Part shown: positions 1-64,000 of the stretch, in pieces
How positions within the stretch are numbered: the stretch's first letter is position 1
Layout: every line of letters begins with the position of its first letter
DNA from: Escherichia coli 042
Lineage (GTDB): Bacteria; Pseudomonadota; Gammaproteobacteria; Enterobacterales; Enterobacteriaceae
Strand: one strand, 5' to 3'
Length of the DNA stretch: 64,000 bases
Assembly (NCBI RefSeq): GCF_000027125.1
Contig: NC_017626.1
Translations under genes and position numbers: made by a program
Notes under the pieces: generated by a model
The model's input: the letters and a program-made list of their open reading frames with translations, nothing else
Told to the model about the DNA's origin: nothing
Database searches by the model: none

Positions 1-463
1 CAAGAATATCCATAACACCTTTCCGATCTATTCCGGCATCTCTAAATGGTAAACTAATAGTTAAATTTGCATTTTTCGAACTATATCCTTCACGGTAATC
101 TTCGTCTGCTCTTATTGCTACATAGCTTGTAACTTTATCACCAGCATTAAGCATCGGACGAACCCACTGTTCGAAGGGCGCGAGTTTTAACTGACGAGTA
201 CACCAACGAGTCTGCGGCGAGGGTAGAAAATGATTATATTCACGTAACCAGAAATCAAAACCACGTCTAGGGTTTAGTCTGGCAATTGGTTTGCCTAAAA
301 ATCCTTCTAATCGCCCCAAAAACTCATAGACTTCAGGTAATTCTTTACCTGTATCAGTAAAGAAATAGTCGATATCTAACTCGGGGCGTGTCTGGCGCAT
401 GAAAACAGCAAGTGCAGCACTGTCTTTACCCCCAGAAATACCAAGTACATGCTTTTCAGTCAT
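1..463 (-). CDS. PAPS-reductase-family PP-loop protein, N-terminal ~154 codons (gene continues past window start)
   Basis: Minus-strand translation from ATG at 461-463: MTEKHVLGISGGKDSAALAVF...FFTDTGKELPEVYEFL...RWCTRQLK. SGGxDS PP-loop motif and PAPS-reductase-like TDTG region. 2-bp gap after stop of upstream ATPase gene. Confidence 0.7.
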   Translation of the reverse strand, partial: MTEKHVLGISGGKDSAALAVFMRQTRPELDIDYFFTDTGKELPEVYEFLGRLEGFLGKPIARLNPRRGFDFWLREYNHFLPSPQTRWCTRQLKLAPFEQWVRPMLNAGDKVTSYVAIRADEDYREGYSSKNANLTISLPFRDAGIDRKGVMDIL

Positions 464-3400
464 TCTTAACCTCAACATCATGCTGAGCGATTTTAATACA
501 AGCTTTACCTAATGCAGCCATTATAATATCTGGGTTTAATCCTTTTCCAGATAATGTTCTAATTAACTCACCGGCGAGGTTGTCAATCTGATGGTTGAAT
601 TGCTCAGGTATACTGAATTCGTGTTTGAATGTTTTCATTTCTGAACCAGCTCCAATAACCACTGCAAATGCCTCGCTTGATGGTTTTCGTCCTTGGATCG
701 ATACTAATGCTTCGGATTGGCGAAACCGCAGTGCAAAATTGGCTATTTCCATAAGTGCTAAATCAATATCTCGATCATTCCAGTCTCTTGGAGGCTTGTT
801 TGCAGCTAGGCTGAGTATACCTTCTATAGAATAATGACTACCATCGTACGTAGCTAAACGTGTTGAAAAGGCATCTTGCCGAAGTTCGCCAGTGATACCG
901 GATAACGTTTCAGCACGTTTTCGTAGTGTAGATAAGTCATCTTTATTAGCATTCAGAGCTTTTAGCATTCTTGATGCAAATTGGTCTAAGAGTTTGTCAT
1001 AGGCACTCCAAAGTTCTTTTACTGGAGCCTGTAATGCATCAACATAATTTTTCCCACTTTCTACATTTAGAGCCGCGGCTAAATCAATAAATAAAACTTT
1101 ATGAGGATCGCTAGCTTTTAATAGTGTATCTCGTACCTTCTTCGCATTAGATGAAAGTCTCGCCGTCCTTTGTGTCCAATTTGGGAGTCCAACAATCATG
1201 GCAACTAGACTTCTGGCAGCTTCTAACGGTTCAGCTGAATTAGACATGAGACCAATAGAATCAAGAAGTTTACCAATTCCTACTAGAATCTTTTGTTTTT
1301 CATCATCAATTACAATCCACCGCAAGGAAAAACGTTTTTCATCCTGCAAGTATTCATCAATATCTGCATCAGTAAAAGTAGGAATAAATAATCCATCTTT
1401 ATAAATAGCAATATTACTTTTAGATGCCAGAAGGAAGGCCATAAATATTATCGGTATAACACCTTTTTTTAAACCAAATGGAGGTTTAGCCCAAAGGGTA
1501 TGAATATCAGATACTGATATCATTTGATTTTTATTTTTAATGAAATCATGCGTTTTCTTCCAAAGACCATAAAACGACGAATGCTTGTCGCTGACCGCAG
1601 GAAGAAAATGATAATACCCATCATGATGCTTCGCATACAAGCCGGTACGATGGAGAATCGTTTCATATAGGCCGCGTGAGGCAGGATATCCCTCAATTCC
1701 AAGATGGAGTTCACCCTCATTTTCTAGCATTCGATATAACAATTCTTTCCTGGCTTTTACGCTATTGCTGGATAAATTATCACGATTAACTAATTCACTC
1801 CATAACCTTGGAGCTTTGTAGTAAATATTATCTGCAAGAGAGGATGCAATTGATGATAAAGTACCTTTAGGTTCCGCCTGAGCAGAATCTATACACCATT
1901 CCGCAGTCGCTAATGCCTCTGCTAACTGTTCTTCTAATGTTGATTGCGTTGCACTTATCCTTGCTTGGACTTCTCTTCGTGCAACAGCATCACCTTGTAA
2001 TTCATGTCCACGTTTAGTTTGGACTATTTGAAGTGCTAGGAGTTCGGCACCTAAATCTTCTATGCGCAGGTAGTTATGTGGAATCCCGGCAACAATGGGC
2101 CATGGCTTTGAACGAGAAGCATCAGCACAAATTATTTTAGCTTGTTCTTCATTTACATTTCTTTCAGGAAGTGCCAGAAGAAATAATCCAAACTCTCCGT
2201 TACGTGGCTGGAACTCTTCTGAATATTTTTTTACCTCGTTAAGGTGACAAAGTGCAATATTCATCCAGCGAAAAGTACCAGTTTGATGGTAATGCCTTTT
2301 TGCAATTACAGGATAAAGATTAGCAATTTTATTCAGTTGACTAAAATCTGTTCCAAGCATGGTTGCACGTGATTGTGCAACGGCTTGGTCAATATTAAAA
2401 TCACTTCCTTCAAAAACAGACCATGCCCCGGTATGTTTTTTGAATATGATAACACGCCATTTAGAAAGATCTTCGAGTGCGGATCTAATATTTTCAATAG
2501 AAGTATTCAAGAATAATGATTCTAGTATGCTTGTTTCAGCGGTCAATCCTGAACCATCTTTGAAAAGGTCAAGTATTGCAATACATTTAATTAAATCAAT
2601 ATGCAATATATTATCAGATTTTGCCTCCGCACGTTCTACAGCGTCTACCGCTTGTGCCCAACGATGTCCATCATTAGAGGCCAAAATTAATTGTTCAAGA
2701 TTTGCTCTTAAGTAATCGAAATAGTTTGAGGGAAGATACCAAGTAGCCTCTTCAAATGTGGTTAGATTGAGATAGTTTTGAAACCCGAAAGGTTCAGAGG
2801 ACGAGAGAAAACCAAAAGTTGAACGCTCGTTCTGTCCAAACTGACGTTTTGATATAGGTCCTAATAAAGCAGCCATTACCGGGTGTAAAGGCCAACACTT
2901 GGATAATGCATAATCATATTGCTTTCCAACCATTGGGCGTCGATCATAAATAGCATCCGCGACTACTTGCGCTACTTTTTGAGTGTATTTGGGTCTTTTT
3001 TTAACATCTAACGCTTTACCTATAAGTTCAACAACTTCATCACTCCCTGCAACTAAGGGAATATCAGCATAACGGCCTTGGATTTTAGTCCACTCTTCAC
3101 GAGTTTCAAGTCCAAGTCGAACAGCATATTGTCCAAAAGATTGATGTAATATACCTAAGATAATGACTTTACCATTTGTACGTGCTGCAGATTCAGCAAG
3201 CTCTTGGTAAAAATAAATATCATCGCCATTTCCTAAAGCTGATGCTTCAAGGAACTTACCTAGCTCGTCAATGATAAGCAAGGTACCATCTAACTTCGCT
3301 TCATCTGCAGCACTGCATATGTGTTTAATAAGTAATGATGCTGATTTTTTATAATCTTTATCACTACCACAAACATTATTCAGAGTTTGCGAAATTTGTT

Positions 3401-3800
3401 GGATTATGCTACCTCTGCGGCCAATAACTGGAAGTATTAACCATCCTTTTTTAACTTGGAATGCTTTATCAAAATCACTTTGTGAATCGACATTTAACAA
3501 TGACCTTGCTTTTTCACGTAGAGCTTTGTTAGGTGATAATGAACTTGCAAGAACTAACGCTAATGATGATTTCCCACTTCCATACGGACCAGTCCATGTG
3601 AAAGCTCGCTGTTGGCTATTCAGAACCTGCTTGGACATGTTTTCAAGAACGCTTTGTGCCGTGCCATTGCATACATATCCATCAAGCGCATCTTCGCGGC
3701 CAAGATCAGCATCAATACGGATGGAACGTTGGTATTGTCTCGCAATGCGAACCTGTTCTGAAAGAAGGTTTTTATTATGTTTAGTCATAAGCCTTTCCAA
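456..3800 (-). CDS. Large P-loop NTPase (1114 aa), uncharacterised
   Basis: Supplied ORF; Walker A GPYGSGKSS near residue 70 and Walker B-like LLIIDELGKF near residue 175; long C-terminal extension. Overlaps upstream gene by 20 bp. AT-rich codon usage. Confidence 0.6.
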   Translation of the reverse strand: MERLMTKHNKNLLSEQVRIARQYQRSIRIDADLGREDALDGYVCNGTAQSVLENMSKQVLNSQQRAFTWTGPYGSGKSSLALVLASSLSPNKALREKARSLLNVDSQSDFDKAFQVKKGWLILPVIGRRGSIIQQISQTLNNVCGSDKDYKKSASLLIKHICSAADEAKLDGTLLIIDELGKFLEASALGNGDDIYFYQELAESAARTNGKVIILGILHQSFGQYAVRLGLETREEWTKIQGRYADIPLVAGSDEVVELIGKALDVKKRPKYTQKVAQVVADAIYDRRPMVGKQYDYALSKCWPLHPVMAALLGPISKRQFGQNERSTFGFLSSSEPFGFQNYLNLTTFEEATWYLPSNYFDYLRANLEQLILASNDGHRWAQAVDAVERAEAKSDNILHIDLIKCIAILDLFKDGSGLTAETSILESLFLNTSIENIRSALEDLSKWRVIIFKKHTGAWSVFEGSDFNIDQAVAQSRATMLGTDFSQLNKIANLYPVIAKRHYHQTGTFRWMNIALCHLNEVKKYSEEFQPRNGEFGLFLLALPERNVNEEQAKIICADASRSKPWPIVAGIPHNYLRIEDLGAELLALQIVQTKRGHELQGDAVARREVQARISATQSTLEEQLAEALATAEWCIDSAQAEPKGTLSSIASSLADNIYYKAPRLWSELVNRDNLSSNSVKARKELLYRMLENEGELHLGIEGYPASRGLYETILHRTGLYAKHHDGYYHFLPAVSDKHSSFYGLWKKTHDFIKNKNQMISVSDIHTLWAKPPFGLKKGVIPIIFMAFLLASKSNIAIYKDGLFIPTFTDADIDEYLQDEKRFSLRWIVIDDEKQKILVGIGKLLDSIGLMSNSAEPLEAARSLVAMIVGLPNWTQRTARLSSNAKKVRDTLLKASDPHKVLFIDLAAALNVESGKNYVDALQAPVKELWSAYDKLLDQFASRMLKALNANKDDLSTLRKRAETLSGITGELRQDAFSTRLATYDGSHYSIEGILSLAANKPPRDWNDRDIDLALMEIANFALRFRQSEALVSIQGRKPSSEAFAVVIGAGSEMKTFKHEFSIPEQFNHQIDNLAGELIRTLSGKGLNPDIIMAALGKACIKIAQHDVEVKND

Positions 3801-4671
3801 GCATGTTCAATTTAATTACTTCTGTTTCTGATGTTTTACGATGAACCTGGCGTAAACCAGCTGTATCAGTCCATATAAATGAACCTTCAGTTAACTCTTC
3901 TAATGCGAATAATCGTTCTGCAATAGAGTCTTCATCGAGCTTAAATACTCTACCCGGAGAACCGTCCCCATATGCAATTGTTTCGAAGGATAATGAGCTG
4001 AGATTTAGGGCCTTACGCTCCCAATAATCGATCAGAGCATAAGCAAATACACCATCAGACAAAGTAATCTTTGGACCTCGACGAAATGAAAAGTGTCCTT
4101 TTTTTTCTTCAGCTAGTAAACCTAATTCACCAAGCATAGGTTCGGCAAAGTCTTCAGGAGTGGTTCCACTCGACCGCGGTGCATAACTACGCAAACATGT
4201 CTCAATATCTCGAGAAAGTGTCATTGGTGATAGTTTTCTCCCAGGACAACATTGCGTAGCATAGTCAGCTAAAAGAGCCCGGAGGTCTTCTTGTGTAAAA
4301 GATGAAGAAACAACATGGTTAAATAACCAGTACCAAGTTGTCGAGCGTTCTCCTTTTCCTGAAAGCTTCCAATGGCTAAGCCATGCTGTCGAGGGATGCT
4401 CTGAATAAGGATCAAGCCCATGTTCGCTAAATATTTTAATAGCAAATTCTGTAAGTTTGAATTTACCATCCTCTTCTCGCATTACTTCACAGGCGAGTGC
4501 CCAATGCTTGATTGATGCGACCATGTTTTTGCCTACACCAAATTTGGCAATGGCCTCATCATTCGAAAAAACCGATTTGTCAATAGAACCATCCGGCGCT
4601 GCATAACTGCAGGTTTTTTTTAACCACATTTGTCTTAGTGGGAAGGTCTCGTGACCTGAAAAGTGAGCCAT
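3781..4671 (-). CDS. Hypothetical protein (296 aa), first gene of three-gene module; possibly a DUF4007-type protein (from memory, unverified)
   Basis: Supplied ORF MAHFSGHETFPLRQMWLKK...; ATG at 4669-4671; 20-bp overlap with ATPase start suggests translational coupling. Confidence 0.5.
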   Translation of the reverse strand: MAHFSGHETFPLRQMWLKKTCSYAAPDGSIDKSVFSNDEAIAKFGVGKNMVASIKHWALACEVMREEDGKFKLTEFAIKIFSEHGLDPYSEHPSTAWLSHWKLSGKGERSTTWYWLFNHVVSSSFTQEDLRALLADYATQCCPGRKLSPMTLSRDIETCLRSYAPRSSGTTPEDFAEPMLGELGLLAEEKKGHFSFRRGPKITLSDGVFAYALIDYWERKALNLSSLSFETIAYGDGSPGRVFKLDEDSIAERLFALEELTEGSFIWTDTAGLRQVHRKTSETEVIKLNMLGKAYD

Positions 4672-5502
4672 GACTTATCCTAATGCGATAACAACTTTGT
4701 ATAAGCTGATTGTACAGGAACTGGAGAGTTTCACCAGTGGCGGCTTTTGGACATCATTGGGGTGGCGTAGCGGTTTTTTTTTTATTTTTTTCGTTAAAAT
4801 ACATATTGTTAATTGTTTTTTATTGCGGAGGGGAACTGTCTATATCTTCTCATGCATCGGGATTTTTAACAGGCCTGAGCTGGCATGTTCTACCGTTTCA
4901 CACAGAAAGGAACAGTTAGTTTCAAACGGATACTTATCAATCAGTGGTGTGAGAAATGCTAAGAGTGGGAAACGCACTTAATTTTATGATTTCTTAGTGA
5001 CCAGTTTTTAACCATGAGCTAATCTTAAAATCTGATTTTTATCAATGAGTTAATGTTGATGTACTATGCGGCAATGAATGAAGTGTATTGCCATTCCGAA
5101 TTTTTGCTCATTTTTTAGCCATTTCCATACTTTTTTGCGTGAATATTTTATGAACAATGTTCCTTTCATAACTTATCTGTCTCAAATGATACGTTTGGAG
5201 TTTACAATTACTAAATATTTAATGTAAGTGGGAACAGCTATTTTTTGTTCATATTAGCTCCCAGCAGCAAAAGATGATGTAATTCATCCGGTGCAGAGAT
5301 AATATAGGAATGGATAATCTGGAGAGCGACTCTGCAGGCTGATATTGCGGTTTTGCGGCAAGTTTTTGGCATCCGCTTCTACGCCAAATACCTGAAGTAG
5401 GAATGGATGCGTTAGCAGCATACATCCGGATCTGCGCGGGGAATAGCCGGAAACGGCTATCCCTACCACAATAGCTAACTTTGTAATAGTGCCCTTTTAG
5501 GC

Positions 5503-6534
5503 TCATGTACTCTGACGTAATTCTATCTGGTAGTTGAATTGCACGATACGCGACTCTTCTGATTCATCATGATTATTATTCAATAGCCCAATCAGTAACT
5601 TACCCGTCTCTATCCCCATTTTTTTGTAGTCAATACGGATGGATGTCAAGGTTGGGTGTGTTTGATCGCAATTGTCTGAACCATCAAGACAAGCTACAGC
5701 GATATTTTCAGGAATTTTTAACAAACGCCGCTGGCACTCAAACATGATACCCAGCGCAATCTCTTCGTGGCTGCAAATCACAGCATCCAGCTCTGGTTGT
5801 CGCAGTAATATCTCGTTTAATGCGTAACGCCCCAATTGCAGACTTGCGGCATCCGGCATGGTGATAACAAGATCAGAGTTCTGGTAATGGCTCAACATTG
5901 CTTTATGCCAGCCGTTCAGTTGCTGACGTTGCAGGCGGTTGTCCATATGCGCACCGATAAATCCGATATTCTTATAACCCTGTTCCAGCAGATGTTCGGT
6001 CAGTTTATGTGATGCTTCAAAAAATGCTGTTTCGATGGTAATTTGAGCCGGACTGAAAGGGGAACCGACAACGTTAATGGTAGGTATATTTGTTTTCTCG
6101 AGTATCTGGTGAGTTTTATCAGCCAACTGAGAACCAAAAATAACTAACGCCGCCGGGTTGCCTTGAAGAAGCGTCATCAGAATTTCAGCTTCTTTGAGCT
6201 GATTATACTCATGACACCCAAGCAGTAGCTGGAATTCATTTTTATTAAGCACCTGCTGCAACGACTGCATAAAGCGGGAGCTGGCTTTATCTGTCAGGGA
6301 AGGAACCAGTACGGCGACTGTATCACTGTGACCAGATGCAAGGGCGCCAGCAGTTCTGTTGGGAATATAACCCAACTCTTCTACGGCCTGTTCTATCTTT
6401 TCCCTCAGCTTGTCAGATACCTGTTCCGGTGTTCTCAGCGCACGGGAAACGGTCATGGTTCCGACACCTGCAAAGTTAGCGACCTCCTGCAGCGTCACCC
6501 GTCCGGTACCACGGCGCTTACGTGTTTTTTCCAT
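5503..6534 (-). CDS. LacI/GalR-family transcriptional regulator
   Basis: N-terminal HTH VTLQEVANFAGVGTMTVSRAL followed by a periplasmic-binding-protein-like sugar-binding domain; 343 aa; divergent from the PTS genes. Confidence 0.85.
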   Translation of the reverse strand: MEKTRKRRGTGRVTLQEVANFAGVGTMTVSRALRTPEQVSDKLREKIEQAVEELGYIPNRTAGALASGHSDTVAVLVPSLTDKASSRFMQSLQQVLNKNEFQLLLGCHEYNQLKEAEILMTLLQGNPAALVIFGSQLADKTHQILEKTNIPTINVVGSPFSPAQITIETAFFEASHKLTEHLLEQGYKNIGFIGAHMDNRLQRQQLNGWHKAMLSHYQNSDLVITMPDAASLQLGRYALNEILLRQPELDAVICSHEEIALGIMFECQRRLLKIPENIAVACLDGSDNCDQTHPTLTSIRIDYKKMGIETGKLLIGLLNNNHDESEESRIVQFNYQIELRQST

Positions 6535-6804
6535 TTCGACTCCATGGATAATTACAACCAGCTGTTTTCATTACTTTTATTTCACCATTACTCTTTCCAG
6601 TTTTTGCCCACGGTAGCAAATATCCTGTTGCATTGTATATGCAGGAACCGAATATAGCCAAAGCATGGCGGCAGAGAAATGATAGCGCTATCACAAAGAT
6701 TGGTAGCGTTATCAGATAGCGCTATCAAATGCGACAATCATCACATTAATTAATGCGTAAAATATCTACTCTCCTGTTAATTATCATCGGGAGTTATCAG
6801 TAGC

Positions 6805-7248
6805 ATGTTAAAAAATCTATTAAATACAGAGGTCGTTCAGGTCGTGGAACAGGCCAAAGACTGGCGGGAAGCCGTGGCGATTTCATGCCGGCCGTTGATT
6901 GAAAACGGTTCTATCGAACCGCGTTATGTTGATGCGATCTATCGCTCGCACGACACTATCGGTCCGTACTATGTGGTTGGCCCTGGTATTGCGATGCCTC
7001 ATGCGCGCCCGGAAGAGGGAGCTAACAAGCTGTCATTAGCACTGACCCTGATCCCTTCAGGTGTGAATTTTGATGCCGATGAAAACGATCCAGTGAAATT
7101 ACTGATTGTGCTGGCTGCAACCGACAGTACCAGCCACATTGAAGCGATTTCTCAACTCGCCAAGTTATTCGATAACGAAAAAGACATACAGGCCATTTTG
7201 ATGGCCAAAACGACGCAGGACATTTTGTCTGTTATTGCGCGCTATTAA
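6805..7248 (+). CDS. PTS EIIA component, ascorbate (L-Asc) family
   Basis: 147 aa; GIAMPHAR phosphorylation-site-like motif; first gene of EIIA-EIIB-EIIC cluster. Confidence 0.75.
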   Translation: MLKNLLNTEVVQVVEQAKDWREAVAISCRPLIENGSIEPRYVDAIYRSHDTIGPYYVVGPGIAMPHARPEEGANKLSLALTLIPSGVNFDADENDPVKLLIVLAATDSTSHIEAISQLAKLFDNEKDIQAILMAKTTQDILSVIARY

Positions 7249-7263
7249 TCCAGAGGAACATTT

Positions 7264-7551
7264 ATGAAAATTACAGTGGTTTGCGGTAACGGCTTAGGCA
7301 CCAGCCTGATGATGGAAATGAGCATTAAAAGCATTTTGAAGGATTTGTCCGTCAGCGCTGATGTTGATCACGTCGACCTGGGCTCCGCGAAAGGGACGCC
7401 GAGTGATATCTATGTCGGCACCAAAGACATTGCCGAGCAGTTAGTCGCGCAGTCTGTCGCAGGCAAAATCGTCGCACTGGAAAATATGATTGATAAGAAA
7501 GCCATGAGAGAACGTTTATCCGTGGTATTAAACGAATTAGGCGCACTGTAA
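7264..7551 (+). CDS. PTS EIIB component, ascorbate family
   Basis: 95 aa; MKITVVCGNGLGTSLMM with active-site Cys typical of UlaB/SgaB-like EIIB. Confidence 0.8.
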   Translation: MKITVVCGNGLGTSLMMEMSIKSILKDLSVSADVDHVDLGSAKGTPSDIYVGTKDIAEQLVAQSVAGKIVALENMIDKKAMRERLSVVLNELGAL

Positions 7552-7563
7552 GCTGGGGGCGAT

Positions 7564-8820
7564 ATGGATTTCTTTCGTTTTTTGATGAGCGATGTACTTT
7601 CCGAACCCGCAGTGCTGGTCGGTTTAATCGCCCTGATTGGCCTGATTGCACAGAAAAAACCGGTAACCGAATGCATTAAAGGTACCGTCAAGACCATTAT
7701 GGGGTTTGTGATTTTAGGCGCAGGGGCGGGTTTAGTTGTGTCGTCACTGGGTGACTTCGCAAACATTTTCCAGCATGCCTTTGGTATTCAGGGTGTAGTG
7801 CCGAACAATGAAGCCATTGTTTCCGTAGCGCAGAAAAGCTTCGGGAAAGAAATGGCGATGATTATGTTCTTTGCGATGGTTATCAACATTATGATTGCCC
7901 GTTTCACACCGTGGAAATTTATCTTCCTGACCGGTCATCACACGTTGTTTATGTCGATGATGGTAGCGGTAATTCTGTCAACAGCAGGCATGACCGGCAT
8001 TACGCTTATAGCCGTTGGCTCTTTGGTTGTTGGCGTGGCAATGGTCTTTTTCCCGGCTATTGCGCATCCGTACATGAAGAAAGTGACCGGTTCTGATGAC
8101 GTTGCCATCGGCCACTTCTCAACATTATCTTATGTATTGGCTGGTTTCATCGGCAGCAAGTTTGGTAATAAAGAGCACTCGACTGAAGACATGAATGTGC
8201 CGAAAAGTCTGCTGTTCTTGCGCGACACGCCGGTTGCTATCTCTTTTACCATGAGCATAATTTTCCTGGTGACGTGCCTGTTTGCGGGTGCAGATGCGGT
8301 GAAAGAGCTTAGCGGTGGTAAAAACTGGTTCATGTTCTCTATCATGCAATCCATTACCTTCGCAGCTGGCGTGTACATCATTCTGCAGGGTGTGCGCATG
8401 GTGATTGCGGAGATTGTCCCGGCATTCAAAGGTATTTCAGACAAGCTGGTTCCGAATGCCAGACCTGCTCTCGATTGCCCGGTCGTCTTCCCTTACGCAC
8501 CTAACGCTGTACTGGTTGGTTTCCTGAGTAGCTTTGCTGCAGGTTTAATCGGTATGTTCACGTTGTATCTGCTGAACATGATCGTGATTATTCCTGGTGT
8601 GGTGCCGCACTTCTTCGTAGGTGCAGCTGCAGGGGTATTCGGTAATGCAACGGGTGGACGTCGTGGTGCGATTTTGGGTGCCTTCGCTCAAGGCTTGCTT
8701 ATTACCTTCCTGCCAGTATTCTTATTGCCGGTGCTGGGTGATATTGGTTTTGCTAACACCACCTTCAGTGATGCTGACTTTGGCGCACTGGGTATTTTGT
8801 TAGGGATTATCGTTCGCTAA
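7564..8820 (+). CDS. PTS EIIC permease, ascorbate family (UlaA/SgaT-like)
   Basis: 418 aa polytopic membrane protein immediately downstream of EIIA and EIIB. Confidence 0.8.
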   Translation: MDFFRFLMSDVLSEPAVLVGLIALIGLIAQKKPVTECIKGTVKTIMGFVILGAGAGLVVSSLGDFANIFQHAFGIQGVVPNNEAIVSVAQKSFGKEMAMIMFFAMVINIMIARFTPWKFIFLTGHHTLFMSMMVAVILSTAGMTGITLIAVGSLVVGVAMVFFPAIAHPYMKKVTGSDDVAIGHFSTLSYVLAGFIGSKFGNKEHSTEDMNVPKSLLFLRDTPVAISFTMSIIFLVTCLFAGADAVKELSGGKNWFMFSIMQSITFAAGVYIILQGVRMVIAEIVPAFKGISDKLVPNARPALDCPVVFPYAPNAVLVGFLSSFAAGLIGMFTLYLLNMIVIIPGVVPHFFVGAAAGVFGNATGGRRGAILGAFAQGLLITFLPVFLLPVLGDIGFANTTFSDADFGALGILLGIIVR

Positions 8821-8835
8821 TATTTTGATGACATT

Positions 8836-8892
8836 AATATCCTCCAGGATTTCAGGAACGTGGAGGATATTAATTCCTCTTATTTTCTCCAT
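8836..8892 (+). terminator. Rho-independent terminator after PTS EIIC
   Basis: Perfect 13-bp inverted repeat ttaatatcctcca / tggaggatattaa around a 14-nt loop, followed by T-rich run. Confidence 0.55.
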
Positions 8893-9066
8893 TTTTCTTT
8901 CTTCCAGTCAGGACTGCATCCGATTAATCGTAAGCGCTCCGAGAAGTACGTAGCGTAAGGATTATTTTACAGCTGAGAAGTTTCAGTGCAGCAGTTCATG
9001 CACACGGTTCGACGGCTAGTCATTGATCTTCATAATTACCTCGCGTAAAAAACGGGGTAAGGCCGC

Positions 9067-9496
<430 letters not shown>

Positions 9497-9537
9497 TGAC
9501 CAGTTTTTGTTGACCACTACAAATAAATAAAAGAGTT

Positions 9538-9612
9538 GCAGTGCTTGCTCGGTAAGAAAACAATGGAAGTTGAGATCCTCAAAGAAGCTGTGGAGTACAC
9601 CACTCTACAGTA
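9538..9612 (+). pseudogene. IS2-like (IS3 family) orfA C-terminal remnant
   Basis: Translation [22 protein letters not shown] matches C-terminus of IS2 InsC ([24 protein letters not shown]) at 15084-15449. Confidence 0.5.
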
Positions 9613-9741
9613 GTTGCGCAAATTTGGAGTGGACGATAATGTGATCGTCTATAAGGGCAACGCTATCATAGTCTTGTCCTGGCGGGTAAAAAAGCGCGCT
9701 TACCTTAACGATAAGCGCGCCGCTGTTCAGGCCTTGAGTGG

Positions 9742-10755
9742 TTATTCAATTCCTGTGGTGACTGTAAAAGTGCGCGTTTGCTGCGGTGCAACCTGAATCA
9801 GCGTGCCATTACGTTGCGCGGCAAGATACCCCTCAGGCCGACAGGTTGCAGGTAATGCAAAGGCGGCTACCTGTTGCTCTCCGTTATAAAGGATCCAGCG
9901 TGTCACATAATTTAGTTCAGCACTGTAGAAACGAGTAACAAACGTAGTGCCATCGGGAGAGATCATGCGAAACTCTGGCTGATCTGTATAAGCGTCCAGT
10001 TTGTCTGCAAAGAAGACAATTTCTGGATCATAAAATTCCGGTTGACTCAGCGTCGACAGAGAGGCTTCTCCCTGCATAATCCGTTGATTAAACGCCAGCC
10101 ACTGAGCGGTGGGATTAACATGCGAAGGCACTGATTCACGCAATCTTAATATTTCGTCCGGGATATTCTGGCTGAATGTAGCATTTGGTATATATGCATA
10201 ATTCATGTGGCACATATATTGTAGTGGCATATCTACAGAAGCCAGATTGGTTACGGCCATCTTAATATCGAACAGTGTAGAGGATTTGTGAAGGACCACT
10301 GTTGGTTGAGCCAGATAATGATGACCGAAACCCATTACATACTCGTAACGCCCGTTAAGGCGTAACATATCTCCGTCTAATTCCAGCCATGCTTCATCCA
10401 TCGCGGCACAGGCCATTTCACCGTGTAGCAGATGAGTATCTTCCGCAGATGGGCAGCCATTAGCCAGCAAACCTGAATGAAAAGCAAAACAGCCATAGGT
10501 CTCTATCACCTCTGTCGCCGGTTTAGGCTGGCGAAACATATTGCACATGGTGAGGCCGTGTCCATCAAATTGCGCATCCCAAATCATCTGCCCCATCCAG
10601 GGAAGAATAATCAAATGTCCACGACTGTTTGCAATTTTAAGCCCCTCGACACCGCTGTCATAGCGAAAAGACGTGACAGTAAAATCACTATTTTCCAGCA
10701 AGATACGAGGTTTCTCGCCAAAAAGCGCCCGCCACAAATTAATACGCGTACTCAT
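9742..10755 (-). CDS. deoX: DeoX-like protein of the deoK operon (putative deoxyribose mutarotase-type)
   Basis: 337-aa ORF at distal end of kinase-permease operon; assignment by synteny with the deoQKPX operon described in Salmonella and pathogenic E. coli. Confidence 0.5.
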   Translation of the reverse strand: MSTRINLWRALFGEKPRILLENSDFTVTSFRYDSGVEGLKIANSRGHLIILPWMGQMIWDAQFDGHGLTMCNMFRQPKPATEVIETYGCFAFHSGLLANGCPSAEDTHLLHGEMACAAMDEAWLELDGDMLRLNGRYEYVMGFGHHYLAQPTVVLHKSSTLFDIKMAVTNLASVDMPLQYMCHMNYAYIPNATFSQNIPDEILRLRESVPSHVNPTAQWLAFNQRIMQGEASLSTLSQPEFYDPEIVFFADKLDAYTDQPEFRMISPDGTTFVTRFYSAELNYVTRWILYNGEQQVAAFALPATCRPEGYLAAQRNGTLIQVAPQQTRTFTVTTGIE

Positions 10756-10766
10756 AACGGTTCTCC

Positions 10767-12083
10767 TCAGGACGCTGTGACTTCAGCCAGTGCGGTACGT
10801 ACTTTGCTTTCACGCCAGAAGTAGACTCCGACATAGACAAAGCAGAGCATAGAAACCAGGAATGAAAGCTGTAGTGAGTGGAACATATCTGCAATATATC
10901 CCTGAATTGCCGGAACCACCGCGGCACCGACAATAGCCATAACAATGACTGCTCCTGCCATTTCTGTATGTTCGTTATCAACTGTATCCAGTGTTCCTGC
11001 ATAGATCGTCGCCCAGCAAGGGCCAAACAAAACACTTACCAGGACGGCGACATAGACCGCGCTGAAACTTGGAGCCAGTGCAACATATGCCAGGAACAGC
11101 GCCCCTATAACGGAATAGAGAATCAATACTTTTTCCGGATTAAAACGCGTCATAAGGATGTTGGCTATAAACTTGCCAATAAAGAAGCAGGCAAAGCTAT
11201 AGACCATGAAGTTTGAAGCATCACGTTCGTTGATATCGCCCAACTCCAGCGCCAGACGGATGGTAAATGACCATACTGCGACCTGCATACCCACATAAAG
11301 GAACTGCGCCACAATACCGCGACGAAAGCGCGGATTTCTAGCCAGATAGCGCAGCGTATCCATTGCTGACGGGCGTTTATAGTGACTTGTCTGTGCCACT
11401 TTACAGGTTGGGAAGCGGGTTAAAAGGAACAACACCATGACCACAACCAGAATCATAATCATATACTTATACGGTTCAAGGGTGTTCTCTAACATCAGCA
11501 CCTTAAAGTTGTGAATTTGCTCGGCGTTCATTCCGGACATCTGCTTCTCAAGGCTTTCCCCCTCGGAGAAAACCAGATATTTGCCCAATAAAATACCAGA
11601 CGCAGCACCAATCGGATAAAAGGTCTGGCTGATATTGAGCCGCAATGTGGCATAGGCTTTTGGACCGATCATTGAACTGTATGTGTTCGCTGCAGTTTCA
11701 AGGAAACTCAGGCCAATCGCAATCGCAAAAATAGCTGCAAGGAACATAGTGTAGGTTGCCATATGCGAGGCAGGGAAAAAAAGTGTACAACCACCAATAT
11801 ACAGCGTCAGGCCAATTAAAATTGCCACCTTATAACTGGTCTTTTTAATCACAAGGGATGCTGGTATTGCAATTAAAAAATAACCTCCATAAAATGCGCT
11901 CTGCACCAATGCTGAAGCAAAGTTACTTAGCGAAAATACACTTTTGAATTGAGTGATTAATATGTCATTTAATGCAGCTGCGCATCCCCATAGCGGGAAT
12001 AAACACGATAACAAAATAAACTGGAACAAGGGAGTCTTATTCAGATACCCATCAGGCATCTGAATGATGTTTTTATCGTTCAT
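10767..12083 (-). CDS. deoP: MFS sugar permease, FucP-like (deoxyribose permease)
   Basis: 438 aa, ~12 predicted TM segments, L-fucose:H+ symporter-type; between kinase and deoX. Confidence 0.75.
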   Translation of the reverse strand: MNDKNIIQMPDGYLNKTPLFQFILLSCLFPLWGCAAALNDILITQFKSVFSLSNFASALVQSAFYGGYFLIAIPASLVIKKTSYKVAILIGLTLYIGGCTLFFPASHMATYTMFLAAIFAIAIGLSFLETAANTYSSMIGPKAYATLRLNISQTFYPIGAASGILLGKYLVFSEGESLEKQMSGMNAEQIHNFKVLMLENTLEPYKYMIMILVVVMVLFLLTRFPTCKVAQTSHYKRPSAMDTLRYLARNPRFRRGIVAQFLYVGMQVAVWSFTIRLALELGDINERDASNFMVYSFACFFIGKFIANILMTRFNPEKVLILYSVIGALFLAYVALAPSFSAVYVAVLVSVLFGPCWATIYAGTLDTVDNEHTEMAGAVIVMAIVGAAVVPAIQGYIADMFHSLQLSFLVSMLCFVYVGVYFWRESKVRTALAEVTAS

Positions 12084-12110
12084 AGTGCTACCTTTAACTG
12101 TGCAGGATGA

Positions 12111-13031
12111 TTATTCGTTTAAGGTTAAAAATTCATTAAATTGTTCAATACTCGGATAAGATGATTGCGTACCTTTCCCTGTGACGCTGAAAGCGGCAAA
12201 GAGAGCGGCTTTTTTCAAAGCGGCTTCAACATCACCGCTTTGAACATAATAATGGGAAAAGCAACCAATAAATGCGTCACCAGCGCCACTAGTATCAACA
12301 GCATTTACTTTGAATGCAGGAACATGGACTTCCTGATCGCGGGTCATCCATAATGCGCCTTTTTCGCTCATGGTAACAATAATATTGTTCAGCCCTTTAT
12401 CAACTAACGAACGTGCGGCCAAACGAATATGATCATAAGTATCAACCGACATACCGGTTAATATTTCCAGTTCTGTTTCATTCGGGATAAAGAAATCACA
12501 TTTGCAGGCATAAGACATATCTAACTCACGCAATGCCGGAGCCGGATTTAATAACACTTCAATACCATTTTTCTTACCAAACTCAATCGCGTGGTAAACT
12601 GTTTCCAGTTGAACTTCCAGTTGTAAAACGATCAATTTGCATTTTTTCAGATCTTCTGCAGCTCGATCGATATCTTCCGGGGAAAGAAATTTATTCGCTC
12701 CCTTAATTATTAATATACTATTGCTCGAGTTGGCATTAACAAAGATCGGTGCAACACCACTGCTGGTACAGGGGACCTTCTCAACATAAGTGGTATTAAT
12801 TCCCCATGATTCAAGATTACGAATAGTATTATCCGCAAAAATATCATCACCTACTTTAGTCAGCATCAGGACTTTTGAATTCAATTTAGCCGCCGCCACC
12901 GCTTGATTAGCACCTTTCCCACCACATCCGATTTTGAAGGCAGGTGCTTCCAGAGTTTCTCCTTCTTTAGGCATCTGATTAGTGTAAGTAATGAGATCCA
13001 CCATATTGGAACCAATAACTGCAATGTCCAT
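12111..13031 (-). CDS. deoK: Deoxyribokinase (ribokinase/PfkB family)
   Basis: MDIAVIGSNMVDL...GGKGANQAVAAAKL...DTSGAGDAF ribokinase signatures. Start placed at ATG 13029-13031 with GAGGT SD upstream (supplied ORF begins 27 bp earlier). Confidence 0.8.
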   Translation of the reverse strand: MDIAVIGSNMVDLITYTNQMPKEGETLEAPAFKIGCGGKGANQAVAAAKLNSKVLMLTKVGDDIFADNTIRNLESWGINTTYVEKVPCTSSGVAPIFVNANSSNSILIIKGANKFLSPEDIDRAAEDLKKCKLIVLQLEVQLETVYHAIEFGKKNGIEVLLNPAPALRELDMSYACKCDFFIPNETELEILTGMSVDTYDHIRLAARSLVDKGLNNIIVTMSEKGALWMTRDQEVHVPAFKVNAVDTSGAGDAFIGCFSHYYVQSGDVEAALKKAALFAAFSVTGKGTQSSYPSIEQFNEFLTLNE

Positions 13032-13333
13032 TTCACTACCTCTTATAAACTTTCGCATAACAATGGTATTTAAATAACATTAGCATGTTACTTTTGCATC
13101 ATTTGTGACTGAGATCGCGATTAGCACATCAACCCGATGTTTATTTAATAGACTTCCAGTCTCATCACTCAGGCCAACACTATCTAATCATAAGCAACCT
13201 AACAAGATTAGTGCCCAAAACTCAGCAGCCTATACCCTTTTCATTTCAAAGGGGCGGTCGTATAGTATGGTAATGAAAACAATGTTTACTAACGCCAAAA
13301 TGTTATTTTTATAACATTCTTACGGAGAGAGAG

Positions 13334-14119
13334 TTGATGGAAACGAAGCAAAAAGAGCGTATCCGACGTTTGATGGAACTGCTTAAGAAAACCGACAGAA
13401 TCCATTTGAAAGACGCAGCGCGAATGCTGGAAGTTTCTGTAATGACTATTCGTCGCGATCTCCATCAGGAAGATGAACCTCTGCCACTGACCCTACTGGG
13501 TGGCTATATTGTAATGGTGAATAAACCCGCGCCATCCATGCCAGTAATCCATGACGTTCCAAAAAATCATCGTGATGACTTACCTATTGCAATTCTGGCT
13601 GCCGGAATGGTTAATGAAAATGATCTGATCTTCTTTGATAATGGCCAGGAGATACCACTCGTTATAAGCATGATCCCGGATGCAATCACCTTCACCGGCA
13701 TCTGTTACTCACATCGCGTCTTTGTTGCGTTGAATGAAAAGCCTAATGTAACAGCAATACTTTGTGGTGGTACGTATCGTGCCAGAAGTGATGCTTTTTA
13801 CGATGCCAGTAACTCTTCGCCATTAGACTCTCTCAATCCGCGAAAAATATTTATTTCCGCCAGCGGTGTGCATAATCACTTTGGCGTCAGCTGGTTTAAC
13901 CCTGAAGATCTTGCCACTAAGCGTAAAGCGATGAACCGTGGACTACGGAAAATTTTGCTCGCCCGCCACGCGTTGTTCGATGAAGTGGCCTCTGCCAGCC
14001 TCGCACCGATCTCTGCATTTGACGTTCTGATTAGCGATCGTCCGTTACCGGCAGATTATGTTACGCACTGCCAGAATGGTTCTGTAAAGATCATTACACC
14101 TGATTCAGAAGACGAATGA
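13334..14119 (+). CDS. deoQ: DeoR-family transcriptional regulator
   Basis: N-terminal HTH ERIRRLMELLKKTDRIHLKDAARMLEVSVMTIRRDL and DeoR-type C-terminal domain; divergent from deoK. Confidence 0.8.
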   Translation: MMETKQKERIRRLMELLKKTDRIHLKDAARMLEVSVMTIRRDLHQEDEPLPLTLLGGYIVMVNKPAPSMPVIHDVPKNHRDDLPIAILAAGMVNENDLIFFDNGQEIPLVISMIPDAITFTGICYSHRVFVALNEKPNVTAILCGGTYRARSDAFYDASNSSPLDSLNPRKIFISASGVHNHFGVSWFNPEDLATKRKAMNRGLRKILLARHALFDEVASASLAPISAFDVLISDRPLPADYVTHCQNGSVKIITPDSEDE

Positions 14120-15083
14120 CTTACTGAAAAAACACCACAATCTTGTTAAACATCGTCGGGTTGGACTGATTACGTTGCACTTTCACCACATATTCCAGCT
14201 TATCTATTTGGCTTATCACCTACTCCAGACGCTGGCCATCCTTGACCAGTAGCCAGATATGGCTTTTGTCGCAGTCCTGAATCGGCAGGCAGAGAATGTC
14301 TTCAACGTTAAGAGCGCGACGGGCAAAAGCCCACAAAGGTGAGTCATTACACCCGGATGGTAAACAGGCACTTCCTTGTTGTAGAAGCCGTTATATTGTC
14401 CATAATGTCTGGGTTTTTAATGCATACTGGGTAACAACCGGACGAATCTTCGAATATCACTGGCGCTGCCAGCCGGTTTGAATTCATCTCACAACCCTGC
14501 ATAGAGCGAATCTCCTGCCTGCACGTCACTCCACTCCATGGTATCAACTTCACACTCTTTATCTGCGGCTAGCTTCAGCCACCAGATAAGCATCGACTAT
14601 GAAAGATGAGCCATGACAACATAACGTTGGTAACGCTCTGACGCCTTAATGGAAGATGCCTGCCACCATAGGGAATGTAAACGACTGAAGTGTGGCCTTT
14701 AATGCCGTGAACGGCTCATGGTCTCCTGGCACGGTTGCCGCCCCAACCTGTAACAACATTCCACAGTACAATGTCTGTCAGAGTCAGAGCCTCCCATGCT
14801 TGTTGTAGTAACTCTACCAGTTACGAACATCCTTCCTCAAAATTGTTGTCATATCTCGCATGGAAGAAAAGATCCTGGCTAAGGAGCAACACACAACGTA
14901 TTGCGGAACTTGCATATTTTTCCTGTAACTAGTGTATTACCACATATGGTAATAGCTACCTGTGTGGTTTCGCTGGATAGCAAGGGGATTTATAGACTGG
15001 CCCCCTGAATCTCCAGACAACCAATATCACTTAAATAAGTGATAGTCTTAATACTAGTTTTTAGACTAGTCATTGGAGAGCAG

Positions 15084-15449
15084 ATGATTGATGTCTTAGG
15101 ACCGGAGAAACGCAGACGGCGTACTACACAGGAAAAGATCGCTATTGTTCAGCAGAGTTTTGAACCGGGAATGACGGTCTCCCTTGTTGCCCGGCAACAC
15201 GGTGTGGCAGCCAGCCAGTTATTTCTCTGGCGCAAGCAATACCAGGAGGGAAGTCTTACTGCTGTGGCCGCAGGAGAGCAGGTCGTTCCTGCCTCTGAAC
15301 TTGCTGCTGCCATGAAGCAGATTAAAGAACTCCAGCGCCTGCTCGGCAAAAAAACGATGGAAAATGAACTCCTTAAAGAAGCCGTTGAATACGGGCGTGC
15401 AAAAAAGTGGATAGCGCACGCGCCCTTATTGCCCGGGGATGGGGAGTAA
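15084..15449 (+). CDS. insC: IS2 transposase OrfA (InsC)
   Basis: [26 protein letters not shown]...; supplied ORF starts at an upstream GTG. Confidence 0.9.
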
Positions 15450-16310
15450 GCTTAGTCAGCCGTTGTCTCCGGGTGTCGCGTGCGCAGTTGCACGTAATTC
15501 TCAGACGAACCGATGACTGGAAAGATGGTCGCCGCAGCCGTCACTCAGATGATACGGATGTGCTTCTCCGTATACACCATGTTATCGGAGAGCTGCCCAC
15601 GTATGGTTATCGTCGGGTATGGGCGCTGCTTCGCAGACAGGCCGAACTTGATGGTATGCCTGCGATCAATGCCAAACGTGTTTACCGGATCATGCGACAG
15701 AATGCGCTGTTGCTTGAGCGAAAAACCGCTGTACCGCCATCGAAACGGGCACATACTGGCAAAGTGGCCGTGAAAGAAAGCAATCAACGATGGTGCTCTG
15801 ACGGGTTCGAGTTCCGCTGTGATAACGGAGAAAAACTGCGAGTCACGTTCGCGCTGGACTGCTGTGACCGTGAGGCACTGCACTGGGCAGTCACTACGGG
15901 CGGCTTCGACAGTGAAACAGTACAGGACGTCATGCTGGGAGCGGTGGAACGCCGCTTCGGCAACGAGCTTCCGGCGTCTCCAGTAGAGTGGCTGACGGAT
16001 AATGGTTCATGCTACCGGGCTAATGAAACACGGCAGTTTGCCCGGATGTTGGGGCTTGAACCGAAGAACACGGCGGTGCGGAGTCCGGAGAGTAACGGCA
16101 TAGCAGAGAGCTTCGTGAAAACGATAAAGCGTGACTACATCAGTATCATGCCTAAACCAGACGGGTTAACGGCAGCAAAGAACCTTGCAGAGGCGTTCGA
16201 GCATTATAACGAATGGCATCCGCATAGTGCACTGGGTTATCGCTCGCCACGGGAATATCTGCGGCAGCAGGCCAGTAATGGGTTAAGTGATAACAGGTGT
16301 CTGGAAATAT
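15407..16310 (+). CDS. insD: IS2 transposase OrfB (InsD), 3' end altered by nested IS insertion
   Basis: DDE transposase; native ...RCLEI stop replaced, supplied ORF reads through to 16381 inside the IS66-family element. Confidence 0.8.
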
Positions 16311-16395
16311 GTAAGCGTAAACTGACCGCCGTATGTAGCCATCAGACGAGAATTGGTAACTTAGACGCCCATCTGATATAGACGGACATCTAAGT

Positions 16396-16821
16396 ATGGA
16401 ATTACAGGACTGGCGAAAAGAACCTCGTAAAAACTATTCGAATGAATTCAAACTTCGTATGGTGGAACTGGCATCACAACCTGGAGCTTGTGTTGCACAG
16501 ATTGCACGTGAAAATGGCGTCAATGATAATGTTATTTTCAAATGGCTCAGGCTCTGGCAGAACGAAGGGCGTGTTTCGCGGCGTCTTCCGGTAACGACCT
16601 CTTCTGACACTGGCGTTGAATTATTACCTGTAGAAATAACGCCGGATGAGCAGAAAGAACCTGTGGCGGCCATTGCGCCGTCTTTATCCACTTCCACTCA
16701 GACCAGAGTCAGTGCCAGTTCCTGCAAGGTGGAATTCCGTCACGGTAACATGACGCTGGAAAATCCATCGCCAGAGCTGCTCACGGTGTTGATCCGTGAA
16801 CTGACCGGGAGGGGAAGATGA
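16396..16821 (+). CDS. tnpA: IS66-family TnpA (Orf1)
   Basis: YSNEFKLRMVELASQPGACVAQIARENGVNDNVIFKWL. Confidence 0.85.
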   Translation: MELQDWRKEPRKNYSNEFKLRMVELASQPGACVAQIARENGVNDNVIFKWLRLWQNEGRVSRRLPVTTSSDTGVELLPVEITPDEQKEPVAAIAPSLSTSTQTRVSASSCKVEFRHGNMTLENPSPELLTVLIRELTGRGR

Positions 16822-17168
16822 TCTCACTCCCATCAGGTACCCGTATCTGGCTCGTTGCCGGCGTTACCGATATGCGTAAATCCTTCAACGGACTGGGAGA
16901 ACAGGTACAACATGTGCTGAATGATAATCCCTTCTCCGGTCACCTGTTTATCTTCCGTGGCCGACGGGGTGACACCGTCAAAATTCTTTGGGCTGATGCT
17001 GATGGTCTGTGCCTGTTCACCAAACGCCTGGAGGAAGGCCAGTTTATCTGGCCTGCGGTACGTGACGGCAAGGTATCCATTACCCGCTCGCAACTGGCAA
17101 TGCTCCTCGATAAGCTGGACTGGCGTCAGCCAAAAACATCCAGCCGTAACTCACTGACAATGTTGTAA
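16818..17168 (+). CDS. tnpB: IS66-family TnpB (Orf2)
   Basis: MISLPSGTRIWLVAGVTDMRKSFNGL...; overlaps tnpA stop by 4 bp. Confidence 0.85.
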   Translation: MISLPSGTRIWLVAGVTDMRKSFNGLGEQVQHVLNDNPFSGHLFIFRGRRGDTVKILWADADGLCLFTKRLEEGQFIWPAVRDGKVSITRSQLAMLLDKLDWRQPKTSSRNSLTML

Positions 17169-17198
17169 AAAACTCCTGACCGCATTATAAAAACGGTC

Positions 17199-18812
17199 AT
17201 GAGTCAGAAATACCTCATTCGCATCGCAGAGCTGGAAAGGTTGCTCTCTGAGCAGGCTGAAGCCCTCCGTCAGAAAGACCAGCAACTGAGTCTGGTTGAA
17301 GAGACGGAAGCCTTCCTGCGCTCTGCACTGACACGTGCCGAAGAAAAGATCGAAGAAGATGAACGGGAAATAGAACATCTGCGGGCTCAGATAGAAAAAC
17401 TGCGCCGGATGCTGTTCGGTACCCGTTCTGAAAAACTGCGTCGTGAAGTTGAACTGGCTGAGGCTCTGCTGAAACAACGTGAACAGGACAGCGATCGTTA
17501 CAGTGGGCGGGAAGACGATCCTCAGGTTCCCCGCCAGTTGCGACAGTCGCGCCATCGTCGTCCGTTACCGGCACACCTTCCCCGTGAAATACACCGCCTG
17601 GAGCCAGAAGAAAGCTGTTGCCCGGAGTGTGGCGGTGAGCTGGATTATCTGGGGGAAGTCAGCGCTGAACAGCTGGAACTGGTGAGCAGTGCCCTGAAAG
17701 TGATCCGCACAGAACGGGTAAAAAAAGCCTGTACAAAATGTGACTGTATTGTTGAAGCACCGGCGCCGTCCCGCCCGATAGAGCGTGGTATCGCGGGCCC
17801 CGGATTACTTGCCCGCGTGTTAACGGGAAAATACTGCGAACATCTGCCACTGTATCGTCAGAGTGAAATCTTTGCCCGCCAGGGTGTCGAACTGAGCCGG
17901 GCCTTACTCTCCAACTGGGTTGACGCGTGCTGCCAGTTAATGACACCGGTGAATGATGCCCTGTACCGTTATGTAATGAACACCCGCAAGGTTCACACTG
18001 ATGACACACCGGTAAAGGTACTGGCACCGGGTCAGAAAAAGGCGAAAACAGGGCGTATCTGGACGTATGTCCGGGATGATCGCAATGTGGGTTCGTCATC
18101 TCCTCCAGCGGTCTGGTTCGCGTACTCGCCGAACCGGCAGGGGAAACACCCGGAGCAACACCTCCGCCCCTTCCGGGGTATCCTGCAGGCGGATGCGTTC
18201 ACAGGTTACGACAGGTTGTTCAGTGCAGAACGTGAAGGTGGTGCACTGACAGAAGTTGCGTGCTGGGCCCATGCCCGGCGAAAAATCCACGATGTATACA
18301 TCAGCAGCAAAAGTGCGACGGCAGAAGAAGCCCTGAAGCGAATCAGTGAACTGTACGCCATCGAGGATGAAATACGGGGATTACCGGAGTCAGAGCGTCT
18401 TGCCGTCAGGCAGCAGCGAAGCAAAGTGTTACTGACGTCGCTGCATGAATGGATGGTGGAGAAGAATGGTACGCTGTCGAAAAAATCCAGACTGGGCGAA
18501 GCGTTCAGCTATGTACTGAATCAGTGGGATGCCCTCTGTTATTACAGTGATGACGGTCTGGCGGAGGCGGATAATAATGCTGCGGAAAGAGCGCTTCGTG
18601 CAGTCTGTCTCGGAAAGAAAAACTTTATGTTCTTTGGCAGCGATCACGGCGGCGAGCGTGGAGCACTGTTGTACGGGCTGATCGGCACCTGCCGTCTGAA
18701 CGGTATCGATCCGGAAGCGTATCTGCGCCATATCCTGAGCGTACTGCCGGAATGGCCTTCCAACCGAGTTGATGAACTCCTGCCATGGAACGTAGTACTC
18801 ACCAATAAATAA
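17199..18812 (+). CDS. tnpC: IS66-family transposase TnpC (537 aa)
   Basis: N-terminal coiled coil, CxxC...CxxC zinc motif (CCPECGGEL...CTKCDC), DDE-type core. Confidence 0.85.
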   Translation: MSQKYLIRIAELERLLSEQAEALRQKDQQLSLVEETEAFLRSALTRAEEKIEEDEREIEHLRAQIEKLRRMLFGTRSEKLRREVELAEALLKQREQDSDRYSGREDDPQVPRQLRQSRHRRPLPAHLPREIHRLEPEESCCPECGGELDYLGEVSAEQLELVSSALKVIRTERVKKACTKCDCIVEAPAPSRPIERGIAGPGLLARVLTGKYCEHLPLYRQSEIFARQGVELSRALLSNWVDACCQLMTPVNDALYRYVMNTRKVHTDDTPVKVLAPGQKKAKTGRIWTYVRDDRNVGSSSPPAVWFAYSPNRQGKHPEQHLRPFRGILQADAFTGYDRLFSAEREGGALTEVACWAHARRKIHDVYISSKSATAEEALKRISELYAIEDEIRGLPESERLAVRQQRSKVLLTSLHEWMVEKNGTLSKKSRLGEAFSYVLNQWDALCYYSDDGLAEADNNAAERALRAVCLGKKNFMFFGSDHGGERGALLYGLIGTCRLNGIDPEAYLRHILSVLPEWPSNRVDELLPWNVVLTNK

Positions 18813-19039
18813 GCGTCAATACGGTGCTCCGTTGACGCTTACGGAAATATAGGGGCAAATCCAATTTATTCGCAAGTAAAATGCCTGATAAAATACACGA
18901 ATCTAGTAATCATCAATATTTACTCTGGTCGAATGACGCGTGAAGTGGACGGCCAACAGACGCAGTCAGTGATCTACAGCCTGTTGAATAAAACCCCGGA
19001 TGCTTCCCCCGATTCTGCAAGTAATACTTCGGTTATTTG

Positions 19040-19145
19040 CACTATTTTATCCCTGTTGAATTTGGTTAAGCCGGTGCAGACGTGCCGGGAAACGCACACC
19101 TGAACCGGCACAATAAAATACAATACAACCCCCTGTTACTGGAGA
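19040..19145. repeat. 106-bp repeat, copy 1 (copy 2 at 47474-47579, one mismatch)
   Basis: cactattttatccctgttgaatttggttaagccggtgcagacg...ccccctgttactggaga present at both positions. Confidence 0.8.
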
Positions 19146-19445
19146 AATGCCTGCGCCGGGGTCCGATATGGCGGTATTGTTGCAGCCTGCGGCATGGCTC
19201 AGGGGATGGATTTGATGGGCAATATGGCTCCGTTTATTCTGCGTGGTGTCACGCTGAAAGGGATTGATAGCGTCATGTTCGCGAAAGAGAAAAGAGCAGC
19301 AATCTGGCAACAGGCGATATAGTATTTGCCAGAGTCCAGAATGGATAGTCTCACTACCGTTTATCCGCTCAGTGACGCCATCACTGTGGCTGAAAAACTT
19401 CTGAGTGGCGGAATTCGCGGTCGTGCAGTCATTCAATATAGCTAA
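19140..19445 (+). pseudogene. YhdH/AcuI-like oxidoreductase, C-terminal fragment with frameshift
   Basis: Translation [36 protein letters not shown] then, in another frame, LPESRMDSLTTVYPLSDAITVAEKLLSGGIRGRAVIQYS*; no N-terminal part. Confidence 0.45.
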
Positions 19446-19502
19446 TTAGATGGATGCCGAGCTCAGGCTTAGTATAATAAGTTTTAGGGGCTGCGGCCCC
19501 TT

Positions 19503-19962
19503 TTACTGGCTAGTTGTTGCTTCCTGAGAAGACTGATAGCGTACCGAGGTTTTGAAATAGCTCCAGAAGTCGTACACTGGCTCAGTAGAACAATATAGTT
19601 TGGAACGCATTACCGCACCTTCCCAGCCACTCCAGAAAATAGCCGCCAGTTGTGTATTATTCATATTTGAACTTATTTCGCCTGAAGATAACGCGTCGGA
19701 CAGGCAGGCCGCAACAAGTGCCTGCCAGCTCTCAAGAATATTCTGTAGTACTTTAATGAAGGATTGGGGAAGCCCCGGACTCTCCTGCATCATATTTCCA
19801 ACCAGGCAGCCGCGGGTAAAATTGTATTTTTTAATCCCCTCACAGGCATCATTGATGAAATTTTCCAGACGTACCATTGGTGTGCAGGATGATTCATGTA
19901 GATGTTTTTTGAGGTTATGCTCGAAGAAACTGTCATAGGCGTTCAGAACGGTCTGAGCATAA
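19503..19962 (-). pseudogene. TetR-family regulator, C-terminal part (gene split by IS100)
   Basis: Reading frame runs from the IS100 junction (…AQTVLNAYDSFFEHNLKKH…) to stop at 19503; joins in-frame with N-terminal part at 21916-22119 once IS100 and one repeat copy are removed. Confidence 0.75.
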
Positions 19963-22119
<2,157 letters not shown>

Positions 22120-22257
22120 GACCCATCTCCTACATTTTATTAACGCAAAAGAATAAGTGATTTTGCGCGAGAGCATCAATCAGTTTATCCCCGCAGTGGC
22201 AAAGTGTTCGCTTTTGCAGTGCCTGTCTCTACTGCGCCATCGCTGAACAGTGCAGAA

Positions 22258-34106: not shown

Positions 34107-35063
34107 TTATCGCATTCTCACAAGCAACCAGACAAACCACGGCGCACCGATAATGGCGGTCAGCACGCCAACCGGGAGCTCCAGTGGGGGATGAATAATT
34201 CTCGCCAGCAGATCGGCAACCACCAACAGCAACGCACCTGTCAGGGCCGAAACAGGCAGCAGTCTGCGGTGACGTCCACCGGTGATGCTACGCATCATAT
34301 GCGGCACCACGAGACCAATAAAGCTAATCGGGCCGCAGGCGGCCACGCCGGTAGATGTCATGGCGACAGCTAGTAACAAAGCCCAGAATCGGGTATGGGG
34401 CACCGACACACCGAGCGTGGTGGCGCGCGCATCGCCGAGTGCAAGGAGGTCGAGATCGCGGCAAAAACTCAGGCTCAGCGGCAGAAATAAAATCATCAGC
34501 GGGATGGCAATCTTCACAAAGCTCCAGTCACGGCCCCATAAGCTGCCGGTCAGCCACAGCAGGGCGTTGTTCACATCCTGCGGGCGCGAGAGCATCAGAT
34601 AATCCGTCAGGCTGGCCCAGCATGCAGAAAGCGCCACGCCGGTGAGCGCCAGCTTCATCGGCTGGTGGGTCTTTGCCAGCATCTTCAGTAATATCAACCC
34701 CGCCATGCCGCCCGCAAAGGCCAGCAGCGGCAGCACCATCACGGGCAGTGACGGCATAAGAAGTAGAGCCCCCACAGAGGCCAGGCTGGCGGCATGGTTA
34801 ACGCCGAGAATATCCGGTGATGCCAGAGGGTTGCGCACAATCCCCTGTATCAGCACGCCCGCCACGGCGAGGGCTGCACCGACAAACAGTGCCAGCAGCA
34901 AGCGCGGCAGTCGGTACTCCATCAATACATAATAATGCTCGCGTCCGGCCTGCCAGTCGGTCAGCAGCGCGCGCCACGGCACGGGGATCACTCCCATATG
35001 GAGTGATAACAGCGCACAGCCCGCCAGGGCAAGGGTGATGAAAATAACCAGCGCAATTTTCAT
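34107..35063 (-). CDS. fecD: Ferric citrate ABC transporter permease
   Basis: True start MKIALVIFITLALAGC... (318 aa); the supplied 488-aa ORF is an upstream over-extension in GC-rich sequence. Confidence 0.85.
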   Translation of the reverse strand: MKIALVIFITLALAGCALLSLHMGVIPVPWRALLTDWQAGREHYYVLMEYRLPRLLLALFVGAALAVAGVLIQGIVRNPLASPDILGVNHAASLASVGALLLMPSLPVMVLPLLAFAGGMAGLILLKMLAKTHQPMKLALTGVALSACWASLTDYLMLSRPQDVNNALLWLTGSLWGRDWSFVKIAIPLMILFLPLSLSFCRDLDLLALGDARATTLGVSVPHTRFWALLLAVAMTSTGVAACGPISFIGLVVPHMMRSITGGRHRRLLPVSALTGALLLVVADLLARIIHPPLELPVGVLTAIIGAPWFVWLLVRMR

Positions 35064-36058
35064 CCTCGCCTCCTCACAAGCCAGACAAAGCAAGGGCTGC
35101 CAATCAGCGCCAGCACTGCGCCTGCGGGCAGATCTCCGGGGAAGGCCAGCGCGCGTGCGAGTACATCTGCCAGCAGCATCAGCGTGGCCCCCAGCAGCAT
35201 GCTCACTGGCAGTACGTTGCGCTGATCGAAGCCTGCCCAGAAGCGCGCCAGATGTGGCACCAGCAGACCGATAAACGCCACCGGACCTGCCACGCTGACG
35301 CACGCACCAACCAGAAGCAGCACTAACATATTGATGACCAAACGTAGCCTCGTCAGGTTCACTCCCAGCGTATGGGCGGTGCTGTCGCTGAGGTTGAGCA
35401 GGTTCAGTTGATTCGCCAGCAGTAACACGACAGGGACAGCAGTGACCACCACCGGCAAGAGCTGCCAGACATCCTGCCAGCGGGCGTGGGACACTCCGCC
35501 TGCCAGCCAGTAAAAGATGCCGTAAGCATGATCTTCGGCCAGCAGCAGGGTGATGCGGGTAAGGCCCATACAAAAGGCCGACAGCGCGATACCCGCGAGG
35601 ATCAGTTTGTTTCTGTCATGGGTATGACGAAATCCGCCTCCTGCGGTCATGACCAGCAGCCAGCTCACGCCGCCCCCGCATGCCGCGATGAACGACAGAG
35701 AATAGCCTGCAATCGGCGTCGGACTCAGCGCGCTGGTAAGCGCCATAGCCAGCGCCGCGCCGCTGTTAATGCCGAGCAGTGAAGGAGAGGCCATTGGGTT
35801 GTGGGTCAGGGTTTGCAGCAGCGTGCCCGCGAGCGCCAGGCTTGCGCCGATCAGAACGGCGACCAGGCTTCGTGGCAAACGAAGGTTTTGCACCAGCGCT
35901 TCTGGTAGCGTTGGCGTGTGTCCAGGCAGCAGGGCGCGGGTTGCATCTGCTCCGGAAACAGGAATGGCCGAGTAGCAAAACAGACTCAGCCAGAAAATAA
36001 TAATAAGTGCTGCAACGGGAAGCCCCCACAGCAGCACCGGGTGTTTTATCGCGGTCAT
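35060..36058 (-). CDS. fecC: Ferric citrate ABC transporter permease
   Basis: 332 aa FecCD-family permease; 4-bp overlaps with fecB and fecD. Confidence 0.85.
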   Translation of the reverse strand: MTAIKHPVLLWGLPVAALIIIFWLSLFCYSAIPVSGADATRALLPGHTPTLPEALVQNLRLPRSLVAVLIGASLALAGTLLQTLTHNPMASPSLLGINSGAALAMALTSALSPTPIAGYSLSFIAACGGGVSWLLVMTAGGGFRHTHDRNKLILAGIALSAFCMGLTRITLLLAEDHAYGIFYWLAGGVSHARWQDVWQLLPVVVTAVPVVLLLANQLNLLNLSDSTAHTLGVNLTRLRLVINMLVLLLVGACVSVAGPVAFIGLLVPHLARFWAGFDQRNVLPVSMLLGATLMLLADVLARALAFPGDLPAGAVLALIGSPCFVWLVRRRG

Positions 36059-36963
36059 TTCACAACGGTAAGCGGCTGATGGTGGAAGATTTTTACCGTG
36101 TCAGCGGCAATACGCTCTGCAGCAAAAATACCGCGCATCCGCGCCCAGGTGTTACTGTCGACCGAAGCAACCTGCTGCTTCTGCGCGGCGGTTAACATCT
36201 GCCAGAGCGGATCTTGTTGCCAGCGTTTAACAATGCTCTCTTCGCGATAGTGGGCAACCAGCAGCCAGGCAGGATTGACCGCCAGCAGTTGCTCCAGGCC
36301 GATGGACGGCATGGACGCACCCGCCATCGCAGCGGGAACGTTCAGCCCCAGAGAGGCCAGCACGCTGCCGGTCCAGGTCTCCTGAGTATGCAGGTTGAAT
36401 TGCTGTTCGCGTGATGTGCCAAAGGCCACGCGTGTCCCTTTGGGAAGCTGGCTGGCCCACTGCGCCATCCTCTCTTTATGTTGTTCCAGACGTGCCTGCA
36501 TCTCTCGCTTTTTACCCACCATTTCGCCGATGATAGCCGCAGATTGCAAATTTTCAGCGTAGGTTTCGTTGCGGGACTTAAGCAGCAGTACCGGCGCGAT
36601 TTGCTGCAAGGCGATGTAAACCCCCGCATGGCGACTGCTGTCGGCAATGATCAGGTCTGGTTTCAGAGCGGCAATGGCTTCCAGGCTCGGCTGCGCGCGC
36701 GTTCCGACGGACTGCCACGGTTTCAGGTGCGCACGCACTTCGGGCAGGATGCGTTTTGCATCGTTATCGTCGGCAATACCGATCGGGCTGACGTCCACGG
36801 CGGCCAGCGCATCGGCGAACGAGAGTTCCAGCACCACAATCCGTTGTGGCGTTTTTTCGAGTGTAAACGTGCCGTGTTCGTCCTGAACCATGGCGGCAAA
36901 GGCGTGGCTGATCACCAGCAGCAGGCCTGCAAAAAGAAAACGGATAAATGCCAACATAATCAC
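36055..36963 (-). CDS. fecB: Ferric citrate periplasmic binding protein
   Basis: 302 aa with N-terminal signal peptide MIMLAFIRFLFAGLLLVISHAFA. Confidence 0.85.
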   Translation of the reverse strand: MIMLAFIRFLFAGLLLVISHAFAAMVQDEHGTFTLEKTPQRIVVLELSFADALAAVDVSPIGIADDNDAKRILPEVRAHLKPWQSVGTRAQPSLEAIAALKPDLIIADSSRHAGVYIALQQIAPVLLLKSRNETYAENLQSAAIIGEMVGKKREMQARLEQHKERMAQWASQLPKGTRVAFGTSREQQFNLHTQETWTGSVLASLGLNVPAAMAGASMPSIGLEQLLAVNPAWLLVAHYREESIVKRWQQDPLWQMLTAAQKQQVASVDSNTWARMRGIFAAERIAADTVKIFHHQPLTVVK

Positions 36964-37001
36964 ATTCCAGCTAAAAGCCCGGCAAGCCGGGCGTTAACAC
37001 A

Positions 37002-40362
<3,361 letters not shown>

Positions 40363-40366
<4 letters not shown>

Positions 40367-40884
40367 AACCCATACTCCAGACGGAACAGCAGGCAGTGCT
40401 CGACGGCTTTCGCCACGTATTTTTTCACGGAGCTGATGGAAACACCGAGTTTGTGCGCAATCTCGCTGTATGTCAGACCATCCAGTTGCGAAAGCAGAAA
40501 CGCTTCACGTGTTTTGCCGTTTAGCCCGTCCAGCATGCTGTCGAGGAGTTGTAGGGTCTCGAGTTGGCTTTCGCGTTCCTCAGGTGAAGGCGCTCCCCCC
40601 TCCGGCATAAGCGCCAGCATCTCCAGATACGCTTTTTCCAGCGCGTTTCGGCGAAACAGGTCCACCATCACGCGTTTGGCGATAGTGCAGAGGAAGGAGC
40701 GAGGATCGCGGATCGTCGAGAGCGTTTCGCTGACCATTACCCGCAAAAAAGTGTCCTGGGCAATGTCATCTGCATCAAAAGCAGACTGGAGTTTGCGCGT
40801 CAGCCAGCTTTTCAACCAGCCGTGATATGTGCCATAAAGCGACTCGAACGTTAAGGAAGCTGTGGTAGTGGCGCGGTCAGACAT
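40363..40884 (-). CDS. fecI: ECF sigma factor FecI
   Basis: 173 aa sigma-70 family ECF protein. Confidence 0.9.
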
Positions 40885-40919
40885 GCGGAGTGCATCAAAA
40901 GTTAATTATCACGTAGTCA

Positions 40920-40950
40920 TATTAATATGAGAATGGTTATCATTACAATT
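40920..40950 (-). promoter_or_regulatory. Putative Fur box in fecI promoter
   Basis: Minus-strand gtaatgataaccattctcat resembles Fur consensus GATAATGATAATCATTATC; ~40-60 bp upstream of fecI start. Confidence 0.5.
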
Positions 40951-41175
40951 GGAAATAAAATTGTTTCCAATAGACATTTTTAACATGTTGTTTTTCTAAG
41001 TGTTATAAGGTAGGTATAAAATGGGATGGAGCCTCTGCTTCTGGCATGTGTCGGTCAGAATGACTCATGATGTGGTCTGCTATTATTGACATCCTCACTG
41101 CCCTAAAGGATGGGGATTTCGGTAATGCTGCCAACTTACTGATTTAGTGTATGATGGTGATTTTAAGGTGCTTGC

Positions 41176-41451
41176 GTGGCTTCCATTTCCATCAGATGTC
41201 CTTCCTGCTCCGCTACTGAAGGCGTGGTGCGTAACGGCAAAAGCACTGCCGGACATCAGCGCTATCTCTGCTCTCATTGTCGTAAAACATGGCAACTACA
41301 GTTCACTTACACCGCCTCTCAGCCCGGTAAGCACCAGAAAATCATTGATATGGCCATGAATGGCGTCGGATGTCGCGCCAGTGCACGCATTATGGGCGTT
41401 GGCCTCAACACGGTTTTACGTCACTTAAAAAACTCAGGCCGCAGTCGGTAA
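41176..41451 (+). CDS. insA: IS1 InsA
   Basis: [41 protein letters not shown]... Confidence 0.9.
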
Positions 41452-41873
41452 CCTCGCGCATACAACCGGGCAGTGATGTGATTGTCTGCGCTGAAATGGA
41501 CGAACAGTGGGGCTACGTCGGTGCTAAATCACGTCAGCGCTGGCTGTTTTACGCGTATGACAGGATACGGAGGACGGTTGTGGCGCACGTCTTCGGTGAA
41601 CGCACTCTGGCCACACTGGAGCGTCTTCTGAGCCTGCTGTCGGCCTTTGAGGTCGTGGTATAGATGACGGATGGCTGGCCGCTGTATGAATCACGCCTGA
41701 AGGGAAAGCTGCACGTTATCAGCAAGCGTTACACTCAGCGCATTGAGCGACATAATCTGAATCTGAGACAACATCTGGCAAGGCTGGGACGGAAGTTACT
41801 GTCGTTCTCAAAATCGGTGGAGTTGCATGACAAGGTCATCGGGCATTATCTGAACATAAAACACTATCAGTAA
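41370..41873 (+). pseudogene. insB: IS1 InsB with internal stop
   Basis: Canonical ...VIWMTDGW... reads ...VV*MTDGW... here (TAG at 41661-41663). Confidence 0.7.
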
Positions 41874-42598
41874 GTTGGAGTCATTACCTCCTCCCGAACT
41901 CAAAGCTATCATACAGATAATTACTGGTTAACCCTATATAGGGCATTTTAAAGTGTTGTGATCTTACCCAGCAATAGTGGACACGCGGCTAAGTGAGTAA
42001 ACTCTCAGTCAGAGGTGACTCACAAGACAAAACAGTTTCAACCAGTAAAAAAACGTAAACACCATTCGCATGAATTTCGTAGTTAAGATCTGAAGCTTGC
42101 AGAATGCATCGGTGTTACTGCCGGAGTCCGTGAACTTAGTCTGCATGAATCACCACAGCTTTACATCTGTCGCAGTAAACAGCAAAATCAGCAAACTTAC
42201 TTAATTATATCGAGTGCGATTACAATCGCTGGCGATGGTACAGTTGGTGTGGCGGTCTCAGTCCGGAACAATTTGAAAATCAGAATCTCACTTAAAACGG
42301 CATCCATTTTATAAAAGATGGCCGTCTGTGTATTTGTAATGAATACCTTCTACATGTTTAGAGTGCATAATCCACGACAAGGCGATATCCTAAAAATTAG
42401 CTAGCAGGCAACTTTGATGGCATAGATAATGTTTTTAGTAAAAAAGAGTTGACTGAATATAATACAGCCTCTTCCTACATAAGAAGGAATGTGCTCACAA
42501 AAAAAAACCATTAGTCTGCTTCCTGTTCTTACAATAATCAGTATTATGTATTTTATTTATATAGCAAAATATGCTTGTTACACCTGTCATAATTAGGC

Positions 42599-42892
42599 AT
42601 GGTAAAATTATTGACTGAACCCTGGGGGAGAAAGATGCACAGTGATTATTATAATATGGTTTTTGGTGAAAAATTGGCCAATATTTTATATGAAGCTAAC
42701 TCTCAATTTTTTTACGAGAGAAATGTCATAGAAGAGGCAGTCAACGCTTTATTCTGTGAGCGTGAAATAATAAACAACAAGAACATAATAAAGAAGCTGA
42801 TGTTCTTTTTGTCAGATGTTAATCACACCAAGAAAGATGTTGTTCAGAGCGCACTTAATATTATCATTGACATTACATCAGGTGATATTTGA
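42599..42892 (+). CDS. Hypothetical protein (97 aa), AT-rich
   Basis: Supplied ORF only; no recognisable motif. Confidence 0.25.
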   Translation: MVKLLTEPWGRKMHSDYYNMVFGEKLANILYEANSQFFYERNVIEEAVNALFCEREIINNKNIIKKLMFFLSDVNHTKKDVVQSALNIIIDITSGDI

Positions 42893-43211
42893 GATTTTAC
42901 ATAAAAGATAATCTCTCAAGGAGTCTTATCTGAAAACGAAATATATAGTTCCTCTCGTTTTGTAATATCGATTGGCTTTGTTGAATCGGTTACGTACCCC
43001 GGAGCCGGTCATATTTTCAGGTAATACACACGCTTTCAGACATTTCGGCTTTCGTCATTTTTGTATCATGGGCATAGCTTCTGCTACCTGACCATCATAA
43101 TCACGCAGCTTCAGTGAAGCAGTGACCACCTGTTTAACCCGGTGTATCGTTATGATCTTATCCAGCAATTGAACCGCCCCGGGTTTCCTGGAGAGTGTTT
43201 TATCTGTGAAC

Positions 43212-43343
43212 TCAGGCTGCCAGATCATCGTTTCCGATGGAAGCATAATAAGCTTTTTCTGCTTCTGCCGGTGGGATATGGCCCTGCCTTTCCAGCAATC
43301 GTCGATTGTTATACCAGTCCACCCACGTGAGTGTGGTCAGCTC
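43212..43343 (-). pseudogene. DDE (rve-type) transposase C-terminal remnant
   Basis: Minus-strand translation ...YDELTTLTWVDWYNNRRLLERQGHIPPAEAEKAYYASIGNDDLAA*; no upstream ORF. Confidence 0.4.
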
Positions 43344-43624
43344 ATCATACTGACACGTGCATTACCCCTACCGCGATAATGCAACCGTACAATATAGGGC
43401 GTTTCCTAAACGCAGCCCTCATCACTCCAATCCAACAAGACACAGCATTTTTGATCACGAAGAAAGACAAATAATTTCCGTAAATGTTTCCGTTGTTACA
43501 AATAACAACAGTGTTTTACATTTCTTTGGCCTCAGGCCCGCGCATGTTGCCATTCGATGTCATTTTCCTGACTCGTTTCTTCTTTATGGTGTAGTGTGAT
43601 CTTCACTTTATGGATGCGAACAAT

Positions 43625-44983
43625 ATGAAAAGAAAAATTATTCCCGTGCTAATCGGTTGTACGCTCTCTTTCTCTGCCCTGGCGGCACAACCTACGGCTG
43701 AGCGCTATGTCGTCAGTTTTCCAGAAGGCACGCACGTGAACTACGCCGGCGCATTTGCCAGTGCATTCCCGAACGGCCTTCCGGTTGGGATAGGTTCTGG
43801 CCTGCTGTTCACCGGTAAACAGGGCGATGCCCTGACATTCGCAACCATTACCGATCGCGGTCCGAACGCGGATTCACCGAAAGAGGGGAAAAACGAAACT
43901 AAAATTTTCGTTACGCCAGATTTCGCGCCGCTGCTGATGACGATTCGTGTACAAAACGGCAAAGCGGAGGCCATCGATCCCCGTCCTCTGCATGACGATA
44001 AAGGCGCGATCAACGGTCTGCCGCTGGCAAGCGACGTGATTGGCTCCACCAATGAAGTGGCCTTCAGCGACACGTTACATAGACTGAAGGGGGATAATCG
44101 CGGGCTGGATACGGAAGGGATCACTCCGGATGGTAAAGGAGGTTACTGGCTGTGCGATGAGTATGGCCCGTTCCTGATTAACATCGACAGTAAAGGGAAA
44201 ATCCTGGCAATCCACGGTCCGCAGGCGGCGGAAGGGGAAAAAGCGATTGCGGGCGGTTTGCCAAATATCCTCAAATGGCGTCAGGCGAACCGCGGCTTTG
44301 AAGGCCTCACCCGTATGCCGGACGGGCGTATTATTGTCGCCGTGCAAAGTACGCTGGATATCGACGCTAAGAGCAAGAAAAAGGCGCTGTTTACGCGTCT
44401 GGTGAGCTTCGATCCGGCAAGCGGAAAAACCGCGATGTACGGTTATCCTATCGACAGCGCGGCCTACAGCAAAAACAGCGACGCTAAAATCGGAGACATC
44501 GTGGCGCTCGATAACCAGCACATCCTGCTGATCGAACAGGGAAGAGATAAAAACAACAGAATGCGTAACCTGATTTACGAGGTCGATCTCAATAAGGCGA
44601 GCGACCTGTCAGGCTTCGACAAGCCGGGTGAGTATCCGGAGTTTGATGATGAGAAAACCCTGTCACAGCGCGGCATTACCCTTGCGCAGAAAACGCAGGT
44701 TGTTGATCTGCGCTCCTTGGGCTGGCAGCAGGAGAAGGCTGAAGGGTTGGCGCTGATCGACAGCAAAACGCTGGCGGTGGCGAACGATAACGACTTTGGC
44801 GTGAAGGTGGCGATGCAACATCCGGTCGAGGGCAAGACATTCAAGGATTATCGGGTGAACGCGGAAGGAAAGCTGACGCTTGACGACAAGCAGGTTGAAA
44901 CGACCCTCAGAGTGAAGCCACTGGAGAAACCGGAGTCTGACAGTGAACTGTGGATTGTGACGCTGCCGGAAGCGTTGAAATAA
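43625..44983 (+). CDS. Secreted protein, possibly phytase-like esterase family
   Basis: Signal peptide MKRKIIPVLIGCTLSFSALAAQP; ~450 aa Gly/Asp-rich; family call tentative. Confidence 0.45.
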   Translation: MKRKIIPVLIGCTLSFSALAAQPTAERYVVSFPEGTHVNYAGAFASAFPNGLPVGIGSGLLFTGKQGDALTFATITDRGPNADSPKEGKNETKIFVTPDFAPLLMTIRVQNGKAEAIDPRPLHDDKGAINGLPLASDVIGSTNEVAFSDTLHRLKGDNRGLDTEGITPDGKGGYWLCDEYGPFLINIDSKGKILAIHGPQAAEGEKAIAGGLPNILKWRQANRGFEGLTRMPDGRIIVAVQSTLDIDAKSKKKALFTRLVSFDPASGKTAMYGYPIDSAAYSKNSDAKIGDIVALDNQHILLIEQGRDKNNRMRNLIYEVDLNKASDLSGFDKPGEYPEFDDEKTLSQRGITLAQKTQVVDLRSLGWQQEKAEGLALIDSKTLAVANDNDFGVKVAMQHPVEGKTFKDYRVNAEGKLTLDDKQVETTLRVKPLEKPESDSELWIVTLPEALK

Positions 44984-45221
44984 GTTTATAAGGTACGGAC
45001 AGCAGTATCGCTTAGTTTTTCAAATTCATGTATGTGAACAATATTGGGGTTCCGGCGTAGACCCCCAATGAAAGCGTCACCACGTGAAAACATGCCTGCA
45101 CGGTTTACACGTCATCCCATGGTGGCAGCCGGTTAACTTTCCTGCGCCACCAGTGGAAAAAGGCCATAAGCAGTCCGAACAAAAGTAAGCGTACAGCGAG
45201 GGCCGTATTGACGGGGATGTG

Positions 45222-46607
45222 TTATTCAGCTGGCAGTGCTATGCGCCACGGAAGCAGTTCGCTGACCCGGTTGACCGGCCAGTCTGCTATGACGCCAAGC
45301 ACATGGCGAAGGTAGCTTTCTGGATCCACGTCATTCAGTTTGCACGTCCCGATCAGGCTGTACAGTAGCGCTCCCCGCTCACCACCATGGCCAGAGCCGA
45401 AGAACAGGGTCTTCATCTTTTCACGCAACCAGCTTTCCAGGGATTTCAACAGCGGTTTCGTTTTTCGCTGACGTTCAGCAAGCCGCTGCTCTGCCGGCAT
45501 TCCCCTTATATCCGCCTCTATGGCGTACAACTGACCGATCTGCTCCAGGGCTTCTTCCGTCAGTGCTGACGGGATGCGGACGTGCACATCGTGGATCTTT
45601 CGGCGGGCATGAGCCCAGCAGGCAGCTTCCGTTATCCCACCATTGCGATACAGCTCGTTGAACCCGGCGTACGCATCCGCTTGCAGCACACCGCTGAAGC
45701 AAGCAAGATGAGTCTGCGGATGGATGCCTTTTCTGTCCGGGCTGTAAGCGAACCACACTGCAGGTGCCAACGCTGACCCGGCATTGCGGTCATCACGAAC
45801 ATACGCCCACAACCGCCCGGTCTTCGTCTTCTTATTACCCGGCAGCAGTACCTGGACCGGGGTATCATCGGCATGGAGTTTGCCGTCAGTCATGACATAG
45901 CCATGAAGCGCCTCTTCCAGCGGAGACAGCAGCCGGCAGCATGCATCCACCCAGCCCGACAGCAGTGAACGGCTCAGCTCCACACCTTGCCGGCCGTATA
46001 TTTCTGACTGGCAATACAGCGGGGTGTGCTCTGCATACTTCGAGGTCAGCACGCGGGCCAGCAGCCCCGGTCCGGCGATACCCCGCTCGATGGGCCGCGA
46101 AGGTGCAGGTGCCTGCACGATGGTATCGCACTGAGTACAGGCATGTTTTTCCCGTACCGTCCGGATAACCCGGAAGGCGCTACGCATCAACTCCAGCTGT
46201 TCGGCGGTATCCTCGCCCAGATAGCTCAGTGAACCGCCGCAGTTCGGGCAGCACGGCGCCGCAGGCAACAGTCGCTTTTCGTCACGGGGTAGTGATTCAG
46301 GGAACGGCTTACGGGTGCGGGTCTGACGCAACGGACGCTGTACTGCCGGGTCATACACCCTAACAGTCAGCGTATCGCTCTCTTTCTGAAGCCGGTTCAG
46401 ATCGGCTTCCATTTGTGCGATACGGCGGGAGACTTTTTCGGAACGACTGCCGAAGTTCATCCGGCGGAGTTTATCCAGCTGCGCCTGCAGATGGTCTATT
46501 TCGCGCTCCCGGTTGCTCAGCTTTTCCTGCAGGGCGTGGATCAGCGCTTCCTGTTCGGCCAGGCGCTGTTTCAGCAGGAAGATGTCGTCAGAAGAGATGT
46601 CGTTCAT
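45222..46607 (-). CDS. tnpC: IS66-family transposase TnpC (461 aa, ~76 aa shorter than copy 1)
   Basis: CCPNCGGSL...CTQCDT zinc motif and DDE core; region between ...[11 protein letters not shown] and ...[11 protein letters not shown] is shorter than in copy 1. Confidence 0.8.
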
Positions 46608-46656
46608 AAGCCCGTATTTTACCGGGCTTATTCTGTGACAACCAGGATAAAGAGAT

Positions 46657-47004
46657 TTACAGCATGGTCAGGGAGGTCAGCAGCCGCTTGGGCTGTCGCC
46701 AGTCGATACCTTCCAGCAGCATCGCCAGCTGCGCCTGCGTAAGGAACACTTTGCCATCACGGGCTGACGGCCAGGCGAAGCGCCCACGCTCCAGCCGTTT
46801 GGTCAGGAGGCACAGTCCGTCACCGGTGGACCACAGCAGTTTAACCTGACTGCCGCTGCGGCCCCGGAAAATGAAAATATGGCCGGACATGGGATCGTCT
46901 TTCAGCGCCGTTTGTACTTTCGCAGCCAGGCCGTTGAAGCTATTTCTCATATCGGTGATACCGGCAACCAGCCAAATTTTGGTCCCGGAAGGTAACGGGA
47001 TCAT
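46657..47004 (-). CDS. tnpB: IS66-family TnpB
   Basis: [26 protein letters not shown]... Confidence 0.85.
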
Positions 47005-47381
47005 CGCTTCAGTTCCTGTATCAGCAGAGTCAGGAGCTTTTCGCTGACATTGCCATTGAAGCGGAGCGTCCCGTGCCGGAACGTTACCTCACAGCTGATA
47101 CTGAGGGTTTCCGGGTCCTCTGCGAGCGATTCTGGCTGTTCGGCAGCTGCATCGAGAGTCACAGGAAGTAGCTGGGGGCTCTCTGAAGAAGGTAATAGCA
47201 GCTTTCCCTCGCGCCATTGTTGTCGCCATTTGAACAACAGATTGGCGTTAATGCCATTTTCAAGAGCAAGTTTTGAGATGGATATCCCGGGTTCACAGGA
47301 GGCAGCAACGAGCAGCTGTTTAAATTCGGGAGGATAATTAGGGAAGCCTTTTCGCCTGCCGGGAGTCACATTTTTCTGCAT
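47001..47381 (-). CDS. tnpA: IS66-family TnpA
   Basis: ...PEFKQLLVAASCEPGISISKLALENGINANLLFKWR...; start placed at ATG 47379-47381. Confidence 0.8.
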   Translation of the reverse strand: MQKNVTPGRRKGFPNYPPEFKQLLVAASCEPGISISKLALENGINANLLFKWRQQWREGKLLLPSSESPQLLPVTLDAAAEQPESLAEDPETLSISCEVTFRHGTLRFNGNVSEKLLTLLIQELKR

Positions 47382-47473
47382 ATCTGACACTTTGGTTCCC
47401 ACTACTTATTTGGTGGACACCACTTTGTCTAATTCGTCAGATTCTGACCAGACGGTTCAGGCTGTACGCTTAC

Positions 47474-47579
47474 CACTATTTTATCCCTGTTGAATTTGGT
47501 TAAGCCGGTGCAGACGCGCCGGGAAACGCACACCTGAACCGGCACAATAAAATACAATACAACCCCCTGTTACTGGAGA
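47474..47579. repeat. 106-bp repeat, copy 2 (copy 1 at 19040-19145)
   Basis: Abuts the IS66-family left end at 47473. Confidence 0.8.
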
Positions 47580-47735
47580 TACGAATGGAATGACGAGGCA
47601 GCCTGTCAGTCACAGGGGGCTGTTGGCATAAAATCAACGGAAAGGCCACCAACACCGGAATTAAGCTCCACAGTCCCCGCACTGGCAATCCATTCCCGGG
47701 AAAGGCATCACCGCAAACTGCTCCGGAGGCAACCA

Positions 47736-48170
47736 TTACAGCCTCTGTAACGGATTATCAGCCCTGGCATCTTCCGACGGCACCTCCTGCCGCCCCCACG
47801 CCCTGCTGTATACCCCGGTACCGCAGCGTGGGCAGCACTTTTCCCCCTCATAATCTTCGTCACACATCACACAAAACCACTTTCTCACCTTCACCGTATA
47901 ATCCGGAACCGTCATGCCCTGCAGATGCAAACGACGGGCCTCTTTCTCTGCCGGGTCAAGCCAGGTACATCGCAGCAGGATTTTTTCAGCGACAGTCATC
48001 TGGTCATGTTCAAACCACGGTGGTTGTCCGTCATTGCCCCGCTGAAGTGTTAACGGGCATCCACAGGACACACAGCACAAAACGTCCTGTCGGTTGTGCT
48101 TCGCAGCTTCTTTCGCCGTAACAAAATGGCCTTTGCTGTCATTCGCCATATAACAGTTCAGAATTCGCAT
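47736..48170 (-). CDS. Cys-rich putative zinc-binding protein (paralog B, ~144 aa)
   Basis: MRILNCYMANDSKGHF...CCVSCGCPL...PWFEH...WFCVMCDEDYEGEKCCPRCGTG; ATG at 48168-48170 preceded by AGGAGG; overlaps stop of paralog A by 13 bp. Confidence 0.6.
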   Translation of the reverse strand: MRILNCYMANDSKGHFVTAKEAAKHNRQDVLCCVSCGCPLTLQRGNDGQPPWFEHDQMTVAEKILLRCTWLDPAEKEARRLHLQGMTVPDYTVKVRKWFCVMCDEDYEGEKCCPRCGTGVYSRAWGRQEVPSEDARADNPLQRL

Positions 48171-48565
48171 ATTTCCTCCTGAGTTGTCCGGGGAATACTG
48201 AATCCTCCGGTCTGGCAGTGTGTGCAGTACTGCTCCCCATAATAATCGTGGTGACATTGTCTGCAGTGCCAGCTGGCTTTACGCACCACGGGTAAGGCAT
48301 CCGGTACGAATTGCTGCAGACGTTTAATCAACTGTATTTCTCTGCGCTCCGGCCTGACATAAGGGCACTGTTGACCGTGCTCTGTCAGCCTGTCGTCAGT
48401 GTGTTCAAACCAGGGAAGTTCAGTTTCGTATTGCGGATGGTATCTGAGTGCACTGCCACACAAGTGGCAGGTGTAGTTAGCATAAGGTGCGGCCTGTGCA
48501 GTACGGGCGCCCGTCAGACGTCCGTTGCCATCAAGAGCGATAAAGGATTTTGCGTACATAGTCAT
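48158..48565 (-). CDS. Cys-rich putative zinc-binding protein (paralog A, 135 aa)
   Basis: MTMYAKSF...CHLCGSAL...PWFEH...WHCRQCHHDYYGEQYCTHCQTG; same motif architecture as paralog B. Confidence 0.6.
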   Translation of the reverse strand: MTMYAKSFIALDGNGRLTGARTAQAAPYANYTCHLCGSALRYHPQYETELPWFEHTDDRLTEHGQQCPYVRPERREIQLIKRLQQFVPDALPVVRKASWHCRQCHHDYYGEQYCTHCQTGGFSIPRTTQEEICEF

Positions 48566-48818
48566 ATACCTCAGCCGCCAGACGACACGCAGGCAACAGC
48601 CGTCCCGGTACGGGCAGCGTGGTCAGGGTGTGAATGGCGGTTCAGTTAAAATCTGGACTGGAGTTTGGGTAAAGCAGGCTGGTTGCTGTTACAGCACTGT
48701 GGTTGTCACACAATGGAACACTGACGTAAAAAACAGTCAGTGGGCGAGTGGATACATCGTTGCTGCCAGACAACAACCCATACTTTTGGTTTGCCGGATA
48801 TTGGCGCGCCAGTCGTGC

Positions 48819-49424
48819 TCAACTCCGGCTACAGCCAAAATTGCGCTCACCGGTGCAGTGAGCTTTGGTATGCTCCTTCGCCAGATAGTCAGCACGTTCC
48901 AGCACTTGCTGAAAGCCGGTGTCATCATTACGCGCCAGCCACACCGCCGGCCAGGCCGGAAAATGCACCAGCGTGGCATGGCACCCGACATCCACTCCCA
49001 GGGCACTGCACCACGCCTGTTTAATCATCCCGGCCAGAGACTCCGGAGCGCGGTAATCACCGGCACGACACCAGGTATCCCGGTTGACCAGCAGCATCAG
49101 GTGATAGTGTTTTTTACCTTTGCACTCCCCAAACTCCCGGGCCCAGACGTAATGCAGGGTTGTGGGATGCACGCGTTTACCTTCCCGATGCTTACGTTTC
49201 TGGTAAGCGTCGATTCGGGCTTTCAGGGCATTGATGAAGCGGGATATCACAGCTGCGTCCGTTGCTGCCGGTACATCCGGGAGACGCAGGTCAACCCGCA
49301 ATGCCGTCAGGCGGGGATGAACATTCAGTGCGTGCCGCACCGTCTCACGAATACGTTGCTGCCAGAAGGGGTTGTATTTGTAGGTCATGGTTAAATCTCC
49401 GTATGGTTCATACGGAATAGCCAC
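48819..49424 (-). CDS. Hypothetical protein (201 aa); possibly inovirus Gp2-like family (tentative)
   Basis: Supplied ORF MAIPYEPYGDLTMTYKYNPFWQQRIRETV...; upstream of the Cys-rich pair on the same strand. Confidence 0.5.
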   Translation of the reverse strand: MAIPYEPYGDLTMTYKYNPFWQQRIRETVRHALNVHPRLTALRVDLRLPDVPAATDAAVISRFINALKARIDAYQKRKHREGKRVHPTTLHYVWAREFGECKGKKHYHLMLLVNRDTWCRAGDYRAPESLAGMIKQAWCSALGVDVGCHATLVHFPAWPAVWLARNDDTGFQQVLERADYLAKEHTKAHCTGERNFGCSRS

Positions 49425-49586
49425 GTCGTAAAAAATACGCAGAGTCCCTGAAGTGACCTCCGGCAGGACACTGTCTCAGGCACTCTGTGATAACCCGAAC
49501 GGTCGTCTCCGGACTGACGGTTGAATTTTCAGCGTCGTTTTTTAATGTAAAAAACCGGTTACGGGTAAGGCTGTGAGGAGGGAGTG

Positions 49587-49787
49587 ATGGTGATACGCAA
49601 AAAGAAGTGCAGGGACTGTGGAAACGCGATTACTCATAATACAGTGTGTTGCCCGTATTGTGGTTCTGTCGACCCCTTCGGCTACTACCGGAATACAGAC
49701 CGTATCGTTACCATACTGCTGGCGCTGATTATTGTGGTCCTGCTGACTACTGTCAGCGTCAGTGTGTGTATACTGTGTAGCTGGTGA
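49587..49787 (+). CDS. Small zinc-ribbon membrane protein (66 aa)
   Basis: CRDCGN...CCPYCGS followed by one hydrophobic helix IVTILLALIIVVLLTTVSVSV; GGAGGGAG SD before ATG 49587. Confidence 0.45.
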   Translation: MVIRKKKCRDCGNAITHNTVCCPYCGSVDPFGYYRNTDRIVTILLALIIVVLLTTVSVSVCILCSW

Positions 49788-51016
49788 GATAACGGTTCAT
49801 GTATCCCCTGAGCTGACAGTGTACCGTGTATATTAAGCGTAACCGACAGGTTCTCCTTCATACCATATTAAATTTTCCAGGGATTGCCGCTGCCTTATTT
49901 CGTCCCATACAGGAAAACTCATCTGGGTTTCTGACAAATACGCGAAACTCACAGCCCCTCAATATCAACCACACGTTGTAAGCCGGTAATACCTGAAAAT
50001 CAGCCTATTACCGCCCACGCCTCCGGCACCATTCCCTTTTGATTTCGAATTCTTTGTTGTCGCTATACCGCTTAATGTTCCCGGTCCTCCGGTGCAGATA
50101 ACACCGGAGTCATCGTAGCGCTGCTTCAATATTCAGGTGACATATTTCCAGACGGAAGCCGGCGCGCGATCGTAAAGTTTGTTCATTGTCAGTTCTGCCA
50201 GCCGGTTGTCAACGGCAGAGTTAAAGGCTTCCAGCTCCGCAAGGGTAAGTTTATAACGCGTGTGGGAATTCACTTTTCCCGCGTCTCCTGACGTATTACG
50301 GGCTGCCACTTACCAGGTGTCCCGCAATACAGCCTTAGTGTTCCGTTATCGGGGATCCGGACGCACCGCAACAACCGGGGAAGTATTTCTGGTTTAGAGC
50401 AGTGTCAAGAGGGATTTCTCAGCCCCTCACTCACCGGCTCAGTCTCAGGGCAGGAGCATTAATACGCTCAGTTCATGTCTTATACAGGAATGGGCACAGG
50501 GGGAGCTGGCGTGTCACTGCTGATTTTACGCATCAGCGTTCATGTATCTGCACTCTGATACATGAACGATTCACAGCGCTCTGTTACCGGAGAGATTTAC
50601 TCTCTTAGCTTACTCTGGCAAATCCTTTACGTTACTCTCTGATGACTTCTTATATTTATAATACCAATCAGACAGCCTTATCCCATCGGTGATATCAGTC
50701 TCCTCCTCGCCAGGAACGGGCTGACTCACTGTAACCACCTCCGAAAACAACTCTGCAATTATCAGAACGCCTGCTTCTCTCCCTGTCCTCACGAAAACTA
50801 TCCCCTCTTTATCGCGCGTGCGTGCGGAAGCATCTTTTCGCAACAACCACCCGGTATACCGGTACGGCTCAGCCACCGCAACCTCCCCGTTTATCTCCTG
50901 GCGGTCACATTCCCGATTATTTTTTACGTTTCTCCCCGGTTGTTATGCCGGTGAAGGTGGCGCGCTGTTTTCATGACCACACCGGCTGGTTTAACAACAT
51001 CCGGAGGAACATTCTC

Positions 51017-51223
51017 ATGGCTACCCCAGTTTCACTGATGGATGACCAGATGGTCGACATGGCATTTATCACTCAACTGACCGGCCTGACAGATAAGTGG
51101 TTTTACAGGCTCATCAGGGATGGGGCCTTTCCGGCTCCCATCAAGCTGGGCCGCAGCTCCCGCTGGCTGAAAAGTGAAGTGGAAGCCTGGCTGCAGGCGC
51201 GTATTGCACAGCCCCGCCCGTAA
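51017..51223 (+). CDS. alpA: AlpA-family prophage transcriptional regulator
   Basis: MATPVSLMDDQMVDMAFITQLTGLTDKWFYRLIRDGAFPAPIKLGRSSRWLKSEVEAWL; GGAGG SD 9 nt upstream. Confidence 0.8.
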   Translation: MATPVSLMDDQMVDMAFITQLTGLTDKWFYRLIRDGAFPAPIKLGRSSRWLKSEVEAWLQARIAQPRP

Positions 51224-51311
51224 TTTCTGACCGTTATCCGTTCACCCGCAGCAGACGTAATCCCCGGCCTGCCGGCGGCATTCTGCTGCCTGTTATATCC
51301 CCGTGAGGAAT

Positions 51312-51920
51312 ATGAAAATGAAACAACAGTATCAGACCCGCTACGAATGGCTCCACGAAAGCTACCAGAAATGGCTGACCGGCTTCACCCGGCACGCCGT
51401 ATCCTGGGGCGTGTGTCATCCGAATATCTACTACTTCCATAATCTGACGCCCGGTTGGGTGTCATTCAATGGTGAAAAACCGGAGATTGCCATCGTACCC
51501 CAGAGCCTGCACCGGCTGATTTATGGCCCTGACAAACGGGCCACGCCGCCCCTGGATGATGATCTGATTGTGAATTTATGCACCAGTGAACATCTGCTGG
51601 TTCATCATCCGATGCTGGAAGGCATTCTCCTGTCTGAATGTGAACGTCTGAGGCAGCGTTCTCTGGCAAATAAACTGATCAGCCTCTTCCGTCAGTTTGG
51701 TGGCACGGAGTTGCGCCTCAAACTGGTCTGGCTTTGCTGGCTTGATTTAATGACCGGAAACAGCCTTGAAGACTGGAAAGAGAACCTGAAACGGAAATCA
51801 GAAAAAGAGCTGGAGGAATGGATCATCAACCGTCAGAGGCAGAGCGCAGCACTGACGGATCTGATGGATCAGTACGTGCTCCTGGCATACCGCACAACGG
51901 TTGACGATAGCCGCAACTGA
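51312..51920 (+). CDS. Hypothetical protein (~203 aa), island cargo
   Basis: Supplied ORF; start codon among clustered ATGs at 51312-51320 is uncertain. Confidence 0.45.
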   Translation: MKMKQQYQTRYEWLHESYQKWLTGFTRHAVSWGVCHPNIYYFHNLTPGWVSFNGEKPEIAIVPQSLHRLIYGPDKRATPPLDDDLIVNLCTSEHLLVHHPMLEGILLSECERLRQRSLANKLISLFRQFGGTELRLKLVWLCWLDLMTGNSLEDWKENLKRKSEKELEEWIINRQRQSAALTDLMDQYVLLAYRTTVDDSRN

Positions 51921-53122
51921 TGCCGGTTGCTTCCGGAAGGTGTGACAAAATACGGAAATGATGATGCTCCCGGCCCTGCATGCTCACCTGCAGAGCGTGT
52001 TCGTCGTCATCATACTGAGCCATGACGGGCGTCTTAAGGGCATCCTGTCATTGCTGAGCAGGCAACACCACCAGAGGAGCCACGGACAGGGATGTTCTTT
52101 ACAGCCCGATACACGCCAGGTTCTCAGCAGACTGAATGTGCAGGTGCGGTTATTCACCAGAAATGGCATGCTGCGGTACATACCCATCCTGGTGACAATA
52201 TGTACGTGGCGACAGCGATCCCGGCACTGTGGAAGAGACTCACTCAGCCTGCAGGATATTCTTTCCGGCATCCGGGAATGTCCGCCTGAATGCAAACAGG
52301 ATGATATTTGAATCCGTAATACTGTTCTTTCATCATAAATAATTTATGCAGATACAGTTAACCGTTACAGTAGCCGGTTTGTTTTACCGGGAAATAATAT
52401 CCGTCAGACTGATGCCGGAACATATCTGAAACACGTTATGATGTTTTGTTATCAGAAATGTTGTATATTCTTATCCGTGGCGACAGTTTAATGCCCTCTG
52501 GTATCACCTTGGATAATGCATATCCTGCGATGATTCGTTATATTTACGGGACACGCCTCTTTTCATTGTGCTCCTTTTCAGACTTCATTTTCCGTAAGTG
52601 TTCCCCGGCATAAAGGAGGTACCTTTCTGGCGTTTATAACTCTCTTTATCGGTGACGCCGGTAATACAGGGAATACCACACCGACAAACGAGGTATTAAC
52701 AGACGATATTTCAGTGTCCATAATTTTTCTGTCCGGTTAAATAACGTCAGTCTGCTGCCCTCTGACTGTAATCATCAAAGCCGGAATGCATACCGGGTTA
52801 CAACGTAAAAAAAGTGATGCTGGCCCCCGGTGCAGCTGGCGGGCGAAACATGTTTACCTTTCAATACCCCCTGTCTGCAGTCTCCACTCTTCCATCCTCT
52901 TAAGCTACGTCGGCCACATGAGTGCACTTCCATGATAACAGGTATTCCTGTCAGCATAACGAAGCTGGTTACCTTCCCTTCCTCCTGCATTTCCTGTCAG
53001 AATGACTGTACAGCGCGCAGATTGCCTTTTTATTGACCACCTTAATATACCATTATAAACTTCTTTTTATCATGTTATTATCACCTTATTATGTTTAATT
53101 TTTAAGCAGCCGGAGAAAGGGG

Positions 53123-54001
53123 ATGGTTCAGAAAATTTTGTCGGATAAGGTTATGAATGAAAGAACAAATGCGTATTACTCTTATTATCTTGGAGGGCGT
53201 AATATCTCCGTACTGCCCCTTAATGTTTATGATCCCCCGGAACGTTTTATCGCTTACATAAAAAAAAACAGAGAAAATCTGAACATCACACTTTCAGATT
53301 TTGAACTTGAACAAATAATTTCTGGTATGCGTCTGAAGGCCCTGGCCTTCCTGGTCCCCCTGGAAAAAATATCCTGGATCGCGGGCAGTGAACGCGCATG
53401 CTTATTTTCCTGGTATCTGTTGATGCAGTTTATCCAGAATAACAGGGCAAAAATAAGCGCAGACTTGCTTCAAAAGAATAAACTGTATCTTAAAGAAGAG
53501 TATCTGGAAGGGAATGCCTTCCCGTCGGACTCATCGACACAGTTCAGACAAATACTCAGAGTTCTCGATATTCTTTCTGATAAGAATTTGCGGGATGAGT
53601 GGATAATCCAGACCAAAGACAGATGGATGCGGGCATTTAAATCAAAGAGTCCTTTCAGTTACCTCCTCCCGGAGAACGAACATGAATGCATATGGACATG
53701 GAATTATTTGAAGGGAAAAAATATTGCACTGGAAAAACTGGCCAGTTTTCCTGGTTCTGCTGATATTTACCACGCAATTCACCTTTCATTTGACATATGG
53801 GTTACCTGTCCACTCACCTCACCTGACGATATAAAAAATTTCAGAAACAGTTTCAATAAGGCCAAGGCGCAGCGCAAGTACAAAAAATGCAGGAAGATAA
53901 AGTCAATGTACAGTTTTTTCTTGACGCAGAAACCAGGGCGCAGCTCAAAGAATTATCGAGGGTCAGAAGACTCAGTACCGGCGAAATGCTGCATGACCTG
54001 A
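53123..54001 (+). CDS. Hypothetical protein (292 aa), AT-rich island cargo
   Basis: Supplied ORF; contains A9 homopolymer at ~53255-53263; an alternative frame over the last ~150 bp encodes MQEDKVNVQFFLDAETRAQLKELSRVRRLSTGEMLHDLIVEEYKRYRHSR*. Confidence 0.4.
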   Translation: MVQKILSDKVMNERTNAYYSYYLGGRNISVLPLNVYDPPERFIAYIKKNRENLNITLSDFELEQIISGMRLKALAFLVPLEKISWIAGSERACLFSWYLLMQFIQNNRAKISADLLQKNKLYLKEEYLEGNAFPSDSSTQFRQILRVLDILSDKNLRDEWIIQTKDRWMRAFKSKSPFSYLLPENEHECIWTWNYLKGKNIALEKLASFPGSADIYHAIHLSFDIWVTCPLTSPDDIKNFRNSFNKAKAQRKYKKCRKIKSMYSFFLTQKPGRSSKNYRGSEDSVPAKCCMT

Positions 54002-54065
54002 TTGTTGAAGAGTATAAAAGGTACCGACATTCCAGATAATTTCAGACATATATTATCTCTGTGAG

Positions 54066-54108
54066 TCCCCCGCCACCTTTCCGGTGTGCGGGGGTTTTGT
54101 CTTTTTTC
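54066..54108 (+). terminator. Rho-independent terminator
   Basis: GC stem cccccgc ... gcggggg with short loop, followed by ttttgtctttttt. Confidence 0.5.
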
Positions 54109-54123
54109 ACCGGGAATACATGT

Positions 54124-54996
54124 ATGAATCCGTCTGATGCCATTGAGGCAATTGAAAAACCGCTCTCCTCCCTGCCTTACTCACTTTCCCGTCACATCCA
54201 GGAACATCTGCGCAAACTCACCAGTCACGAACCCGTGATTGGCATTATGGGTAAAAGCGGGGCCGGTAAATCCTCACTCTGTAATGCACTGTTTCAGGGG
54301 GAGGTCACCCCGGTCAGTGATGTTCACGCCGGCACCCGGGAAGTGCGGCGCTTCCGTCTGAGTGGCCACGGTCACAGCATGATTATCACTGACCTGCCCG
54401 GGGTGGGCGAGAGCCGGGACAGGGATGCAGAGTATGAAGCCCTGTACCGTGACATTCTGCCTGAACTTGACCTGGTACTGTGGCTGATTAAAGCCGATGA
54501 CCGTGCCCTGTCTGTGGATGAGTATTTCTGGCGACACATACTGCACCGGGGACATCAGCAGGTGCTGTTTGTGGTGACGCAGGCCGACAAAACGGAGCCC
54601 TGCCATGAATGGGATATGGCCGGCATTCAGCCTTCTCCCGCACAGGCACAGAACATTCGTGAGAAAACAGATGCGGTATTCCGGCTGTTCCGGCCCGTAC
54701 ATCCGGTTGTGGCCGTATCGGCCTGCACCGGCTGGGAACTGGATACGCTGGTCAGTGCGCTCATGACAGCGCTTCCCGACCATGCCGCCAGTCCCCTGAT
54801 GACCCGCCTGCAGGACGAGCTGCGCACGGAATCTGTCCGGTCTCAGGCCCGTGAACAGTTTACCGGTGCGGTGGACCGGATATTTGACACGGCGGAGAGC
54901 GTCTGTATTGCCTCTGTTGCACGCACGGTTCTGCGTGCCGTCCGTGACTCGGTGGTCTCTGTTGCCCGCGCTGTATGGAACTGGATTTTCTTCTGA
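54124..54996 (+). CDS. yeeP: YeeP/YfjP/YkfA-family GTPase
   Basis: MNPSDAIEAIEK...; G1 motif GIMGKSGAGKSS, ITDLPG; start at ATG 54124. Confidence 0.8.
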   Translation: MNPSDAIEAIEKPLSSLPYSLSRHIQEHLRKLTSHEPVIGIMGKSGAGKSSLCNALFQGEVTPVSDVHAGTREVRRFRLSGHGHSMIITDLPGVGESRDRDAEYEALYRDILPELDLVLWLIKADDRALSVDEYFWRHILHRGHQQVLFVVTQADKTEPCHEWDMAGIQPSPAQAQNIREKTDAVFRLFRPVHPVVAVSACTGWELDTLVSALMTALPDHAASPLMTRLQDELRTESVRSQAREQFTGAVDRIFDTAESVCIASVARTVLRAVRDSVVSVARAVWNWIFF

Positions 54997-55104
54997 ACAG
55001 TCTGCCAGGGGAAATGCCTGATTACATTGCGTTAACCAACTGAAAACATGACACAAACACCTCATGCTCCTCCTGTTTCTCTTGCGTGACCGCCTTGCAA
55101 TCAA

Positions 55105-55160
55105 TAGAATAAAACGATCGATAAAACAGGTATCGATCGTTACTATCGATCGTTTATAGT
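55105..55160 (+). promoter_or_regulatory. Antigen 43 phase-variation switch (three Dam GATC sites, OxyR site)
   Basis: GATC at 55116-55119, 55135-55138 and 55148-55151, embedded in repeated cgatcg(a/t)t units, ~220 bp upstream of flu start. Confidence 0.65.
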
Positions 55161-55368
55161 GGTTAATGGTCTGCGAAAAGGCAGCTGAATCTCTTCATCA
55201 TGCAGAACGGAATTGCACACAACGGACTGATACTTCTCTGGCGGATGAGAGAGGGGAAGCATTTATGCCCGGGAAAAACCACTTTATCTGACCATGCTGT
55301 TTTGTACCTGCCGGTATCCACATTTGTGGGTACCGGCTTTTTTATTCACCCTCTGTAAGGAAAAGCTG

Positions 55369-58215
55369 ATGAAACGACATCTGAACACCAGCTACAGGCT
55401 GGTATGGAATCACATTACGGGCACCCTGGTGGTGGCTTCCGAACTGGCGCGCTCACGGGGAAAACGCACCGGTGTGGCGGTTGCGCTGTCTCTTGCTGCT
55501 GTCACGTCAGTCCCGGTACTGGCTGCTGACACGGTCGTACAGGCGGGAGAAACCGTGAGCGGCGGAACACTGACAAATCATGACAACCAGATTGTCTTCG
55601 GTACGGCCAACGGAATGACCATCAGTACCGGTCTGGAGTATGGGCCGGATAACGAGGCCAATACCGGCGGACAATGGATACAAAATGGCGGTATCGCCAA
55701 CAACACTACTGTCACCGGTGGTGGTCTTCAGAGAGTGAATGCCGGAGGAAGCGTTTCAGACACGGTTATCAGTGCCGGAGGCGGACAGAGCCTTCAGGGG
55801 CAGGCAGTGAACACCACTCTGAACGGCGGTGAGCAGTGGGTACATGAAGGCGGGATTGCAACGGGTACCGTCATTAATGAGAAGGGCTGGCAGGCCGTCA
55901 AATCCGGCGCAATGGCAACCGACACGGTTGTGAATACCGGCGCGGAAGGGGGACCGGATGCAGAAAATGGTGATACCGGGCAGTTTGTTCGCGGAAATGC
56001 CGTACGTACCACTATCAATGAAAATGGTCGTCAGATTGTGGCTGCTGAAGGAACAGCAAATACCACTGTGGTTTATGCCGGCGGCGACCAGACGGTACAC
56101 GGGCATGCGCTGGATACCACACTGAATGGCGGTTACCAGTATGTGCACAACGGAGGCACAGCCTCTGACACGGTTGTAAACAGTGACGGCTGGCAGATTG
56201 TCAAGGAAGGTGGTCTGGCGGATTTCACCACCGTTAACCAGAAAGGCAAACTGCAGGTGAACGCCGGTGGTACAGCCACGAATGTCACCCTGAAGCAGGG
56301 AGGCGCACTGGTCACCAGTACGGCGGCAACCGTCACCGGCAGCAACCGTCTGGGCAATTTCACTGTGGAAAACGGTAATGCTGACGGTGTTGTTCTGGAG
56401 TCCGGTGGTCGCCTGGATGTACTGGAGGGCCATTCAGCCTGGAAAACACTGGTGGATGACGGCGGAACCCTGGCAGTGTCTGCCGGTGGTAAGGCAACAG
56501 ATGTCACCATGACATCCGGTAGTGCCCTGATTGCAGACAGTGGTGCCACTGTTGAGGGGACCAATGCCAGCGGTAAGTTCAGTATTGATGGCACATCCGG
56601 TCAGGCCAGCGGACTGCTGCTGGAAAATGGCGGCAGCTTTACGGTTAATGCCGGAGGACTGGCCAGCAACACCACTGTCGGACATCGTGGAACACTGACG
56701 CTGGCTGCCGGGGGAAGTCTGAGTGGCAGAACACAGCTCAGTAAAGGTGCCAGCATGGTACTGAATGGCGATGTGGTCAGTACCGGCGATATTGTTAACG
56801 CAGGGGAGATTCGCTTTGATAATCAGACGACACCGGATGCCGCGCTGAGCCGTGCTGTTGCAAAAGGCGACTCCCCGGTAACGTTCCATAAACTGACCAC
56901 CAGTAACCTCACCGGTCAGGGTGGCACCATCAATATGCGTGTTCGCCTTGATGGCAGCAATACCTCTGACCAGCTGGTGATTAATGGTGGTCAGGCAACC
57001 GGCAAAACCTGGCTTGCGTTTACAAATGTCGGAAACAGTAACCTCGGGGTGGCAACCTCCGGACAGGGTATCCGGGTTGTGGATGCACAGAATGGCGCCA
57101 CCACAGAAGAAGGTGCGTTTGCCCTGAGTCGCCCGCTTCAGGCCGGCGCCTTTAACTACACCCTGAACCGTGACAGCGATGAAGACTGGTACCTGCGCAG
57201 TGAAAATGCTTATCGTGCTGAAGTCCCCCTGTATACATCCATGCTGACACAGGCAATGGACTATGACCGGATTCTGGCAGGCTCCCGCAGCCATCAGACC
57301 GGTGTAAACGGTGAAAATAACAGCGTCCGTCTCAGCATTCAGGGCGGTCATCTCGGTCACGATAACAACGGCGGTATTGCCCGTGGAGCCACGCCGGAAA
57401 GCAGCGGCAGCTATGGCTTCGTCCGTCTGGAGGGTGACCTGCTCAGAACAGAGGTTGCCGGTATGTCTCTGACGACAGGGGTGCATGGTGCCGCAGGCCA
57501 TTCTTCCGTTGATGTTAAGGATGATGACGGTTCCCGCGCCGGCACGGTCCGGGATGATGCCGGCAGCCTGGGCGGATACCTGAATCTGACACACACGTCC
57601 TCCGGCCTGTGGGCTGACATTGTGGCACAGGGAACCCGCCACAGCATGAAAGCGTCATCGGACAATAACGACTTCCGCGCCCGCGGCTGGGGCTGGCTGG
57701 GCTCACTGGAAACCGGTCTGCCCTTCAGTATCACTGACAACCTGATGCTGGAGCCACAACTGCAGTATACCTGGCAGGGACTTTCCCTGGATGACGGCCA
57801 GGATAACGCCGGTTATGTGAAGTTCGGGCATGGCAGTGCACAACATGTGCGTGCCGGTTTCCGTCTGGGCAGCCACAACGATATGAGCTTTGGTGAAGGC
57901 ACCTCATCCCGTGACACCCTGCGCGACAGTGCAAAACACCGTGTGCGTGAACTGCCGGTGAACTGGTGGGTACAGCCTTCTGTTATCCGCACCTTCAGTT
58001 CCCGGGGTGACATGAGCATGGGGACAGCCGCCGCCGGCAGTAACATGACGTTCTCACCGTCCCGGAATGGCACGTCACTGGACCTGCAGGCCGGACTGGA
58101 AGCCCGTGTCCGGGAAAATATCACCCTGGGCGTTCAGGCCGGTTATGCCCACAGTGTCAGCGGCAGCAGCGCTGAAGGTTATAACGGTCAGGCCACGCTG
58201 AATGTGACTTTCTGA
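55369..58215 (+). CDS. flu: Antigen 43 autotransporter adhesin (948 aa)
   Basis: [33 protein letters not shown]... signal/extended leader, beta-helical passenger repeats, C-terminal beta-barrel ending ...GQATLNVTF. Confidence 0.9.
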
Positions 58216-58235
58216 TAATCAGGTCACTCTCCTTC

Positions 58236-58268
58236 AGGCCCCGGTCATCATGACCGGGGCTTTTTACT
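58236..58268 (+). terminator. Rho-independent terminator after flu
   Basis: gccccggtcat ... atgaccggggc stem followed by ttttt. Confidence 0.6.
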
Positions 58269-58598
58269 TTCAGGGAGCAACAGATATGCCGGGTTGTACA
58301 TCACGTTTATTGCCCGAAGGCCCTTTCTCACGCGAACAGGCTGTTGCCGTCAAAACAGCTTACCGCAATGTGTTTACTGAAGATGACCAGGGAACATATT
58401 CCCGGCTGGTTATCCGTAATGCTGAAGGTCAGTTGCGCTGGTGATGCCGGAACACAGCTTAATACTCAGCTCGCCAGTTAAGGGCTTCTCAGACAATAAA
58501 CGTCATTCATTTCATCTGTCAGGCCGCGTCTTCTCCGGGAGACGCAGCTTTTTCATTTATTACACCAGTAAATCGTAACCACCGATAAGGAGCAAATT

Positions 58599-59417
58599 AT
58601 GCGACTAGCCAGTCGTTTTGGTTATGCGAACCAGATACGCCGTGACCGTCCGCTGACACACGAAGAACTGATGCACTATGTTCCCAGTATTTTCGGTGAA
58701 GACCGGCATACTTCCCGCAGTAAACGATATGCGTACATTCCCACCATCACCGTACTGGAAAGCCTGCAGCAGGAAGGTTTTCAGCCATTCTTCGCCTGCC
58801 AGACCCGCGTGCGCGACCCGGGCCGCCGGGGATACACAAAACACATGCTGCGTCTGCGGCGGGCCGGAGAGATAAACGGAGAACATGTCCCTGAAATTAT
58901 TCTGCTCAACTCTCATGACGGTACCTCCAGCTACCAGATGCTGCCGGGTTACTTCAGATTCGTCTGCCAGAATGGCTGCGTCTGCGGTCAGTCTCTGGGG
59001 GAAGTGCGTGTTCCACACCGGGGAAATGTGGTGGAGAAAGTTATCGAAGGGGCTTACGAAGTGGTGGGGGTTTTTGACCGGATTGAGGAAAAGCGTGATG
59101 CCATGCAGTCGCTGGTCCTGCCGCCACCGGCACGCCAGGCGCTGGCACAGGCGGCACTGACTTACCGTTATGGTGACGAACATCAGCCAGTCACCACCGC
59201 TGACATTCTGACGCCACGACGCCGGGAGGATTACGGTAAGGACCTGTGGAGTACTTATCAGACCATCCAGGAGAATATGCTGAAAGGCGGGATTTCCGGC
59301 CGCAGTGCAAAAGGAAAACGTATCCACACCCGTGCCATTCACAACATCGACACCGATATTAAGCTCAACCGCGCATTGTGGGTAATGGCAGAAACGCTGC
59401 TGGAGAGCCTGCGCTGA
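58599..59417 (+). CDS. DUF932-family protein (YafZ/YfjQ-like)
   Basis: 272 aa MRLASRFGYANQIRRDRPLTHEELMHYVPSIFGEDRH...; position between flu and antirestriction gene. Confidence 0.6.
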   Translation: MRLASRFGYANQIRRDRPLTHEELMHYVPSIFGEDRHTSRSKRYAYIPTITVLESLQQEGFQPFFACQTRVRDPGRRGYTKHMLRLRRAGEINGEHVPEIILLNSHDGTSSYQMLPGYFRFVCQNGCVCGQSLGEVRVPHRGNVVEKVIEGAYEVVGVFDRIEEKRDAMQSLVLPPPARQALAQAALTYRYGDEHQPVTTADILTPRRREDYGKDLWSTYQTIQENMLKGGISGRSAKGKRIHTRAIHNIDTDIKLNRALWVMAETLLESLR

Positions 59418-59758
59418 TGCAGCATGTCCCTGAAGGCGTGATTCAGGCACCAGAATCACCCGACGCCCCGGAGGCGCTGCCGGGGTGTCGTTCCATTTCT
59501 GATGATGACCTGTGCGCCTGGTGTACCCGTCTGCTTTACCGTCCCGGAGAAATCAGTCTGTGCAGACTGAGTATACAGGCAATGGCATCTGGCCATCCGT
59601 CTGTGACCGGAACGGTTACGCGTACGGCTGTCCGGAATTTCAGCCGAATATCATTCATCCCTGATATTACCGGGTCATCACGGTCAGTGATGAACGTGAT
59701 GTTGCCAGGTCCCGACCTTTACTCCCTCTCATTTATTCACATTACAAGGATTTCATAC

Positions 59759-60232
59759 ATGAAAACATTGTCTCAGAACACCACCTCTTCGGCCTGTGCA
59801 CCGGAGACTGACCTGCAACAACTGGTTGCCACCCTCGTCCCTGATGAACAGCGCATCAGCTTCTGGCCGCAGCACTTTGGCCTCATTCCACAGTGGGTGA
59901 CCCTGGAGCCCCGTGTCTTCGGCTGGATGGACCGTCTGTGCGAAGACTACTGCGGTGGTATCTGGAATCTGTACACCCTGAACAACGGCGGGGCATTTAT
60001 GGCACCCGAACCGGATGACGATGATGACGAAACATGGGTACTGTTCAATGCCATGAACGGTAACCGCGCTGAAATGAGTCCGGAAGCTGCCGGCATTGCT
60101 GCCTGTCTGATGACGTACAGTCATCATGCCTGTCGTACGGAGTGTTATGCCATGACGGTCCATTATTACCGGCTGCGGGATTACGCCCTGCAGCATCCGG
60201 AATGCAGCGCCATTATGCGCATCATCGACTGA
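59759..60232 (+). CDS. Antirestriction protein (KlcA/ArdB-like; YfjX/YafX-type)
   Basis: MKTLSQNTTSSACAPETDLQQLVATLVPDEQRISFWPQHFGLIPQWV...; start at ATG 59759 within the supplied longer ORF. Confidence 0.7.
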   Translation: MKTLSQNTTSSACAPETDLQQLVATLVPDEQRISFWPQHFGLIPQWVTLEPRVFGWMDRLCEDYCGGIWNLYTLNNGGAFMAPEPDDDDDETWVLFNAMNGNRAEMSPEAAGIAACLMTYSHHACRTECYAMTVHYYRLRDYALQHPECSAIMRIID

Positions 60233-60724
60233 ATGGAGAGAAGTACAATGCAACAGCTTTCCTTTCTGCCCGGAGAGATGACGCCCGGCGAGCGCAGCCT
60301 CATTCAACGGGCCCTGAAAACCCTGGACCGCCATCTTCATGAACCCGGCGTGGCCTTCACCTCCACCCGTGCGGCACGAGAATGGCTGATTCTGAACATG
60401 GCGGGACTGGAGCGTGAAGAGTTCCGGGTGCTGTATCTGAACAACCAGAATCAGCTGATTGCCGGTGAAACCCTCTTCACCGGCACCATCAACCGCACGG
60501 AAGTCCATCCCCGTGAAGTGATTAAACGCGCCCTGTATCACAATGCCGCTGCTGTGGTGCTGGCACACAATCACCCGTCCGGTGAAGTCACACCCAGCAA
60601 GGCAGACCGCCTTATCACGGAACGTCTGGTACAGGCACTGGGCCTGGTGGATATCCGGGTGCCGGACCATCTGATAGTCGGTGGCAGCCAGGTTTTCTCC
60701 TTTGCCGAACATGGTCTGCTTTAA
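60233..60724 (+). CDS. yeeS: RadC-like JAB-domain protein
   Basis: ...HNHPSGEVTPSKADRLITERL JAMM-like motif; start may be the internal ATG at 60248. Confidence 0.8.
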   Translation: MERSTMQQLSFLPGEMTPGERSLIQRALKTLDRHLHEPGVAFTSTRAAREWLILNMAGLEREEFRVLYLNNQNQLIAGETLFTGTINRTEVHPREVIKRALYHNAAAVVLAHNHPSGEVTPSKADRLITERLVQALGLVDIRVPDHLIVGGSQVFSFAEHGLL

Positions 60725-60786
60725 CCCGTCACAACCACATCACACCTGTTTTCACTTTTATCTTCTGTCTTCAGAGGTATCCCACC

Positions 60787-61008
60787 ATGAAAATCATCAC
60801 CCGTGGCGAAGCCATGCATATTCACCGTCAGCATCCGGCATCCCGTCTTTTTCCGTTCTGTACCGGCAAATACCGCTGGCACGGCAGTGCTGAAGCGTAT
60901 ACCGGTCGTGAAGTGCAGGATATTCCCGGTGTGCTGGCCGTGTTTGCAGAACGCCGTAAGGACAGTTTTGGTCCGTATGTCCGGCTGATGAGCGTCACCC
61001 TGAACTGA
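60787..61008 (+). CDS. yeeT: DUF987 protein YeeT-like
   Basis: 73 aa MKIITRGEAMHIHRQHPASRLFPFCTGKYRWHGSAEAYTGREVQDIPGVLAVFAERRKDSFGPYVRLMSVTLN. Confidence 0.85.
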   Translation: MKIITRGEAMHIHRQHPASRLFPFCTGKYRWHGSAEAYTGREVQDIPGVLAVFAERRKDSFGPYVRLMSVTLN

Positions 61009-61170
61009 TGTTCCGTCACCCGGAAAACGAGTACGACTGGCTGAGCTCAGACGCCGCTGTGGATGAGGTCCTGCTCATCAACGAATACACCTTTACCGAA
61101 GCCGGTCTGCGCGCCGGCTGACCCGTCATCGTTAAACTATCATTCACCGATTTTCTGTGAGGATTTTATC

Positions 61171-61539
61171 GTGTCAGACACACTTTCCGGGACAACGCAT
61201 CCCGATGACAATGACGACCATCCCTGGTGGGGACTACCCTGCACAGTGACGCCCTGTTTCGGCGCCCGTCTGGTGCAGGAGGGTAACCGGTTGCATTACC
61301 TTGCCGACCGTGCCGGTATCAGAGGCCGGTTCAGAGATGCGGATGCGTACCCTCTGGACCAGGCCTTTCCGCTGCTGATGAAACAACTGGAATTAATGCT
61401 CACCAGTGGTGAACTGAATCCCCGCCATCAGCATACCGTGACACTGTATGCGAAGGGGCTGACCTGTGAAGCCGACACCCTCGGCTCCTGTGGTTACGTT
61501 TATCTGGCTGTTTATCCGACACCTGAAACGAAAAAGTAA
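61171..61539 (+). CDS. cbeA: Type IV antitoxin CbeA (YeeU-like)
   Basis: GTG start at 61171 after [55 protein letters not shown]... Confidence 0.85.
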
Positions 61540-61628
61540 ACCACCGGAATAACCTTCTGCTCCGGCCTGGTGTTTTCACCACGCCACTGTCCCATTTTTT
61601 ATCTCTGCATATCAGGAAAATCTTCAGT

Positions 61629-62003
61629 ATGAAAACATTACCCGACACGCATGTACGGGAGGTATCGTGCTGCCCGTCTCCCGTCACCATCTGGCAGACA
61701 CAGCTCACCCGACTGCTGGACCAGCACTACGGCCTTACGCTGAATGACACACCGTTCGTGGATGAACGTGTGATTGAGCAGCATATTGAGGCAGGCATTT
61801 CACTGTGTGACGCGGTGAACTTTCTCGTTGAAAAATACGCGCTGGTACGTACCGACCAGTCGGGATTCAGCGCAGGAGCCTCGTCGCAGTTAATCAACAG
61901 CATTGATATTCTCCGGGCTCGCCGGGCAACAGGCCTGATGACCCGCCACAACTACAGAACGGTGAACAATATCACCCTGGGTAAGTATCCGGAGGCGAAA
62001 TGA
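61629..62003 (+). CDS. cbtA: Toxin CbtA (YeeV-like)
   Basis: 124 aa ...[49 protein letters not shown]...; 4-bp overlap with downstream yeeW-like gene. Confidence 0.85.
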
Positions 62004-62131
62004 TGAAACTGGCCCTGACACTGGAAGCCGACAGTGTTAACGTACAGGCACTGAATATGGGGCGAATTGTCGTTGACATTGATGGTGTTAATCTCGCTGA
62101 ACTGATTAACATGGTCTGCGATAACGGCTAC
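62000..62131 (+). pseudogene. yeeW: yeeW-like gene, N-terminal part (split by IS2)
   Basis: [44 protein letters not shown] then IS2; rejoins in-frame with 63463-63827. Confidence 0.7.
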
Positions 62132-62142
62132 TGGATTTGCCC

Positions 62143-63048
62143 CTATATTTCCAGACACCTGTTATCACTTAACCCATTACTGGCTTGCTGCCGTAGATAT
62201 TCCCGTGGCGAGCGATAACCCAGTGCACTATGCGGATGCCATTCGTTATAATGCTCGAACGCCTCTGCAAGGTTCTTTGCTGCCGTTAACCCGTCTGGTT
62301 TGGGCATGACACTGATGTAGTCACGCTTTATCGTTTTCACGAAGCTCTCTGCTATGCCGTTACTCTCCGGACTCCGCACCGCCGTGTTCTTCGGTTCAGG
62401 CCCCAACATCCGGGCAAACTGCCGTGTTTCATTAGCCCGGTAGCATGAACCATTATCCGTCAGCCACTCTACTGGAGACGCCGGAAGCTCGTTGCCGAAA
62501 CGGCGTTCCACCGCTCCCAGCATGACGTCCTGTACTGTTTCACTGTTGAAGCCGCCCGTAGTGACCGCCCAGTGCAGTGCCTCACGGTCACAGCAGTCCA
62601 GCGCGAACGTGACTCGCAGTTTTTCTCCGTTATCACAGCGGAACTCGAACCCGTCAGAGCACCATCGCTGATTACTTTCTTTCACAGCCACTCTGCCGGT
62701 ATGTGCCCGTTTCGATGGCGGTACAGCGGGTTTTCGCTCAAGCAACAGCGCATTCTGGCGCATGATCCGGTAAATACGTTTGGCATTGATCGCAGGCATA
62801 CCATCAAGTTCGGCCTGTCTACGAAGCAGCGCCCATACCCGACGATAACCATATGTGGGCAGCTCTCCGATAACATGGTGTATACGGAGAAGCACATCCG
62901 TATCATCTGAGTGACGGCTGCGGCGACCATCTTTCCAGTCATCGGTTCGTCTGAGAATGACGTGCAACTGCGCACGCGACACCCGGAGACAACGGCTGAC
63001 TAAGCTTACTCCCCATCCCCGGGCAATAAGGGCGCGTGCGCTATCCAC
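62143..63048 (-). CDS. insD: IS2 transposase OrfB (InsD, 301 aa)
   Basis: Full-length DDE transposase ending ...RCLEI. Confidence 0.9.
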
Positions 63049-63371
63049 TTTTTTGCACGCCCATATTCAACGGCTTCTTTAAGGAGTTCATTTTCCATCG
63101 TTTTTTTGCCGAGCAGGCGCTGGAGTTCTTTAATCTGCTTCATGGCGGCAGCAAGTTCAGAGGCAGGAACGACCTGTTCTCCTGCGGCCACAGCAGTAAG
63201 ACTTCCCTCCTGGTATTGCTTGCGCCAGAGAAATAACTGGCTGGCTGCCACACCGTGTTGCCGGGCAACAAGGGAGACTGTCATTCCCGGTTCAAAACTC
63301 TGCTGAACAATAGCGATCTTTTCCTGTGTAGTACGCCGTCTGCGTTTCTCCGGTCCTAAGACATCAATCAT
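63006..63371 (-). CDS. insC: IS2 transposase OrfA (InsC)
   Basis: [18 protein letters not shown]... Confidence 0.9.
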
Positions 63372-63462
63372 CTGCTCTCCAATGACTAGTCTAAAAACTA
63401 GTATTAAGACTATCACTTAAATAAGTGATATTGGTTGTTTGGAGATTCAGGGGGCCAGTCTA

Positions 63463-63827
63463 GCTACTCCCTTCGTGTTGTTGATGAATCTGACCGGACC
63501 TCAGCAGACTGCACGCCACCATTTGTTGCCCTTACCGGCATACGCTGCAGTACCGCACATATCACGGAAACGGACAACGCCTGGCTGTACTCGCTGTCAC
63601 ACCAGACCAGTGACTTCGGTGAATCAGAATGGATTCATTTTACCGGTACCGGTTATCTGTTACGTACCGATGCGTGGTCATACCCGGTTCTGCGGCTTAA
63701 GCGCCTGGGGCTGTCAAAAACGTTCCGTCGTCTGGTCGTCACACTCATCCGGCGTTATGGTGTCAGTCTCATTCATCTGGATGCCAGTGCCGGATATCTG
63801 CCGGGTTTACCCACTTTCGACTGGTAA
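63463..63827 (+). pseudogene. yeeW: yeeW-like gene, C-terminal part (split by IS2)
   Basis: SLRVVDESDRTSADCTPPFVALTGIR... continues the frame of 62000-62131 after removal of IS2 and one GCTAC copy. Confidence 0.65.
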
Positions 63828-63843
63828 TCCGGAAATTCACAAC

Positions 63844-64000
63844 ATGAAATCATTAACCACGGAAACAGCGCTGGATATTCTGATTACGTGGCTGCAGGAC
63901 AATATCGACTGCGAATCGGGAATTATCTTCGACAACGATGAGGATAAAACAGGTTCGGCAGCACTGTTGCGCTGTATCGAACAGGCCAGGGAGGGTATCC
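63844..64000 (+). CDS. Hypothetical protein, 5' part (continues past window end)
   Basis: ATG at 63844; MKSLTTETALDILITWLQDNIDCESGIIFDNDEDKTGSAALLRCIEQAREG... Confidence 0.4.
   Translation, partial: MKSLTTETALDILITWLQDNIDCESGIIFDNDEDKTGSAALLRCIEQAREGI

Follow-up and report, generated by a model that had tools for sequence, protein, structure and literature searches.

Gene content and organization of the locus

The window analysed here, a 64,000-nucleotide stretch of Escherichia coli 042 DNA (NC_017626.1), begins with three genes on the minus strand, sspB, sspC, and sspD, followed on their 5' side by a non-coding leader (Table 1). All three are real and intact genes with intact motifs: the Walker A and Walker B motifs and the PP-loop that the first-pass annotation had pointed out were all recovered in the translations, and the PP-loop of sspD reads LGISGGKDSAAL. 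Also in agreement with that annotation, the three genes are co-directional and the operon extends past the window start. Only 154 of the 279 codons of sspD lie inside the window, the remainder being cut off by its start, and the full-length gene (279 codons) was read in identical E. coli genomes.

The gene junctions differ from those first described. For sspC, the longest open reading frame starts at a TTG at 3800 and encodes 1114 aa, whereas the ATG at 3788 gives 1110 aa; we adopted the ATG, as RefSeq annotates in identical genomes. With this start, sspB and sspC overlap by 8 bp (ATGACTAA), and the 20-bp overlap reported earlier holds only with the TTG. The ATG of sspD at 463-461 is the sole in-frame start 5' of SGGKDS, and it gives an 8-bp overlap with sspC, whose stop codon is at 458-456 (ATGACTGA), instead of the previously reported 2-bp gap. 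The 8-bp overlaps at both junctions are consistent with translational coupling of the three genes.

Table 1. Features of the ssp locus in the window
Feature	Position	Strand	Description
sspB	3781..4671	-	296-aa DUF4007 protein; DNA-nicking and target-recognition subunit of the Ssp phosphorothioation module, by homology
sspC	456..3788	-	1110-aa P-loop ATPase; Walker A GPYGSGKSS, Walker B LLIIDELGKF
sspD, 5' part	1..463	-	PAPS-reductase-like PP-loop ATP pyrophosphatase with SGGKDS
leader upstream of sspB	4672..5267	-	non-coding; probable operon promoter region, tentatively assigned

No credible open reading frame was found in the leader. It contains one promoter-like site (4812-4784, minus strand), the regional number of such sites being not above that in shuffled sequences; likewise, promoter and terminator scans of positions 1-5600 and of the neighbouring genes returned counts no higher than those of shuffles. 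An IS110 remnant is annotated just past the leader, at about 5268-5375.

Identification of SspB, SspC, and SspD

Profile searches indicate that the block is very probably an sspBCD operon, which would make up the DNA-modifying half of a phosphorothioate (PT) defence system of the Ssp type. SspB matches the PADLOC SspB model (E 6.9e-115, profile positions 2-281 of 282) and Pfam DUF4007 (E 5.3e-90, 1-287 of 288) over nearly their full lengths, and it also matches the solved/crystallised SspB entries 6JUF/6LB9 (E 1.8e-26). An alignment of 12 SspB orthologues contains 60 invariant columns. SspC matches the PADLOC SspC model from end to end (E 0, 1451 bits, 1-1044 of 1045), and its second-best PADLOC model is the weaker BrxC (E 1.2e-106, 356 bits). 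Since SspC gave no significant match to Pfam, NCBIfam, or PDB sequences, its assignment stands on the PADLOC models and on synteny. The part of SspD inside the window matches the PADLOC SspD model with E 1.6e-80 (269 bits, 1-151 of 277), and the full-length protein from identical E. coli genomes with E 1.3e-140 (1-277 of 277). The second-rank PADLOC match of SspD is BrxP (E 1.3e-10, 38 bits), and Pfam PAPS_reduct is matched with E 1.6e-6.

These results bear out the first-pass annotation in taking the block for a DNA sulfur-modification or defence module, in describing the large protein as a BrxC-like P-loop NTPase, and in placing the PP-loop protein with DndC, SspD, and BrxP and not with CysH, SspD being its best profile. 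On the other hand, the suggestion that the system is uncharacterised was wrong, as the three proteins match SspB, SspC, and SspD end to end. The block is thus an already described system, and alone it contributes no more than a rare and divergent E. coli lineage of a known module.

Comparison with other Ssp loci

The sspBCD genes typically form a three-gene operon, in which sspB encodes a nickase and sspD an ATP pyrophosphatase that binds SspA, and the product of the system is CpsCA (PMC8092258, PMC7188994). The B-C-D order with overlapping genes is therefore the canonical Ssp layout and not, as had been claimed, an order that fits no known system. It is also seen in E. coli loci with bona fide SspE or SspFGH, and sspB, sspC, and sspD are kept together in all 15 related loci examined (Enterobacterales, Xanthomonadales, Moraxellales, and Burkholderiales). 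Identity to the SspE- or SspFGH-linked E. coli proteins is 52-53% for SspB, 44-45% for SspC, and 75-76% for SspD. Considering that SspB and SspC are only 44-53% identical to their nearest SspE- or SspFGH-linked E. coli counterparts, the target motif could differ from CCA.

The SspABCD-SspE systems of Vibrio cyclitrophicus FF75 and E. coli 3234/A (Xiong et al. 2020, as cited in PMC8092258) share with the window the three modification proteins and their order, and the modification module of the SspBCD-SspFGH system of Vibrio anguillarum FF-93 (PMC8092258) is likewise the same. Compared with the SspE-linked E. coli proteins (53% identity for SspB and 44% for SspC), the SspB of the window is 20 residues shorter. 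The window's locus contains no sspA. In some related loci, including those of Xanthomonadales, an Aminotran_5 cysteine desulfurase gene (sspA) lies right after sspD, whereas E. coli 3234/A and V. anguillarum FF-93 resemble the window in having no sspA in the locus; sspA is replaceable by iscS, and IscS stands in for SspA in these two strains (PMC8092258).

The main difference concerns the partner. The SspE-type E. coli locus L017 has its effector slot facing sspD in convergent orientation, and the SspFGH-type E. coli locus L016 has the same convergent layout; both arrangements agree with that of the window's locus. However, SspE-type systems have SspE and SspFGH systems have SspF, SspG, and SspH, and none of these lies beside the operon studied here; SspE is absent throughout its flanks. 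The PADLOC SspE, SspF, SspG, and SspH models gave no match at E<=0.01 in the two genes flanking sspD, while the same models match strongly in other E. coli loci, and SspE and SspFGH proteins used as tblastn queries found nothing in locus L001. Hence the locus has SspB, SspC, and SspD in the order sspB-sspC-sspD, the complete modification module, but not the adjacent partner of the described complete types (SspBCD with SspE or SspFGH). SspE is a DUF262/GmrSD-type protein. Xanthomonadales-type loci have a gene encoding some 335-370 aa upstream of sspB, which was considered as a possible shared nuclease and rejected; it is lineage-restricted and bears no relation to the extra genes in loci L011 and L020.

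Genomic island context

The GC content is 0.395 at positions 1-4671, lower than in the window as a whole (0.495) and in the core chromosomal flank (0.516). The locus sits in an AT-rich genomic island beside a tRNA-Leu gene, which we take to be leuX (the record says only tRNA-Leu), with an integrase adjacent, and it is present in 9 of 5426 complete E. coli genomes, in two of which sspC or neighbouring genes are annotated as split. The low GC content, the integrase, the tRNA-Leu gene, and the rarity of the locus together point to horizontal acquisition, as the first-pass annotation had proposed from base composition. To place the far boundary of the island, the window was searched for a repeat of the tRNA-Leu 3' end; allowing up to 3 mismatches gave no match. 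Strains carrying the locus include NCTC9082 and CV839-06. No cys genes adjoin sspBCD, which agrees with the earlier view that a CysH role is unlikely.

A MORC-like kinase and receiver pair beside the operon

Beyond the window start, the slot that SspE or SspFGH fills in other E. coli strains is occupied by a different pair of genes. The first, convergent on sspD, encodes a protein of 794 aa that joins a MORC-like ATPase to a histidine-kinase core, with HATPase_c_3, an HEF_HK-like H-box, and HATPase_c, and the next encodes a 614-aa receiver-domain protein (Response_reg_2). The catalytic His, Asp, and Lys residues of the pair are invariant. This is the architecture of the HEF_HK/Response_reg_2 two-component-like pairs that have been related to paraMORC ATPases (Bellieny-Rabelo et al. 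2021, PMC8011034): the first protein is soluble and combines a MORC-type GHKL ATPase, an H-box, and a kinase CA domain, and the Response_reg_2 protein carries the conserved Asp/Ser-Thr/Lys set. That study ties the family to type II R-M, C5-methyltransferase, and Vsr genes, with no mention of ssp, dnd, PAPS reductase, or DUF4007, whereas the pair described here lies beside SspBCD.

In 15 of 16 loci sampled from Gammaproteobacteria and Betaproteobacteria, including Acinetobacter baumannii, the pair directly adjoins sspBCD, the loci representing at least four arrangements and three or more SspBCD lineages. In several of them the pair comes about 50-70 bp after sspA, both being on the same strand. 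Two of the searches for relatives fall short of a census: profiling with alignment A2 gave back exactly the 78 proteins already retrieved with a single sequence as query, and a scan of genome contigs with two peptide patterns recovered 4 loci. The A. baumannii locus L022 (strain VB1190) has the same five-gene layout, with a GHKL/kinase protein 37% identical to that of E. coli followed by a 637-aa protein, and then convergent sspD, sspC, and sspB (products 69%, 41%, and 45% identical to those of E. coli, respectively); in sequence these proteins are distant relatives. An Ssp system without sspE has been reported in A. baumannii global clone 2, with no analysis or experiment on the pair (PMC12421847), and the tie between L022 and those clone 2 systems is by species only. 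One speculative sentence in that paper is all that we found on Ssp together with GHKL, paraMORC, or histidine kinase proteins in the literature, in which subscription journals were thinly covered.

For the receiver protein, Pfam identified only Response_reg_2 in all 73 members, and a PDB profile search gave nothing credible. Foldseek returned a weak MazF/PemK-like match spanning some 115-140 alignment columns (best E 3.6e-3, with no hit reaching E<=0.001), which is given no weight here, and a nuclease fold was absent among the top matches for either protein of the pair.

Discussion

Our results suggest that the module most likely writes single-strand PT marks, which would serve as a self-mark for phage defence. 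By analogy with characterised systems, a cysteine desulfurase would free sulfur from cysteine, and housekeeping IscS is proposed for this step because there is no sspA in the locus. IscS is a core gene of E. coli. SspD, the PP-loop ATP pyrophosphatase, would take up and activate the sulfur; SspB, the DUF4007 nickase with winged-helix DNA-binding domains, would choose and nick the target strand; and SspC, the large P-loop ATPase, would power scanning or assembly. The predicted outcome is a single-strand PT mark, which is 5'-CpsCA-3' in characterised systems, and a separately encoded partner would use it to discriminate or sense phage DNA. Production of PT, its sequence motif, and the partner that reads it are all predicted here from the known systems. 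Some isolates with sspBCD or dndCD gave no detectable PT (PMC12914056), and gene presence is therefore no proof of modification.

The pair may be a third kind of Ssp partner. One reading, which we consider a serious possibility though slightly less likely than not, places this sspBCD in a third Ssp class, where the PT mark is linked to a two-gene phosphorelay in place of SspE or SspFGH. Of the two genes, the first would encode a histidine-kinase core (H585) joined to a GHKL DNA-clamp ATPase of the MORC/MutL type, and the second a receiver (D142) whose C-terminal part, about 400 aa long, would be the output region. In such a scheme the MORC module would read DNA or PT status, and ATP-driven autophosphorylation followed by transfer to the receiver would switch on the output, which might be restriction, toxicity, or regulation.

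Alternatively, sspBCD may be an orphan serving epigenetic or redox DNA modification with no dedicated restriction partner, and the kinase-like pair would then be an independent tenant of the same island. In its favour, 84% of 2,678 sspBCD loci have neither SspE nor SspFGH, and other roles have been proposed for solitary PT systems (PMC8092258). Moreover, the wider HEF_HK/Response_reg_2 family lies mostly beside C5-methyltransferase and Vsr genes and not ssp (PMC8011034), and no ssp genes lie within 10 kb of one relative of the pair (L020). Against it stand the adjacency in 15 of 16 loci across these arrangements and SspBCD lineages, the exact placement of the E. coli pair where other strains have SspE or SspFGH, and the loci in which the pair closely follows sspA on the same strand. 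We regard this orphan reading as rather unlikely.

Far less probable is a BREX type 4-like system, with BrxP as the PAPS-reductase protein and BrxC as the large ATPase. DndABCDE and BREX type 4 both, like Ssp, combine a PP-loop sulfur-transfer enzyme, a large NTPase, and a cysteine desulfurase to produce PT DNA, and the secondary PADLOC matches to BrxC and BrxP as well as a weak NCBIfam BrxC match can be read in this way. Nevertheless, the profile scores widely favour Ssp (1451 against 356 bits for the ATPase and 269 against 38 bits for the PP-loop protein), and the NCBIfam BrxC match reaches 24 bits against a cut-off of 400. A DUF4007 gene is present; to our knowledge DUF4007 is not a BREX component, and SspB is specific to Ssp. 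What refutes BREX type 4 is the absence of pglZ and brxL, neither PglZ nor BrxL being found within 20 kb on either side. Finally, the operon has a negligible chance of being a Dnd-type system for double-strand phosphorothioation, or of holding a CysH or tRNA-thiolation housekeeping enzyme whose neighbours are unrelated. These readings were rejected on profile scores and missing partner genes, as the weak matches of the PP-loop protein to DndC (E 1e-6) and PAPS_reduct span only about 60 residues in the case of DndC and score 20-23 bits with TIGR03183 (cut-off 290), no DndB, DndD, DndE, or cys genes are adjacent, and sspD is translationally coupled to sspC.

The interest of the locus lies beside the block, in a MORC-like kinase and receiver pair with all catalytic residues conserved, which this locus and 14 related ones, including that of A. 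baumannii, consistently couple with sspBCD. Should the pair read the sulfur mark or act upon it, some of the apparently orphan Ssp systems would have an explanation, and the locus would provide a rare case of two-component phosphotransfer within DNA-modification-based immunity. If the phosphorelay reading holds, the locus would represent defence gated by His-Asp phosphotransfer, and it would share its architecture with the sspE-less Ssp locus in the A. baumannii record. The pair as an Ssp partner is a lead amenable to direct work in E. coli. In Polaromonas pPNAP02 and in one metagenomic locus, SspF, SspG, and SspH occur together with the kinase-like pair.

The ssp operon

Three co-directional genes occupy the minus strand at the start of the window, two as complete open reading frames and a third leaving it, as the first-pass annotation had described. 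The minus-strand reading below 463, MTEKHVLGISGGKDSAAL..., is stop-free down to position 2, and thus the third gene begins at the ATG given in the table and carries the operon past the window start, also as proposed. The 3' end of sspB, ...GCTTATGACTAA, contains the ATG (3788) that is the RefSeq start of sspC in identical genomes; from this ATG the two genes overlap by 8 bp, and the 20-bp overlap described earlier holds only with the TTG at 3800. The sspD ATG sits inside the 3' end of sspC, ...AAGAATGACTGA, so that the presumed 2-bp gap is in fact an 8-bp overlap. The translations contain all three stated motifs (Walker A, Walker B, SGGKDS). The reported AT-richness was also borne out: GC content is 0.395 in 1-4671, 0.495 across the window as a whole and 0.516 in the conserved chromosomal flank.

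Features of the ssp loci and their surroundings
Feature	Location	Strand	Remark
sspB	window 3781-4671	minus	296-aa complete ORF (ORF list)
sspC	window 456-3788 (ATG) or 456-3800 (TTG, 1114-aa ORF)	minus	1110 aa from ATG
sspD, 5' part	window 1-463	minus	ATG at 463-461; runs past window start
Gene-free stretch	window 4672-5502		sspB to LacI-family regulator
IS110 transposase remnant	window ~5268-5375		RefSeq annotation
IS102 RNA	window 55114-55350	plus	74.6 bits
tRNA-Leu and tyrosine integrase	CV839-06 locus 13438-14975		ssp locus at start of large mosaic island
GHKL ATPase (MORC/MutL-like) and histidine-kinase core fusion, 794 aa	CV839-06 locus 15244-17628	plus	convergent on sspD
Receiver-domain protein, 614 aa	CV839-06 locus 17631-19475	plus	convergent on sspD
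SspE and pair flanking sspBCD	L018 2147-14253 and beyond		Salmonella Livingstone
SRA-domain gene	L004 6303-7430		Pseudomonas xantholysinigenes
DndB-family gene	L006 11894-13162; L015 11887-13152		PF14072, ~420 aa
Transposition genes	L019 2248-7838		betaproteobacterial contig
Gene divergent from sspB	L012 1-1039; L014 91-1098; L015 7-1119		~335-370 aa, unannotated

The three proteins are SspB, SspC and SspD. The 296-aa protein matches PADLOC SspB (E 6.9e-115, profile 2-281/282), Pfam DUF4007 over its full length (E 5.3e-90) and the crystallised SspB 6JUF/6LB9 (E 1.8e-26). The 1110-aa protein matches PADLOC SspC (E 0, 1451 bits, profile 1-1044/1045), its second PADLOC match, BrxC, being far weaker (356 bits); it has no match among Pfam, NCBIfam or PDB sequences, which explains its RefSeq label 'hypothetical protein'. 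Both the 154-aa sspD fragment (E 1.6e-80, profile 1-151/277) and the full-length 279-aa protein (E 1.3e-140, 1-277/277) match PADLOC SspD, with only a modest PAPS_reduct match in Pfam. Readings as DndC or BrxP were rejected, the matches being short and far under the curated cut-offs.

It has been reported that sspBCD is typically a three-gene operon (PMC8092258), that single-strand phosphorothioate (PT) formation requires the nickase SspB, and that SspD is an ATP pyrophosphatase which binds SspA, the product being 5'-CpsCA-3' (PMC8092258; PMC7188994). Together with the PADLOC matches, this identifies the block as the canonical Ssp modification module. The gene order, previously thought to fit no known layout, is that of the typical Ssp operon (PMC8092258), and the profile searches suggested by the first-pass annotation assigned the proteins rather than revealing a novel system. 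The operon is therefore a further example of the known SspBCD kind and not an uncharacterised system, and the suspicion that this real operon was horizontally acquired was upheld. We infer PT formation and the PT motif for this locus from the established Ssp pathway: IscS would donate persulfide sulfur, SspD would activate and then transfer it, SspB would pick and nick the target strand, and SspC would provide ATP-driven scanning or assembly, giving a single-strand PT mark.

Carrier genomes and other E. coli ssp loci

Among 5426 genomes searched, window 1-5200 was found at 99.9-100% identity in nine complete E. coli chromosomes and in no others. Sequence past position 1, whose recovery had been advised, was read from E. 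coli CV839-06 (99.94% identity to the window across 25 kb). It completes sspD and gives the order tRNA-Leu, tyrosine integrase, a 794-aa 'sensor histidine kinase' and a 614-aa hypothetical protein (hereafter the pair) and, convergent on these, sspD, sspC and sspB, followed by a non-coding stretch of ~600 bp, an IS110 remnant, and a LacI-family regulator with PTS genes. Among the E. coli genomes, the same nine and no others carry the pair. No cys genes, in agreement with the earlier remark, and no sspA, pglZ, brxL, dndD or dndE are present in the CV839-06 locus. In two of the nine carriers, NZ_CP122722.1 (ETEC1747) and NZ_CP146556.1 (B1.H1.39), sspC and/or the pair genes are annotated as two pieces each, which could reflect frameshifts or assembly errors.

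A more sensitive DNA search found sspD-like genes in 16 more E. coli genomes (69-71% nucleotide identity), and two of these loci were inspected. SspF-SspG-SspH in strain S10, and a DUF262 protein in strain E2386, face sspD-sspC-sspB convergently. The window-type locus shares this layout, but the slot taken by SspFGH or SspE in those strains is filled by the pair. PADLOC scores SspF, SspG and SspH of S10 and SspE of E2386 very high, so the lack of any PADLOC match between the SspE, SspF, SspG and SspH models and the window-type sspD neighbours is meaningful. Moreover, window SspB, SspC and SspD are 52%, 44-45% and 75-76% identical to the S10 and E2386 sets, whereas the latter share 83%, 76% and 92% with each other; by these identities the window carries a separate SspBCD lineage.

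The neighbouring gene pair

Pfam places HATPase_c_3 in the N-terminal and HATPase_c in the C-terminal part of the 794-aa protein, with a non-significant HEF_HK match between; its AlphaFold model has a mean pLDDT of 76.7. Among 32 homologues no variation is seen in the N-box (E28/N32/D35), G1 (D124/G126/G128) and G2 (G161-R167) residues of the first ATPase, in H585-E586 of the H-box, or in the kinase-domain N, G1, F and G2 boxes. The 614-aa protein matches Response_reg_2 weakly, and the full receiver catalytic set (D19-D21, D142, S177, K206-P207) is invariant among 73 homologues. Its C-terminal ~400 residues have no confident assignment; Foldseek gave a weak MazF/PemK-like fold (best E 3.6e-3, ~115-140 alignment columns; model m77dd214b7694, target TM-score ~0.66), too weak for function. 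A 2021 paper predicted the architecture of the pair, describing it as a two-component-like element with kinship to paraMORC ATPases and with links to type II R-M and C5-methyltransferase/Vsr genes (PMC8011034). Neither ssp, dnd, PAPS reductase nor DUF4007 is mentioned there; here the neighbour is SspBCD.

When homologues were sampled down to 36% (kinase protein) and 29% (receiver protein) identity, sspB-C-D stood together directly beside the pair in 15 of 16 distinct loci, the kind of co-occurrence that the first-pass annotation had asked about. Only a 22-kb metagenomic contig (L020) departs from this, with ssp genes absent within 10 kb. The pair is convergent on sspD in E. coli, Pectobacterium, Pseudomonas xantholysinigenes and P. 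abyssi, Acinetobacter baumannii VB1190 having the layout of E. coli, and is convergent beside Tn7-like genes in a betaproteobacterium (L019). Co-directional sspB-C-D-sspA-pair, with ~50-70 bp from sspA to the kinase gene, occurs in Dokdonella, Pseudoxanthomonas, Xanthomonas campestris, and one ENA and one JGI metagenomic contig; P. fluorescens is co-directional with no sspA. One JGI contig has, in this order, the pair, an opposite-strand sspA, sspBCD, and SspF and SspG homologues. On Polaromonas plasmid pPNAP02, SspFGH and then the pair are convergent on sspDCB, and in Salmonella Livingstone an E2386-type sspBCD (89-94% identical) is flanked by SspE and, at its opposite end, by the pair. The arrangements of the pair thus number at least four, and the SspBCD lineages that it accompanies at least three, which argues for functional coupling beyond shared descent of one island. 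Since the pair also co-occurs with SspE or SspFGH, it may add to them instead of strictly taking their place.

We favour the view, as yet unproven, that the pair is a phosphorelay-gated partner of sspBCD. Contact with DNA and the sensing of PT status would fall to the MORC-like module, and phosphorylation of D142 in the receiver protein to the kinase core; the receiver C-terminal region would then carry out restriction, toxicity or regulation. Alternatively, sspBCD may be a solitary epigenetic module and the pair an independent or regulatory system. The pair does stand alone in L020; the recurrence across lineages and arrangements argues for the partner reading. A 2025 study of A. baumannii noted that 5518 of 5530 Ssp-positive genomes lack sspE (PMC12421847). 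Our literature search, incomplete in coverage, found no analysis or experiment on the pair beside ssp, and this conserved candidate partner module beyond the window is apparently new to experiment.

Surroundings of the loci

The Salmonella Livingstone locus (L018) lies in a dense defence island with a PLD-helicase gene, an Mrr-like nuclease and a BrxL-like gene. Just upstream of the kinase-like gene, P. xantholysinigenes (L004) encodes a 375-aa protein whose SRA and N-terminal domains are of ScoMcrA type. Because enzymes of the ScoMcrA family are nucleases that depend on modification or PT, it could be a further PT reader in that locus. In two Xanthomonadales-type loci (L006, L015) a DndB-family gene, accompanied by a ~175-aa gene, is convergent directly past the pair. 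The ~335-370-aa genes divergent from sspB in Xanthomonadales-type loci show 43-60% mutual identity; the E. coli locus lacks this gene, and the extra genes of L011 and L020 are not related to it. TnsA-like, rve/Mu-transposase, TniB and TniQ genes lie beside the pair and sspBCD in L019, where a transposon may carry the five-gene unit as its cargo.

Copies of IS66, IS100 and IS3, together with lpxM, virK, capU, fecIRABCDE and Ag43, make up a mosaic island in the remaining window; the insertion lies beside the tRNA-Leu gene, with the ssp locus at its start. No repeat of the tRNA-Leu 3' end is present throughout the 64-kb window, and the far island boundary was therefore not located. Between sspB and the LacI-family regulator, ~830 bp hold no credible gene, and the IS110 remnant there may mark the junction of the ssp module with older island DNA. 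The IS102 RNA is the sole Rfam match at the gathering threshold, and other low-GC island patches (0.36-0.43) lie at ~12000-14000, 28000-31000, 42000-43000 and 53000-54000.

Follow-up and report, generated by a model that had tools for sequence, protein, structure and literature searches.

A mosaic intergenic interval upstream of sspBCD in Escherichia coli 042, with a conserved palindrome adjoining a conserved -10 hexamer

From which DNA is a phosphorothioate (PT) modification module expressed, and what sets its level? Too little modification leaves the host exposed to its own PT-sensing nuclease partner, while too much is costly. The question is raised here by the sspB-sspC-sspD locus of Escherichia coli 042, examined within a window of 64,000 nucleotides. 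These genes form a three-gene operon (PMC8092258). SspB is a dimer with nickase activity (PMC9240713), composed of winged-helix DNA-binding modules (PMC10853773, PMC12839542), and the motif that Ssp systems phosphorothioate is C-ps-CA (PMC9646914). PADLOC identifies the three products (SspB, E 7e-115; SspC, E 0; SspD, E 1e-140); RefSeq calls the product of sspB a DUF4007 family protein, and 6JUF and 6LB9 are its PDB relatives. No homologue of DndB or SspE is found in the island that carries the module. As far as the searchable literature shows, nothing has been published on the regulation of Ssp phosphorothioation modules, and a 2025 review lists dndB as the sole regulatory gene of PT systems (PMC12707154).

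Three unrelated pieces upstream of sspB

The intergenic interval 4672-5502 is bounded by sspB and by a LacI-family gene (5503-6534, minus strand). In the initial annotation it was taken for a single AT-rich leader of the module, ~800 bp long. It is a mosaic of three unrelated pieces, namely an island spacer, an IS remnant and the 3' flank of the LacI-family gene, with the following features:

3781-4671, minus strand: sspB (DUF4007), which opens the sspB-sspC-sspD phosphorothioate-modification operon; given as context
4672-5274: proximal spacer of sspB, 603 bp of the 1.15-kb alpA-sspB spacer of a CP4-type leuX island
4831-5274: lineage-specific AT-rich spacer, function undetected, 99.8% identical to positions 9399-10000 of locus L009
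5249-5274 (26 nt), minus strand: 3' end, 8 codons plus stop, of an 83-aa ORF present in the full-length island but lacking support
5275-5278: 4-nt filler TGAT at the deletion junction, between the island end (5274) and the start of the IS remnant (5279)
5279-5375, minus strand: internal ISEc21-like (IS110 family) transposase remnant, ~aa 133-164, identified by blastx and blastn
5376-5502, minus strand: 3' flank of the LacI-family regulator, found in ~1300 E. coli genomes regardless of the left neighbour
5440-5463: 10-bp G+C-rich hairpin without a U tract, in the LacI-gene 3' flank (inverted repeat I6)

The AT-richness is real for ~600 bp: segment 4672-5274 is 35.0% GC, against 49.5% for the whole window, which places it in the lowest 0.8% of 603-nt windows. 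From 5279 on, the GC content is 46-49% (48% for 5279-5502) and the DNA belongs to other units. The interval is not one leader because 5279-5375 is a transposase remnant; this remnant and the 3' flank of the neighbouring gene fall outside the leader of the module.

The suggestion that the operon was horizontally acquired is borne out, as the island carrying the module possesses a tyrosine integrase adjoining tRNA-Leu (leuX) and the 603-bp segment occurs in 9 of 5426 complete E. coli genomes, in the same configuration every time. The 603 bp display no similarity to plasmids and phages. Among the carriers are E. coli CV839-06, NCTC9082 and BEC1-S17-ESBL-09. A second, untruncated context is provided by a full-length island harboring alpA and CbtA/CbeA genes (99.8% identity), which runs 546 bp further, up to alpA. 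Homology to this full-length element stops at 5274, and homology to the IS remnant, common to ~1300 E. coli genomes, begins at 5279. A deletion in this lineage removed the remaining island and joined the spacer to the IS remnant via the four filler bases. The alternative that the island boundary is an attachment site was rejected: 5274-5279 is a deletion junction without tRNA-Leu repeat, and no attR or tRNA-Leu 3' direct repeat is matched in the whole window with up to 3 mismatches allowed.

The remnant itself is 80.6% identical to the ISEc21 transposase by blastx (E 1e-13) and, by blastn, 94.4% identical over 5279-5367, in the region of codons ~133-164. Unlike ISEc21, it is an inert, ~97-bp internal fragment devoid of ends, catalytic domains and non-coding end region. 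RefSeq labels it as a pseudogene, "IS110 family transposase, missing N- and C-terminus", and the commoner state in E. coli is a longer remnant covering aa 133-240. An intact IS110-family element was rejected, since ~aa 133-164 of 358 are all that is left, with no complete ORF or ends. As for the LacI-gene flank, its fold does not differ significantly from that of shuffled sequences (z = -1.6). An Rfam scan of 3500-7000 yields nothing at gathering score; its sole hit, a sub-threshold Moco motif at 5369-5478 (20.5 bits for a threshold of 36, E 0.15), is taken as noise.

Might the whole AT-rich stretch be a decayed gene, a lost sspA or another island gene, with no regulatory meaning? A degraded coding remnant, the finding that the initial annotation had named as contrary to its own reading, does exist at 5279-5375. 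One end of the stretch holds the last 8 codons of the 83-aa ORF, and many Ssp systems have sspA directly upstream of sspB. However, no ORF in any frame of the stretch returns a Pfam hit, no DNA similarity extends beyond the island, the spacer contains no gene call in nine assemblies and the 83-aa ORF is itself without family support. Enteric relatives likewise exhibit long non-coding gaps (247-1149 bp) upstream of sspB, of unrelated sequence. Decay of a gene is considered very improbable as an account of the stretch. Small ORFs on both strands (103, 85, 69, 49, 45, 44 and 39 aa) were discarded, having no Pfam support and being uncalled in the nine assemblies.

The probable proximal promoter and the sspB box

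The sspBCD promoter is almost certainly located in the proximal part of the interval. The functional content is packed into the 70 bp adjoining sspB:

4678-4681, minus strand: AGGA, Shine-Dalgarno element read from the sequence, with 6 nt between it and the ATG at 4671
4709-4714, minus strand: TACAAT, -10-like hexamer assigned to the predicted proximal promoter (P2), without variation across 6 enteric lineages
4720-4738, read on the minus strand: sspB box, 19-bp palindrome ACTGGTGAAACTCTCCAGT, consensus ACTGG-N9-CCAGT, 5 nt upstream of TACAAT

Promoter prediction, which had been proposed as a check on the AT-rich leader, gave no site surpassing chance: sigma-70, terminator and in-house PWM scans of the interval found nothing exceeding shuffled sequence. 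The promoter was placed by conservation, because the scans alone could not locate it. Among six enteric lineages, with SspB proteins 74-100% identical, the upstream DNA is unalignable save CTACTGGAGAAACTCTCCAGTTCnTGTACAATC and, in five of them, the ribosome-binding region. Segment TTAGGATA is kept in the five closest enteric lineages, and L055 keeps AGGA alone. A P2 start site is predicted near 4702, which would leave a leader of ~31 nt; the -35 of P2 is poor (CTGGTG/TGGTGA). In most loci a TAnAAT hexamer follows the palindrome by 2-9 nt. In non-enteric loci the ATG comes 5-7 nt after this hexamer, a leaderless-mRNA geometry that supports the -10 call independently. Gene callers assign to the SspB proteins of these loci 305-310 aa, against 296 here.

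The initial annotation allowed for a small regulatory element in this DNA, and comparison with relatives uncovers one in the shape of the palindrome adjoining the conserved -10. With at most 1 mismatch in the 10 specified bases, 40 of 44 related loci (36 of 40 when duplicate pairs are counted once) have the sspB box in the 200 nt preceding sspB, these loci not being phylogenetically independent samples. Its density is 131-fold higher upstream of sspB (43 matches in 8.8 kb) than elsewhere (12 in 324 kb). The loci bearing it belong to alpha-, beta- and gammaproteobacteria, and the DNA flanking it is unalignable. Two further loci possess symmetric variants, one being CCTGG..CCAGG and the other having a spacing of 10. 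The core 4+4 bp are invariant in 37 sequences, and the E. coli box has a single asymmetric position (ACTGGTGA vs TCTCCAGT). Paired boxes 32-33 bp apart are observed in Acinetobacter and in loci L022 and L032. In alphaproteobacterial sspABCD operons the box is located directly upstream of sspB, within the end of sspA. The genes preceding sspB differ by locus (AlpA, reverse transcriptase, GerE-type regulator, deoxyribosyltransferase, SspA), so that only SspB, SspC and SspD are common to all loci. The box is absent at DUF4007 genes of 30-35% identity, those of Vibrio scophthalmi, a gammaproteobacterial MAG (L047), Thermomicrobium, cyanobacteria and Streptomyces.

The copy at 4720-4738 is the only one in the island. 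A second exact box at 53728-53746 lies within a 292-aa ORF without Pfam hit and is probably fortuitous. By inspection, a LexA box was rejected, as the spacing of the CTG..CAG core is 11 nt and not 10 and the flanking bases differ; a terminator was also rejected, no U tract being present after the box. No published description of the 19-bp palindrome was found in the searchable literature. The region as a whole is an ordinary mosaic with one modestly novel cis-element.

Read as a duplex operator, the box would span positions ~-36 to -18 relative to the predicted P2 start and overlap the -35 region. The palindrome might instead act as a nucleic-acid hairpin, either an RNA stem-loop that controls how read-through transcripts are translated into SspB or how stable they are, or, at the DNA level, a hairpin or cruciform that the SspB nickase uses as a loading or nicking site. 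Symmetric covariation at the inner and outer arm positions fits a hairpin as well as an operator: complementary changes are two-sided at positions 7/29 (CG 10, GC 9), 8/28 (AU 12, UA 5) and 14/22 (UA 14, AU 7), and paired cells reach 69.8% overall, as compared to 24-43% with the partner slid. In alphaproteobacterial operons, moreover, the box is transcribed within sspA, 11-24 nt separating its end from the sspB ATG, and the nickase activity of SspB (PMC9240713) is in keeping with a DNA hairpin. Conversely, in most beta- and gammaproteobacterial loci the box is upstream of a -10 that is itself 5-7 nt from the ATG, and is therefore outside the sspB mRNA. At 14/22, beside the core, 15 of the 37 sequences, including that of E. 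coli, are non-complementary, a pattern more readily accounted for by a degenerate half-site (ACTGGWG) than by a stem that has to form, and the E. coli leader, as predicted, shows no excess of structure over shuffled sequences (z = -0.7). We regard the hairpin as unlikely and retain the duplex operator as the preferred reading.

Homopolymer tracts and AT-rich DNA farther upstream

Beyond the proximal promoter, three overlapping features are recognized:

4774-4791, plus strand: T10-A-T7 (A7-T-A10 on the sspB sense strand), length-polymorphic homopolymers
4786-4825, minus strand: AT-rich block 2, semi-conserved in Enterobacterales only (alignments A3 and A5)
4784-4812, minus strand: candidate distal promoter P1, TTAACA (4812-4807), 17 bp, AAAAAT (4789-4784)

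Of the T9 and T7 runs initially reported, the T7 is as described (4785-4791), but the long run is a T10 (4774-4783), T9 occurring in other strains. The long run is the longest homopolymer of the 64 kb (P ~0.014, segment shuffles), and A/T tracts 4 nt or longer number 16 in segment 4672-5274, where shuffles give 9.8 +/- 2.7 (P ~0.02). The T runs lie 103-120 nt ahead of the start codon and are not part of the widely conserved core promoter. When 1.2 kb is compared in four strains, no other positions vary; over 15 copies, the long run measures 8, 9, 10 or 11 nt and the short one 6 or 7. An A6/A9 pair is present at the same place in Enterobacter sp. Ag1, with which block 2 shares 82.5% identity over 40 nt by blastn. 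A metagenome scan for tract variants returned one contig, with A10.

P1 is the best sigma-70 match in the interval, yet no better than shuffles, and it is put forward as a promoter with low confidence; its start would fall within the A10 run. The arrangement of a TTAAC-like element, 16-17 bp and an (A/T)AAAAT-like element is recognisable in three of five enteric lineages (E. coli, Enterobacter and Pectobacterium) and is weak in Serratia.

Homopolymers in promoters are known as contingency loci in Neisseria porA/opc and in the Bordetella fim promoters. The ssp tract resembles these in being an 8-11-nt homopolymer near a promoter with a length varying among close relatives, and could be a phase-variable element switching SspBCD expression levels, slippage altering either how far block 2 or P1 stands from the core promoter or which nucleotides P1 transcripts begin with. 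Near-identical copies do differ in run lengths alone, assemblies of short-read style show both 8 (L016) and 10 (L048), and the long A run is retained in Enterobacter sp. Ag1. Several variant copies, however, belong to assemblies in which frameshifted genes are numerous (L012, L013, L017, L015 and L007), so part of the length variation is probably homopolymer sequencing error. In addition, the widely conserved core promoter does not include the tract, which Serratia, Pectobacterium and more distant relatives lack, and P1 does not beat chance. Unlike in porA/opc and fim, the tract is upstream of the conserved core promoter and not between its -35 and -10, and its variation is seen between strains, with sequencing error as a live explanation. 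A contingency function is, in our opinion, quite improbable.

In E. coli and Salmonella, DNA that is AT-rich and of foreign origin is coated by H-NS in preference to other DNA, and the initial annotation proposed that the AT-rich tract is curved, H-NS-bound DNA silencing the acquired operon. The composition is as observed in H-NS-silenced islands, with AT-rich, A-tract-rich DNA upstream of an acquired E. coli operon: GC is 35% in the 603 bp and 39.5% in the ssp genes, the host being at roughly 50%, A/T tracts are in excess, and the DNA is clearly horizontally acquired. Conversely, the high-affinity H-NS motif TCGATAAATT shows no enrichment, occurring once where shuffles give 1.4 matches, and the AT-rich share amounts to 600 of the 830 bp of the interval. 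With the exception of block 2, the AT-rich part is unconserved even in enteric relatives, the conserved elements being sequence-specific and not merely compositional. H-NS silencing of sspBCD is plausible on compositional grounds, with a probability that we would set somewhat below even, and it could coexist with the operator model.

Proposed autorepression and its parallels in other modification systems

Together with the mosaic structure and the proximal promoter, autorepression of an SspB type, with the palindrome as putative operator, is the explanation of the interval that we consider likely. A protein encoded by the system would bind the palindrome and repress its own operon; the likeliest binder would be SspB, a dimeric protein of triple winged-helix architecture, in analogy to the action of DndB on the dnd promoter. 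Such repression would hold the DNA-modifying machinery at a steady level. Located 100-155 nt upstream, the A/T homopolymers and the semi-conserved AT-rich block would probably constitute an accessory upstream element, bent DNA or a weak second promoter, homopolymer lengths drifting through slippage. To note, the established roles of SspB are those of nickase and target-recognition subunit, none being that of a regulator. In two alphaproteobacterial operons, only 11 nt separate the box from the ATG and no -10 can be recognised after it, and a plain operator over the -35 therefore cannot hold everywhere.

Each half-site of the box contains 5'-CCA-3'. The box could be a modification-sensing switch, the affinity of the SspB dimer for the double-CCA palindrome depending on sulfur at both sites. 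We hold this refinement to be a long shot; if true, the modification state of the DNA would feed back on the expression of the modification machinery. The conserved palindrome provides a cheap and concrete hypothesis, SspB as an autorepressor that is possibly modification-sensitive, and the box may be used as a query pattern when sspBCD promoters are annotated. The practical yield for the window is an annotation corrected to a truncated island spacer, an IS remnant and the 3' flank of the neighbouring gene.

The closest parallel is the dnd promoter of Salmonella enterica Cerro 87, where DndB autoregulates dnd via palindromes (PMC4507180). Both are promoters of phosphorothioate operons harboring short-armed palindromes with a spacer of about one helical turn, TACG-N10-CGTA (two palindromes) in dnd and ACTGG-N9-CCAGT in ssp. 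In both, the palindrome is sometimes duplicated, the system itself encodes the regulator, SspB being the candidate in ssp, and the presumed role is to cap the level of the modification enzymes. The motifs differ, as do the proteins: DndB is DGQHR/ParB-like, whereas the candidate SspB is a triple winged-helix nickase. Binding and regulation have been demonstrated for DndB, whereas for SspB they are proposed from the position and conservation of the box.

A further likeness is found with autoregulated restriction-modification promoters, in which a C protein acts at a C-box or, as for M.SsoII and M.EcoRII, the methyltransferase binds a palindrome in its own promoter. Unlike C-box systems, the ssp locus has no dedicated C gene, and the modification is a backbone phosphorothioation instead of a base methylation. 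As in these systems, a palindrome overlies the core promoter of a modification gene, co-evolving with the system and moving from host to host along with it.

Identity and mosaic structure of the interval

The interval 4672-5500 lies between a 296-aa ORF and a 343-aa ORF, annotated by RefSeq on identical DNA in E. coli CV839-06 as a DUF4007 family protein and a LacI-family regulator, respectively. PADLOC assigns the DUF4007 protein to SspB, the gene at 456-3800 to SspC and the gene crossing the left end of the window to SspD; the three-gene module of the initial annotation is therefore the SspBCD DNA-phosphorothioation operon. Such three-gene sspBCD operons, when sspA is absent, use IscS (PMC8092258).

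Features of the interval and its borders (window positions)
3781-4671, minus: 296-aa ORF, SspB by PADLOC; left border
4714-4709: -10-like TACAAT, 5 nt after the box
4738-4720, read on the sspB sense strand: the box, window copy ACTGGTGAAACTCTCCAGT, palindrome of the enteric alignment
4774-4783, plus: T10 run, the longest homopolymer within the 64 kb
4785-4791, plus: T7 run
5275-5278: four filler bases between island spacer and IS remnant
From 5279: internal fragment of an ISEc21-like transposase gene (~aa 133-164), 94% DNA identity over 5279-5367
5376-5502: 3' flank of the LacI-family gene, with a 10-bp G+C-rich hairpin and no U tract
5503-6534, minus: 343-aa ORF; right border
Between the DUF4007 and LacI-family genes: 108-bp "IS110 family transposase" pseudogene (RefSeq annotation, CV839-06)

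In a megablast search of 5426 complete E. coli genomes with 4600-5560, the whole stretch was retrieved from just nine; another ~1300 share only the part from ~5279 rightwards. Apart from these nine genomes, the left 603 bp matched nothing in E. coli, plasmids or phages, even when searched with the more sensitive blastn. A second context was located by exact look-up of the SspB protein in public assemblies (loci L009, L013, L014 and L016). These present the order integrase, 794-aa ATPase/kinase, 614-aa protein, sspD-C-B, a 1149-bp gap, alpA and a Rep-like gene, followed by a CP4-type set ending in CbeA/CbtA. The window is 99.8% identical to this full island from sspB out to 5274, with no identity beyond, and therefore retains only the proximal 603 bp of the island spacer; the junction cuts an 83-aa ORF without family support 8 codons from its end. 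Most E. coli carry at this place a longer, contiguous ISEc21-like remnant (aa 133-240), which is thus the ancestral state. The degraded coding remnant considered in the initial annotation exists at 5279-5375, as the transposase fragment. The island adjoins tRNA-Leu and carries a tyrosine integrase, which, together with the rarity of the whole stretch, bears out the horizontal acquisition proposed for the module; no tRNA-derived repeat was found at the island's truncated end. Taken as a whole, the interval is a mosaic of an ordinary kind, bordering a truncated defence island.

Two different rare left flanks meet the ISEc21-like remnant at an identical nucleotide position (window 5274-5279; ~6001 in loci L003 and L002; 3001 in locus L064): one, in 9 genomes, is the Ssp island spacer, and the other, in 3, is a P4-like satellite whose primase is truncated. 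The remnant continues leftwards in most genomes, B2 strains start 22 bp further in, and no attachment-site repeat is present at the junction. The hairpin at 5440-5463 (GGGAATAGCCG GAAA CGGCTATCCC, 10-bp stem) lies ~40 nt beyond the stop codon of the LacI-family gene; a Moco riboswitch match over it was discarded as noise (20.5 bits versus a threshold of 36), the Rfam scan giving only a sub-threshold match, outside the spacer. Beyond ~50 kb the window is not collinear with CV839-06 (NZ_CP025753.1) as far as 53.7 kb; the segment is missing at the extrapolated coordinate, so the source strain differs from CV839-06 further right.

Left of the window, the island carries as the partner of sspBCD not SspE or SspFGH but a convergent pair (6053-10284 in L004, the CV839-06 locus; 15197-19428 in L009). 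The 794-aa protein associates an N-terminal MutL/BbrUII-like GHKL ATPase with a C-terminal histidine-kinase module (weak HEF_HK match), and the 614-aa protein has a weak Response_reg_2 match and no PADLOC or NCBIfam family. The pair may be an uncharacterised phosphorothioate (PT)-dependent effector.

Composition and homopolymer runs of the spacer

The GC content of 4672-5274 is 35.0%, against 49.5% for the whole window (bottom 0.8% of 603-nt windows), and rises to 46-49% from 5279 rightwards; the AT-rich leader first described is thus genuine, with a length of ~600 bp instead of ~800 bp. This segment contains 16 A/T tracts of 4 nt or more (9.8 +/- 2.7 in shuffles), and 13 of these are plus-strand T tracts. 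Silencing of this acquired AT-rich DNA by H-NS is plausible and compatible with an operator: composition and acquisition history agree with it. The high-affinity H-NS motif is not enriched. Promoter prediction, suggested in the initial annotation, gave no site better than chance, either by consensus scan (2 sites versus 3.9 expected) or by position-weight scan (best score 10.0, shuffle median 10.4). No small ORF of the spacer is backed by a family match or by a gene call, and the fold of the putative leader RNA is no more stable than that of shuffled sequences.

The long T runs reported around 4775-4800 are present, the T9 being a T10; both are located 103-120 nt 5' to the sspB ATG. Their lengths are the sole differences among four strains aligned over 1.2 kb, and in 15 copies the long run counts 8, 9, 10 or 11 and the short one 6 or 7. 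Part of this variation is likely homopolymer error, since several variants sit in assemblies where many genes are frameshifted; even so, one short-read-style draft has a long run of 8 and one metagenome contig a run of 10. Enterobacter sp. Ag1 has an A6/A9 pair at the equivalent position. Semi-conservation of the adjoining AT-rich block (4786-4825) is restricted to five enteric lineages. The block may be parsed as a weak candidate for a distal promoter, TTAACA and (A/T)AAAAT separated by 16-17 bp, from which transcription would begin inside the A10 run. We regard the poly-A/T tracts as a putative accessory upstream element whose length drifts by slippage; their acting in phase variation is possible but weakly supported.

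A conserved palindrome upstream of sspB

The sspB loci compared came from 30 species, four further enteric lineages and plasmids. Six enteric lineages (SspB 74-100% identical) have entirely different upstream neighbours, and only two parts of their upstream DNA can be aligned: the ribosome-binding region, shared by the five closest lineages, and a block, CTACTGGAGAAACTCTCCAGTTCnTGTACAATC, containing a 19-bp palindrome of core ACTGG-N9-CCAGT, hereafter the box. With at most one mismatch among the ten specified bases (chance expectation 3e-5 per position), 40 of 44 loci have the box in the 200 nt preceding sspB (36 of 40 once duplicate pairs are collapsed). The 43 matches in 8.8 kb of upstream DNA, versus 12 in 324 kb elsewhere in the same loci, represent a 131-fold enrichment. 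Two of the four box-less loci have symmetric variants (CCTGG..CCAGG; a spacing of 10) and the other two are distant homologues (31-33% identity). Three lineages possess two boxes, 32-33 bp apart; the island holds no further copy, and the box is absent upstream of DUF4007 genes of other phyla. The "small regulatory element" surmised in the leader has a counterpart in this box and its adjacent TACAAT, both found by comparison. As far as could be searched, the conserved sspB box is previously undescribed: full-text searches and a 2025 review (PMC12707154) yielded no account of an sspB operator or of Ssp regulation, though the primary SspABCD-SspE paper might.

A second exact match, at 53728-53746 inside a 292-aa ORF (53123-54001, plus) without Pfam match, is probably due to chance. 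The distant Ssp system of Vibrio scophthalmi pVS127 (L063; SspB 33% identical) lacks the box, and its divergent sspA-sspB intergenic region harbors a different palindrome with 9-bp arms, AGACGCTGT-N7-ACAGCGTCT (1357-1381).

Probable promoter geometry and candidate binding protein

Most beta- and gammaproteobacterial loci display a TAGAAT, TAAAAT or TATGAT hexamer 2-9 nt after the box and the sspB ATG 5-7 nt after this hexamer, a geometry characteristic of leaderless mRNAs. Gene callers agree, giving SspB 305-310 aa in non-enterics versus 296 aa in enterics; geometry and lengths together support the -10 call independently of consensus scores. Enteric sspB has 37 nt from -10 to ATG, with an AGGA Shine-Dalgarno sequence. 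It is 10 codons shorter and acquired a ~31-nt leader, and sspB of beta- and many gammaproteobacteria (L019-L046) appears to be translated from leaderless mRNA. Taking the usual 7-nt distance from the -10, the predicted start is at ~4702, which would place the box at about -36 to -18, over the -35 position and the spacer, from which a bound protein should exclude RNA polymerase. The box-to--10 gap varies from 2 to 20 nt, which argues against an activator needing a fixed helical phase.

The symmetric positions of the box were counted in 37 sequences. The eight core columns (CTGG, CCAG) are invariant, and two outer flank positions stay complementary through changes on both sides (CG 10/GC 9; AU 12/UA 5). 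This pattern fits a dimer co-evolving with two half-sites, and would suit a stem too. That the box works as a nucleic-acid hairpin is nevertheless unlikely: directly beside the core, non-complementarity is frequent (TA 14, AT 7, non-complementary 15), the E. coli copy included, and transcription is inferred to start downstream of the box in most lineages. A role in RNA, or that of a cis site in transcribed DNA, is favored by alphaproteobacterial sspABCD operons, whose box falls within the last part of sspA and ends 11-24 nt short of the sspB ATG, two of four having no recognisable -10 after it. On the alphaproteobacterial plasmids (L058, L060, L061, L062; ~1420-1460) the box is embedded in the last sspA codons, the sspA stop codon overlapping its 3' end in Sinorhizobium.

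Returning to a duplex operator, the upstream genes vary by locus (AlpA, reverse transcriptase, GerE-type regulator, deoxyribosyltransferase-like pair, SspA; a small DNA-binding protein gene in Acinetobacter), and the island encodes neither SspE nor any DndB-like protein. SspB, SspC and SspD are common to all box-bearing loci. SspB, which has nickase activity, was crystallised as a dimer (PMC9240713) and has been described as a triple winged-helix module for DNA recognition, with FokI, BpuJI and BrxA as relatives (PMC10853773, PMC12839542). Chances are about even that SspB binds the box. The PT motif of Ssp systems is C-ps-CA (PMC9646914), and a feedback sensing modification via the two CCA motifs of the box seems improbable. 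The nearest parallel is DndB: two TACG-N10-CGTA palindromes of the dnd promoter are its binding sites, and it controls its own gene as well as dndCDE (PMC4507180). The spacer almost certainly carries the sspBCD core promoter, with a putative operator that would be a variation on the theme of the autoregulated modification operon.

Follow-up and report, generated by a model that had tools for sequence, protein, structure and literature searches.

The vpe operon (vpeR-vpeABC) is known from the literature to contribute to fitness and virulence in extraintestinal pathogenic Escherichia coli, and was described in the uropathogenic strain AL511 (Martinez-Jehanne et al., Infect Immun 2012;80:2655). 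Papers citing that work place vpe next to deoK within islands, attribute less capsule-like material and attenuated virulence to a vpe mutant, and report that vpe and deoK both aid gut colonization. The deoK operon (deoQKPX; Bernier-Febreau et al. 2004) resembles vpe in being a horizontally acquired, colonization-linked carbohydrate module of the same islands, but it relies on an MFS permease instead of a PTS.

The UlaABC transporter (SgaTBA; structures 4RP8/4RP9 and 5ZOV) has the same three-protein EII architecture as Vpe, and its permease belongs to the same EIIC fold family. The two systems differ in permease length (465 residues in UlaA, 418 in VpeC) and in regulator type (DeoR-type UlaR, LacI-type VpeR), and UlaABC has the enzymes ulaG/ulaDEF, whereas Vpe is without adjacent ula enzymes. 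The ula regulon is part of the E. coli core genome.

Here, we describe the copy of vpe found at positions 5503-8892 of a 64-kb stretch of E. coli DNA, referred to below as the window. The locus itself is already known; new here are the set of three conserved TGATAGCGCTATCA palindromes and a CRP-like site predicted before vpeA, and the analysis of the VpeC pocket together with the pentose-phosphate-pathway (PPP) enzymes encoded near relatives with the same pocket signature, from which a testable substrate hypothesis follows. We are confident that vpe is an autonomous, horizontally mobile four-gene module for the uptake and phosphorylation of one carbohydrate, for which we infer a PPP ketose.

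Layout and regulatory region of the locus

The repressor gene vpeR (5503-6534, minus strand) is divergent from vpeA, vpeB and vpeC among the open reading frames of the window. Its 343-residue product matches the Pfam LacI HTH and Peripla_BP_1/3 families, with PF00356 (HTH), PF13377 and PF00532 (periplasmic-binding-protein-like effector domain) giving the LacI/GalR architecture. On the plus strand, vpeA (6805-7248) encodes a PTS_EIIA_2 protein of 147 residues with a GIAMPHA motif (PF00359, 125 bits), vpeB (7264-7551) a 95-residue EIIB (PTS_IIB, PF02302) whose translation has Cys7 within VVCGNGLGTS, and vpeC (7564-8820) the 418-residue EIIC permease (PF03611, 501 bits). We take Cys7 of VpeB and the histidine of the VpeA motif to be the catalytic residues of their families. 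By sequence classification, VpeABC is a member of the PTS L-ascorbate (L-Asc) family, TC 4.A.7 / EIIC-GAT, with separate EIIA and EIIB. An earlier sequence-only reading had called the locus an orphan ascorbate-type PTS with a LacI-family regulator, which is right at the family level.

The sizes of the four proteins and the gene order are those given in the LAC PAI table that names VpeR, VpeA, VpeB and VpeC, and the adjoining transposase and DeoM/DeoP/DeoK/DeoQ likewise agree with it. The flanking DeoM (WP_000107474.1) and DeoK (WP_000350265.1) carry the same accessions as in that table, and VpeA agrees at 144/147 positions with the sequence that the supplement prints for the published protein. 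There is no structural difference between the published operon and the one described here, which is near-identical in sequence and shares the deoK neighbour and the type of island. The present copy lies in a leuX (tRNA-Leu) island that carries an integrase, and adjoins SspBCD; in the LAC PAI, the site is pheV. The full vpe cluster is present in 935 of the 5426 complete E. coli genomes.

Three putative operators were located upstream of vpeA by a match scan and by alignment: O1 (6680-6693), the perfect palindrome TGATAGCGCTATCA, starts 125 nt before the vpeA ATG, and O2 (TGGTAGCGTTATCA, 6701-6714) and O3 (AGATAGCGCTATCA, 6714-6727) follow at -104 and -91. They are the sole three matches with two or fewer mismatches within the 64-kb window. 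We compared them with related loci; the set of 90 referred to below comprises 80 species representatives and 10 look-up loci (two of these duplicates), with open reading frames called by a simple longest-ORF heuristic. Two or three palindromes precede vpeA in every locus that bears vpeR; the position of O1 is conserved there, and the spacing -125/-104/-91 is kept in most three-site loci, with the others shifted or having only two sites. No palindromes were found in the five Xenorhabdus loci and the Fukatsuia locus, which are those where vpeR was not detected.

Adjoining O3, alignment of the related loci revealed a putative CRP-like site, TGCGAcaatcaTCACA (6730-6745), which resembles the CRP consensus. 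Its half-sites, TG(a/t/c)GA-N6-TCACA, align across the Enterobacterales and Aeromonas loci, and Vibrio and Photobacterium have a degenerate right half-site. VpeR would repress vpeABC through the three TGATAGCGCTATCA operators, just 5' of the CRP-like site and core promoter, and would leave them upon binding an effector.

The best NCBIfam matches of VpeR are of GntR/IdnR type, headed by Pseudomonas-type GntR and followed by IdnR and E. coli GntR. All of them fall under the cut-offs of the equivalog models (279 vs 400, 208 vs 500 and 175 vs 433 bits), and VpeR is not assigned to any of the three. This branch of LacI repressors shares with VpeR its domain architecture and a palindromic operator with a central CG and a TAGCGCTA core, and differs from it in having cut-offs far above the VpeR scores. 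Among solved structures, the effector domain of the V. parahaemolyticus VpeR ortholog is available (PDB 3D8U), and the second-best solved relative is a GntR (PDB 3H5O). The closest characterized relatives of VpeR are sugar-acid repressors, GntR and IdnR, a kinship that speaks against a neutral ketose and in favour of a sugar acid.

The VpeC pocket and the candidate substrate

VpeC aligns with the E. coli UlaA structure 4RP8 over 390 residues (31% identical, E = 2e-50). UlaA residues Gly58, Gly286, Arg288, His135, His194 and Asp314 are all conserved in VpeC, and VpeC G54, G276 and R278, the counterparts of the UlaA elevator pivot glycines (G58, G286) and EIIB-interface arginine (R288), are invariant across the 90 loci. 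VpeC would accordingly be an elevator-type EIIC of the L-ascorbate/galactitol superfamily that binds the sugar, with phosphate passing from PEP through EI, HPr, VpeA (His) and VpeB (Cys7) to the substrate. In the pocket, the UlaA contacts T86, Y87, H135, I136, Q139, H194, Q195, D314, I358 and F362 correspond to N, E, H, H, F, H, F, D, V and F in VpeC, as transferred through the 31%-identity alignment, outside which Met410 falls. The resulting signature, N82-E83-H125-H126-F129-H184-F185-D304, is invariant in the 90 orthologous loci.

The same signature, in the form NEHH[F/Y]HFD[V/I]F, also occurs in VpeC relatives of 30-53% identity. We examined the strand neighbourhood of the EIIC gene in 44 dereplicated same-signature lineages and found transaldolase in 18, transketolase in 8, a PfkB kinase in 5 (two of these also with a class II aldolase), Rpe in 1, and two GmhA-like isomerases with transketolase in 1. 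Where full flanks were available, only 2 of 20 lineages were without any of these enzymes. The best full-length matches of VpeC outside its own group are metagenomic, PRD-regulated L-Asc-family operons (relatives of P0121/P0122), which share with Vpe the inferred pocket signature and the EIIB-EIIC core. They are 48-53% identical, use a PRD/EIIA-type activator instead of a LacI-type repressor, and co-encode transaldolase, transketolase, PfkB, aldolase or a GmhA-like protein, whereas the Enterobacterales and Vibrio cassette encodes none of these.

From these data, we infer that the product of Vpe is a ketose phosphate of the PPP, possibly sedoheptulose-7-P, handled by core enzymes; the substrate assignment is drawn solely from gene neighbourhoods in the sister clade, whose EIIC shares about 50% identity with VpeC, and the different, PRD-type regulator of that clade counts against it. 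The imported compound would probably be a ketose whose phosphate ester is, or lies one step from, a non-oxidative PPP intermediate. Sedoheptulose-7-P would be compatible with all the enzyme partners, and Xu5P, Ru5P, E4P or F6P with some of them. In Enterobacterales, the product would be processed by the housekeeping tal/tkt/rpe/gmhA enzymes. More broadly, we tentatively suggest that Vpe-type EII complexes, as defined by the invariant pocket signature, could form a distinct, widespread specificity class of the L-Asc family, importing a ketose whose phosphate ester is used by the non-oxidative PPP, with a heptulose such as sedoheptulose, giving sedoheptulose-7-P, as the most parsimonious candidate. 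If this were true, it would explain why transaldolase, transketolase, PfkB (sometimes with aldolase) or GmhA-like genes accompany the PTS in Firmicute-type relatives and why the gamma-proteobacterial cassette needs none, hence its orphan look. The phenotypes reported for vpe mutants, in capsule and in virulence, could then also reflect how heptose or PPP precursors are provided within the host. Together, the conserved autonomous cassette, the putative operator, the 3D8U regulator structure and the transaldolase/transketolase-linked relatives lead to a short list of candidate sugars.

A different substrate class, sugar acids, would also fit an operon with no dedicated enzyme. Vpe would then import gluconate, 2- or 5-ketogluconate or an idonate-like compound, and a product such as 6-phosphogluconate would directly enter the Entner-Doudoroff or oxidative pentose-phosphate pathway. 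The regulator matches described above, including 3H5O, point in this direction, as does ascorbate, the family prototype and itself a sugar-acid lactone. We nevertheless regard this class as improbable: every one of those regulator matches lies under its family cut-off, the pocket has gained a glutamate (E83) and two phenylalanines, which are unfavourable for an anion, and the same-signature relatives carry transaldolase, transketolase or PfkB, with no gnd/edd/eda-like cluster among their recurrent neighbours.

The database naming suggests another substrate. VpeC is listed by NCBI as 'PTS ascorbate transporter subunit IIC' and in some annotations as ulaA, and its membership of the UlaA fold family and the core ula regulon would suit a second PTS for L-ascorbate (or isoascorbate or dehydroascorbate) feeding the ulaG/ulaDEF enzymes. 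In our view, vpe is over-annotated as an ascorbate transporter. Five of the ten vitamin-C contacts are changed non-conservatively (T86N, Y87E, I136H, Q139F and Q195F) and the changes are invariant in the 90 loci; they include Gln139, Gln195 and Tyr87, whose mutation weakens binding in UlaA. Because half of the contact residues are replaced, L-ascorbate is unlikely to be the substrate of VpeC. The protein passes the broader NCBIfam models NF006919 and NF009553, but it scores 592 bits against the UlaA equivalog model NF009549, below the cut-off of 890. No ulaG/ulaDEF or DeoR-type UlaR gene adjoins vpe in E. coli, and none recurs beside it in the 90 related loci; the operons of the sister clade carry transaldolase or transketolase, not ulaD/E/F. 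Taken with the LacI-type regulator, this makes a second ascorbate system feeding the core enzymes decidedly doubtful.

The capsule and virulence phenotype reported for the vpe mutant, and the fact that no substrate is on record for Vpe, could also be read to mean that the chief role of the EII complex is in sensing or regulation, such as control of capsule expression, and not in nutrient transport. We consider this very unlikely, given that catabolic operons are classically laid out with a specific repressor and, as here, a conserved CRP-like site, that the conservation of VpeC is extreme and extends to the pocket, and that the sister clade is tied to enzymes of carbon metabolism.

The cassette across genera and its flanks in E. 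coli

The cassette of regulator and three-gene PTS was found in 80 species-representative genomes, from Aeromonas to Yersinia, and the studied loci carry 19 genus labels. Of the 80 representatives, all but the one from Y. pestis, in which vpeC alone was detected, retain vpeABC. The exceptions to vpeR-vpeABC synteny are this locus and the six without detectable vpeR. VpeC identity among orthologues, from Aeromonas to E. coli, is 84-98%, and we regard the cassette as ancient and autonomous, its EIIC being extremely conserved. The 80 loci fall into 43 distinct flank contexts: to name three, Yersinia and Brenneria have pta|cassette|yfcD, Proteus has the same yfcD/pta neighbourhood in rearranged form, and Buttiauxella has yieH|cassette|phoU. 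The gene downstream of vpeC is convergent in 61 of the 80 loci, and same-strand downstream neighbours include alanine racemase, GGDEF, GT9 and similar genes; no sugar-catabolic neighbour recurs among the 80. In blastn comparisons, homology between E. coli and Buttiauxella (84-88% at the nucleotide level) is limited to 5491-5503 through 8819-8827 and thus stops at the vpeR and vpeC stop codons.

In the window, vpeC is followed by a terminator-like hairpin of 13-14 bp on the plus strand (8834-8874) and a T-rich tail to about 8900. The hairpin folds at -21.3 kcal/mol (z = -2.76), with an equally good fold in 1 of 200 shuffles. The sequence-only reading had the EII genes ending at a clean terminator; the hairpin bears this out, and 'clean' is slightly generous because the U-tract is interrupted. 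Related loci also end their three-gene PTS at vpeC. In 69 of the 90, no more than 120 nt separate the vpeC stop from a hairpin of -8 kcal/mol or lower with an adjacent T-rich tail, but the E. coli terminator sequence is not common to other genera.

The first insertion sequence (IS) remnant begins 110 bp past the vpeC stop. It is an internally deleted IS66-family element (8930-9407) that keeps both inverted repeats (GTAAGCG...), of a type confirmed on an intact copy from another strain, and contains a tnpA fragment on the minus strand (9067-9321; NCBIfam IS66 TnpA, E = 7e-18). The IS66-family and IS2-like scars noted previously are both present, the latter at 9527-9598, and an IS911-like fragment (9412-9521) is found besides; these last two are IS3-family scars. 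The left edge of the vpe block carries an IS110-family remnant and another IS fragment (5268-5412), as annotated by RefSeq in strain CV839-06, which is 100% identical, and as seen from the homologous IS pseudogenes 5' of vpeR in strain 48.

These scars had raised the possibility that IS66/IS3-family activity deleted catabolic genes downstream of vpe. IS activity at the locus is real: in about 400 genomes all that is left of vpeC is its 3' 950 bp, and IS66 has also inserted secondarily into the scar. However, synteny in the 80 representatives, most of whose loci are free of IS, refutes the deletion by the very criterion that the sequence-only reading had set: the four-gene unit stands without catabolic neighbours in 43 contexts, its homology to the nearest relatives stops at the stop codons, and a hairpin with T-rich tail follows vpeC in most genera. 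A cassette present in some 19 genera without neighbouring breakdown genes has therefore not been cut down by insertion sequences, and we give the loss of such genes in E. coli almost no credence. The feature is real and ordinary, no product of IS-mediated decay. What survives is the other proposed alternative, a permease feeding a pathway encoded elsewhere. The module would be complete as four genes and would never have carried catabolic ones, and its orphan look would arise because enzymes from other loci use up the phosphorylated product.

The locus had also been described as lacking catabolic genes, which holds for genes belonging to vpe; beyond the scars, 920 bp downstream of vpe, lies the deoxyribose operon deoX-deoP-deoK / deoQ (9742-14119), with deoX/deoM (9742-10755), deoP (10767-12083) and deoK (12111-13058) on the minus strand and deoQ (13334-14119) on the plus strand. 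This is an independent block with its own permease and regulator, a neighbour and not a part of vpe. Although the two adjoin in most E. coli with a full vpe cluster, and both reportedly promote gut colonization, there is hardly any likelihood that vpe imports a deoxyribose-related compound for DeoK/DeoX, given that three IS remnants and a uhpA-like fragment between them mark separate acquisitions, that none of the 90 vpe loci outside E. coli has deoK genes, that strain 48 has vpe without adjacent deoK, and that about 400 genomes have deoK beside a truncated vpeC.

E. coli would have gained exactly these four vpe genes by horizontal transfer, and IS elements would then have joined them to the independently acquired deoK operon within tRNA-associated pathogenicity islands. 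The origin of the deoK block is taken to be independent because of its uhpA/ilvN-type flanks: its near edge is a fragment resembling the uhpA 3' end and ilvN junction (9608-9745), 86% identical to the core uhpA-ilvN junction, and an ilvN pseudogene lies at the opposite end.

The vpe locus and its downstream scars

A LacI-family regulator gene, vpeR (5503-6534, minus strand, 343 aa), is divergent from three plus-strand genes, vpeA (6805-7248; EIIA, PTS_EIIA_2, 147 aa), vpeB (7264-7551; EIIB, PTS_IIB, 95 aa) and vpeC (7564-8820; EIIC, EIIC-GAT, 418 aa; PF03611, 501 bits). The sequence-only reading had placed a LacI-family regulator and an EIIA-EIIB-EIIC system at 5503-8892, closed by a terminator, and the genes were found there; vpeC is followed by a hairpin of 13-14 bp at 8834-8874 and then a T-rich stretch (-21.3 kcal/mol, z = -2.76). 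Every part of that description is confirmed, and this is a real feature with sharp boundaries.

This four-gene locus is the already published vpe operon. Three papers locate a PTS operon named vpe immediately next to deoK in islands of E. coli, and in the supplementary table on the LAC PAI, ORFs 34-37 are VpeR (343 aa, LacI family), VpeA (147 aa), VpeB (95 aa) and VpeC (1257 bp), followed by a transposase fragment (ORF 38) and by DeoM, DeoP, DeoK and DeoQ (ORFs 39-42). The DeoM and DeoK accessions in that table are those of the CV839-06 annotation, and the VpeA of the window is identical at 144 of 147 residues to the sequence printed with the LAC PAI paper. Window 5000-9700 has 100% identity to strain CV839-06 and to several further strains, in which the region lies within a mosaic island at tRNA-Leu, adjoining ahr. 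The vpe operon was described in UPEC AL511 (Martinez-Jehanne et al. 2012); according to papers citing that work, capsule-like material is reduced in vpe mutants, virulence is attenuated in models of sepsis and pyelonephritis, and gut colonisation is poorer. New here are the autonomy of the cassette across genera, its operator and CRP architecture, a pocket signature and a sister clade linked to the pentose-phosphate pathway; together, these four results make the substrate question directly testable.

The IS66-family and IS2-like scars that had been read after the PTS are present, beginning at 8930. The IS66-family remnant (8930-9407) keeps both terminal repeats (GTAAGCGCTCC... and ...GGTTTACGCATAC), whose type was checked on strain 48, where an intact copy of an IS66-family element sits inside the same scar with a target duplication. 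Because both terminal inverted repeats flank an internal deletion, the scar is MITE-like; it contains a TnpA fragment (9067-9321, minus strand; NCBIfam IS66 TnpA, E = 7e-18) and is followed by an IS911-like piece (9412-9521) and an IS2-like piece (9527-9598). In other strains it is the target of later intact IS66/ISEc23 insertions, with overlaps at 9149-9157 and 9501-9509 that resemble target duplications.

Further downstream lie a fragment resembling the uhpA/ilvN junction (uhpA-3', 9608-9745; 86% identity to the core-genome junction), deoX/deoM (9742-10755), deoP (10767-12083), deoK (12111-13058), deoQ (13334-14119) and, beyond deoQ, an ilvN pseudogene (about 14120-14350). The deoK block is a deoxyribose operon that was acquired separately and has its own permease and regulator. 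Its uhpA/ilvN brackets fit capture of the operon from the uhpA-ilvN chromosomal site of another species, independently of vpe.

Autonomy of the cassette

Look-ups of close VpeC relatives in Dryocola, Brenneria, Photorhabdus, Vibrio, Proteus, 'Klebsiella sp.' and Citrobacter sp. returned the same regulator and EIIA-EIIB-EIIC unit in unrelated surroundings, with no catabolic neighbours. A scan with one genome per species yielded 80 loci. With the look-up loci included, 19 genus labels are represented, among them Buttiauxella, Yersinia, Providencia, Proteus, Edwardsiella, Photorhabdus, Xenorhabdus, Vibrio, Photobacterium, Grimontia and Aeromonas. VpeC identity to the E. coli protein is 84-98% across these loci. 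All loci except one have vpeA and vpeB ahead of vpeC, and a divergent upstream vpeR occurs everywhere except in Y. pestis, five Xenorhabdus species and Ca. Fukatsuia. No deoK genes were found at any of the related loci.

The flanks group by lineage. The cassette lies between pta and yfcD-yfcE in Yersinia and Brenneria, beside yfcD in Proteus (with pta a few kb off in some species), between yieH and phoU-pstB in Buttiauxella, Dryocola and Enterobacter sp., and among LuxR-solo genes in Photorhabdus. In all, 43 different flank pairs occur, and the next gene is convergent at 61 of the 80 loci. Same-strand downstream genes, present in 17 species, encode alanine racemase, GGDEF, GT9, AIR-synthase-like and DUF4955 proteins, none of them common across genera. 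HAD-hydrolase and NUDIX genes beside the cassette in several genera were candidate functional partners but were rejected, as they are yieH, phnX-like and yfcD genes, the conserved chromosomal neighbours of differing insertion sites. At the nucleotide level, homology of the window to Buttiauxella (84-88%) starts at 5491-5503 and stops at 8819-8827, which are the two stop codons. The vpeC terminator sequence is not common between genera; a hairpin of -8 kcal/mol or lower with an adjacent T-rich tail occurs within 120 nt of the vpeC stop at 69 of the 90 related loci.

Since the same cassette is found under 19 genus labels without adjacent catabolic genes, it is autonomous by origin rather than truncated. 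The sequence-only reading had asked whether IS activity deleted a catabolic part or the permease feeds a pathway encoded elsewhere. Deletion is refuted by the 80 loci, their 43 flank pairs and homology that ends at the stop codons; the second proposal is supported.

Within E. coli, the full vpe cluster is present in 935 of 5426 complete genomes; at least 80% of window 5000-9700, with the same flanks, is covered in 932 genomes, and 800 have the junction to deoX in common. In about 400 further complete genomes, all that is left of vpe beside an intact deoK operon is the 3' 950 bp of vpeC (window 7943-8892); vpe is inactivated there by truncation (one example is L093, Ecol_542, 8003-8878). In strain 48, vpe is followed by an intact IS66 element, without deoK. 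IS activity at the vpe site is real, and it degrades or reshuffles the module; it did not create the 'orphan' state.

In Yersinia pestis NCTC5923 vpeC alone was detected, with vpeR, vpeA and vpeB not detected; in the other Yersinia species the cassette is complete and lies between pta and yfcD. The Y. pestis state is possibly lineage-specific decay. In Photobacterium sanctipauli (locus L056, 9430-11205) a same-strand gene 176 bp beyond vpeC encodes a 591-aa DUF4955 protein. This protein resembles pectate lyases weakly, with a Pfam score under the cut-off, and is the sole carbohydrate-active-looking downstream neighbour observed among the loci, in this one species.

Regulation and substrate

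Between vpeR and vpeA lie three operator-like sites, TGATAGCGCTATCA at 6680, TGGTAGCGTTATCA at 6701 and AGATAGCGCTATCA at 6714, which are the only matches with up to two mismatches within the 64-kb window. Related loci with vpeR always have two or three such copies ahead of vpeA; most three-site loci have them at -125/-104/-91, and elsewhere the positions are shifted. Immediately downstream lies a CRP-like site, TGCGAcaatcaTCACA (6730-6745), which we take to match the CRP consensus; it aligns across Enterobacterales and Aeromonas, and its right half-site is degenerate in Vibrio and Photobacterium. VpeR and CRP would bind at these putative sites, and the predicted operators and CRP-like site form the arrangement that is standard for an uptake operon under catabolite control and substrate induction. 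A full-text literature search with the operator sequence returned nothing relevant, and one by vpe gene names gave unrelated hits alone.

The operator-like palindromes are absent from all six vpeR-undetected loci scanned. Loci with vpeABC in which vpeR was not detected belong to Xenorhabdus (L078, L084, L085, L087, L088) and Ca. Fukatsuia (L082), which suggests that vpe expression is constitutive or differently regulated in these insect-associated bacteria. A structure of the effector domain of the V. parahaemolyticus VpeR ortholog (L008, 6915-7943) is available as PDB 3D8U, essentially identical over 274 residues; it was deposited under the misleading name 'PurR transcriptional regulator'.

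VpeC is homologous to UlaA, the E. coli L-ascorbate EIIC (4RP8; E = 2e-50), yet only 31% identical to it; homology to this solved structure settles the VpeC fold. The vitamin-C contacts and mechanistic residues of UlaA are listed in PMC6048161. VpeC keeps G58, G286, R288, H135, H194, D314 and F362, has V for I358, and carries the changes T86N, Y87E, I136H, Q139F and Q195F; all 14 mapped positions are invariant in 90 orthologous loci. Against the NCBIfam UlaA equivalog VpeC scores 592, below the cut-off of 890, and it passes only broader NCBIfam models bearing the 'ascorbate' name. Having tested ascorbate-specific features and found them absent, we place VpeC in the L-Asc family without those features, and the 'ascorbate' label of Vpe is probably wrong. 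In RefSeq the EIIC is called 'PTS ascorbate transporter subunit IIC', with ulaA as its gene symbol in some records; given that conservation is lacking at the ascorbate-contact residues, the name appears to be an over-annotation arising from the broad model NF006919.

An exhaustive profile search with VpeC was run against 50%-identity cluster representatives. Outside the 84-100% VpeC group there is a gap, with best full-length matches at 53% identity or less, and several of these, down to 30% identity, have in common the ten-residue signature NEHH[F/Y]HFD[V/I]F. One distant EIIC relative (P0122) is encoded with a PRD-type regulator, an EIIB and a transaldolase (TIGR02134, above cut-off), and another (P0121) with a PRD regulator, a GmhA-like SIS_2 protein, an EIIB, a transketolase and a second GmhA-like protein; a third (P0123) lies in an EIIA-EIIB-EIIC unit alone, and two further relatives are on contigs too short for gene context. 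A metagenome scan using an alignment of same-signature proteins as query gave 80 more loci, and the signature is present in 83 of 83 full-length EIICs. After dereplication at 90% identity to 44 lineages, neighbours on the same strand within 4 kb included a transaldolase in 18 lineages, a transketolase (split or full) in 8, a PfkB kinase in 5 (2 of them also with a class II aldolase), Rpe in 1 and a GmhA-like protein in 1. All but 2 of the 20 lineages whose flanks are complete have at least one of these enzymes.

All of these enzymes have ketose phosphates from the non-oxidative pentose-phosphate pathway as substrates, and in established biochemistry sedoheptulose-7-P is the one metabolite used by transaldolase, transketolase, a kinase-plus-aldolase bypass and GmhA alike. 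We infer that Vpe-type EIIs deliver a phosphate ester of this ketose kind, a reading weakened by the roughly 50% sequence divergence and the change of regulator type that it spans. As tal, tkt, rpe and gmhA are core genes of Gamma-proteobacteria, no linked enzymes would be needed, which would explain the orphan look of vpe. The regulator points instead to a sugar acid: by family model VpeR comes closest to Pseudomonas GntR, IdnR and E. coli GntR, with every score under its cut-off, and these GntR-like affinities favour such a substrate over a pentose-phosphate ketose. Literature searches for a sedoheptulose PTS or for sedoheptulosan phenotypes found nothing, the sedoheptulosan query being poorly designed, and the EAEC 042 phenotype paper held no relevant text.

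Other features of the island

The remainder of the island, at about 14.3-64 kb, is described from the annotation of the best-matching genome (L182), whose identity to the window was checked over 5000-9700 only. It is a mosaic with many IS66, IS3, IS21 and IS1 copies, and holds a BCCT transporter, shf-capU-virK-lpxM-like genes, the fecIRABCDE ferric citrate system and Ag43.

Directly upstream of vpeR, an SspBCD DNA-phosphorothioation defence module occupies 1-4671 on the minus strand, with SspD (2-463, cut by the window start), SspC (456-3800; 1451 bits) and SspB/DUF4007 (3781-4671; 381 bits), all on that strand. Past sspD, outside the window, the matching genome has a 'sensor histidine kinase' and a hypothetical gene, which could be the effector part of the Ssp module.

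What the first reader, a model, noticed from the sequence alone, without database searches (positions are those of the whole stretch)
9742..14119. Accessory deoxyribose utilisation operon (deoQ / deoK-deoP-deoX)
A ribokinase-family kinase, a FucP-like MFS permease and a third gene sit divergently from a DeoR regulator. This matches the deoxyribose operon described in Salmonella and pathogenic E. coli, an accessory trait linked to gut colonisation. Here it is embedded among IS scars.
Basis: partly seen in the sequence, partly recalled or inferred. Interest (0 to 1): 0.35.

Follow-up and report, generated by a model that had tools for sequence, protein, structure and literature searches.

The report
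Known deoxyribose-utilisation operon (deoQKPX) of E. coli
This is the already described accessory gene cluster that lets some E. coli strains grow on deoxyribose released from degraded DNA; it is intact and ordinary, and the one new detail is that gene scars at its edges suggest it came from an Escherichia-like chromosome, not from Salmonella as the literature says.

Summary
Window 9742-14119 holds four intact genes: deoX/deoM (9742-10755, -), deoP (10767-12083, -) and deoK (12111-13031, -), transcribed divergently from deoQ (13337-14119, +).

All four proteins are 100% identical to those of E. coli 55989, one of the strains whose DeoK was published. They are 95/96/82/84% identical (K/P/X/Q) to the syntenic Salmonella enterica locus.

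About 29% of complete E. coli genomes (1593 of 5426) carry the cluster. RefSeq mislabels two of the genes as rbsK and fucP.

The likely mechanism:
- DeoP imports deoxyribose.
- DeoX, which has a mutarotase fold, interconverts its ring forms.
- DeoK phosphorylates it.
- The core-genome enzyme DeoC cleaves the product.
- DeoQ represses through conserved TGTTA-N6-TAACA palindromes, and there is a CRP-like site.

One added finding: the module (9608-14361) still carries a uhpA 5' scar and an ilvN 3' scar from its original chromosomal site. The ilvN scar is 90% identical to E. coli ilvN but 71-83% identical to other genera. This argues for an Escherichia-lineage origin.

Verdict: already known, low interest.

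The parts
9067..9321 (-). Truncated IS66-family TnpA (orf1) fragment; the left IS scar
   Evidence: 84-aa ORF matching PF01527 HTH_Tnp_1 at 6.8e-13. It is homologous to the N-terminal part of the intact 141-aa IS66 TnpA at 16396-16821. RefSeq annotates it as 'transposase'.
9608..9664 (-). uhpA 5' remnant (codons about 3-21, with a 1-nt deletion); a scar of the original chromosomal site
   Evidence: tblastn against UhpA gives 79% identity over 19 aa. The nucleotide comparison with K-12 and Salmonella uhpA starts shows the 1-nt deletion.
9665..9741 (-). Sequence homologous to the E. coli K-12 ilvN-uhpA intergenic region, containing the terminator hairpin (9693-9721) that now ends the deoKPX transcript
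   Evidence: Terminator-like site with a 12-bp stem, 7 GC pairs and a T run. The sequence aligns base for base with the K-12 75-nt ilvN-uhpA spacer and with the Salmonella deoX-uhpA spacer.
9742..10755 (-). deoX (also called deoM): a DUF4432 protein with a galactose-mutarotase-like fold; putative deoxyribose mutarotase
   Evidence: PF14486 at 5e-15. The AF2 model has pLDDT 82.5 and pTM 0.85. Its best PDB match is 3ty1, a putative aldose 1-epimerase (TM 0.75, E 1e-13), followed by GalM enzymes. It is 82% identical to the syntenic S. diarizonae gene and 83% identical to the main S. enterica cluster. One homolog is named 'deoxyribose mutarotase' by NCBI.
10767..12083 (-). deoP: an MFS permease of the FucP family; putative deoxyribose:H+ symporter
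   Evidence: TIGR00885 at 3e-96, but the E. coli FucP model PRK10133 scores below its cut-off. It is 35.7% identical to E. coli FucP (3o7q) and 96% identical to the Salmonella syntenic gene. The residues aligned to FucP D46 and E135 are conserved; the residue aligned to N162 is Tyr (alignment).
12111..13031 (-). deoK: deoxyribokinase, a 306-aa PfkB/ribokinase-family enzyme
   Evidence: PF00294 at 5e-63. It is 95-97% identical to the Salmonella and Citrobacter syntenic genes and 36.5% identical to E. coli RbsK. Met10 aligns with RbsK Asn14, and the GAGD motif is conserved. UniRef names members of its 90% cluster 'Deoxyribokinase'. The SD sequence AAGAGG lies upstream of the ATG at 13031.
13032..13336 (.). 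305-bp divergent regulatory region. It holds palindromes 13301-13316 (TGTTATTTTTATAACA), 13064-13079 (TGGTATTTAAATAACA) and 13075-13090 (TAACATTAGCATGTTA) as candidate DeoQ operators, a CRP-like site at 13104-13119, and a candidate deoQ -10 (TATAGT) at 13261-13266.
   Evidence: Repeat and palindrome search; motif coordinates; promoter scan. In an alignment of this spacer from 44 sequences (the window plus 43 species loci), these blocks match the window base in at least 90% of sequences, while the middle of the spacer is not conserved.
13337..14119 (+). deoQ: DeoR-family repressor (260 aa)
   Evidence: PF08220 plus PF00455. The nearest NCBIfam model is DeoR PRK10681, at 230.2 bits against a cut-off of 244. 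It is 35.7% identical to the E. coli DeoR C-terminal domain (7l6l) and 84% identical to the Salmonella syntenic gene.
14124..14359 (-). ilvN 3' remnant (codons 18-96, with one frameshift and one internal stop); a scar of the original chromosomal site, of Escherichia type
   Evidence: tblastn against IlvN. It is 90.2% nt identical to K-12 ilvN and 71-83% identical to ilvN of 34 other Enterobacteriaceae. It shares 16 of 18 K-12-specific sites, and the bootstrap for K-12 as nearest neighbour is 1.0. RefSeq annotates it as an 'acetolactate synthase small subunit' pseudogene.
14993..16390 (+). IS2-like (IS3 family) element, annotated incomplete at its 3' end and directly followed by ISEc23 (16396-18812); the right IS scar
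   Evidence: ORFs at 15039-15449 and 15407-16381. RefSeq annotates an 'IS3 family transposase, incomplete, missing C-terminus' followed by IS66 tnpA/tnpB/ISEc23. Collinearity with strain 55989 ends at 14993. The terminal-repeat sequence is visible.

Best explanation
Window 9608-14361 is the accessory deoQKPX module of E. coli. It is a self-contained uptake, activation and regulation cassette for 2-deoxy-D-ribose, carried here in a leuX-associated genomic island.

Proposed mechanism:
1. DeoP, a FucP-family MFS proton symporter, imports deoxyribose.
2. DeoX/DeoM, which has a galactose-mutarotase fold, speeds interconversion of the sugar's anomeric and ring forms so that the form the kinase uses is available.
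3. DeoK, a PfkB kinase with Met10 where ribokinase has the 2'-OH-contacting Asn14, makes deoxyribose 5-phosphate.
4. The core-genome aldolase DeoC, which lies outside the window, splits it into glyceraldehyde 3-phosphate and acetaldehyde.
5. DeoQ represses deoKPX, and probably its own gene, by binding DeoR-like TGTTA-N6-TAACA palindromes at both ends of the 305-bp spacer. A CRP-like site upstream of deoK provides catabolite control.

What is shown here: gene content, integrity, orthology, fold and motif conservation. What is inferred from the Salmonella and E. coli literature: substrate, inducer, operator occupancy and phenotype.
For: - Four intact genes lie at the stated coordinates, with the expected families.
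- All four proteins are 100% identical to those of E. coli 55989 and O104:H4. DeoK of 55989, AL862 and CFT073 is the published E. coli DeoK (PMC6452873).
- The deoQ<>deoK-deoP-deoX order and orientation is kept in about 65 species. In Salmonella it is flanked by ilvN and uhpA.
- DeoK is 95-97% identical to the Salmonella and Citrobacter proteins but 36.5% identical to RbsK. Met10 aligns with RbsK Asn14.
- The DeoX model has a mutarotase fold.
- The palindromes and the CRP-like site are the conserved blocks of the spacer across 44 sequences.
- A terminator follows deoX.
Against: - No phenotype or expression data exist for this sequence.
- The primary papers (Tourneux 2000, Christensen 2003, Bernier-Febreau 2004, Martinez-Jehanne 2009, Assairi 2004) are not held in the library. 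Operator positions, the Met10 mutagenesis result and the DeoM mutarotase assay therefore rest on my recollection or on secondary citations.
- Residues 88-115 of the DeoX model are low-confidence.
- The promoter scan found no more sites than chance in the region as a whole (14 against 10.9 +/- 3.2).
- deoC is not in the window, and its presence in this genome was not checked.
Confidence: 0.93

Rival explanations
1. The cluster is what RefSeq names it: a second ribokinase (rbsK) with an L-fucose permease (fucP) and an aldose epimerase. That would make it a ribose or fucose utilisation cluster, not a deoxyribose one.
For: The broad TIGRFAM equivalog models pass their cut-offs (ribokinase TIGR02152, 369 > 299.65; fucP TIGR00885, 323 > 280.4). 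PGAP labels the genes rbsK and fucP in every genome examined. Salmonella DeoK also phosphorylates ribose and supports growth on it (PMC13432705).
Against: - The E. coli-type models for RbsK and FucP fail their cut-offs.
- Identity to E. coli RbsK and FucP is only about 36%.
- There are no rbsDACB or fucAOIKUR neighbours.
- Orthology and synteny tie the cluster to the Salmonella deo locus.
- Met10 replaces the ribose 2'-OH ligand Asn14.
- The position equivalent to FucP N162 is Tyr.
- UniRef names members of the cluster 'Deoxyribokinase'.
Confidence: 0.03
2. The cluster is intact in sequence but phenotypically silent in this strain. For example, it could be permanently repressed, or uncoupled from deoC, as a decaying passenger of an island riddled with IS elements.
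For: The surroundings are heavily degraded: IS fragments, ilvN and uhpA scars, a TetR gene split by IS100, and virK with an internal stop in the near-identical genome. A metagenomic E. coli-type copy carries a 108-nt deletion in deoX.
Against: - All four ORFs, the spacer and the terminator are intact, and the proteins are identical to those of strain 55989.
- The module is retained at 97.8-100% identity in the sampled genomes among the 1593 that carry it. This suggests purifying selection.
Confidence: 0.04
3. On origin only: the module was imported into E. coli from Salmonella enterica, as the literature proposes.
For: The gene order and the exact junctions (1 nt between the ilvN and deoQ stops; a 74-75-nt spacer before uhpA) are the same as in Salmonella. 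The literature states this origin (PMC5382810).
Against: - DNA identity to S. enterica subsp. diarizonae is only 76-84%, no closer than to Citrobacter.
- DeoX is 83% identical to the main S. enterica cluster. No lineage fills the gap between 97% and 84% among 5.8 billion proteins.
- The co-transferred ilvN scar is 90.2% identical to E. coli ilvN but 77.1% identical to Salmonella ilvN. It shares 16 of 18 E. coli-specific sites.
Confidence: 0.1

Closest known systems
E. coli deoK operon (deoQ / deoK-deoP-deoX) of pathogenic and some commensal strains (AL862 PAI II, 55989, CFT073, Nissle 1917, NCTC 86)
   Same: It is the same locus. The four proteins are 100% identical to those of strain 55989. 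It sits next to the vpe PTS operon, as described for NCTC 86 ROD 40 and the LAC island. It is present in about 29% of complete E. coli genomes.
   Different: Nothing differs in the genes. Here the island is the leuX-associated one (tRNA-Leu plus integrase in the near-identical genome CV839-06) rather than pheV as in AL862. An IS2-like element sits about 870 bp downstream of deoQ that is absent in 55989.
Salmonella enterica deoQKPX regulon (deoxyribokinase DeoK, permease DeoP, DeoX/DeoM, repressor DeoQ), located between ilvN and uhpA
   Same: The genes, order, orientation and junction geometry are identical, and the spacer length is similar (305 vs 324 bp). The spacer blocks holding TGTTA/TAACA palindromes and a CRP-like site are conserved. 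Identities for K/P/X/Q are 95/96/82/84%.
   Different: DNA identity is only 76-84%. The Salmonella locus is chromosomal-core, lying between intact ilvN and uhpA. The E. coli copy is a 4.75-kb excised module with truncated ilvN and uhpA inside a tRNA island.
E. coli ribokinase RbsK, L-fucose permease FucP and repressor DeoR (the paralogous 'proper' families)
   Same: The folds and catalytic machinery are the same: a PfkB kinase with the GAGD motif, an MFS transporter with the residues equivalent to FucP D46 and E135, and a DeoR HTH plus sensor domain. The operator half-sites resemble the DeoR TGTTA...TAACA type.
   Different: Identity is about 36% to each. All three score below the curated cut-offs of the E. 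coli-type models. The genomic context differs. Substrate-determining positions are changed: DeoK Met10 against RbsK Asn14, and DeoP Tyr at the position of FucP N162.
Galactose mutarotase / aldose 1-epimerase superfamily (GalM; DUF4432 structure 3ty1)
   Same: The predicted DeoX fold matches 3ty1 (TM 0.75) and GalM-type mutarotases.
   Different: Sequence identity is 10-17%. Sequence search finds no PDB relative, and no catalytic residues were mapped here.

Membership tests
deoQKPX deoxyribose-utilisation locus | Four genes arranged as deoQ divergent from a deoK-deoP-deoX operon | tested here: met
   ORFs and strands. The same arrangement occurs in Salmonella L024 and in about 65 species.
deoQKPX deoxyribose-utilisation locus | Orthology to the Salmonella and E. 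coli reference proteins | tested here: met
   100% identity to E. coli 55989. Identity to S. enterica subsp. diarizonae is 95/96/82/84% for K/P/X/Q. DeoK is 95.8% identical to the S. salamae protein named 'Deoxyribokinase' and DeoP is 95.9% identical to the S. enterica protein. S. Typhimurium LT2 and S. Typhi sequences themselves were not retrieved.
deoQKPX deoxyribose-utilisation locus | DeoK is a 306-aa PfkB kinase about 35% identical to RbsK, with Met10 in place of the ribose-specific Asn14 (criterion recalled from Tourneux et al. 2000; paper not held) | tested here: met
   306 aa; 36.5% identity to E. coli RbsK. Met10 aligns with Asn14 and the GAGD motif is conserved.
deoQKPX deoxyribose-utilisation locus | Palindromic DeoQ operators and catabolite control in the deoQ-deoK spacer | tested here: inconclusive
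   Conserved TGTTA-N6-TAACA palindromes and a CRP-like site are present. Protein binding cannot be tested here, and the published footprints could not be read.
deoQKPX deoxyribose-utilisation locus | Confers growth on 2-deoxy-D-ribose (requires DeoC elsewhere in the genome) | not testable with these tools
   This is a phenotype. deoC is not in the window, and its presence in the source genome was not checked.
Ribokinase RbsK proper (rbsDACBKR operon) | Reaches the curated cut-off of the E. coli-type RbsK model and sits in an rbs operon | tested here: not met
   NF008353 scores 251.9 against a cut-off of 341. There are no rbs neighbours.
L-fucose permease FucP proper (fuc regulon) | Reaches the curated cut-off of the E. 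coli-type FucP model and sits with fuc catabolic genes | tested here: not met
   NF007524 scores 284.5 against a cut-off of 427. Identity to 3o7q is 35.7%. There are no fuc neighbours.
DeoR repressor proper (deoCABD regulator) | Reaches the curated cut-off of NF007961 | tested here: not met
   230.2 against a cut-off of 244. Identity to the DeoR C-terminal domain is 35.7%. It is a paralog within the same family.
Aldose 1-epimerase / mutarotase fold (DeoM) | Galactose-mutarotase-like beta-sandwich fold | tested here: met
   AF2 model with pLDDT 82.5. Foldseek finds 3ty1 (TM 0.75) and GalM structures at E 1e-13 to 1e-6. Enzymatic activity is not testable here.

The most novel reading that the evidence does not exclude
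The E. coli deoQKPX module may not be a Salmonella import. It may be a relocated relic of an Escherichia-lineage chromosome in which the locus sat at its ancestral enterobacterial position between ilvN and uhpA. A 4.75-kb piece (uhpA' - deoXPK - deoQ - 'ilvN) was captured into tRNA-associated islands. The native site is now a nucleotide-exact empty site in every complete E. coli genome examined. The trait would then survive in E. coli only as a mobile accessory copy.
Probability: 0.6. Interest if true: 0.3.

Novelty: already known. Interest (0 to 1): 0.15.

Why it matters
The locus itself is textbook accessory metabolism, a nutritional fitness factor for gut colonisation. Finding it here adds nothing new beyond placing this window in a leuX island of an EAEC/ETEC-like E. 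coli lineage.

Two practical points follow.
- RefSeq/PGAP systematically names deoK 'rbsK' and deoP 'fucP' in the many E. coli genomes that carry the locus. This hides the trait from annotation-based metabolic models.
- The ilvN and uhpA scars give a cheap, testable handle on where the E. coli copy came from. They contradict the usual 'acquired from Salmonella' statement. They would illustrate how an ancestral core locus can be lost from its site yet persist in a species as an island-borne accessory module.

Tried and rejected
- I tried to read the primary papers: Tourneux 2000 (PMC94358), Christensen 2003 (PMC225019), Bernier-Febreau 2004 (PMC517565), Martinez-Jehanne 2009 (PMC2663165) and 2012 (PMC3434581). 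None is held. Details from them are marked as recalled.
- A PDB sequence search for DeoX found nothing, even at E <= 1. Structure prediction plus Foldseek was used instead.
- An Rfam scan of 8800-15100 gave no match.
- A Pfam scan of the small ORFs in the unassigned stretches 9354-9563 and 14296-14932 gave nothing credible. A first attempt on raw frames failed because of stop codons.
- I looked for a sampled lineage intermediate between the E. coli and Salmonella/Citrobacter versions. The DeoX search shows a gap from 97% to 84%. The single 89% hit is an E. coli copy with a 108-nt deletion. The 84% hit is a Pseudocitrobacter-like contig.
- I looked for any E. coli genome with deoQ next to intact ilvN-ilvB, using a chimeric query. 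None was found in 5426 genomes.
- The short left flank (134 nt) does not discriminate between origins: 85.5% identity to K-12 against 83.9% to Salmonella.
- I considered gene conversion as the cause of the E. coli-like ilvN scar. I rejected it because the 24 mismatches are spread evenly, with no tract of near-identity.

Full report
**Observation**

The ORF list for 7000-17500 shows three co-directional minus-strand genes and one divergent plus-strand gene:
- 9742-10755 (337 aa, minus strand);
- 10767-12083 (438 aa, minus strand);
- 12111-13058 (minus strand);
- 13334-14119 (plus strand).

The finding's coordinates are the two outer stop codons. RefSeq annotation of identical DNA, and conservation in other species, place the kinase start at the ATG at 13031 (306 aa, preceded by AAGAGG). 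They place the regulator start at the ATG at 13337 (260 aa).

Family scans give a PfkB/ribokinase-like kinase, a FucP-like MFS permease, a DUF4432 protein and a DeoR-family regulator with HTH_DeoR plus DeoRC domains. A strong terminator-like hairpin (12-bp stem, T run) lies 21 nt beyond the deoX stop, at 9693-9721.

**Identity of the locus**

A 5.2-kb query around the cluster is 100% identical to many E. coli chromosomes, including 55989 and the O104:H4 outbreak lineage. All four proteins are 100% identical to those of 55989. [quoted passage not shown] AL862, 55989, and CFT073' are the published E. coli deoxyribokinases (PMC6452873).

In total, 1593 of 5426 complete E. coli genomes (29%) carry at least 80% of window 9322-14990. 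Identities among the listed sample run from 97.8% to 100%.

Reviews and genome papers describe the deoK operon in this setting:
- it lies in tRNA-linked islands;
- it sits next to the vpe PTS operon;
- it confers deoxyribose use and promotes murine gut colonisation (PMC7545054; PMC6455142; PMC5382810).

Nissle 1917 'harbors deoQKPX', whereas K-12 lacks it and cannot grow on 2-deoxy-D-ribose (PMC7924626).

A scan of one genome per bacterial species with DeoK returned 80 loci. In about 65 of them the same deoQ<>deoK-deoP-deoX arrangement is present. These include Citrobacter, Salmonella enterica subsp. diarizonae, Raoultella/Klebsiella, Leclercia, Edwardsiella, Providencia, Aeromonas and Pasteurellaceae. 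Bacillus methanolicus has deoP, deoX and deoK in a different order and no detected deoQ.

| Comparison | Result |
|---|---|
| K/P/X/Q vs the Salmonella locus | 95/96/82/84% identity |
| DeoK vs the S. salamae protein UniRef names 'Deoxyribokinase' | 95.8% |
| DeoK vs E. coli RbsK (1gqt) | 36.5% |
| DeoP vs E. coli FucP (3o7q) | 35.7% |
| DeoQ vs the E. coli DeoR sensor domain (7l6l) | 35.7% |
| E. coli-type RbsK NCBIfam model | 251.9 bits, cut-off 341 |
| E. coli-type FucP NCBIfam model | 284.5 bits, cut-off 427 |
| E. coli-type DeoR NCBIfam model | 230.2 bits, cut-off 244 |

Only the broad TIGRFAM ribokinase and fucP models pass their cut-offs. That is why PGAP labels these genes rbsK and fucP. 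No rbs or fuc genes are nearby. The kinase therefore does not group with RbsK proper, nor the permease with FucP proper.

**How it most likely works**

The known route is kinase plus aldolase. DeoK makes deoxyribose 5-phosphate, and DeoC cleaves it to glyceraldehyde 3-phosphate and acetaldehyde (PMC6365646). In Salmonella, deleting deoK abolishes growth on deoxyribose (PMC13432705).

- **DeoK.** It keeps the PfkB GAGD catalytic motif. It has Met10 aligned with RbsK Asn14. I recall this position from Tourneux et al. 2000 as the residue that discriminates deoxyribose from ribose; that paper could not be read here.
- **DeoP.** It keeps the residues aligned with FucP D46 and E135, the proton-coupling pair in my recollection of the FucP structure paper. 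It has Tyr where FucP has the substrate-contacting N162. This fits a proton symporter with altered specificity.
- **DeoX.** It has no sequence relative in the PDB. An AlphaFold model built from 34 orthologs (pLDDT 82.5, pTM 0.85; residues 88-115 poorly defined) matches the DUF4432 'putative aldose 1-epimerase' 3ty1 (TM 0.75) and then bona fide galactose mutarotases. This agrees with the name 'deoxyribose mutarotase (deoM)' used in the literature and by NCBI for a homolog.
- **DeoC.** It is not in the window, so its contribution is inferred.

**Regulation**

The 305-bp spacer was aligned with the equivalent spacer of 43 species. Conservation of at least 90% is confined to two blocks: the roughly 100 bp next to deoK (13032-13128), and a block next to deoQ (13299-13318). 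These blocks contain:
- a perfect palindrome, TGTTATTTTTATAACA (13301-13316), 20 bp upstream of the deoQ ATG;
- TGGTATTTAAATAACA (13064-13079);
- the overlapping inverse palindrome TAACATTAGCATGTTA (13075-13090);
- a CRP-like site, TGTGACTGAGATCGCG (13104-13119, 8 of 10 consensus positions).

The half-sites are those of the E. coli DeoR operator as I recall it (TGTTAGAA/TTCTAACA). DeoQ is reported to recognise palindromes (PMC2222622).

A partly conserved TATAGT at 13261-13266, with TTTTCA 17 bp upstream, is a candidate deoQ promoter. If the CRP site acts as a class II site, the deoK start would fall near 13070, under the two overlapping palindromes. This last point is inference only.

My recollection of Christensen et al. 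2003 fits the anatomy but was not verified here. It reports three DeoQ operators, catabolite repression of deoKPX only, and additional repression by DeoR.

**Surroundings**

Window 1-34485 is 99.95% identical to E. coli CV839-06. In that genome the region lies downstream of tRNA-Leu (leuX) and an integrase. No tRNA lies in the window itself.

To the left of the cluster:
- the vpe operon: a LacI-type regulator at 5503-6534, and PTS IIA/IIB/IIC at 6805-8820;
- a truncated IS66-family TnpA at 9067-9321.

To the right of the cluster:
- 630 unassigned bases (14362-14992);
- an IS2-like element from about 14993, annotated as missing its C-terminus and directly followed by ISEc23.

'Embedded among IS scars' is correct.

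**An addition: scars of the original site**

In Salmonella the order is ilvB-ilvN, 1 nt, deoQ (convergent), deoK-deoP-deoX, a 74-nt spacer, then uhpA. Many other Enterobacteriaceae also have ilvN and/or uhpA flanking the locus.

The window retains both neighbours as fragments:
- codons 18-96 of ilvN, with one frameshift and one stop, at 14124-14359, still 1 nt from the deoQ stop;
- beyond the deoX stop, the complete spacer with its terminator (9665-9741), followed by the first roughly 20 codons of uhpA carrying a 1-nt deletion (9608-9664).

E. coli K-12 has the exact empty site. Its ilvN TAA is followed directly by the CCGCTCAAGG... sequence that follows the deoX stop in the module and in Salmonella. 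With a chimeric query (deoQ + scar + K-12 ilvN/ilvB), no E. coli genome out of 5426 has deoQ beside an intact ilvBN.

The ilvN scar is 90.2% identical to K-12 ilvN. It is 71-83% identical to ilvN of 34 other Enterobacteriaceae, and 77.1% identical to Salmonella ilvN. Further points:
- it shares 16 of the 18 sites at which K-12 departs from the majority of the other genera;
- K-12 is its nearest neighbour in 1000 of 1000 bootstrap resamples;
- the 24 mismatches are spread evenly, so recent gene conversion is unlikely.

The deo genes themselves are only 70-84% identical in DNA to any other species. K-12 ilvN+uhpA is about 84% identical to 19 of those same species, and the two measures are rank-correlated (rho 0.44-0.61).

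A search of 5.8 billion proteins shows no lineage between the E. coli DeoX clusters (97-98%) and the next relatives (84% and below; the main Salmonella enterica cluster is at 83%). The two apparent exceptions were a deleted E. coli copy and a Pseudocitrobacter-like contig.

The simplest reading is that the module was cut out of an Escherichia-type chromosome that had the locus at the ancestral ilvN-uhpA position. [quoted passage not shown]

Three caveats apply:
- the inference rests mainly on 245 nt;
- the left flank is too conserved to discriminate (85.5% against 83.9%);
- other Escherichia species could not be compared with these tools.

I could not check whether the scars were already noted in Bernier-Febreau et al. 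2004.

**Verdict**

The finding is real and correctly interpreted, and it is already known. It is a member of the deoQKPX family by gene content, orthology, synteny and diagnostic residues. Operator binding and phenotype remain untested. Interest is low (0.15). The only mildly novel element is the evidence on origin.

Noticed in passing
window 1-4671 (- strand): 1-463, 456-3788, 3781-4671: These are the SspD (cut by the window start), SspC (1110 aa) and SspB genes of an Ssp-type DNA phosphorothioation defence system. PADLOC scores are SspC 1451 bits, SspB 381 bits and SspD 269 bits. RefSeq calls them PAPS reductase family, hypothetical and DUF4007. In the near-identical genome, a sensor histidine kinase and a 614-aa hypothetical protein lie between them and the island integrase.
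   Followed up: partly
window 5503-8820: A LacI-family regulator with PTS IIA, IIB and IIC (ascorbate-type) genes. This is the 'vpe' carbohydrate permease operon that the literature reports next to the deoK operon in several E. coli islands.
   Followed up: partly
window 10767-13031, and every E. coli RefSeq genome examined: PGAP names deoK 'rbsK ribokinase' and deoP 'fucP L-fucose:H+ symporter'. The broad TIGRFAM equivalogs pass their cut-offs, although the E. coli-type RbsK and FucP models fail theirs. This looks like a systematic misannotation that hides the deoxyribose trait.
   Followed up: yes
window 12111-13031: DeoK scores higher against a mammalian-type ribokinase (PDB 5byc/2fv7, which I recall as human ribokinase; 40% identity, 216 bits) than against E. 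coli RbsK (36.5%, 170 bits).
   Followed up: no
window 14362-14992: 630 bp between the ilvN scar and the IS2-like element have no annotated feature, no Pfam hit on their small ORFs and no Rfam hit. The stretch is shared with strain 55989.
   Followed up: partly
window about 19503-22119: A TetR/AcrR regulator gene is split in two by an IS100 (IS21 family, istA/istB) insertion, according to annotation of the near-identical genome. In strain 55989 the TetR gene is intact.
   Followed up: no
window about 27177-31074: A cluster of lpxM (a second lipid A myristoyltransferase), virK, capU and a polysaccharide deacetylase, resembling the shf locus of enteroaggregative and Shigella virulence plasmids. 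Here it is chromosomal. virK carries an internal stop in the near-identical genome CV839-06.
   Followed up: no
window about 33354-40884, 55370-58216 and 61172-62004: The island also carries a fecIRABCDE ferric citrate uptake operon (GC 0.55-0.62, well above its neighbours), an Ag43/Cah autotransporter adhesin, and a YeeU/CbtA toxin-antitoxin pair with antirestriction and JAB-domain genes. A second IS2-like copy lies at 62145-63462.
   Followed up: no
L086 (metagenome contig ERZ28658899 scaffold_24862), 277-1179: An E. coli-type deoX that is 100% identical to the window except for a 108-nt in-frame internal deletion (300 aa instead of 337). This is an example of decay of the locus in a natural population.
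   Followed up: partly
L057-L064, L066 (Proteus species) and L053 (Providencia stuartii): These loci have deoK (74-82% identity) and a deoQ-like regulator (52-56% identity) but no deoP or deoX. About 900 bp, rather than about 300 bp, separate the regulator from the kinase. This suggests a different gene in between and a variant architecture.
   Followed up: no

Follow-up and report, generated by a model that had tools for sequence, protein, structure and literature searches.

The non-coding stretch between deoQ and IS2 in Escherichia coli 042 comprises an ilvN stub, orphan DNA and the 3' portion of a degraded island gene

Extent and coding content of the stretch

We analysed 873 bases (positions 14120 to 14992) within a 64-kb window, i.e., the whole 64,000-nucleotide piece of Escherichia coli 042 DNA to which all positions refer unless another sequence is named. 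The stretch begins with the base following the deoQ stop codon (TGA, 14117-14119) and ends one base before the left end of IS2 (TAGACTGGCCCCC..., from 14993). The preceding deoQ (13334-14119, plus strand) is intact and encodes a DeoR-family regulator of 261 aa (RefSeq: 'DeoR family transcriptional regulator'). With 46.6% GC, the stretch is similar to the flanking deo genes (44-46%). At a coverage of at least 80%, it is found in 1362 of 5426 complete E. coli genomes, with 100% identity to E. coli CV839-06 and 99.9% to 55989. The sole RefSeq annotation in identical copies is a 227-nt pseudogene.

The initial annotation had described this interval as a non-coding gap with only short overlapping ORFs, which is accurate in both its borders and its content. 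That is, 13 ORFs of 31-68 aa lie entirely within the stretch, overlapping in several frames, and a 14th extends into IS2. We used Markov-1 shuffles of the same sequence as a chance baseline for the longest ORF. The observed 68 aa are below the shuffle expectation of 80 ± 22 aa and are reached by 68% of the shuffles, such that the ORFs are at chance level. Scanning the ORFs of the stretch as well as a stitched translation of the pseudogene described below against Pfam, NCBIfam and PHROG yielded only a weak trace of an ACT domain (PF22629) in one ORF.

It had also been suggested that an integration-site remnant could sit here, which the searches do not bear out. ARAGORN reports neither a tRNA nor a tmRNA in the whole 64-kb window, and no tRNA-like sequence that could mark a tRNA-associated attachment site was seen. 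Furthermore, no significant repeat links the unassigned central piece of the stretch to the left edge of the deo block, or either of them to the rest of the window. Rfam 15 has no match within 14120-14992; its only hit in the window is a chance match to mir-194 (E 0.23) outside the stretch.

Two decayed genes and the IS2 insertion

The initial annotation had proposed a decayed gene, and two are in fact present. The first is the 3' end (241 nt) of ilvN, the gene for the small subunit of acetohydroxy-acid synthase (AHAS) I, which occupies 14121-14361 on the minus strand and covers codons 18-96 only, with 86% amino acid and about 90% nucleotide identity to K-12. Using K-12 IlvN as tblastn query, residues 29-96 align with 59/69 identical positions (86%, E 1e-39), and residues 18-28 follow in a second frame. 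The frame switch corresponds to a 1-nt deletion between residues 28 and 29 (14327-14328, minus strand). In addition, Gln63 is changed from CAG to an in-frame TAG stop (14220-14222, minus strand; CTA on the top strand), and codons 1-17, i.e., the 5' end, are missing. Both the stop and the deletion are common to the two island haplotypes that we compare below.

An ilvB partner adjoins ilvN in other species, but tblastn finds no ilvB similarity within 14000-15000, and the idea that the rest of the stretch continues into ilvB was rejected on this basis. Similarity to uhpA was likewise not found inside the stretch (tblastn). Thus, homology to the AHAS small subunit (PF22629) is clear, whereas an intact frame with a start and an upstream ilvB are lacking. 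In contrast to ilvN of the ilvBN operon, the remnant is 5'-truncated, frameshifted and interrupted by a stop, and has no ilvB, promoter or leader; it therefore represents a fragment of a pseudogene rather than a second gene for an AHAS subunit. Its existence is already known, since RefSeq marks, in identical copies, a pseudogene named 'acetolactate synthase small subunit' at the end next to deoQ (equivalent of 14121-14347).

The second decayed gene belongs to the island backbone and is split. Its 3' part fills 14646-14992 (minus strand), with several frameshifts and stops and a TAA stop codon at 14646-14648 that is reached by the C-terminal frames. Its 5' part lies beyond the insertion sequences at 18869-19042 (minus strand), with a GTG start (VQITEVLL) at 19042. 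Weak DNA matches led to WP_001167473.1 (182 aa; L005 3828-4376) as an intact homolog. Using this protein as tblastn query, we obtain E 3e-13 for the window and E 9e-31 for the IS-free haplotype L004, where the decayed gene is contiguous. Positions 7627-7852 of L004 and 6869-7154 of L002 (strain 55989) align to the window from 18864 onwards.

RefSeq names WP_001167473.1 a 'YagK/YfjJ domain-containing protein' and fragments of it 'UCP030791 family putative phage-derived protein'. The former name finds no support in Pfam, NCBIfam or PHROGs: neither the protein nor the stitched window translation matches PF11726 or any NCBIfam model at E<=0.1, and WP_001167473.1 has no PHROG match and no BLASTP similarity to the canonical YagK/YfjJ proteins of the same loci. 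The latter do touch PF11726 (E 5e-5 and 2e-3), with scores that fall short of the gathering threshold. Because both family models and BLASTP are negative, we name the island gene by its homolog and claim no family membership; the window copy differs from this homolog in being multiply frameshifted, interrupted by stops and split by IS2. In L004, RefSeq annotates two CDS of 23 and 24 aa (7460-7531 and 7729-7803), the first as 'hypothetical protein' and the second as 'UCP030791 family putative phage-derived protein'. Both correspond to in-frame pieces of the decayed gene and are thus likely spurious calls.

The split is caused by a nested insertion. The first 1318 bp of IS2 (IS3 family; 14993-16310, plus strand; RefSeq 'IS3 family transposase') are followed by a complete ISEc23 (IS66 family, 2532 bp; 16311-18842, plus strand) inserted into the right end of IS2, and the last 13 bp of IS2 (AGGGGCAAATCCA) follow at 18851-18863 (plus strand), matching the right end of an intact IS2. 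The IS2 target-site duplication ATTTA (5 bp) is located at 14988-14992 and 18864-18868, and the 8-bp duplication of ISEc23 (GGAAATAT) at 16303-16310 and 18843-18850. The empty site of IS2 (GGGGATTTATTCGCAAG) is found in L004 and in 55989. Given the empty sites and the target duplications, the nested insertion is proven. Both elements have canonical ends and duplications of the usual size, and nothing about them is unusual in the window: IS2 is identified by its terminal sequences, its 5-bp duplication and an identifiable empty site, and ISEc23 has the tnpA-tnpB-transposase organisation according to the RefSeq annotation of an identical copy. A second, intact IS2 (98% identical, inverted) is present at 62145-63462. 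Strain 55989 has no IS2 at this position and carries ISEc23 at another site in opposite orientation (L002 7154-9685). Since the arrangements differ, the insertions into this pseudogene region were independent in the two genomes.

A captured block with ends in uhpA and ilvN

To place the ilvN remnant, we scanned species-representative genomes for DeoQ, which gave 42 loci. DeoQ of the window shows 74-86% protein identity to DeoQ of 41 other species. In about 30 of the 42 DeoQ species, which belong to the Enterobacteriaceae, uhpA is followed by deoX/P/K and deoQ and then by intact ilvN and ilvB on the opposite strand. This gene order includes Salmonella arizonae and diarizonae, eight Citrobacter, Pseudocitrobacter, Trabulsiella, Leclercia, Kosakonia and Phytobacter. 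The comparison with related genomes that the initial annotation had proposed thus places an intact ilvN directly beside deoQ. In these about 30 species the stop codons of deoQ and ilvN are 1 nt apart, and the same spacing is found in the window, where the stub lies tail-to-tail with deoQ, an arrangement also seen in Salmonella, in Citrobacter and in about 30 further species.

The blastn alignments extend from the deo genes across the junction into ilvN without a break and end at 14361 in every species with deoQ next to ilvN. Towards the left, homology to the Salmonella and Citrobacter loci begins at 9608. Here, the first ~63 nt of uhpA and the spacer that separates uhpA from ilvN in K-12 are preserved (9608-9744, minus strand; 86%, 121/141, to K-12 L003 2165-2305); compared to K-12, this uhpA-ilvN spacer is complete. 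The ancestral gene order together with the alignment ends at 9608 and 14361 points to a 4.75-kb block cut from such a chromosome. The position 14361/14362 is the right-hand breakpoint of this captured block, placed to the base. The guess of an original island junction in this stretch has thereby found its counterpart, i.e., the edge of the chromosomal block that carries the deo operon on the island.

The surroundings of the left edge consist of mobile-element debris (9065-9744), i.e., an IS66-family tnpA-like remnant, an IS3-family orfA fragment and the uhpA stub. The first is an 84-aa ORF (9067-9321) with 73% DNA similarity to ISEc23 and an end-like match at 9376-9408. The second (~9530-9600), which we recognised from the peptide in the sequence, abuts the uhpA stub on its left. 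To the left of the deo block, a sequence of 53 nt (9434-9486) recurs about 23 kb away at 32361-32413 with 87% identity. Within the block (10767-13058), the automatic RefSeq names in identical genomes are generic or misleading, with deoK given as rbsK/ribokinase and deoP as fucP/L-fucose:H+ symporter.

Relationship of the stub and of the deo genes

When compared with intact ilvN genes, the stub is 90.4% identical to that of K-12, followed by Pseudocitrobacter (83.3%), Citrobacter braakii (82%) and Salmonella arizonae (77%). In the tree, the stub has a long branch and groups as the sister of K-12, which 299/300 bootstraps recover as its nearest neighbour. The deo genes of the window are 76-84% identical to those of all sampled genera. 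Such values are roughly the core-genome divergence between Escherichia and those genera. Together, these relationships suggest an Escherichia-like lineage as the donor of the deo block.

The same identities could also be taken to mean that the ilvN remnant was not delivered with the deo operon at all, i.e., that it is a local duplicate of the cell's own ilvN or was converted by the resident gene: it is closest to K-12 ilvN, while any species having deoQ beside ilvN reaches at most about 83%. We consider this very unlikely given the tail-to-tail deoQ/ilvN arrangement with its 1-nt gap, which matches about 30 species, the continuity of the alignments across the junction, and the matching uhpA remnant at the opposite edge of the block. 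The distribution of differences within the stub also speaks against it. Between the window-type and L004-type haplotypes there are 21 differing sites (8.7%), which are scattered and evenly split, with 11 sites being K-12-like in one haplotype and 9 in the other. Given this pattern there is no conversion tract, and gene conversion of the stub by resident ilvN was rejected. Judged by the sequence pattern, the stub would rather have decayed neutrally following a single inactivation.

The two haplotypes differ unevenly over the module. Between the window and L004, divergence is 0-0.5% in deoX, deoP and deoK and increases to 4-9% from the deoK-deoQ spacer onwards (13059-14992), with deoQ itself differing by 3.8%. 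This jump suggests a recombination breakpoint between old alleles of the module's right half. In another variant of the island, that of NC101-type strains (L051, L053, L056), homology to the window stops at about 14805; two genes for zinc-ribbon proteins and an 'inovirus Gp2 family' gene come next. What lies to the right of the deo block therefore varies between island lineages. A second match of 14654-14805 in strain TUM13066 turned out to be the same locus type truncated by IS100.

The orphan piece between the remnants

The 284 bases between the two gene remnants (14362-14645) are non-coding and could not be assigned. This orphan piece has no similarity to the rest of the window and no match in the phage collection, and its ORFs belong to no protein family. 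Its core (14435-14563) resembles a stretch without annotation on four conjugative E. coli plasmids, with 74-75% similarity at the DNA level. In the plasmid that we examined (IncK2/Z, L007 3001-3130), the counterpart is located between a gene with a TraM-recognition domain and a DEAD/DEAH helicase gene. Using the plasmid stretch as query returned no annotated relatives. Since both copies of the core have stops in every frame and mismatches without codon periodicity (11/15/9), a coding function of the core was rejected.

A similarity of ~130 nt that is non-coding in both copies and that sits 83-93 nt downstream of a minus-strand gene in the window as well as in the one plasmid examined could speak for a functional non-coding element in the whole orphan piece or in its core, e.g., a small RNA, a site bound by a protein on the DNA or one related to transfer. 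A small RNA had been raised for this gap by the initial annotation as well, and we found no sign of one. Neither the stretch nor the IncK2/Z plasmid locus has an Rfam match; promoter-like and terminator-like sites in the orphan piece are absent (0, compared to 2.2 and 0.8 expected by chance); and its fold z-scores of -1.06 and -0.81 are unremarkable. Variable-site density, which with three haplotypes has little power, is not reduced in the orphan piece relative to the frameshifted pseudogene next to it. The validated small RNAs of PAI-AL862, AfaR and IntR, are assigned to afa8 and int, in a report that leaves deoQ, deoK and ilvN unmentioned (PMC3326304). We thus regard a functional element in the orphan piece as very improbable.

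The longest ORF

The longest ORF (68 aa; 14347-14553, minus strand) overlaps the end of the ilvN remnant. Two further ORFs of 61 and 65 aa have internal stops in the ~5%-diverged haplotype L004, while the 68-aa ORF stays open there with a GTG start. The 14 nucleotide differences between the haplotypes alter 9/68 of its residues and are distributed as 3/5/6 over the codon positions, i.e., without an excess at third positions. In a search of 5.8 billion proteins, it matches no more than 14 small clusters, which vary in length (51-95 aa) and, where named, are E. coli hypothetical proteins. Two of the more diverged metagenome matches (P0005, P0008) were examined as a possible older state of the ORF and rejected, since both contigs turned out to be this E. 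coli locus again, altered by frame fusions or IS insertions.

That one of the short ORFs, most plausibly this longest one, is a real small protein gene is scarcely credible: although it remains open in L004 and is predicted by some gene callers as a hypothetical protein, its length is below chance expectation, it overlaps the ilvN remnant, its haplotype differences change the protein without favouring third positions, the two matching contigs examined lead back to the same locus, it has no Pfam, NCBIfam or PHROG match, and the plasmid counterpart carries a stop in its frame. An intact conserved small gene, whose presence would contradict the reading as a geneless gap, was thus not found in the stretch by the family scans or by the haplotype and protein searches.

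Discussion

Very probably, 14120-14992 is non-functional junction debris composed of three pieces: the ilvN stub, the orphan DNA and the 3' part of the split island gene. Gene debris of this sort is ordinary at a junction of an E. coli genomic island.

The observed borders are consistent with the following order of events. A block uhpA'-deoX-deoP-deoK-deoQ-'ilvN (9608-14361) would have been cut from a donor that had the deoxyribose operon between uhpA and ilvN, and the last 241 nt of ilvN would have travelled along because the cut fell within this gene. The excised block may then have joined a mobile genomic island, where it came to lie next to island-backbone DNA, i.e., the 284 unassignable bases and the small decayed island gene. 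The ilvN remnant probably decayed neutrally, gaining a single frameshift and a single stop, and the island haplotypes now differ in it by about 9%. The insertion of IS2 into the island pseudogene, with its 5-bp duplication ATTTA, and subsequently of ISEc23 into IS2, with its 8-bp duplication, would be later steps.

The deoK operon is known from islands of pathogenic E. coli (PMC7545054, PMC5382810), and the deoK (deoQKPX) module of PAI AL862, 55989 and NCTC 86 ROD 40 is the known system that the window resembles. It is thought to be derived from Salmonella enterica (PMC5382810). In contrast to this view, the ilvN remnant that flanks the module in the window groups with Escherichia ilvN. That the remnant is nearest to Escherichia (90%) and not to Salmonella (77%) is the only mildly new point of our analysis. 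The accessible literature, which does not include the primary deoK paper, makes no mention of ilvN or uhpA remnants beside deoK. Rather than from Salmonella, the module may thus come from an Escherichia-like chromosome that had kept deoXPKQ at its ancestral site between uhpA and ilvN. The operon would then be ancestral to the lineage and cleanly deleted in situ, and would survive in E. coli only as the copy rescued by the island. We see the chances for and against this scenario as evenly balanced.

For annotation, the gap is free of hidden genes, tRNAs, attachment sites and small RNAs, and is appropriately labelled as two pseudogene fragments with a spacer. With regard to the history of the island, the uhpA' and 'ilvN stubs form a molecular fossil that delimits the mobilised 4.75-kb block. 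They hint at an Escherichia-like source for deoxyribose use, a fitness trait associated with pathogenic E. coli.

Follow-up and report, generated by a model that had tools for sequence, protein, structure and literature searches.

ISEc23 nested within the right inverted repeat of an IS2 copy in Escherichia coli 042

How did an IS66-family element come to lie between two parts of an IS2 in Escherichia coli 042, which of the two arrived first, and what does the arrangement do to each of them? We analyzed a stretch of 64,000 nucleotides (contig NC_017626.1, henceforth the window), in which the locus spans positions 14988-18868. The surrounding DNA is intergenic, with a DeoR-regulator/ilvN-like pseudogene on one side and, on the other, a small 'alcohol dehydrogenase' ORF that lies upstream of acuR. 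Annotation pipelines already label the locus as a partial IS3-family transposase pseudogene beside ISEc23. A preliminary description had reported a nested insertion with intact target-site duplications around both elements, and all of its coordinates, including those of the repeats, are correct to the base.

The outer element is IS2. It occupies 14993-16310 on the plus strand (IS2 bases 1-1318, aligned without gaps to K-12 IS2A) and 18851-18863, also on the plus strand, where its last 13 bp (AGGGGCAAATCCA) form the outer tip of the right inverted repeat. Removal of ISEc23 and one copy of the 8-bp sequence GGAAATAT yields an IS2 of 1,331 bp, equal in length to K-12 IS2A. The rejoined sequence aligns to IS2A with no gaps and 95.7% identity (57 substitutions), and is 98.0% identical to the intact IS2 within the window (62132-63462) and 99.9% identical to an intact IS2 in strain 50579417. 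The left inverted repeat starts at 14993 on the plus strand, and the terminal repeats (TAGACTGG... and ...CAAATCCA) match those of K-12 IS2A apart from a single substitution, which falls in the inner right repeat. The plus-strand genes are insC (15084-15449) and insD (from 15407), with the A6G frameshift motif (AAAAAAG) at 15401-15407. The 121-aa InsC does not differ from K-12 InsC, and InsD differs from its K-12 counterpart at 11 of 301 residues. The NCBIfam models score 276 bits for IS2 TnpA (cut-off 229) and 706 bits for IS2 TnpB (cut-off 597), and Pfam detects rve, rve_3 and HTH_21 in the IS2 proteins. ATTTA flanks the element at 14988-14992 and 18864-18868, as had been claimed, and the uninterrupted target, base-identical in strain SK1144, contains a single ATTTA. 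Six other IS2 copies were examined, and four had a 5-bp duplication.

The inner element is an IS66-family member with tnpA (16396-16821), tnpB (16818-17168) and tnpC (17199-18812). It covers 2,532 bp on the plus strand (16311-18842), appears intact, and is flanked by GGAAATAT at 16303-16310 and 18843-18850, 13 bp from the IS2 right end, exactly where the preliminary description had placed it. Its ends read GTAAGCG...CGCTTAC, and the inverted repeats agree at 22 of 30 positions. Pfam detects HTH_Tnp_1, TnpB_IS66, DDE_Tnp_IS66 (E = 9e-98), zf-IS66, LZ_Tnp_IS66 and DDE_Tnp_IS66_C, and the NCBIfam models for IS66 TnpA (NF047595), TnpB and the transposase all score above their cut-offs. We use the name ISEc23 on the basis of the PGAP label 'IS66-like element ISEc23 family transposase', a label borne by 100%-identical DNA in strains that include CV839-06. 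Many E. coli genomes and plasmids carry ISEc23 copies with which it shares 99.8-100% identity. Five copies at other loci in other genomes all have a length of exactly 2,532 bp; an 8-bp duplication of their own flanks four of these, and the L004 copy has none. Judging from its fully intact appearance, ISEc23 is presumably still mobile. The 2.5-kb segment is absent from K-12 IS2A, from the copy at 62132-63462 and from four copies in other genomes, so it is not a natural part of IS2.

The two sets of repeats record how the elements came together. An exact repeat at two fixed element ends has a chance probability of ~1e-3 for a 5-mer and ~1.5e-5 for an 8-mer; the ATTTA and GGAAATAT repeats are not explained by chance. 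The bases duplicated around ISEc23 are IS2 bases 1311-1318 (positions 14-21 when the right inverted repeat is numbered from its tip), and with the insert excised IS2 is again full-length; ISEc23 therefore entered IS2 and not the reverse, which bears out the preliminary reading. We consider it highly likely (probability about 0.93) that the locus arose by two successive transpositions, of IS2 and then of ISEc23 into IS2. In the proposed history, IS2 would have inserted into the intergenic DNA upstream of acuR, duplicating ATTTA. ISEc23, with its DDE transposase TnpC and accessory proteins TnpA and TnpB, would then have entered IS2 and duplicated bases 1311-1318, probably from a plasmid-borne copy in the same strain. 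We infer this order of arrival from the structure, since a search of 5,426 E. coli genomes for a contiguous match to this site with IS2 but not ISEc23 found none. High-coverage candidates for such an intermediate turned out to be two separate pieces joined by the search.

We examined how widely the locus occurs. Other E. coli genomes have the target uninterrupted, and a 600-bp empty-site query was covered at at least 80% in 928 genomes. Among 5,426 complete E. coli genomes, the exact IS2::ISEc23 junction was found only in CV839-06, ETEC1731 and ETEC1747, all porcine ETEC, at the same locus and with 100% identity; the search reports only the best place per record, and a second copy inside one genome could escape it. 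The junction was absent from the PLSDB plasmids (72,556) and from JGI metagenome contigs. A single-locus junction at 100% identity fits one event that was vertically inherited. ISEc23 copies of 100% identity occur on plasmids NZ_CP025752.1 and NZ_CP122817.1 of junction-bearing strains, and these plasmid-borne copies are therefore plausible donors. Strain N51, with 91% coverage, seemed to hold a diverged nested copy; it actually has a different IS66-family element and, after it, an intact IS2, in the same intergenic region.

The position of ISEc23 matters for the mobility of IS2. IS2, a member of the IS3 family, transposes by a copy-out/paste-in mechanism via a minicircle, and the right inverted repeat is its only donor end. 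Here the insertion interrupts this repeat behind position 13, or behind position 21 when the duplicated bases are counted. The tip at 18851-18863 contains the 11-bp cleavage domain (domain structure from PMC3299598) and is now 2.5 kb away from the greater part of the transposase-binding domain. In this repeat, loss of a single base at position 14, 26 or 29 is already enough to prevent circles from forming (PMC3299598). With the cleavage domain set apart from most of the binding domain at the donor end, the interrupted IS2 copy is probably immobile; on the published biochemistry (PMC3299598), neither circles nor transposition would be predicted.

The same separation bears on whether the two elements could have come to the site together. 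ISEc23 might have entered IS2 elsewhere, and the 3,871-bp composite might then have transposed as a unit into ATTTA by means of the IS2 ends. The 5-bp duplication does surround the whole composite, and the IS2-only intermediate was not found at the site in the 5,426 genomes. However, the divided donor end, in an element where single-base deletions abolish circles (PMC3299598), argues against such transposition, as does the restriction of the junction to one locus across the genomes, plasmids and metagenome contigs searched, and we regard this history as very unlikely. Alternatively, a resident IS2 at this locus could have acquired a right end already containing ISEc23 from another IS2 copy, through homologous recombination or gene conversion. 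Several IS2 copies are present in the window and in these genomes, and there are traces of IS-mediated rearrangement nearby. Nevertheless, no other junction locus was the best match of any record among genomes or plasmids, and the interrupted IS2 has no visible mosaic break in identity, a weak test given that only 13 bp of IS2 follow the insert; such an exchange is highly improbable.

A different question is whether ISEc23 chose its target, that is, whether it specifically targets the IS2 right inverted repeat and did not strike it at random. The two elements are often near each other, a second ISEc23-in-IS2 event is present in EC25, and 23CRST030 has the same match pattern. Against a site preference, EC25 carries its insertion at another point of IS2, ~190 bp from the end, with the duplication AAAACGAT; four other 8-bp targets share no common motif, the inspected neighbours are separate insertions in IS-rich islands, the reverse nesting of IS2 inside ISEc23 also occurs, and the exact junction arose only once. 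We find it hard to credit such a preference. An assembly artefact from collapsed or joined repeated IS copies has a negligible probability: misassembly at IS elements is a classic problem, but the same arrangement is present in three independently assembled complete genomes as well as in the window, and a chimeric join would not give precise nested duplications of the length expected for each IS family. Two successive transpositions remain our preferred reading of the locus.

The nesting also alters the insD reading frame. According to the preliminary description, the insertion removes the native InsD stop and the frame reads through into the IS66 end. The read-through is real, with an InsD of 324 aa here versus 301 aa in K-12, but the stop is split and not deleted: its T stays with the left copy of GGAAATAT and its AG follows the right copy, which changes TAG to TGT. 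The extended ORF (15407-16381, plus strand, stop at 16379-16381) continues after ...CLEI for 23 residues, encoded by 23 extra codons inside the left end of ISEc23, and terminates 14 nt short of ISEc23 tnpA. Only residues 1-301 are covered by the NCBIfam IS2 TnpB profile. When 14900-19000 was scanned for promoters and terminators, the counts did not exceed those expected from shuffled sequence and nothing usable emerged; in the same interval no terminator-like site was placed between the extended InsD frame and tnpA. Since an IS2 transcript and the InsD/InsCD frame would enter ISEc23 with no such site between them, IS2 expression could drive or modulate the ISEc23 transposase; independently of this, the lengthened transposase, with its 23 added residues, could work in trans on IS2 copies elsewhere and with changed activity. 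We consider both effects unlikely, if conceivable, outcomes of the nesting.

Both elements, and nesting of this sort, are well known, and the event is an ordinary and already annotated one whose significance goes very little beyond bookkeeping. The nested junction is a clean lineage-specific marker for the porcine ETEC group (CV839-06, ETEC1731 and ETEC1747). The insertion is a sign of recent ISEc23 activity, probably from plasmid to chromosome, and offers a natural example of one IS that would have disabled another by splitting its donor end.

We compared the locus with other occurrences of the two elements. Proximity of IS2 and ISEc23 was considered as a possible sign of repeated nesting; two of eight inspected cases were independent nestings at other positions, and the other inspected cases were adjacent elements in IS-rich islands. 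EC25 has ISEc23 inside IS2 and plasmid pCFS3292-2 has IS2 inside ISEc23, each with the expected duplication and each at another position and locus, as an independent event. ISEc23 elsewhere shares the 2,532-bp length, the GTAAGCG... ends, the ATGA overlap of tnpA and tnpB, tnpC and the 8-bp duplication; the element itself shows no differences, and only its position within IS2 is particular. With K-12 MG1655 IS2A (IS3 family, IS2 group) the outer element shares its length of 1,331 bp once rejoined, the terminal repeats, an identical InsC, the A6G frameshift motif, the InsD rve domain and the 5-bp duplication, whereas it differs in its interrupted right inverted repeat and in the 23-residue C-terminal extension of InsD.

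We read positions 14700-19200 and then extracted the element ends, and the resulting layout agrees with every coordinate and repeat in the preliminary description. The outer element, IS2 (IS3 family), starts at 14993 with TAGACTGGCCCCCTGAATCTCC and its left portion ends at 16310. Its final 13 bp (AGGGGCAAATCCA) lie at 18851-18863, and the whole is bounded, as described, by 5-bp copies of ATTTA at 14988-14992 and 18864-18868. The IS66-family element within it (16311-18842; 2,532 bp, ends GTAAGCGTAAACTG ... CGTTGACGCTTAC) sits 13 bp from the IS2 right end and is bounded by 8-bp copies of GGAAATAT at 16303-16310 and 18843-18850.

Joining 14993-16310 to 18851-18863 yields 1,331 bp that align without gaps to IS2A of K-12 MG1655 (NC_000913.3 381260-382590), with 57 substitutions (95.7% identity). 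Both IS2 proteins match IS2 models in Pfam and NCBIfam; InsC is identical to K-12 InsC, InsD differs from K-12 InsD at 11 of 301 residues, and the A6G frameshift motif (15401-15407) is intact. An intact 1,331-bp IS2 at 62132-63462 (minus strand) has its own 5-bp duplication GCTAC (62127-62131 and 63463-63467). It shares 98.0% identity with the interrupted copy, which means that at least two IS2 variants are present in the genome. Strain 50579417 carries an intact IS2 that is 99.9% identical to the interrupted one. Reference IS2 thus lacks the 2.5-kb segment.

The three inner proteins match IS66 TnpA, TnpB and TnpC (Pfam and NCBIfam), and in RefSeq, 100%-identical DNA is annotated as ISEc23. 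At each of five unrelated loci ISEc23 has these same ends and a length of exactly 2,532 bp. Four of these five copies have their own 8-bp duplications (AATTGAGG, GTATTGGT, GGTTAACA, AAAACGAT); the copy in another genome (L004) has no 8-bp duplication at its flanks. Of 5,426 complete E. coli genomes, 2,488 carry an ISEc23-like element at full length. The ends and ORFs of ISEc23 are intact and identical to widespread protein accessions, from which we presume that the element is still active.

The 8-bp duplication around ISEc23 corresponds to IS2 bases 1311-1318, and IS2 is whole again once the insert is taken out. It was thus ISEc23 that entered IS2, which supports the proposed order, IS2 first and ISEc23 later. 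In the simplest history, IS2 would have inserted at ATTTA and ISEc23 would afterwards have entered the resident IS2, duplicating bases 1311-1318. ISEc23 copies with 100% identity to this one are carried by plasmids in CV839-06 and ETEC1731 and also occupy further chromosomal positions, which points to recent transposition, plausibly with a plasmid copy as the donor.

The insertion splits the native InsD stop codon (CTG GAA ATA TAG becomes CTG GAA ATA TGT AAG ...), so that 23 residues are added to InsD and to the InsCD fusion transposase, which has the same C-terminus. The ORF thus runs into the IS66-family end, as first noted, and stops at 16379-16381, 14 nt ahead of ISEc23 tnpA (16396). A simple promoter and terminator scan found nothing exceeding shuffled expectation and no terminator-like site in the insD-tnpA gap; transcriptional read-through from IS2 into ISEc23 may be possible. 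Lewis et al. report that IS2 circles form with the right repeat as the sole donor end. Beside the IS2 tip only 21 bp of this repeat are left (13 bp and the 8 duplicated bases), and its main binding region now lies 2.5 kb away, so the interrupted copy is very probably unable to transpose.

The best matches to a 600-bp empty-site query (both flanks and a single ATTTA) were unbroken and 99.8% identical, and 928 complete E. coli genomes reached at least 80% coverage of the query. Over 75 bp around the site, SK1144 has exactly the reconstructed empty-site sequence. In several RIVM_C0xxxxx human isolates an IS2 lies about 200-600 bp from this empty site, a hint that IS2 repeatedly inserts in the intergenic region. 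An intermediate probe, IS2 alone at the ATTTA site, had no contiguous match. In the genome search, the nested structure with its flanks was found at 100% identity only in the porcine ETEC strains CV839-06, ETEC1731 and ETEC1747, all pig isolates with the elements at the same locus. The window is ~99.9% identical to CV839-06 up to ~46.5 kb and diverged past ~50 kb, so it stems from a close relative, not necessarily CV839-06 itself. Its source strain differs from CV839-06 in the ~50000-64000 island, where identity is 89-95%, the order is rearranged, and IS2, Ag43 and a GTPase family protein are present.

Misassembly as the source of the arrangement is excluded: three independent complete assemblies agree and the nested duplications are precise. 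Transposition of IS2::ISEc23 as one composite unit is disfavoured, because the junction is confined to a single locus and the donor end is split. A 160-bp probe of the left IS2/ISEc23 junction matched contiguously in the same three strains only and had no match among PLSDB plasmids, and the junction 33-mer was absent from JGI metagenome contigs. For gene conversion from a different junction copy, no donor came to light. Against a site-specific preference of ISEc23 for the IS2 end, EC25 has ISEc23 at another IS2 position, pCFS3292-2 has the reverse nesting (IS2 in ISEc23), and the IS2/ISEc23 neighbours inspected are independent insertions in IS-rich islands.

The surrounding region is rich in IS elements. 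IS100 (IS21 family, istA/istB; 1,954 bp, 19963-21916), 1.1 kb to the right and bounded by the 6-bp direct repeat GCATAA (19957-19962 and 21917-21922), splits a TetR-family regulator gene whose counterpart in SK1144 is uninterrupted and bears the annotation acuR. Two 100%-identical copies of an 82-bp terminal fragment from the IS66 family (ends GTACGCTTAC) lie at 27046-27127 and within 47392-47579. The latter adjoins a 106-bp duplicate (47474-47579) that is 99% identical to 19040-19145, the normal place of this DNA, 170 bp right of the nested elements; together these look like the scar of an older IS66-mediated rearrangement. Diverged IS66-family remnants match parts of ISEc23 at 9065-9407 (73%) and 45185-46508 (~66%), and at the second CV839-06 has truncated IS66 tnpA, tnpB and tnpC in RefSeq. 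E. coli N51 (L011, NZ_CM165887.1, 2700-6500) has another IS66-family element and then an intact IS2 in this intergenic region, which follows the DeoR regulator; the genes that come next (YagK/YfjJ and zinc-ribbon) resemble those found at ~47.5-50 kb of the window. The N51 arrangement suggests that the intergenic site is both an IS landing zone and a recombination point.

The preliminary description was thus right in both observation and interpretation. The nested arrangement is useful as a lineage marker and offers a tidy case of one IS disabling another. It is nevertheless an ordinary finding: nesting of one IS in another is routine in E. coli islands, IS2 and ISEc23 are both catalogued insertion sequences, and RefSeq genomes already contain the arrangement, where it is annotated as a pseudogene of a partial IS3-family transposase beside ISEc23.

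Follow-up and report, generated by a model that had tools for sequence, protein, structure and literature searches.

A 106-bp direct repeat delimits a 28-kb mosaic block in the leuX island of Escherichia coli 042 and probably serves as a recombination substrate

Introduction

In classical Salmonella and E. coli duplication genetics, segments bounded by direct repeats amplify and delete. Heteroresistance amplicons likewise arise by tandem amplification, through RecA-dependent unequal crossing-over between repeats (PMC12892994). For conjugation in E. coli, homology-facilitated illegitimate recombination (HFIR) is on record (PMC3240628). The islands beside leuX are themselves known: one survey catalogues islands of the Fec/VirK/MsbB2/Ag43 type, PAI-ED1a-leuX and PAI-CE10-leuX among them (PMC7545054), and another report describes GI-leuX (PMC4374849).

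The stretch analyzed here, 64,000 nucleotides of E. coli 042 (hereafter the window), belongs among the leuX genomic islands of the Fec/VirK/MsbB2/Ag43 type. It resembles PAI-ED1a-leuX, PAI-CE10-leuX, and GI-leuX in gene content and in its site beside leuX/ahr, with tRNA-Leu and ahr lying just to the left in related genomes, and its closest match is E. coli CV839-06 (99.8% identity). A text search of PMC7545054 and PMC4374849 finds no mention of a direct repeat. The locus is like the repeat-bounded heteroresistance amplicons (PMC12892994) in that direct repeats bracket 20-28 kb, in that single and triplicated states occur together with a probable deletion, and in that the junction repeats are hybrid; it is unlike them in that its repeats are 106 bp of island backbone rather than IS or rrn copies. 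The island type is already known, and the structure is ordinary island mosaicism that involves no new element or mechanism.

Results

The repeat pair and its surroundings

The window contains two 106-bp direct repeats (the unit, copies A and B; Table 1) that are identical at 105 of 106 positions and spaced 28,434 bp apart. The sole difference is a T at 19083 in copy A and a C at 47517 in copy B, and the identity ends sharply at both edges. Since a 43-nt stretch of the unit has exactly two occurrences in the window and none in 100 shuffles, chance is excluded and the repeat is real, as a preliminary description of this DNA had claimed. That description had also placed one copy against an IS66-family element lacking a target-site duplication, and the other about 175 bp beyond an IS2/IS66 composite and beside a YhdH-like pseudogene fragment. 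Each of these observations holds: copy B starts one base past the element end at 47473, while copy A begins 176 bp after the composite end at 18863 and is fused at 19145/19146 to the C-terminal part of an acuI/YhdH-type gene.

Table 1. Features of the window that bear on the repeat pair.
Feature	Position	Strand	Remarks
Unit copy A, 106 bp	19040..19145		Left: continuous with native X; right: fused to acuI'
Unit copy B, 106 bp	47474..47579		Left: IRL of ISEc8 derivative; right: native 3' flank of zinc-ribbon operon
X, native island sequence left of unit, 176 bp	18864..19039		Resumes from 14992 across IS2::ISEc23
IS2 carrying ISEc23	14993..18863 (IS2 parts 14993-16310 and 18851-18863)	+	5-bp target duplication ATTTA; bystander
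ISEc23, 2,532 bp, ends GTAAGCGT...	16311..18842	+	In right inverted repeat of IS2; 8-bp target duplication GGAAATAT
acuI' fragment (acrylyl-CoA reductase/YhdH-type MDR oxidoreductase, C-terminal part)	19146..19322	+	About codon 228 of 327 to premature stop
Mosaic block between units, 28,328 bp	19146..47473		Gene order from annotation of near-identical strain CV839-06
IS100 within acuR	19964..21915 (ends approximate)	+	Not in strain 127
Solo ISEc8 IRL remnant, 82 bp	27046..27127	-	Identical to 47392-47473, same orientation
DUF6404' pseudogene	45105..45184	-	Final 26 codons of 115-aa gene; cut by IRR of ISEc8 derivative
ISEc8 derivative, 2,289 bp	45185..47473	-	Both ends GTAAGCGTACAGC; no target-site duplication
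Native right-hand context of copy B	47580..49424	-	156-bp 3' flank, then zinc-ribbon and Gp2 genes
Two DUF7828/Zn_ribbon_11 genes	47736-48257 and 48158-48565	-	Right of copy B
Inovirus-Gp2-family gene	48819-49424	-	Right of zinc-ribbon genes

DeoR, an ilvN-like pseudogene, IS2 with ISEc23, X, the unit, and acuI' follow one another around copy A. The block then comprises acuI', acuR interrupted by IS100, DUF2254, BCCT, an IS3-family element, the solo ISEc8 IRL, msbB2(lpxM)-virK-capU-shf, IS3, fecEDCBARI, IS1, a ymgB/ariR-like gene, a phytase-like esterase gene, DUF6404', and the ISEc8 derivative.

Two other features of the window deserve mention. According to the CV839-06 annotation, the minus strand of positions 1-4671 encodes a PAPS-reductase-family protein, a protein of about 1,110 aa, and a DUF4007 protein; at the end of the island nearest leuX, their genes resemble an Ssp/Dnd-type module for DNA phosphorothioation or defense. 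Beside an aldose-epimerase gene, an IS66-family tnpA remnant forms a 226-nt inverted repeat of 77% identity between 9072-9297 and 16420-16645.

The unit as island backbone

The preliminary description had proposed looking for the 106-bp sequence in other genomes and for alternative arrangements in long-read assemblies. Both lines were informative: of 5,426 complete E. coli genomes, 2,082 contain the unit (median one copy per genome, maximum four), and the empty site, the single block, and the triplicated block described below are all seen in long-read assemblies. In all RefSeq matches listed, the unit is unannotated.

Three contexts recur. The commonest places the unit between the ISEc8 derivative and the zinc-ribbon genes; the esterase-DUF6404'-ISEc8 derivative junction on its far side is found in 2,165 genomes, among them that of Nissle 1917, where copy B is the sole copy. 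The second is the X-unit-acuI' junction, present in 591 genomes. The third is an empty site, found in 238 of the 5,426 genomes, in which DeoR, ilvN', X, the unit, and the zinc-ribbon genes follow one another uninterrupted. Most empty-site alleles match the window at only about 95.6% identity and have a 16-bp indel, which marks them as an old, independent allele. An apparent truncation of the unit at position 80 in strain LWY6 proved to be an artifact of a 16-bp indel splitting the megablast match.

In a multiple alignment, the empty-site alleles are collinear with copy A on the left and with copy B on the right. This collinearity identifies the unit as ordinary intergenic backbone of the island, located 3' of the zinc-ribbon operon. 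By these sequence comparisons the unit is native, non-coding leuX-island backbone 3' of the zinc-ribbon/Gp2 operon and no part of an IS. Copies A and B carry differing markers in different lineages, a pattern compatible with several histories.

Short open reading frames overlapping the units have no Pfam match, and the unit shows no coding signal. An E-value search of 47300-47900 against Rfam returned chance eukaryotic matches only, and the predicted fold of the unit is not significant (z-scores of -1.7 and -1.0). No promoter was found at the unit, and its one weak terminator-like hairpin scores no better than shuffled sequences. With no Rfam match, promoter, or significant fold, an RNA element or regulatory site was rejected. 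A 31-mer of the unit has no exact match in a species-representative collection (one genome per species), and its matches in a plasmid collection are confined to E. coli; every one of these records is typed as non-mobilizable, and several are as large as a chromosome.

The left edge of copy B

The outer end of the element at 45185-47473 (GTAAGCGTAC..., minus strand) directly precedes copy B. This element is 99.1-99.6% identical to ISEc8 but has lost 153 bp from the 3' part of tnpC, which reduces it from 2,442 to 2,289 bp and TnpC from 512 to 461 aa. The deletion joint has a 5-bp overlap. The derivative occupies one fixed site in more than 2,000 genomes, and it is probably immobile. Intact ISEc8 and the solo IRL have the same terminus as the derivative, and the unit starts just past it, at base 47474. 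The unit thus lies outside the known IS; the preliminary description had named the opposite outcome, a unit belonging to a known IS or other standard element, as fatal to its own interpretation.

The sequences flanking the derivative, GAACAAAA and CACTATTT, do not constitute a target-site duplication. The DUF6404 gene is intact on colicin-type plasmids, and its N-terminal part is found nowhere in the window. These hybrid flanks, with DUF6404' on the IRR side and the unit on the IRL side, point to recombination between IS copies or to an IS-adjacent deletion. The solo IRL, in the same orientation as the derivative, lies between the IS3-family element and the msbB2 region and shows that at least one further ISEc8 copy once resided inside the block. 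We asked whether this remnant is the partner that the DUF6404 insertion lacks and rejected the idea, the sequence flanking 27127 (AAACAACT...) being neither the DUF6404 N-terminus nor the expected 8-bp duplication GAACAAAA. A copy of ISEc8 beside a zinc-binding dehydrogenase gene in strain JP538 was likewise set aside as a separate insertion in rspB. A precursor inserted between X and the unit, in which X would still border the IRR of ISEc8, occurs in none of the 5,426 genomes.

The right edge of copy A

An intact acuI of 327 aa lies beside acuR on the Enterobacter plasmid pE76_001 and is 96.5% identical at the DNA level to the fragment in the window. In this comparison, acuI homology begins at 19146, the base after the last of the unit, and the two sequences share no bases across the junction. 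With no such microhomology, the join of the unit to acuI is blunt and illegitimate. The acuI' fragment, besides missing the first 228 or so codons, terminates prematurely (after WQQAI), with intact acuI running about 38 codons further.

Blocks of acuI-acuR-DUF2254-BCCT, either intact or interrupted by IS100, are also found in the tRNA-Phe islands of 027_SK3 and XJ5.2 (three loci). In the XJ5.2 island the block continues through IS3-family elements to msbB2-virK-capU-shf and a ymgB/ariR-like gene. A large module of the segment between the repeats therefore recurs in another island family, and the tRNA-Phe-island blocks are plausible donors of the left part of the 28.3-kb block.

Insertion sequences near copy A

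Strain 127 has the same X-unit-acuI' junction and lacks IS2, ISEc23, and IS100. Given this absence and the target duplications of their own that they carry, the three elements are later simple insertions, and the comparison indicates that they played no part in the duplication. With an identity of only 65-68%, ISEc23 and the ISEc8 derivative are not recombination partners. In strains PO06101 and SCPM-O-B-9427, ISEc23 is inserted at the unit-acuI' junction itself, in PO06101 directly after GGAGAAAT. The IS2 of the window has a second, inverted copy 45.8 kb away (14982-16310 versus 62145-63473), the match running about 11 bp past the left IS2 end at 14993; this inverted pair could invert most of the island.

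An amplified allele and a probable deletion in other genomes

We searched for the reciprocal junction of a crossover between the units with a chimeric query in which the unit is preceded by the ISEc8 derivative and followed by acuI'. Exactly one genome matched, that of the urinary isolate 20AR0734 (NZ_CP187211.1, 4261739-4324019). In this single assembly, four units bound three tandem copies of a block with a period of 20,724 bp. The array is preceded by X-unit, and the repeated segment reads acuI'-acuR-DUF2254-BCCT-IS-fecEDCBARI-IS1-esterase-ISEc8 derivative-unit. The two internal units combine the left flank of copy B with internal markers of copy A (a C at about position 77 and a 5-bp AATAC insertion), and such hybrid units are as predicted for unequal crossing-over inside the unit.

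The opposite outcome may be represented by strain DFL.5 (NZ_CP104843.1), whose empty site (positions 9001-9544 of locus L012) is 99.8% identical to a chimera of the window built from the left side of copy A and the right side of copy B. On the right flank, its identity to the window reaches 99.7-99.9%, versus about 95% for the other empty-site alleles. To judge from these identities, the DFL.5 site looks like a precise deletion produced by unit-by-unit recombination, and it could also be the ancestral state of the same lineage. The sister dolphin isolate DFK.1 has an island allele different from that of DFL.5. In DFL.5, an IS100 lies between the two zinc-ribbon genes.

The direct repeats thus probably serve in homologous unequal crossing-over, with amplification of the fec block in one assembly as an outcome and its deletion as a probable second one. 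As a substrate for homologous recombination, the unit has the direct orientation and near-identity (105/106) of a low-copy segmental duplication, and natural alleles with a hybrid junction repeat exist in the triplication of 20AR0734 and the candidate deletion of DFL.5. A repeat of 106 bp is near the lower end of the size range for efficient homologous recombination.

Discussion

With good confidence, we read the unit as native leuX-island backbone that was doubled around the 28.3-kb block, most likely by one illegitimate and one homologous join, and whose two copies are now substrates for recombination. Because X-unit and unit-zinc-ribbon flank are the only native junctions and the empty sites are an old lineage, a single-copy progenitor is needed. 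This ancestral island would have read DeoR, ilvN', X, unit, and zinc-ribbon genes. The incoming block would already have ended in esterase, DUF6404', ISEc8 derivative, unit, and zinc-ribbon genes, the widespread arrangement of copy B. On its right side the block would have undergone a homologous crossover with the uninterrupted island, and on its left side the end of the unit would have been joined illegitimately to codon 228 of acuI. The 106 bp may then be understood as the overlap kept by both partners, its left limit set by the position of the IS in one and its right limit by the illegitimate break in the other.

The presumed route is HFIR, and a deletion between related tandem islands would yield the same product. 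One illegitimate plus one homologous join is the likeliest origin on the junction sequences, and no intermediates (tandem islands before deletion, or ISEc8 with its IRR next to X) were found among the genomes. The locus is like the HFIR events of E. coli conjugation (PMC3240628) in that its right junction runs into homologous backbone and its left junction, unit to acuI, is blunt and non-homologous. It differs from them in that HFIR is deduced here from the end-product only and in that the inserted DNA is far larger than in the experiments. The ISEc8 derivative likewise matches known IS copies with hybrid flanks, carrying DUF6404' at its IRR and the unit at its IRL, but such a history would explain just one of the two secondary junctions, and target duplications of the IS66 family are 8 bp, not 106 bp, long.

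A different starting point for the two-copy state would be a circle, consisting of the unit and the segment from acuI' to the ISEc8 derivative, that integrated by homologous recombination in the unit. Circles are an expected by-product of unit-by-unit recombination, and the tandem array of 20AR0734 demonstrates that a circle-type junction can form. We nonetheless regard this origin as improbable: the circle would first need to acquire the unit-acuI' junction through the same illegitimate event, so that the problem is only relocated, and no free or plasmid-borne copy of this junction was found, the plasmid-collection matches being chromosome fragments.

The preliminary description had attributed the repeat to IS-mediated shuffling of one flank to two places, and this interpretation is partly supported by the sequences compared here. 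What stands is that the unit is no part of an IS, that other arrangements exist in long-read assemblies, and that an IS66-family end without a target-site duplication, a footprint of IS-associated rearrangement, sets the left edge of copy B. What does not stand is any involvement of the IS2/IS66 composite; nor does an IS end form the right edge of copy A. That the IS2/ISEc23 composite, or IS66-family transposition generally, carried the same flank to both places would be in keeping with the presence of IS66-family elements near both copies and with the missing target duplication of the ISEc8 derivative. It is nevertheless very unlikely, as IS2, ISEc23, and IS100 have target duplications of their own and are missing from genomes with an identical X-unit-acuI' junction, as ISEc23 and the ISEc8 derivative are too divergent to have been recombination partners, and as copy A has its non-IS right edge.

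We give hardly any credence to a dedicated site-specific system that moves the 28-kb block as a cassette with the unit as its attachment or recombination site, even though empty, single, and tandem-multiple states are all bounded exactly by the unit. The only recombinases encoded in the block are IS transposases, and its left end is a truncated gene. The window contains no tRNA gene that the unit could overlap, and the unit is internal to the island and the block has no integrase, so that it does not match tRNA-derived attL/attR sites. In addition, 106 bp with markers exchanged inside the unit suits general homologous recombination.

That the 106 bp belong to a mobile element, whether as an extended IS end, as a MITE, or as a dispersed repeat of REP/ERIC type, has next to no probability: although the unit adjoins an IS end in about 2,000 genomes, it does not always travel with one (the 238 empty-site genomes have it with no adjoining IS66-family element), it lies outside the terminal inverted repeats of the IS66-family element (GTAAGCG...) and has none of its own, the ISEc8 terminus is fixed independently by intact ISEc8 and the solo IRL, its 106 bp exceed the 8-bp target duplication of the IS66 family and abut a truncated acuI at the left end of the block, no genome has more than four copies, these share one constant backbone context, and the Rfam, folding, and 31-mer searches above point the same way.

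Returning to the reading of a backbone segment doubled by two joins, the repeat shows exactly where the 28-kb mosaic insertion begins and ends within the leuX island, and the analysis separates the bystander IS insertions from the two junctions that built the structure. The two-copy arrangement around the block occurs in about 590 genomes, roughly one-ninth of sequenced E. coli. The predicted consequence is instability, by loss and by tandem amplification, of a virulence- and fitness-associated block that includes fec, msbB2, virK, capU, and shf, which is relevant both to assembling and comparing leuX islands and to reading fec copy number in clinical isolates. More speculatively, and we consider this unlikely, the 106-bp repeats may pre-wire the fec block for gain and loss, with copy-number changes such as that of 20AR0734 being a recurrent, selected adaptation to iron-limited host niches. 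If this were true, the triplication of the fec block in 20AR0734 would be no one-off accident, and in the version of the block found in the window, msbB2, virK, capU, and shf would be included in such changes.
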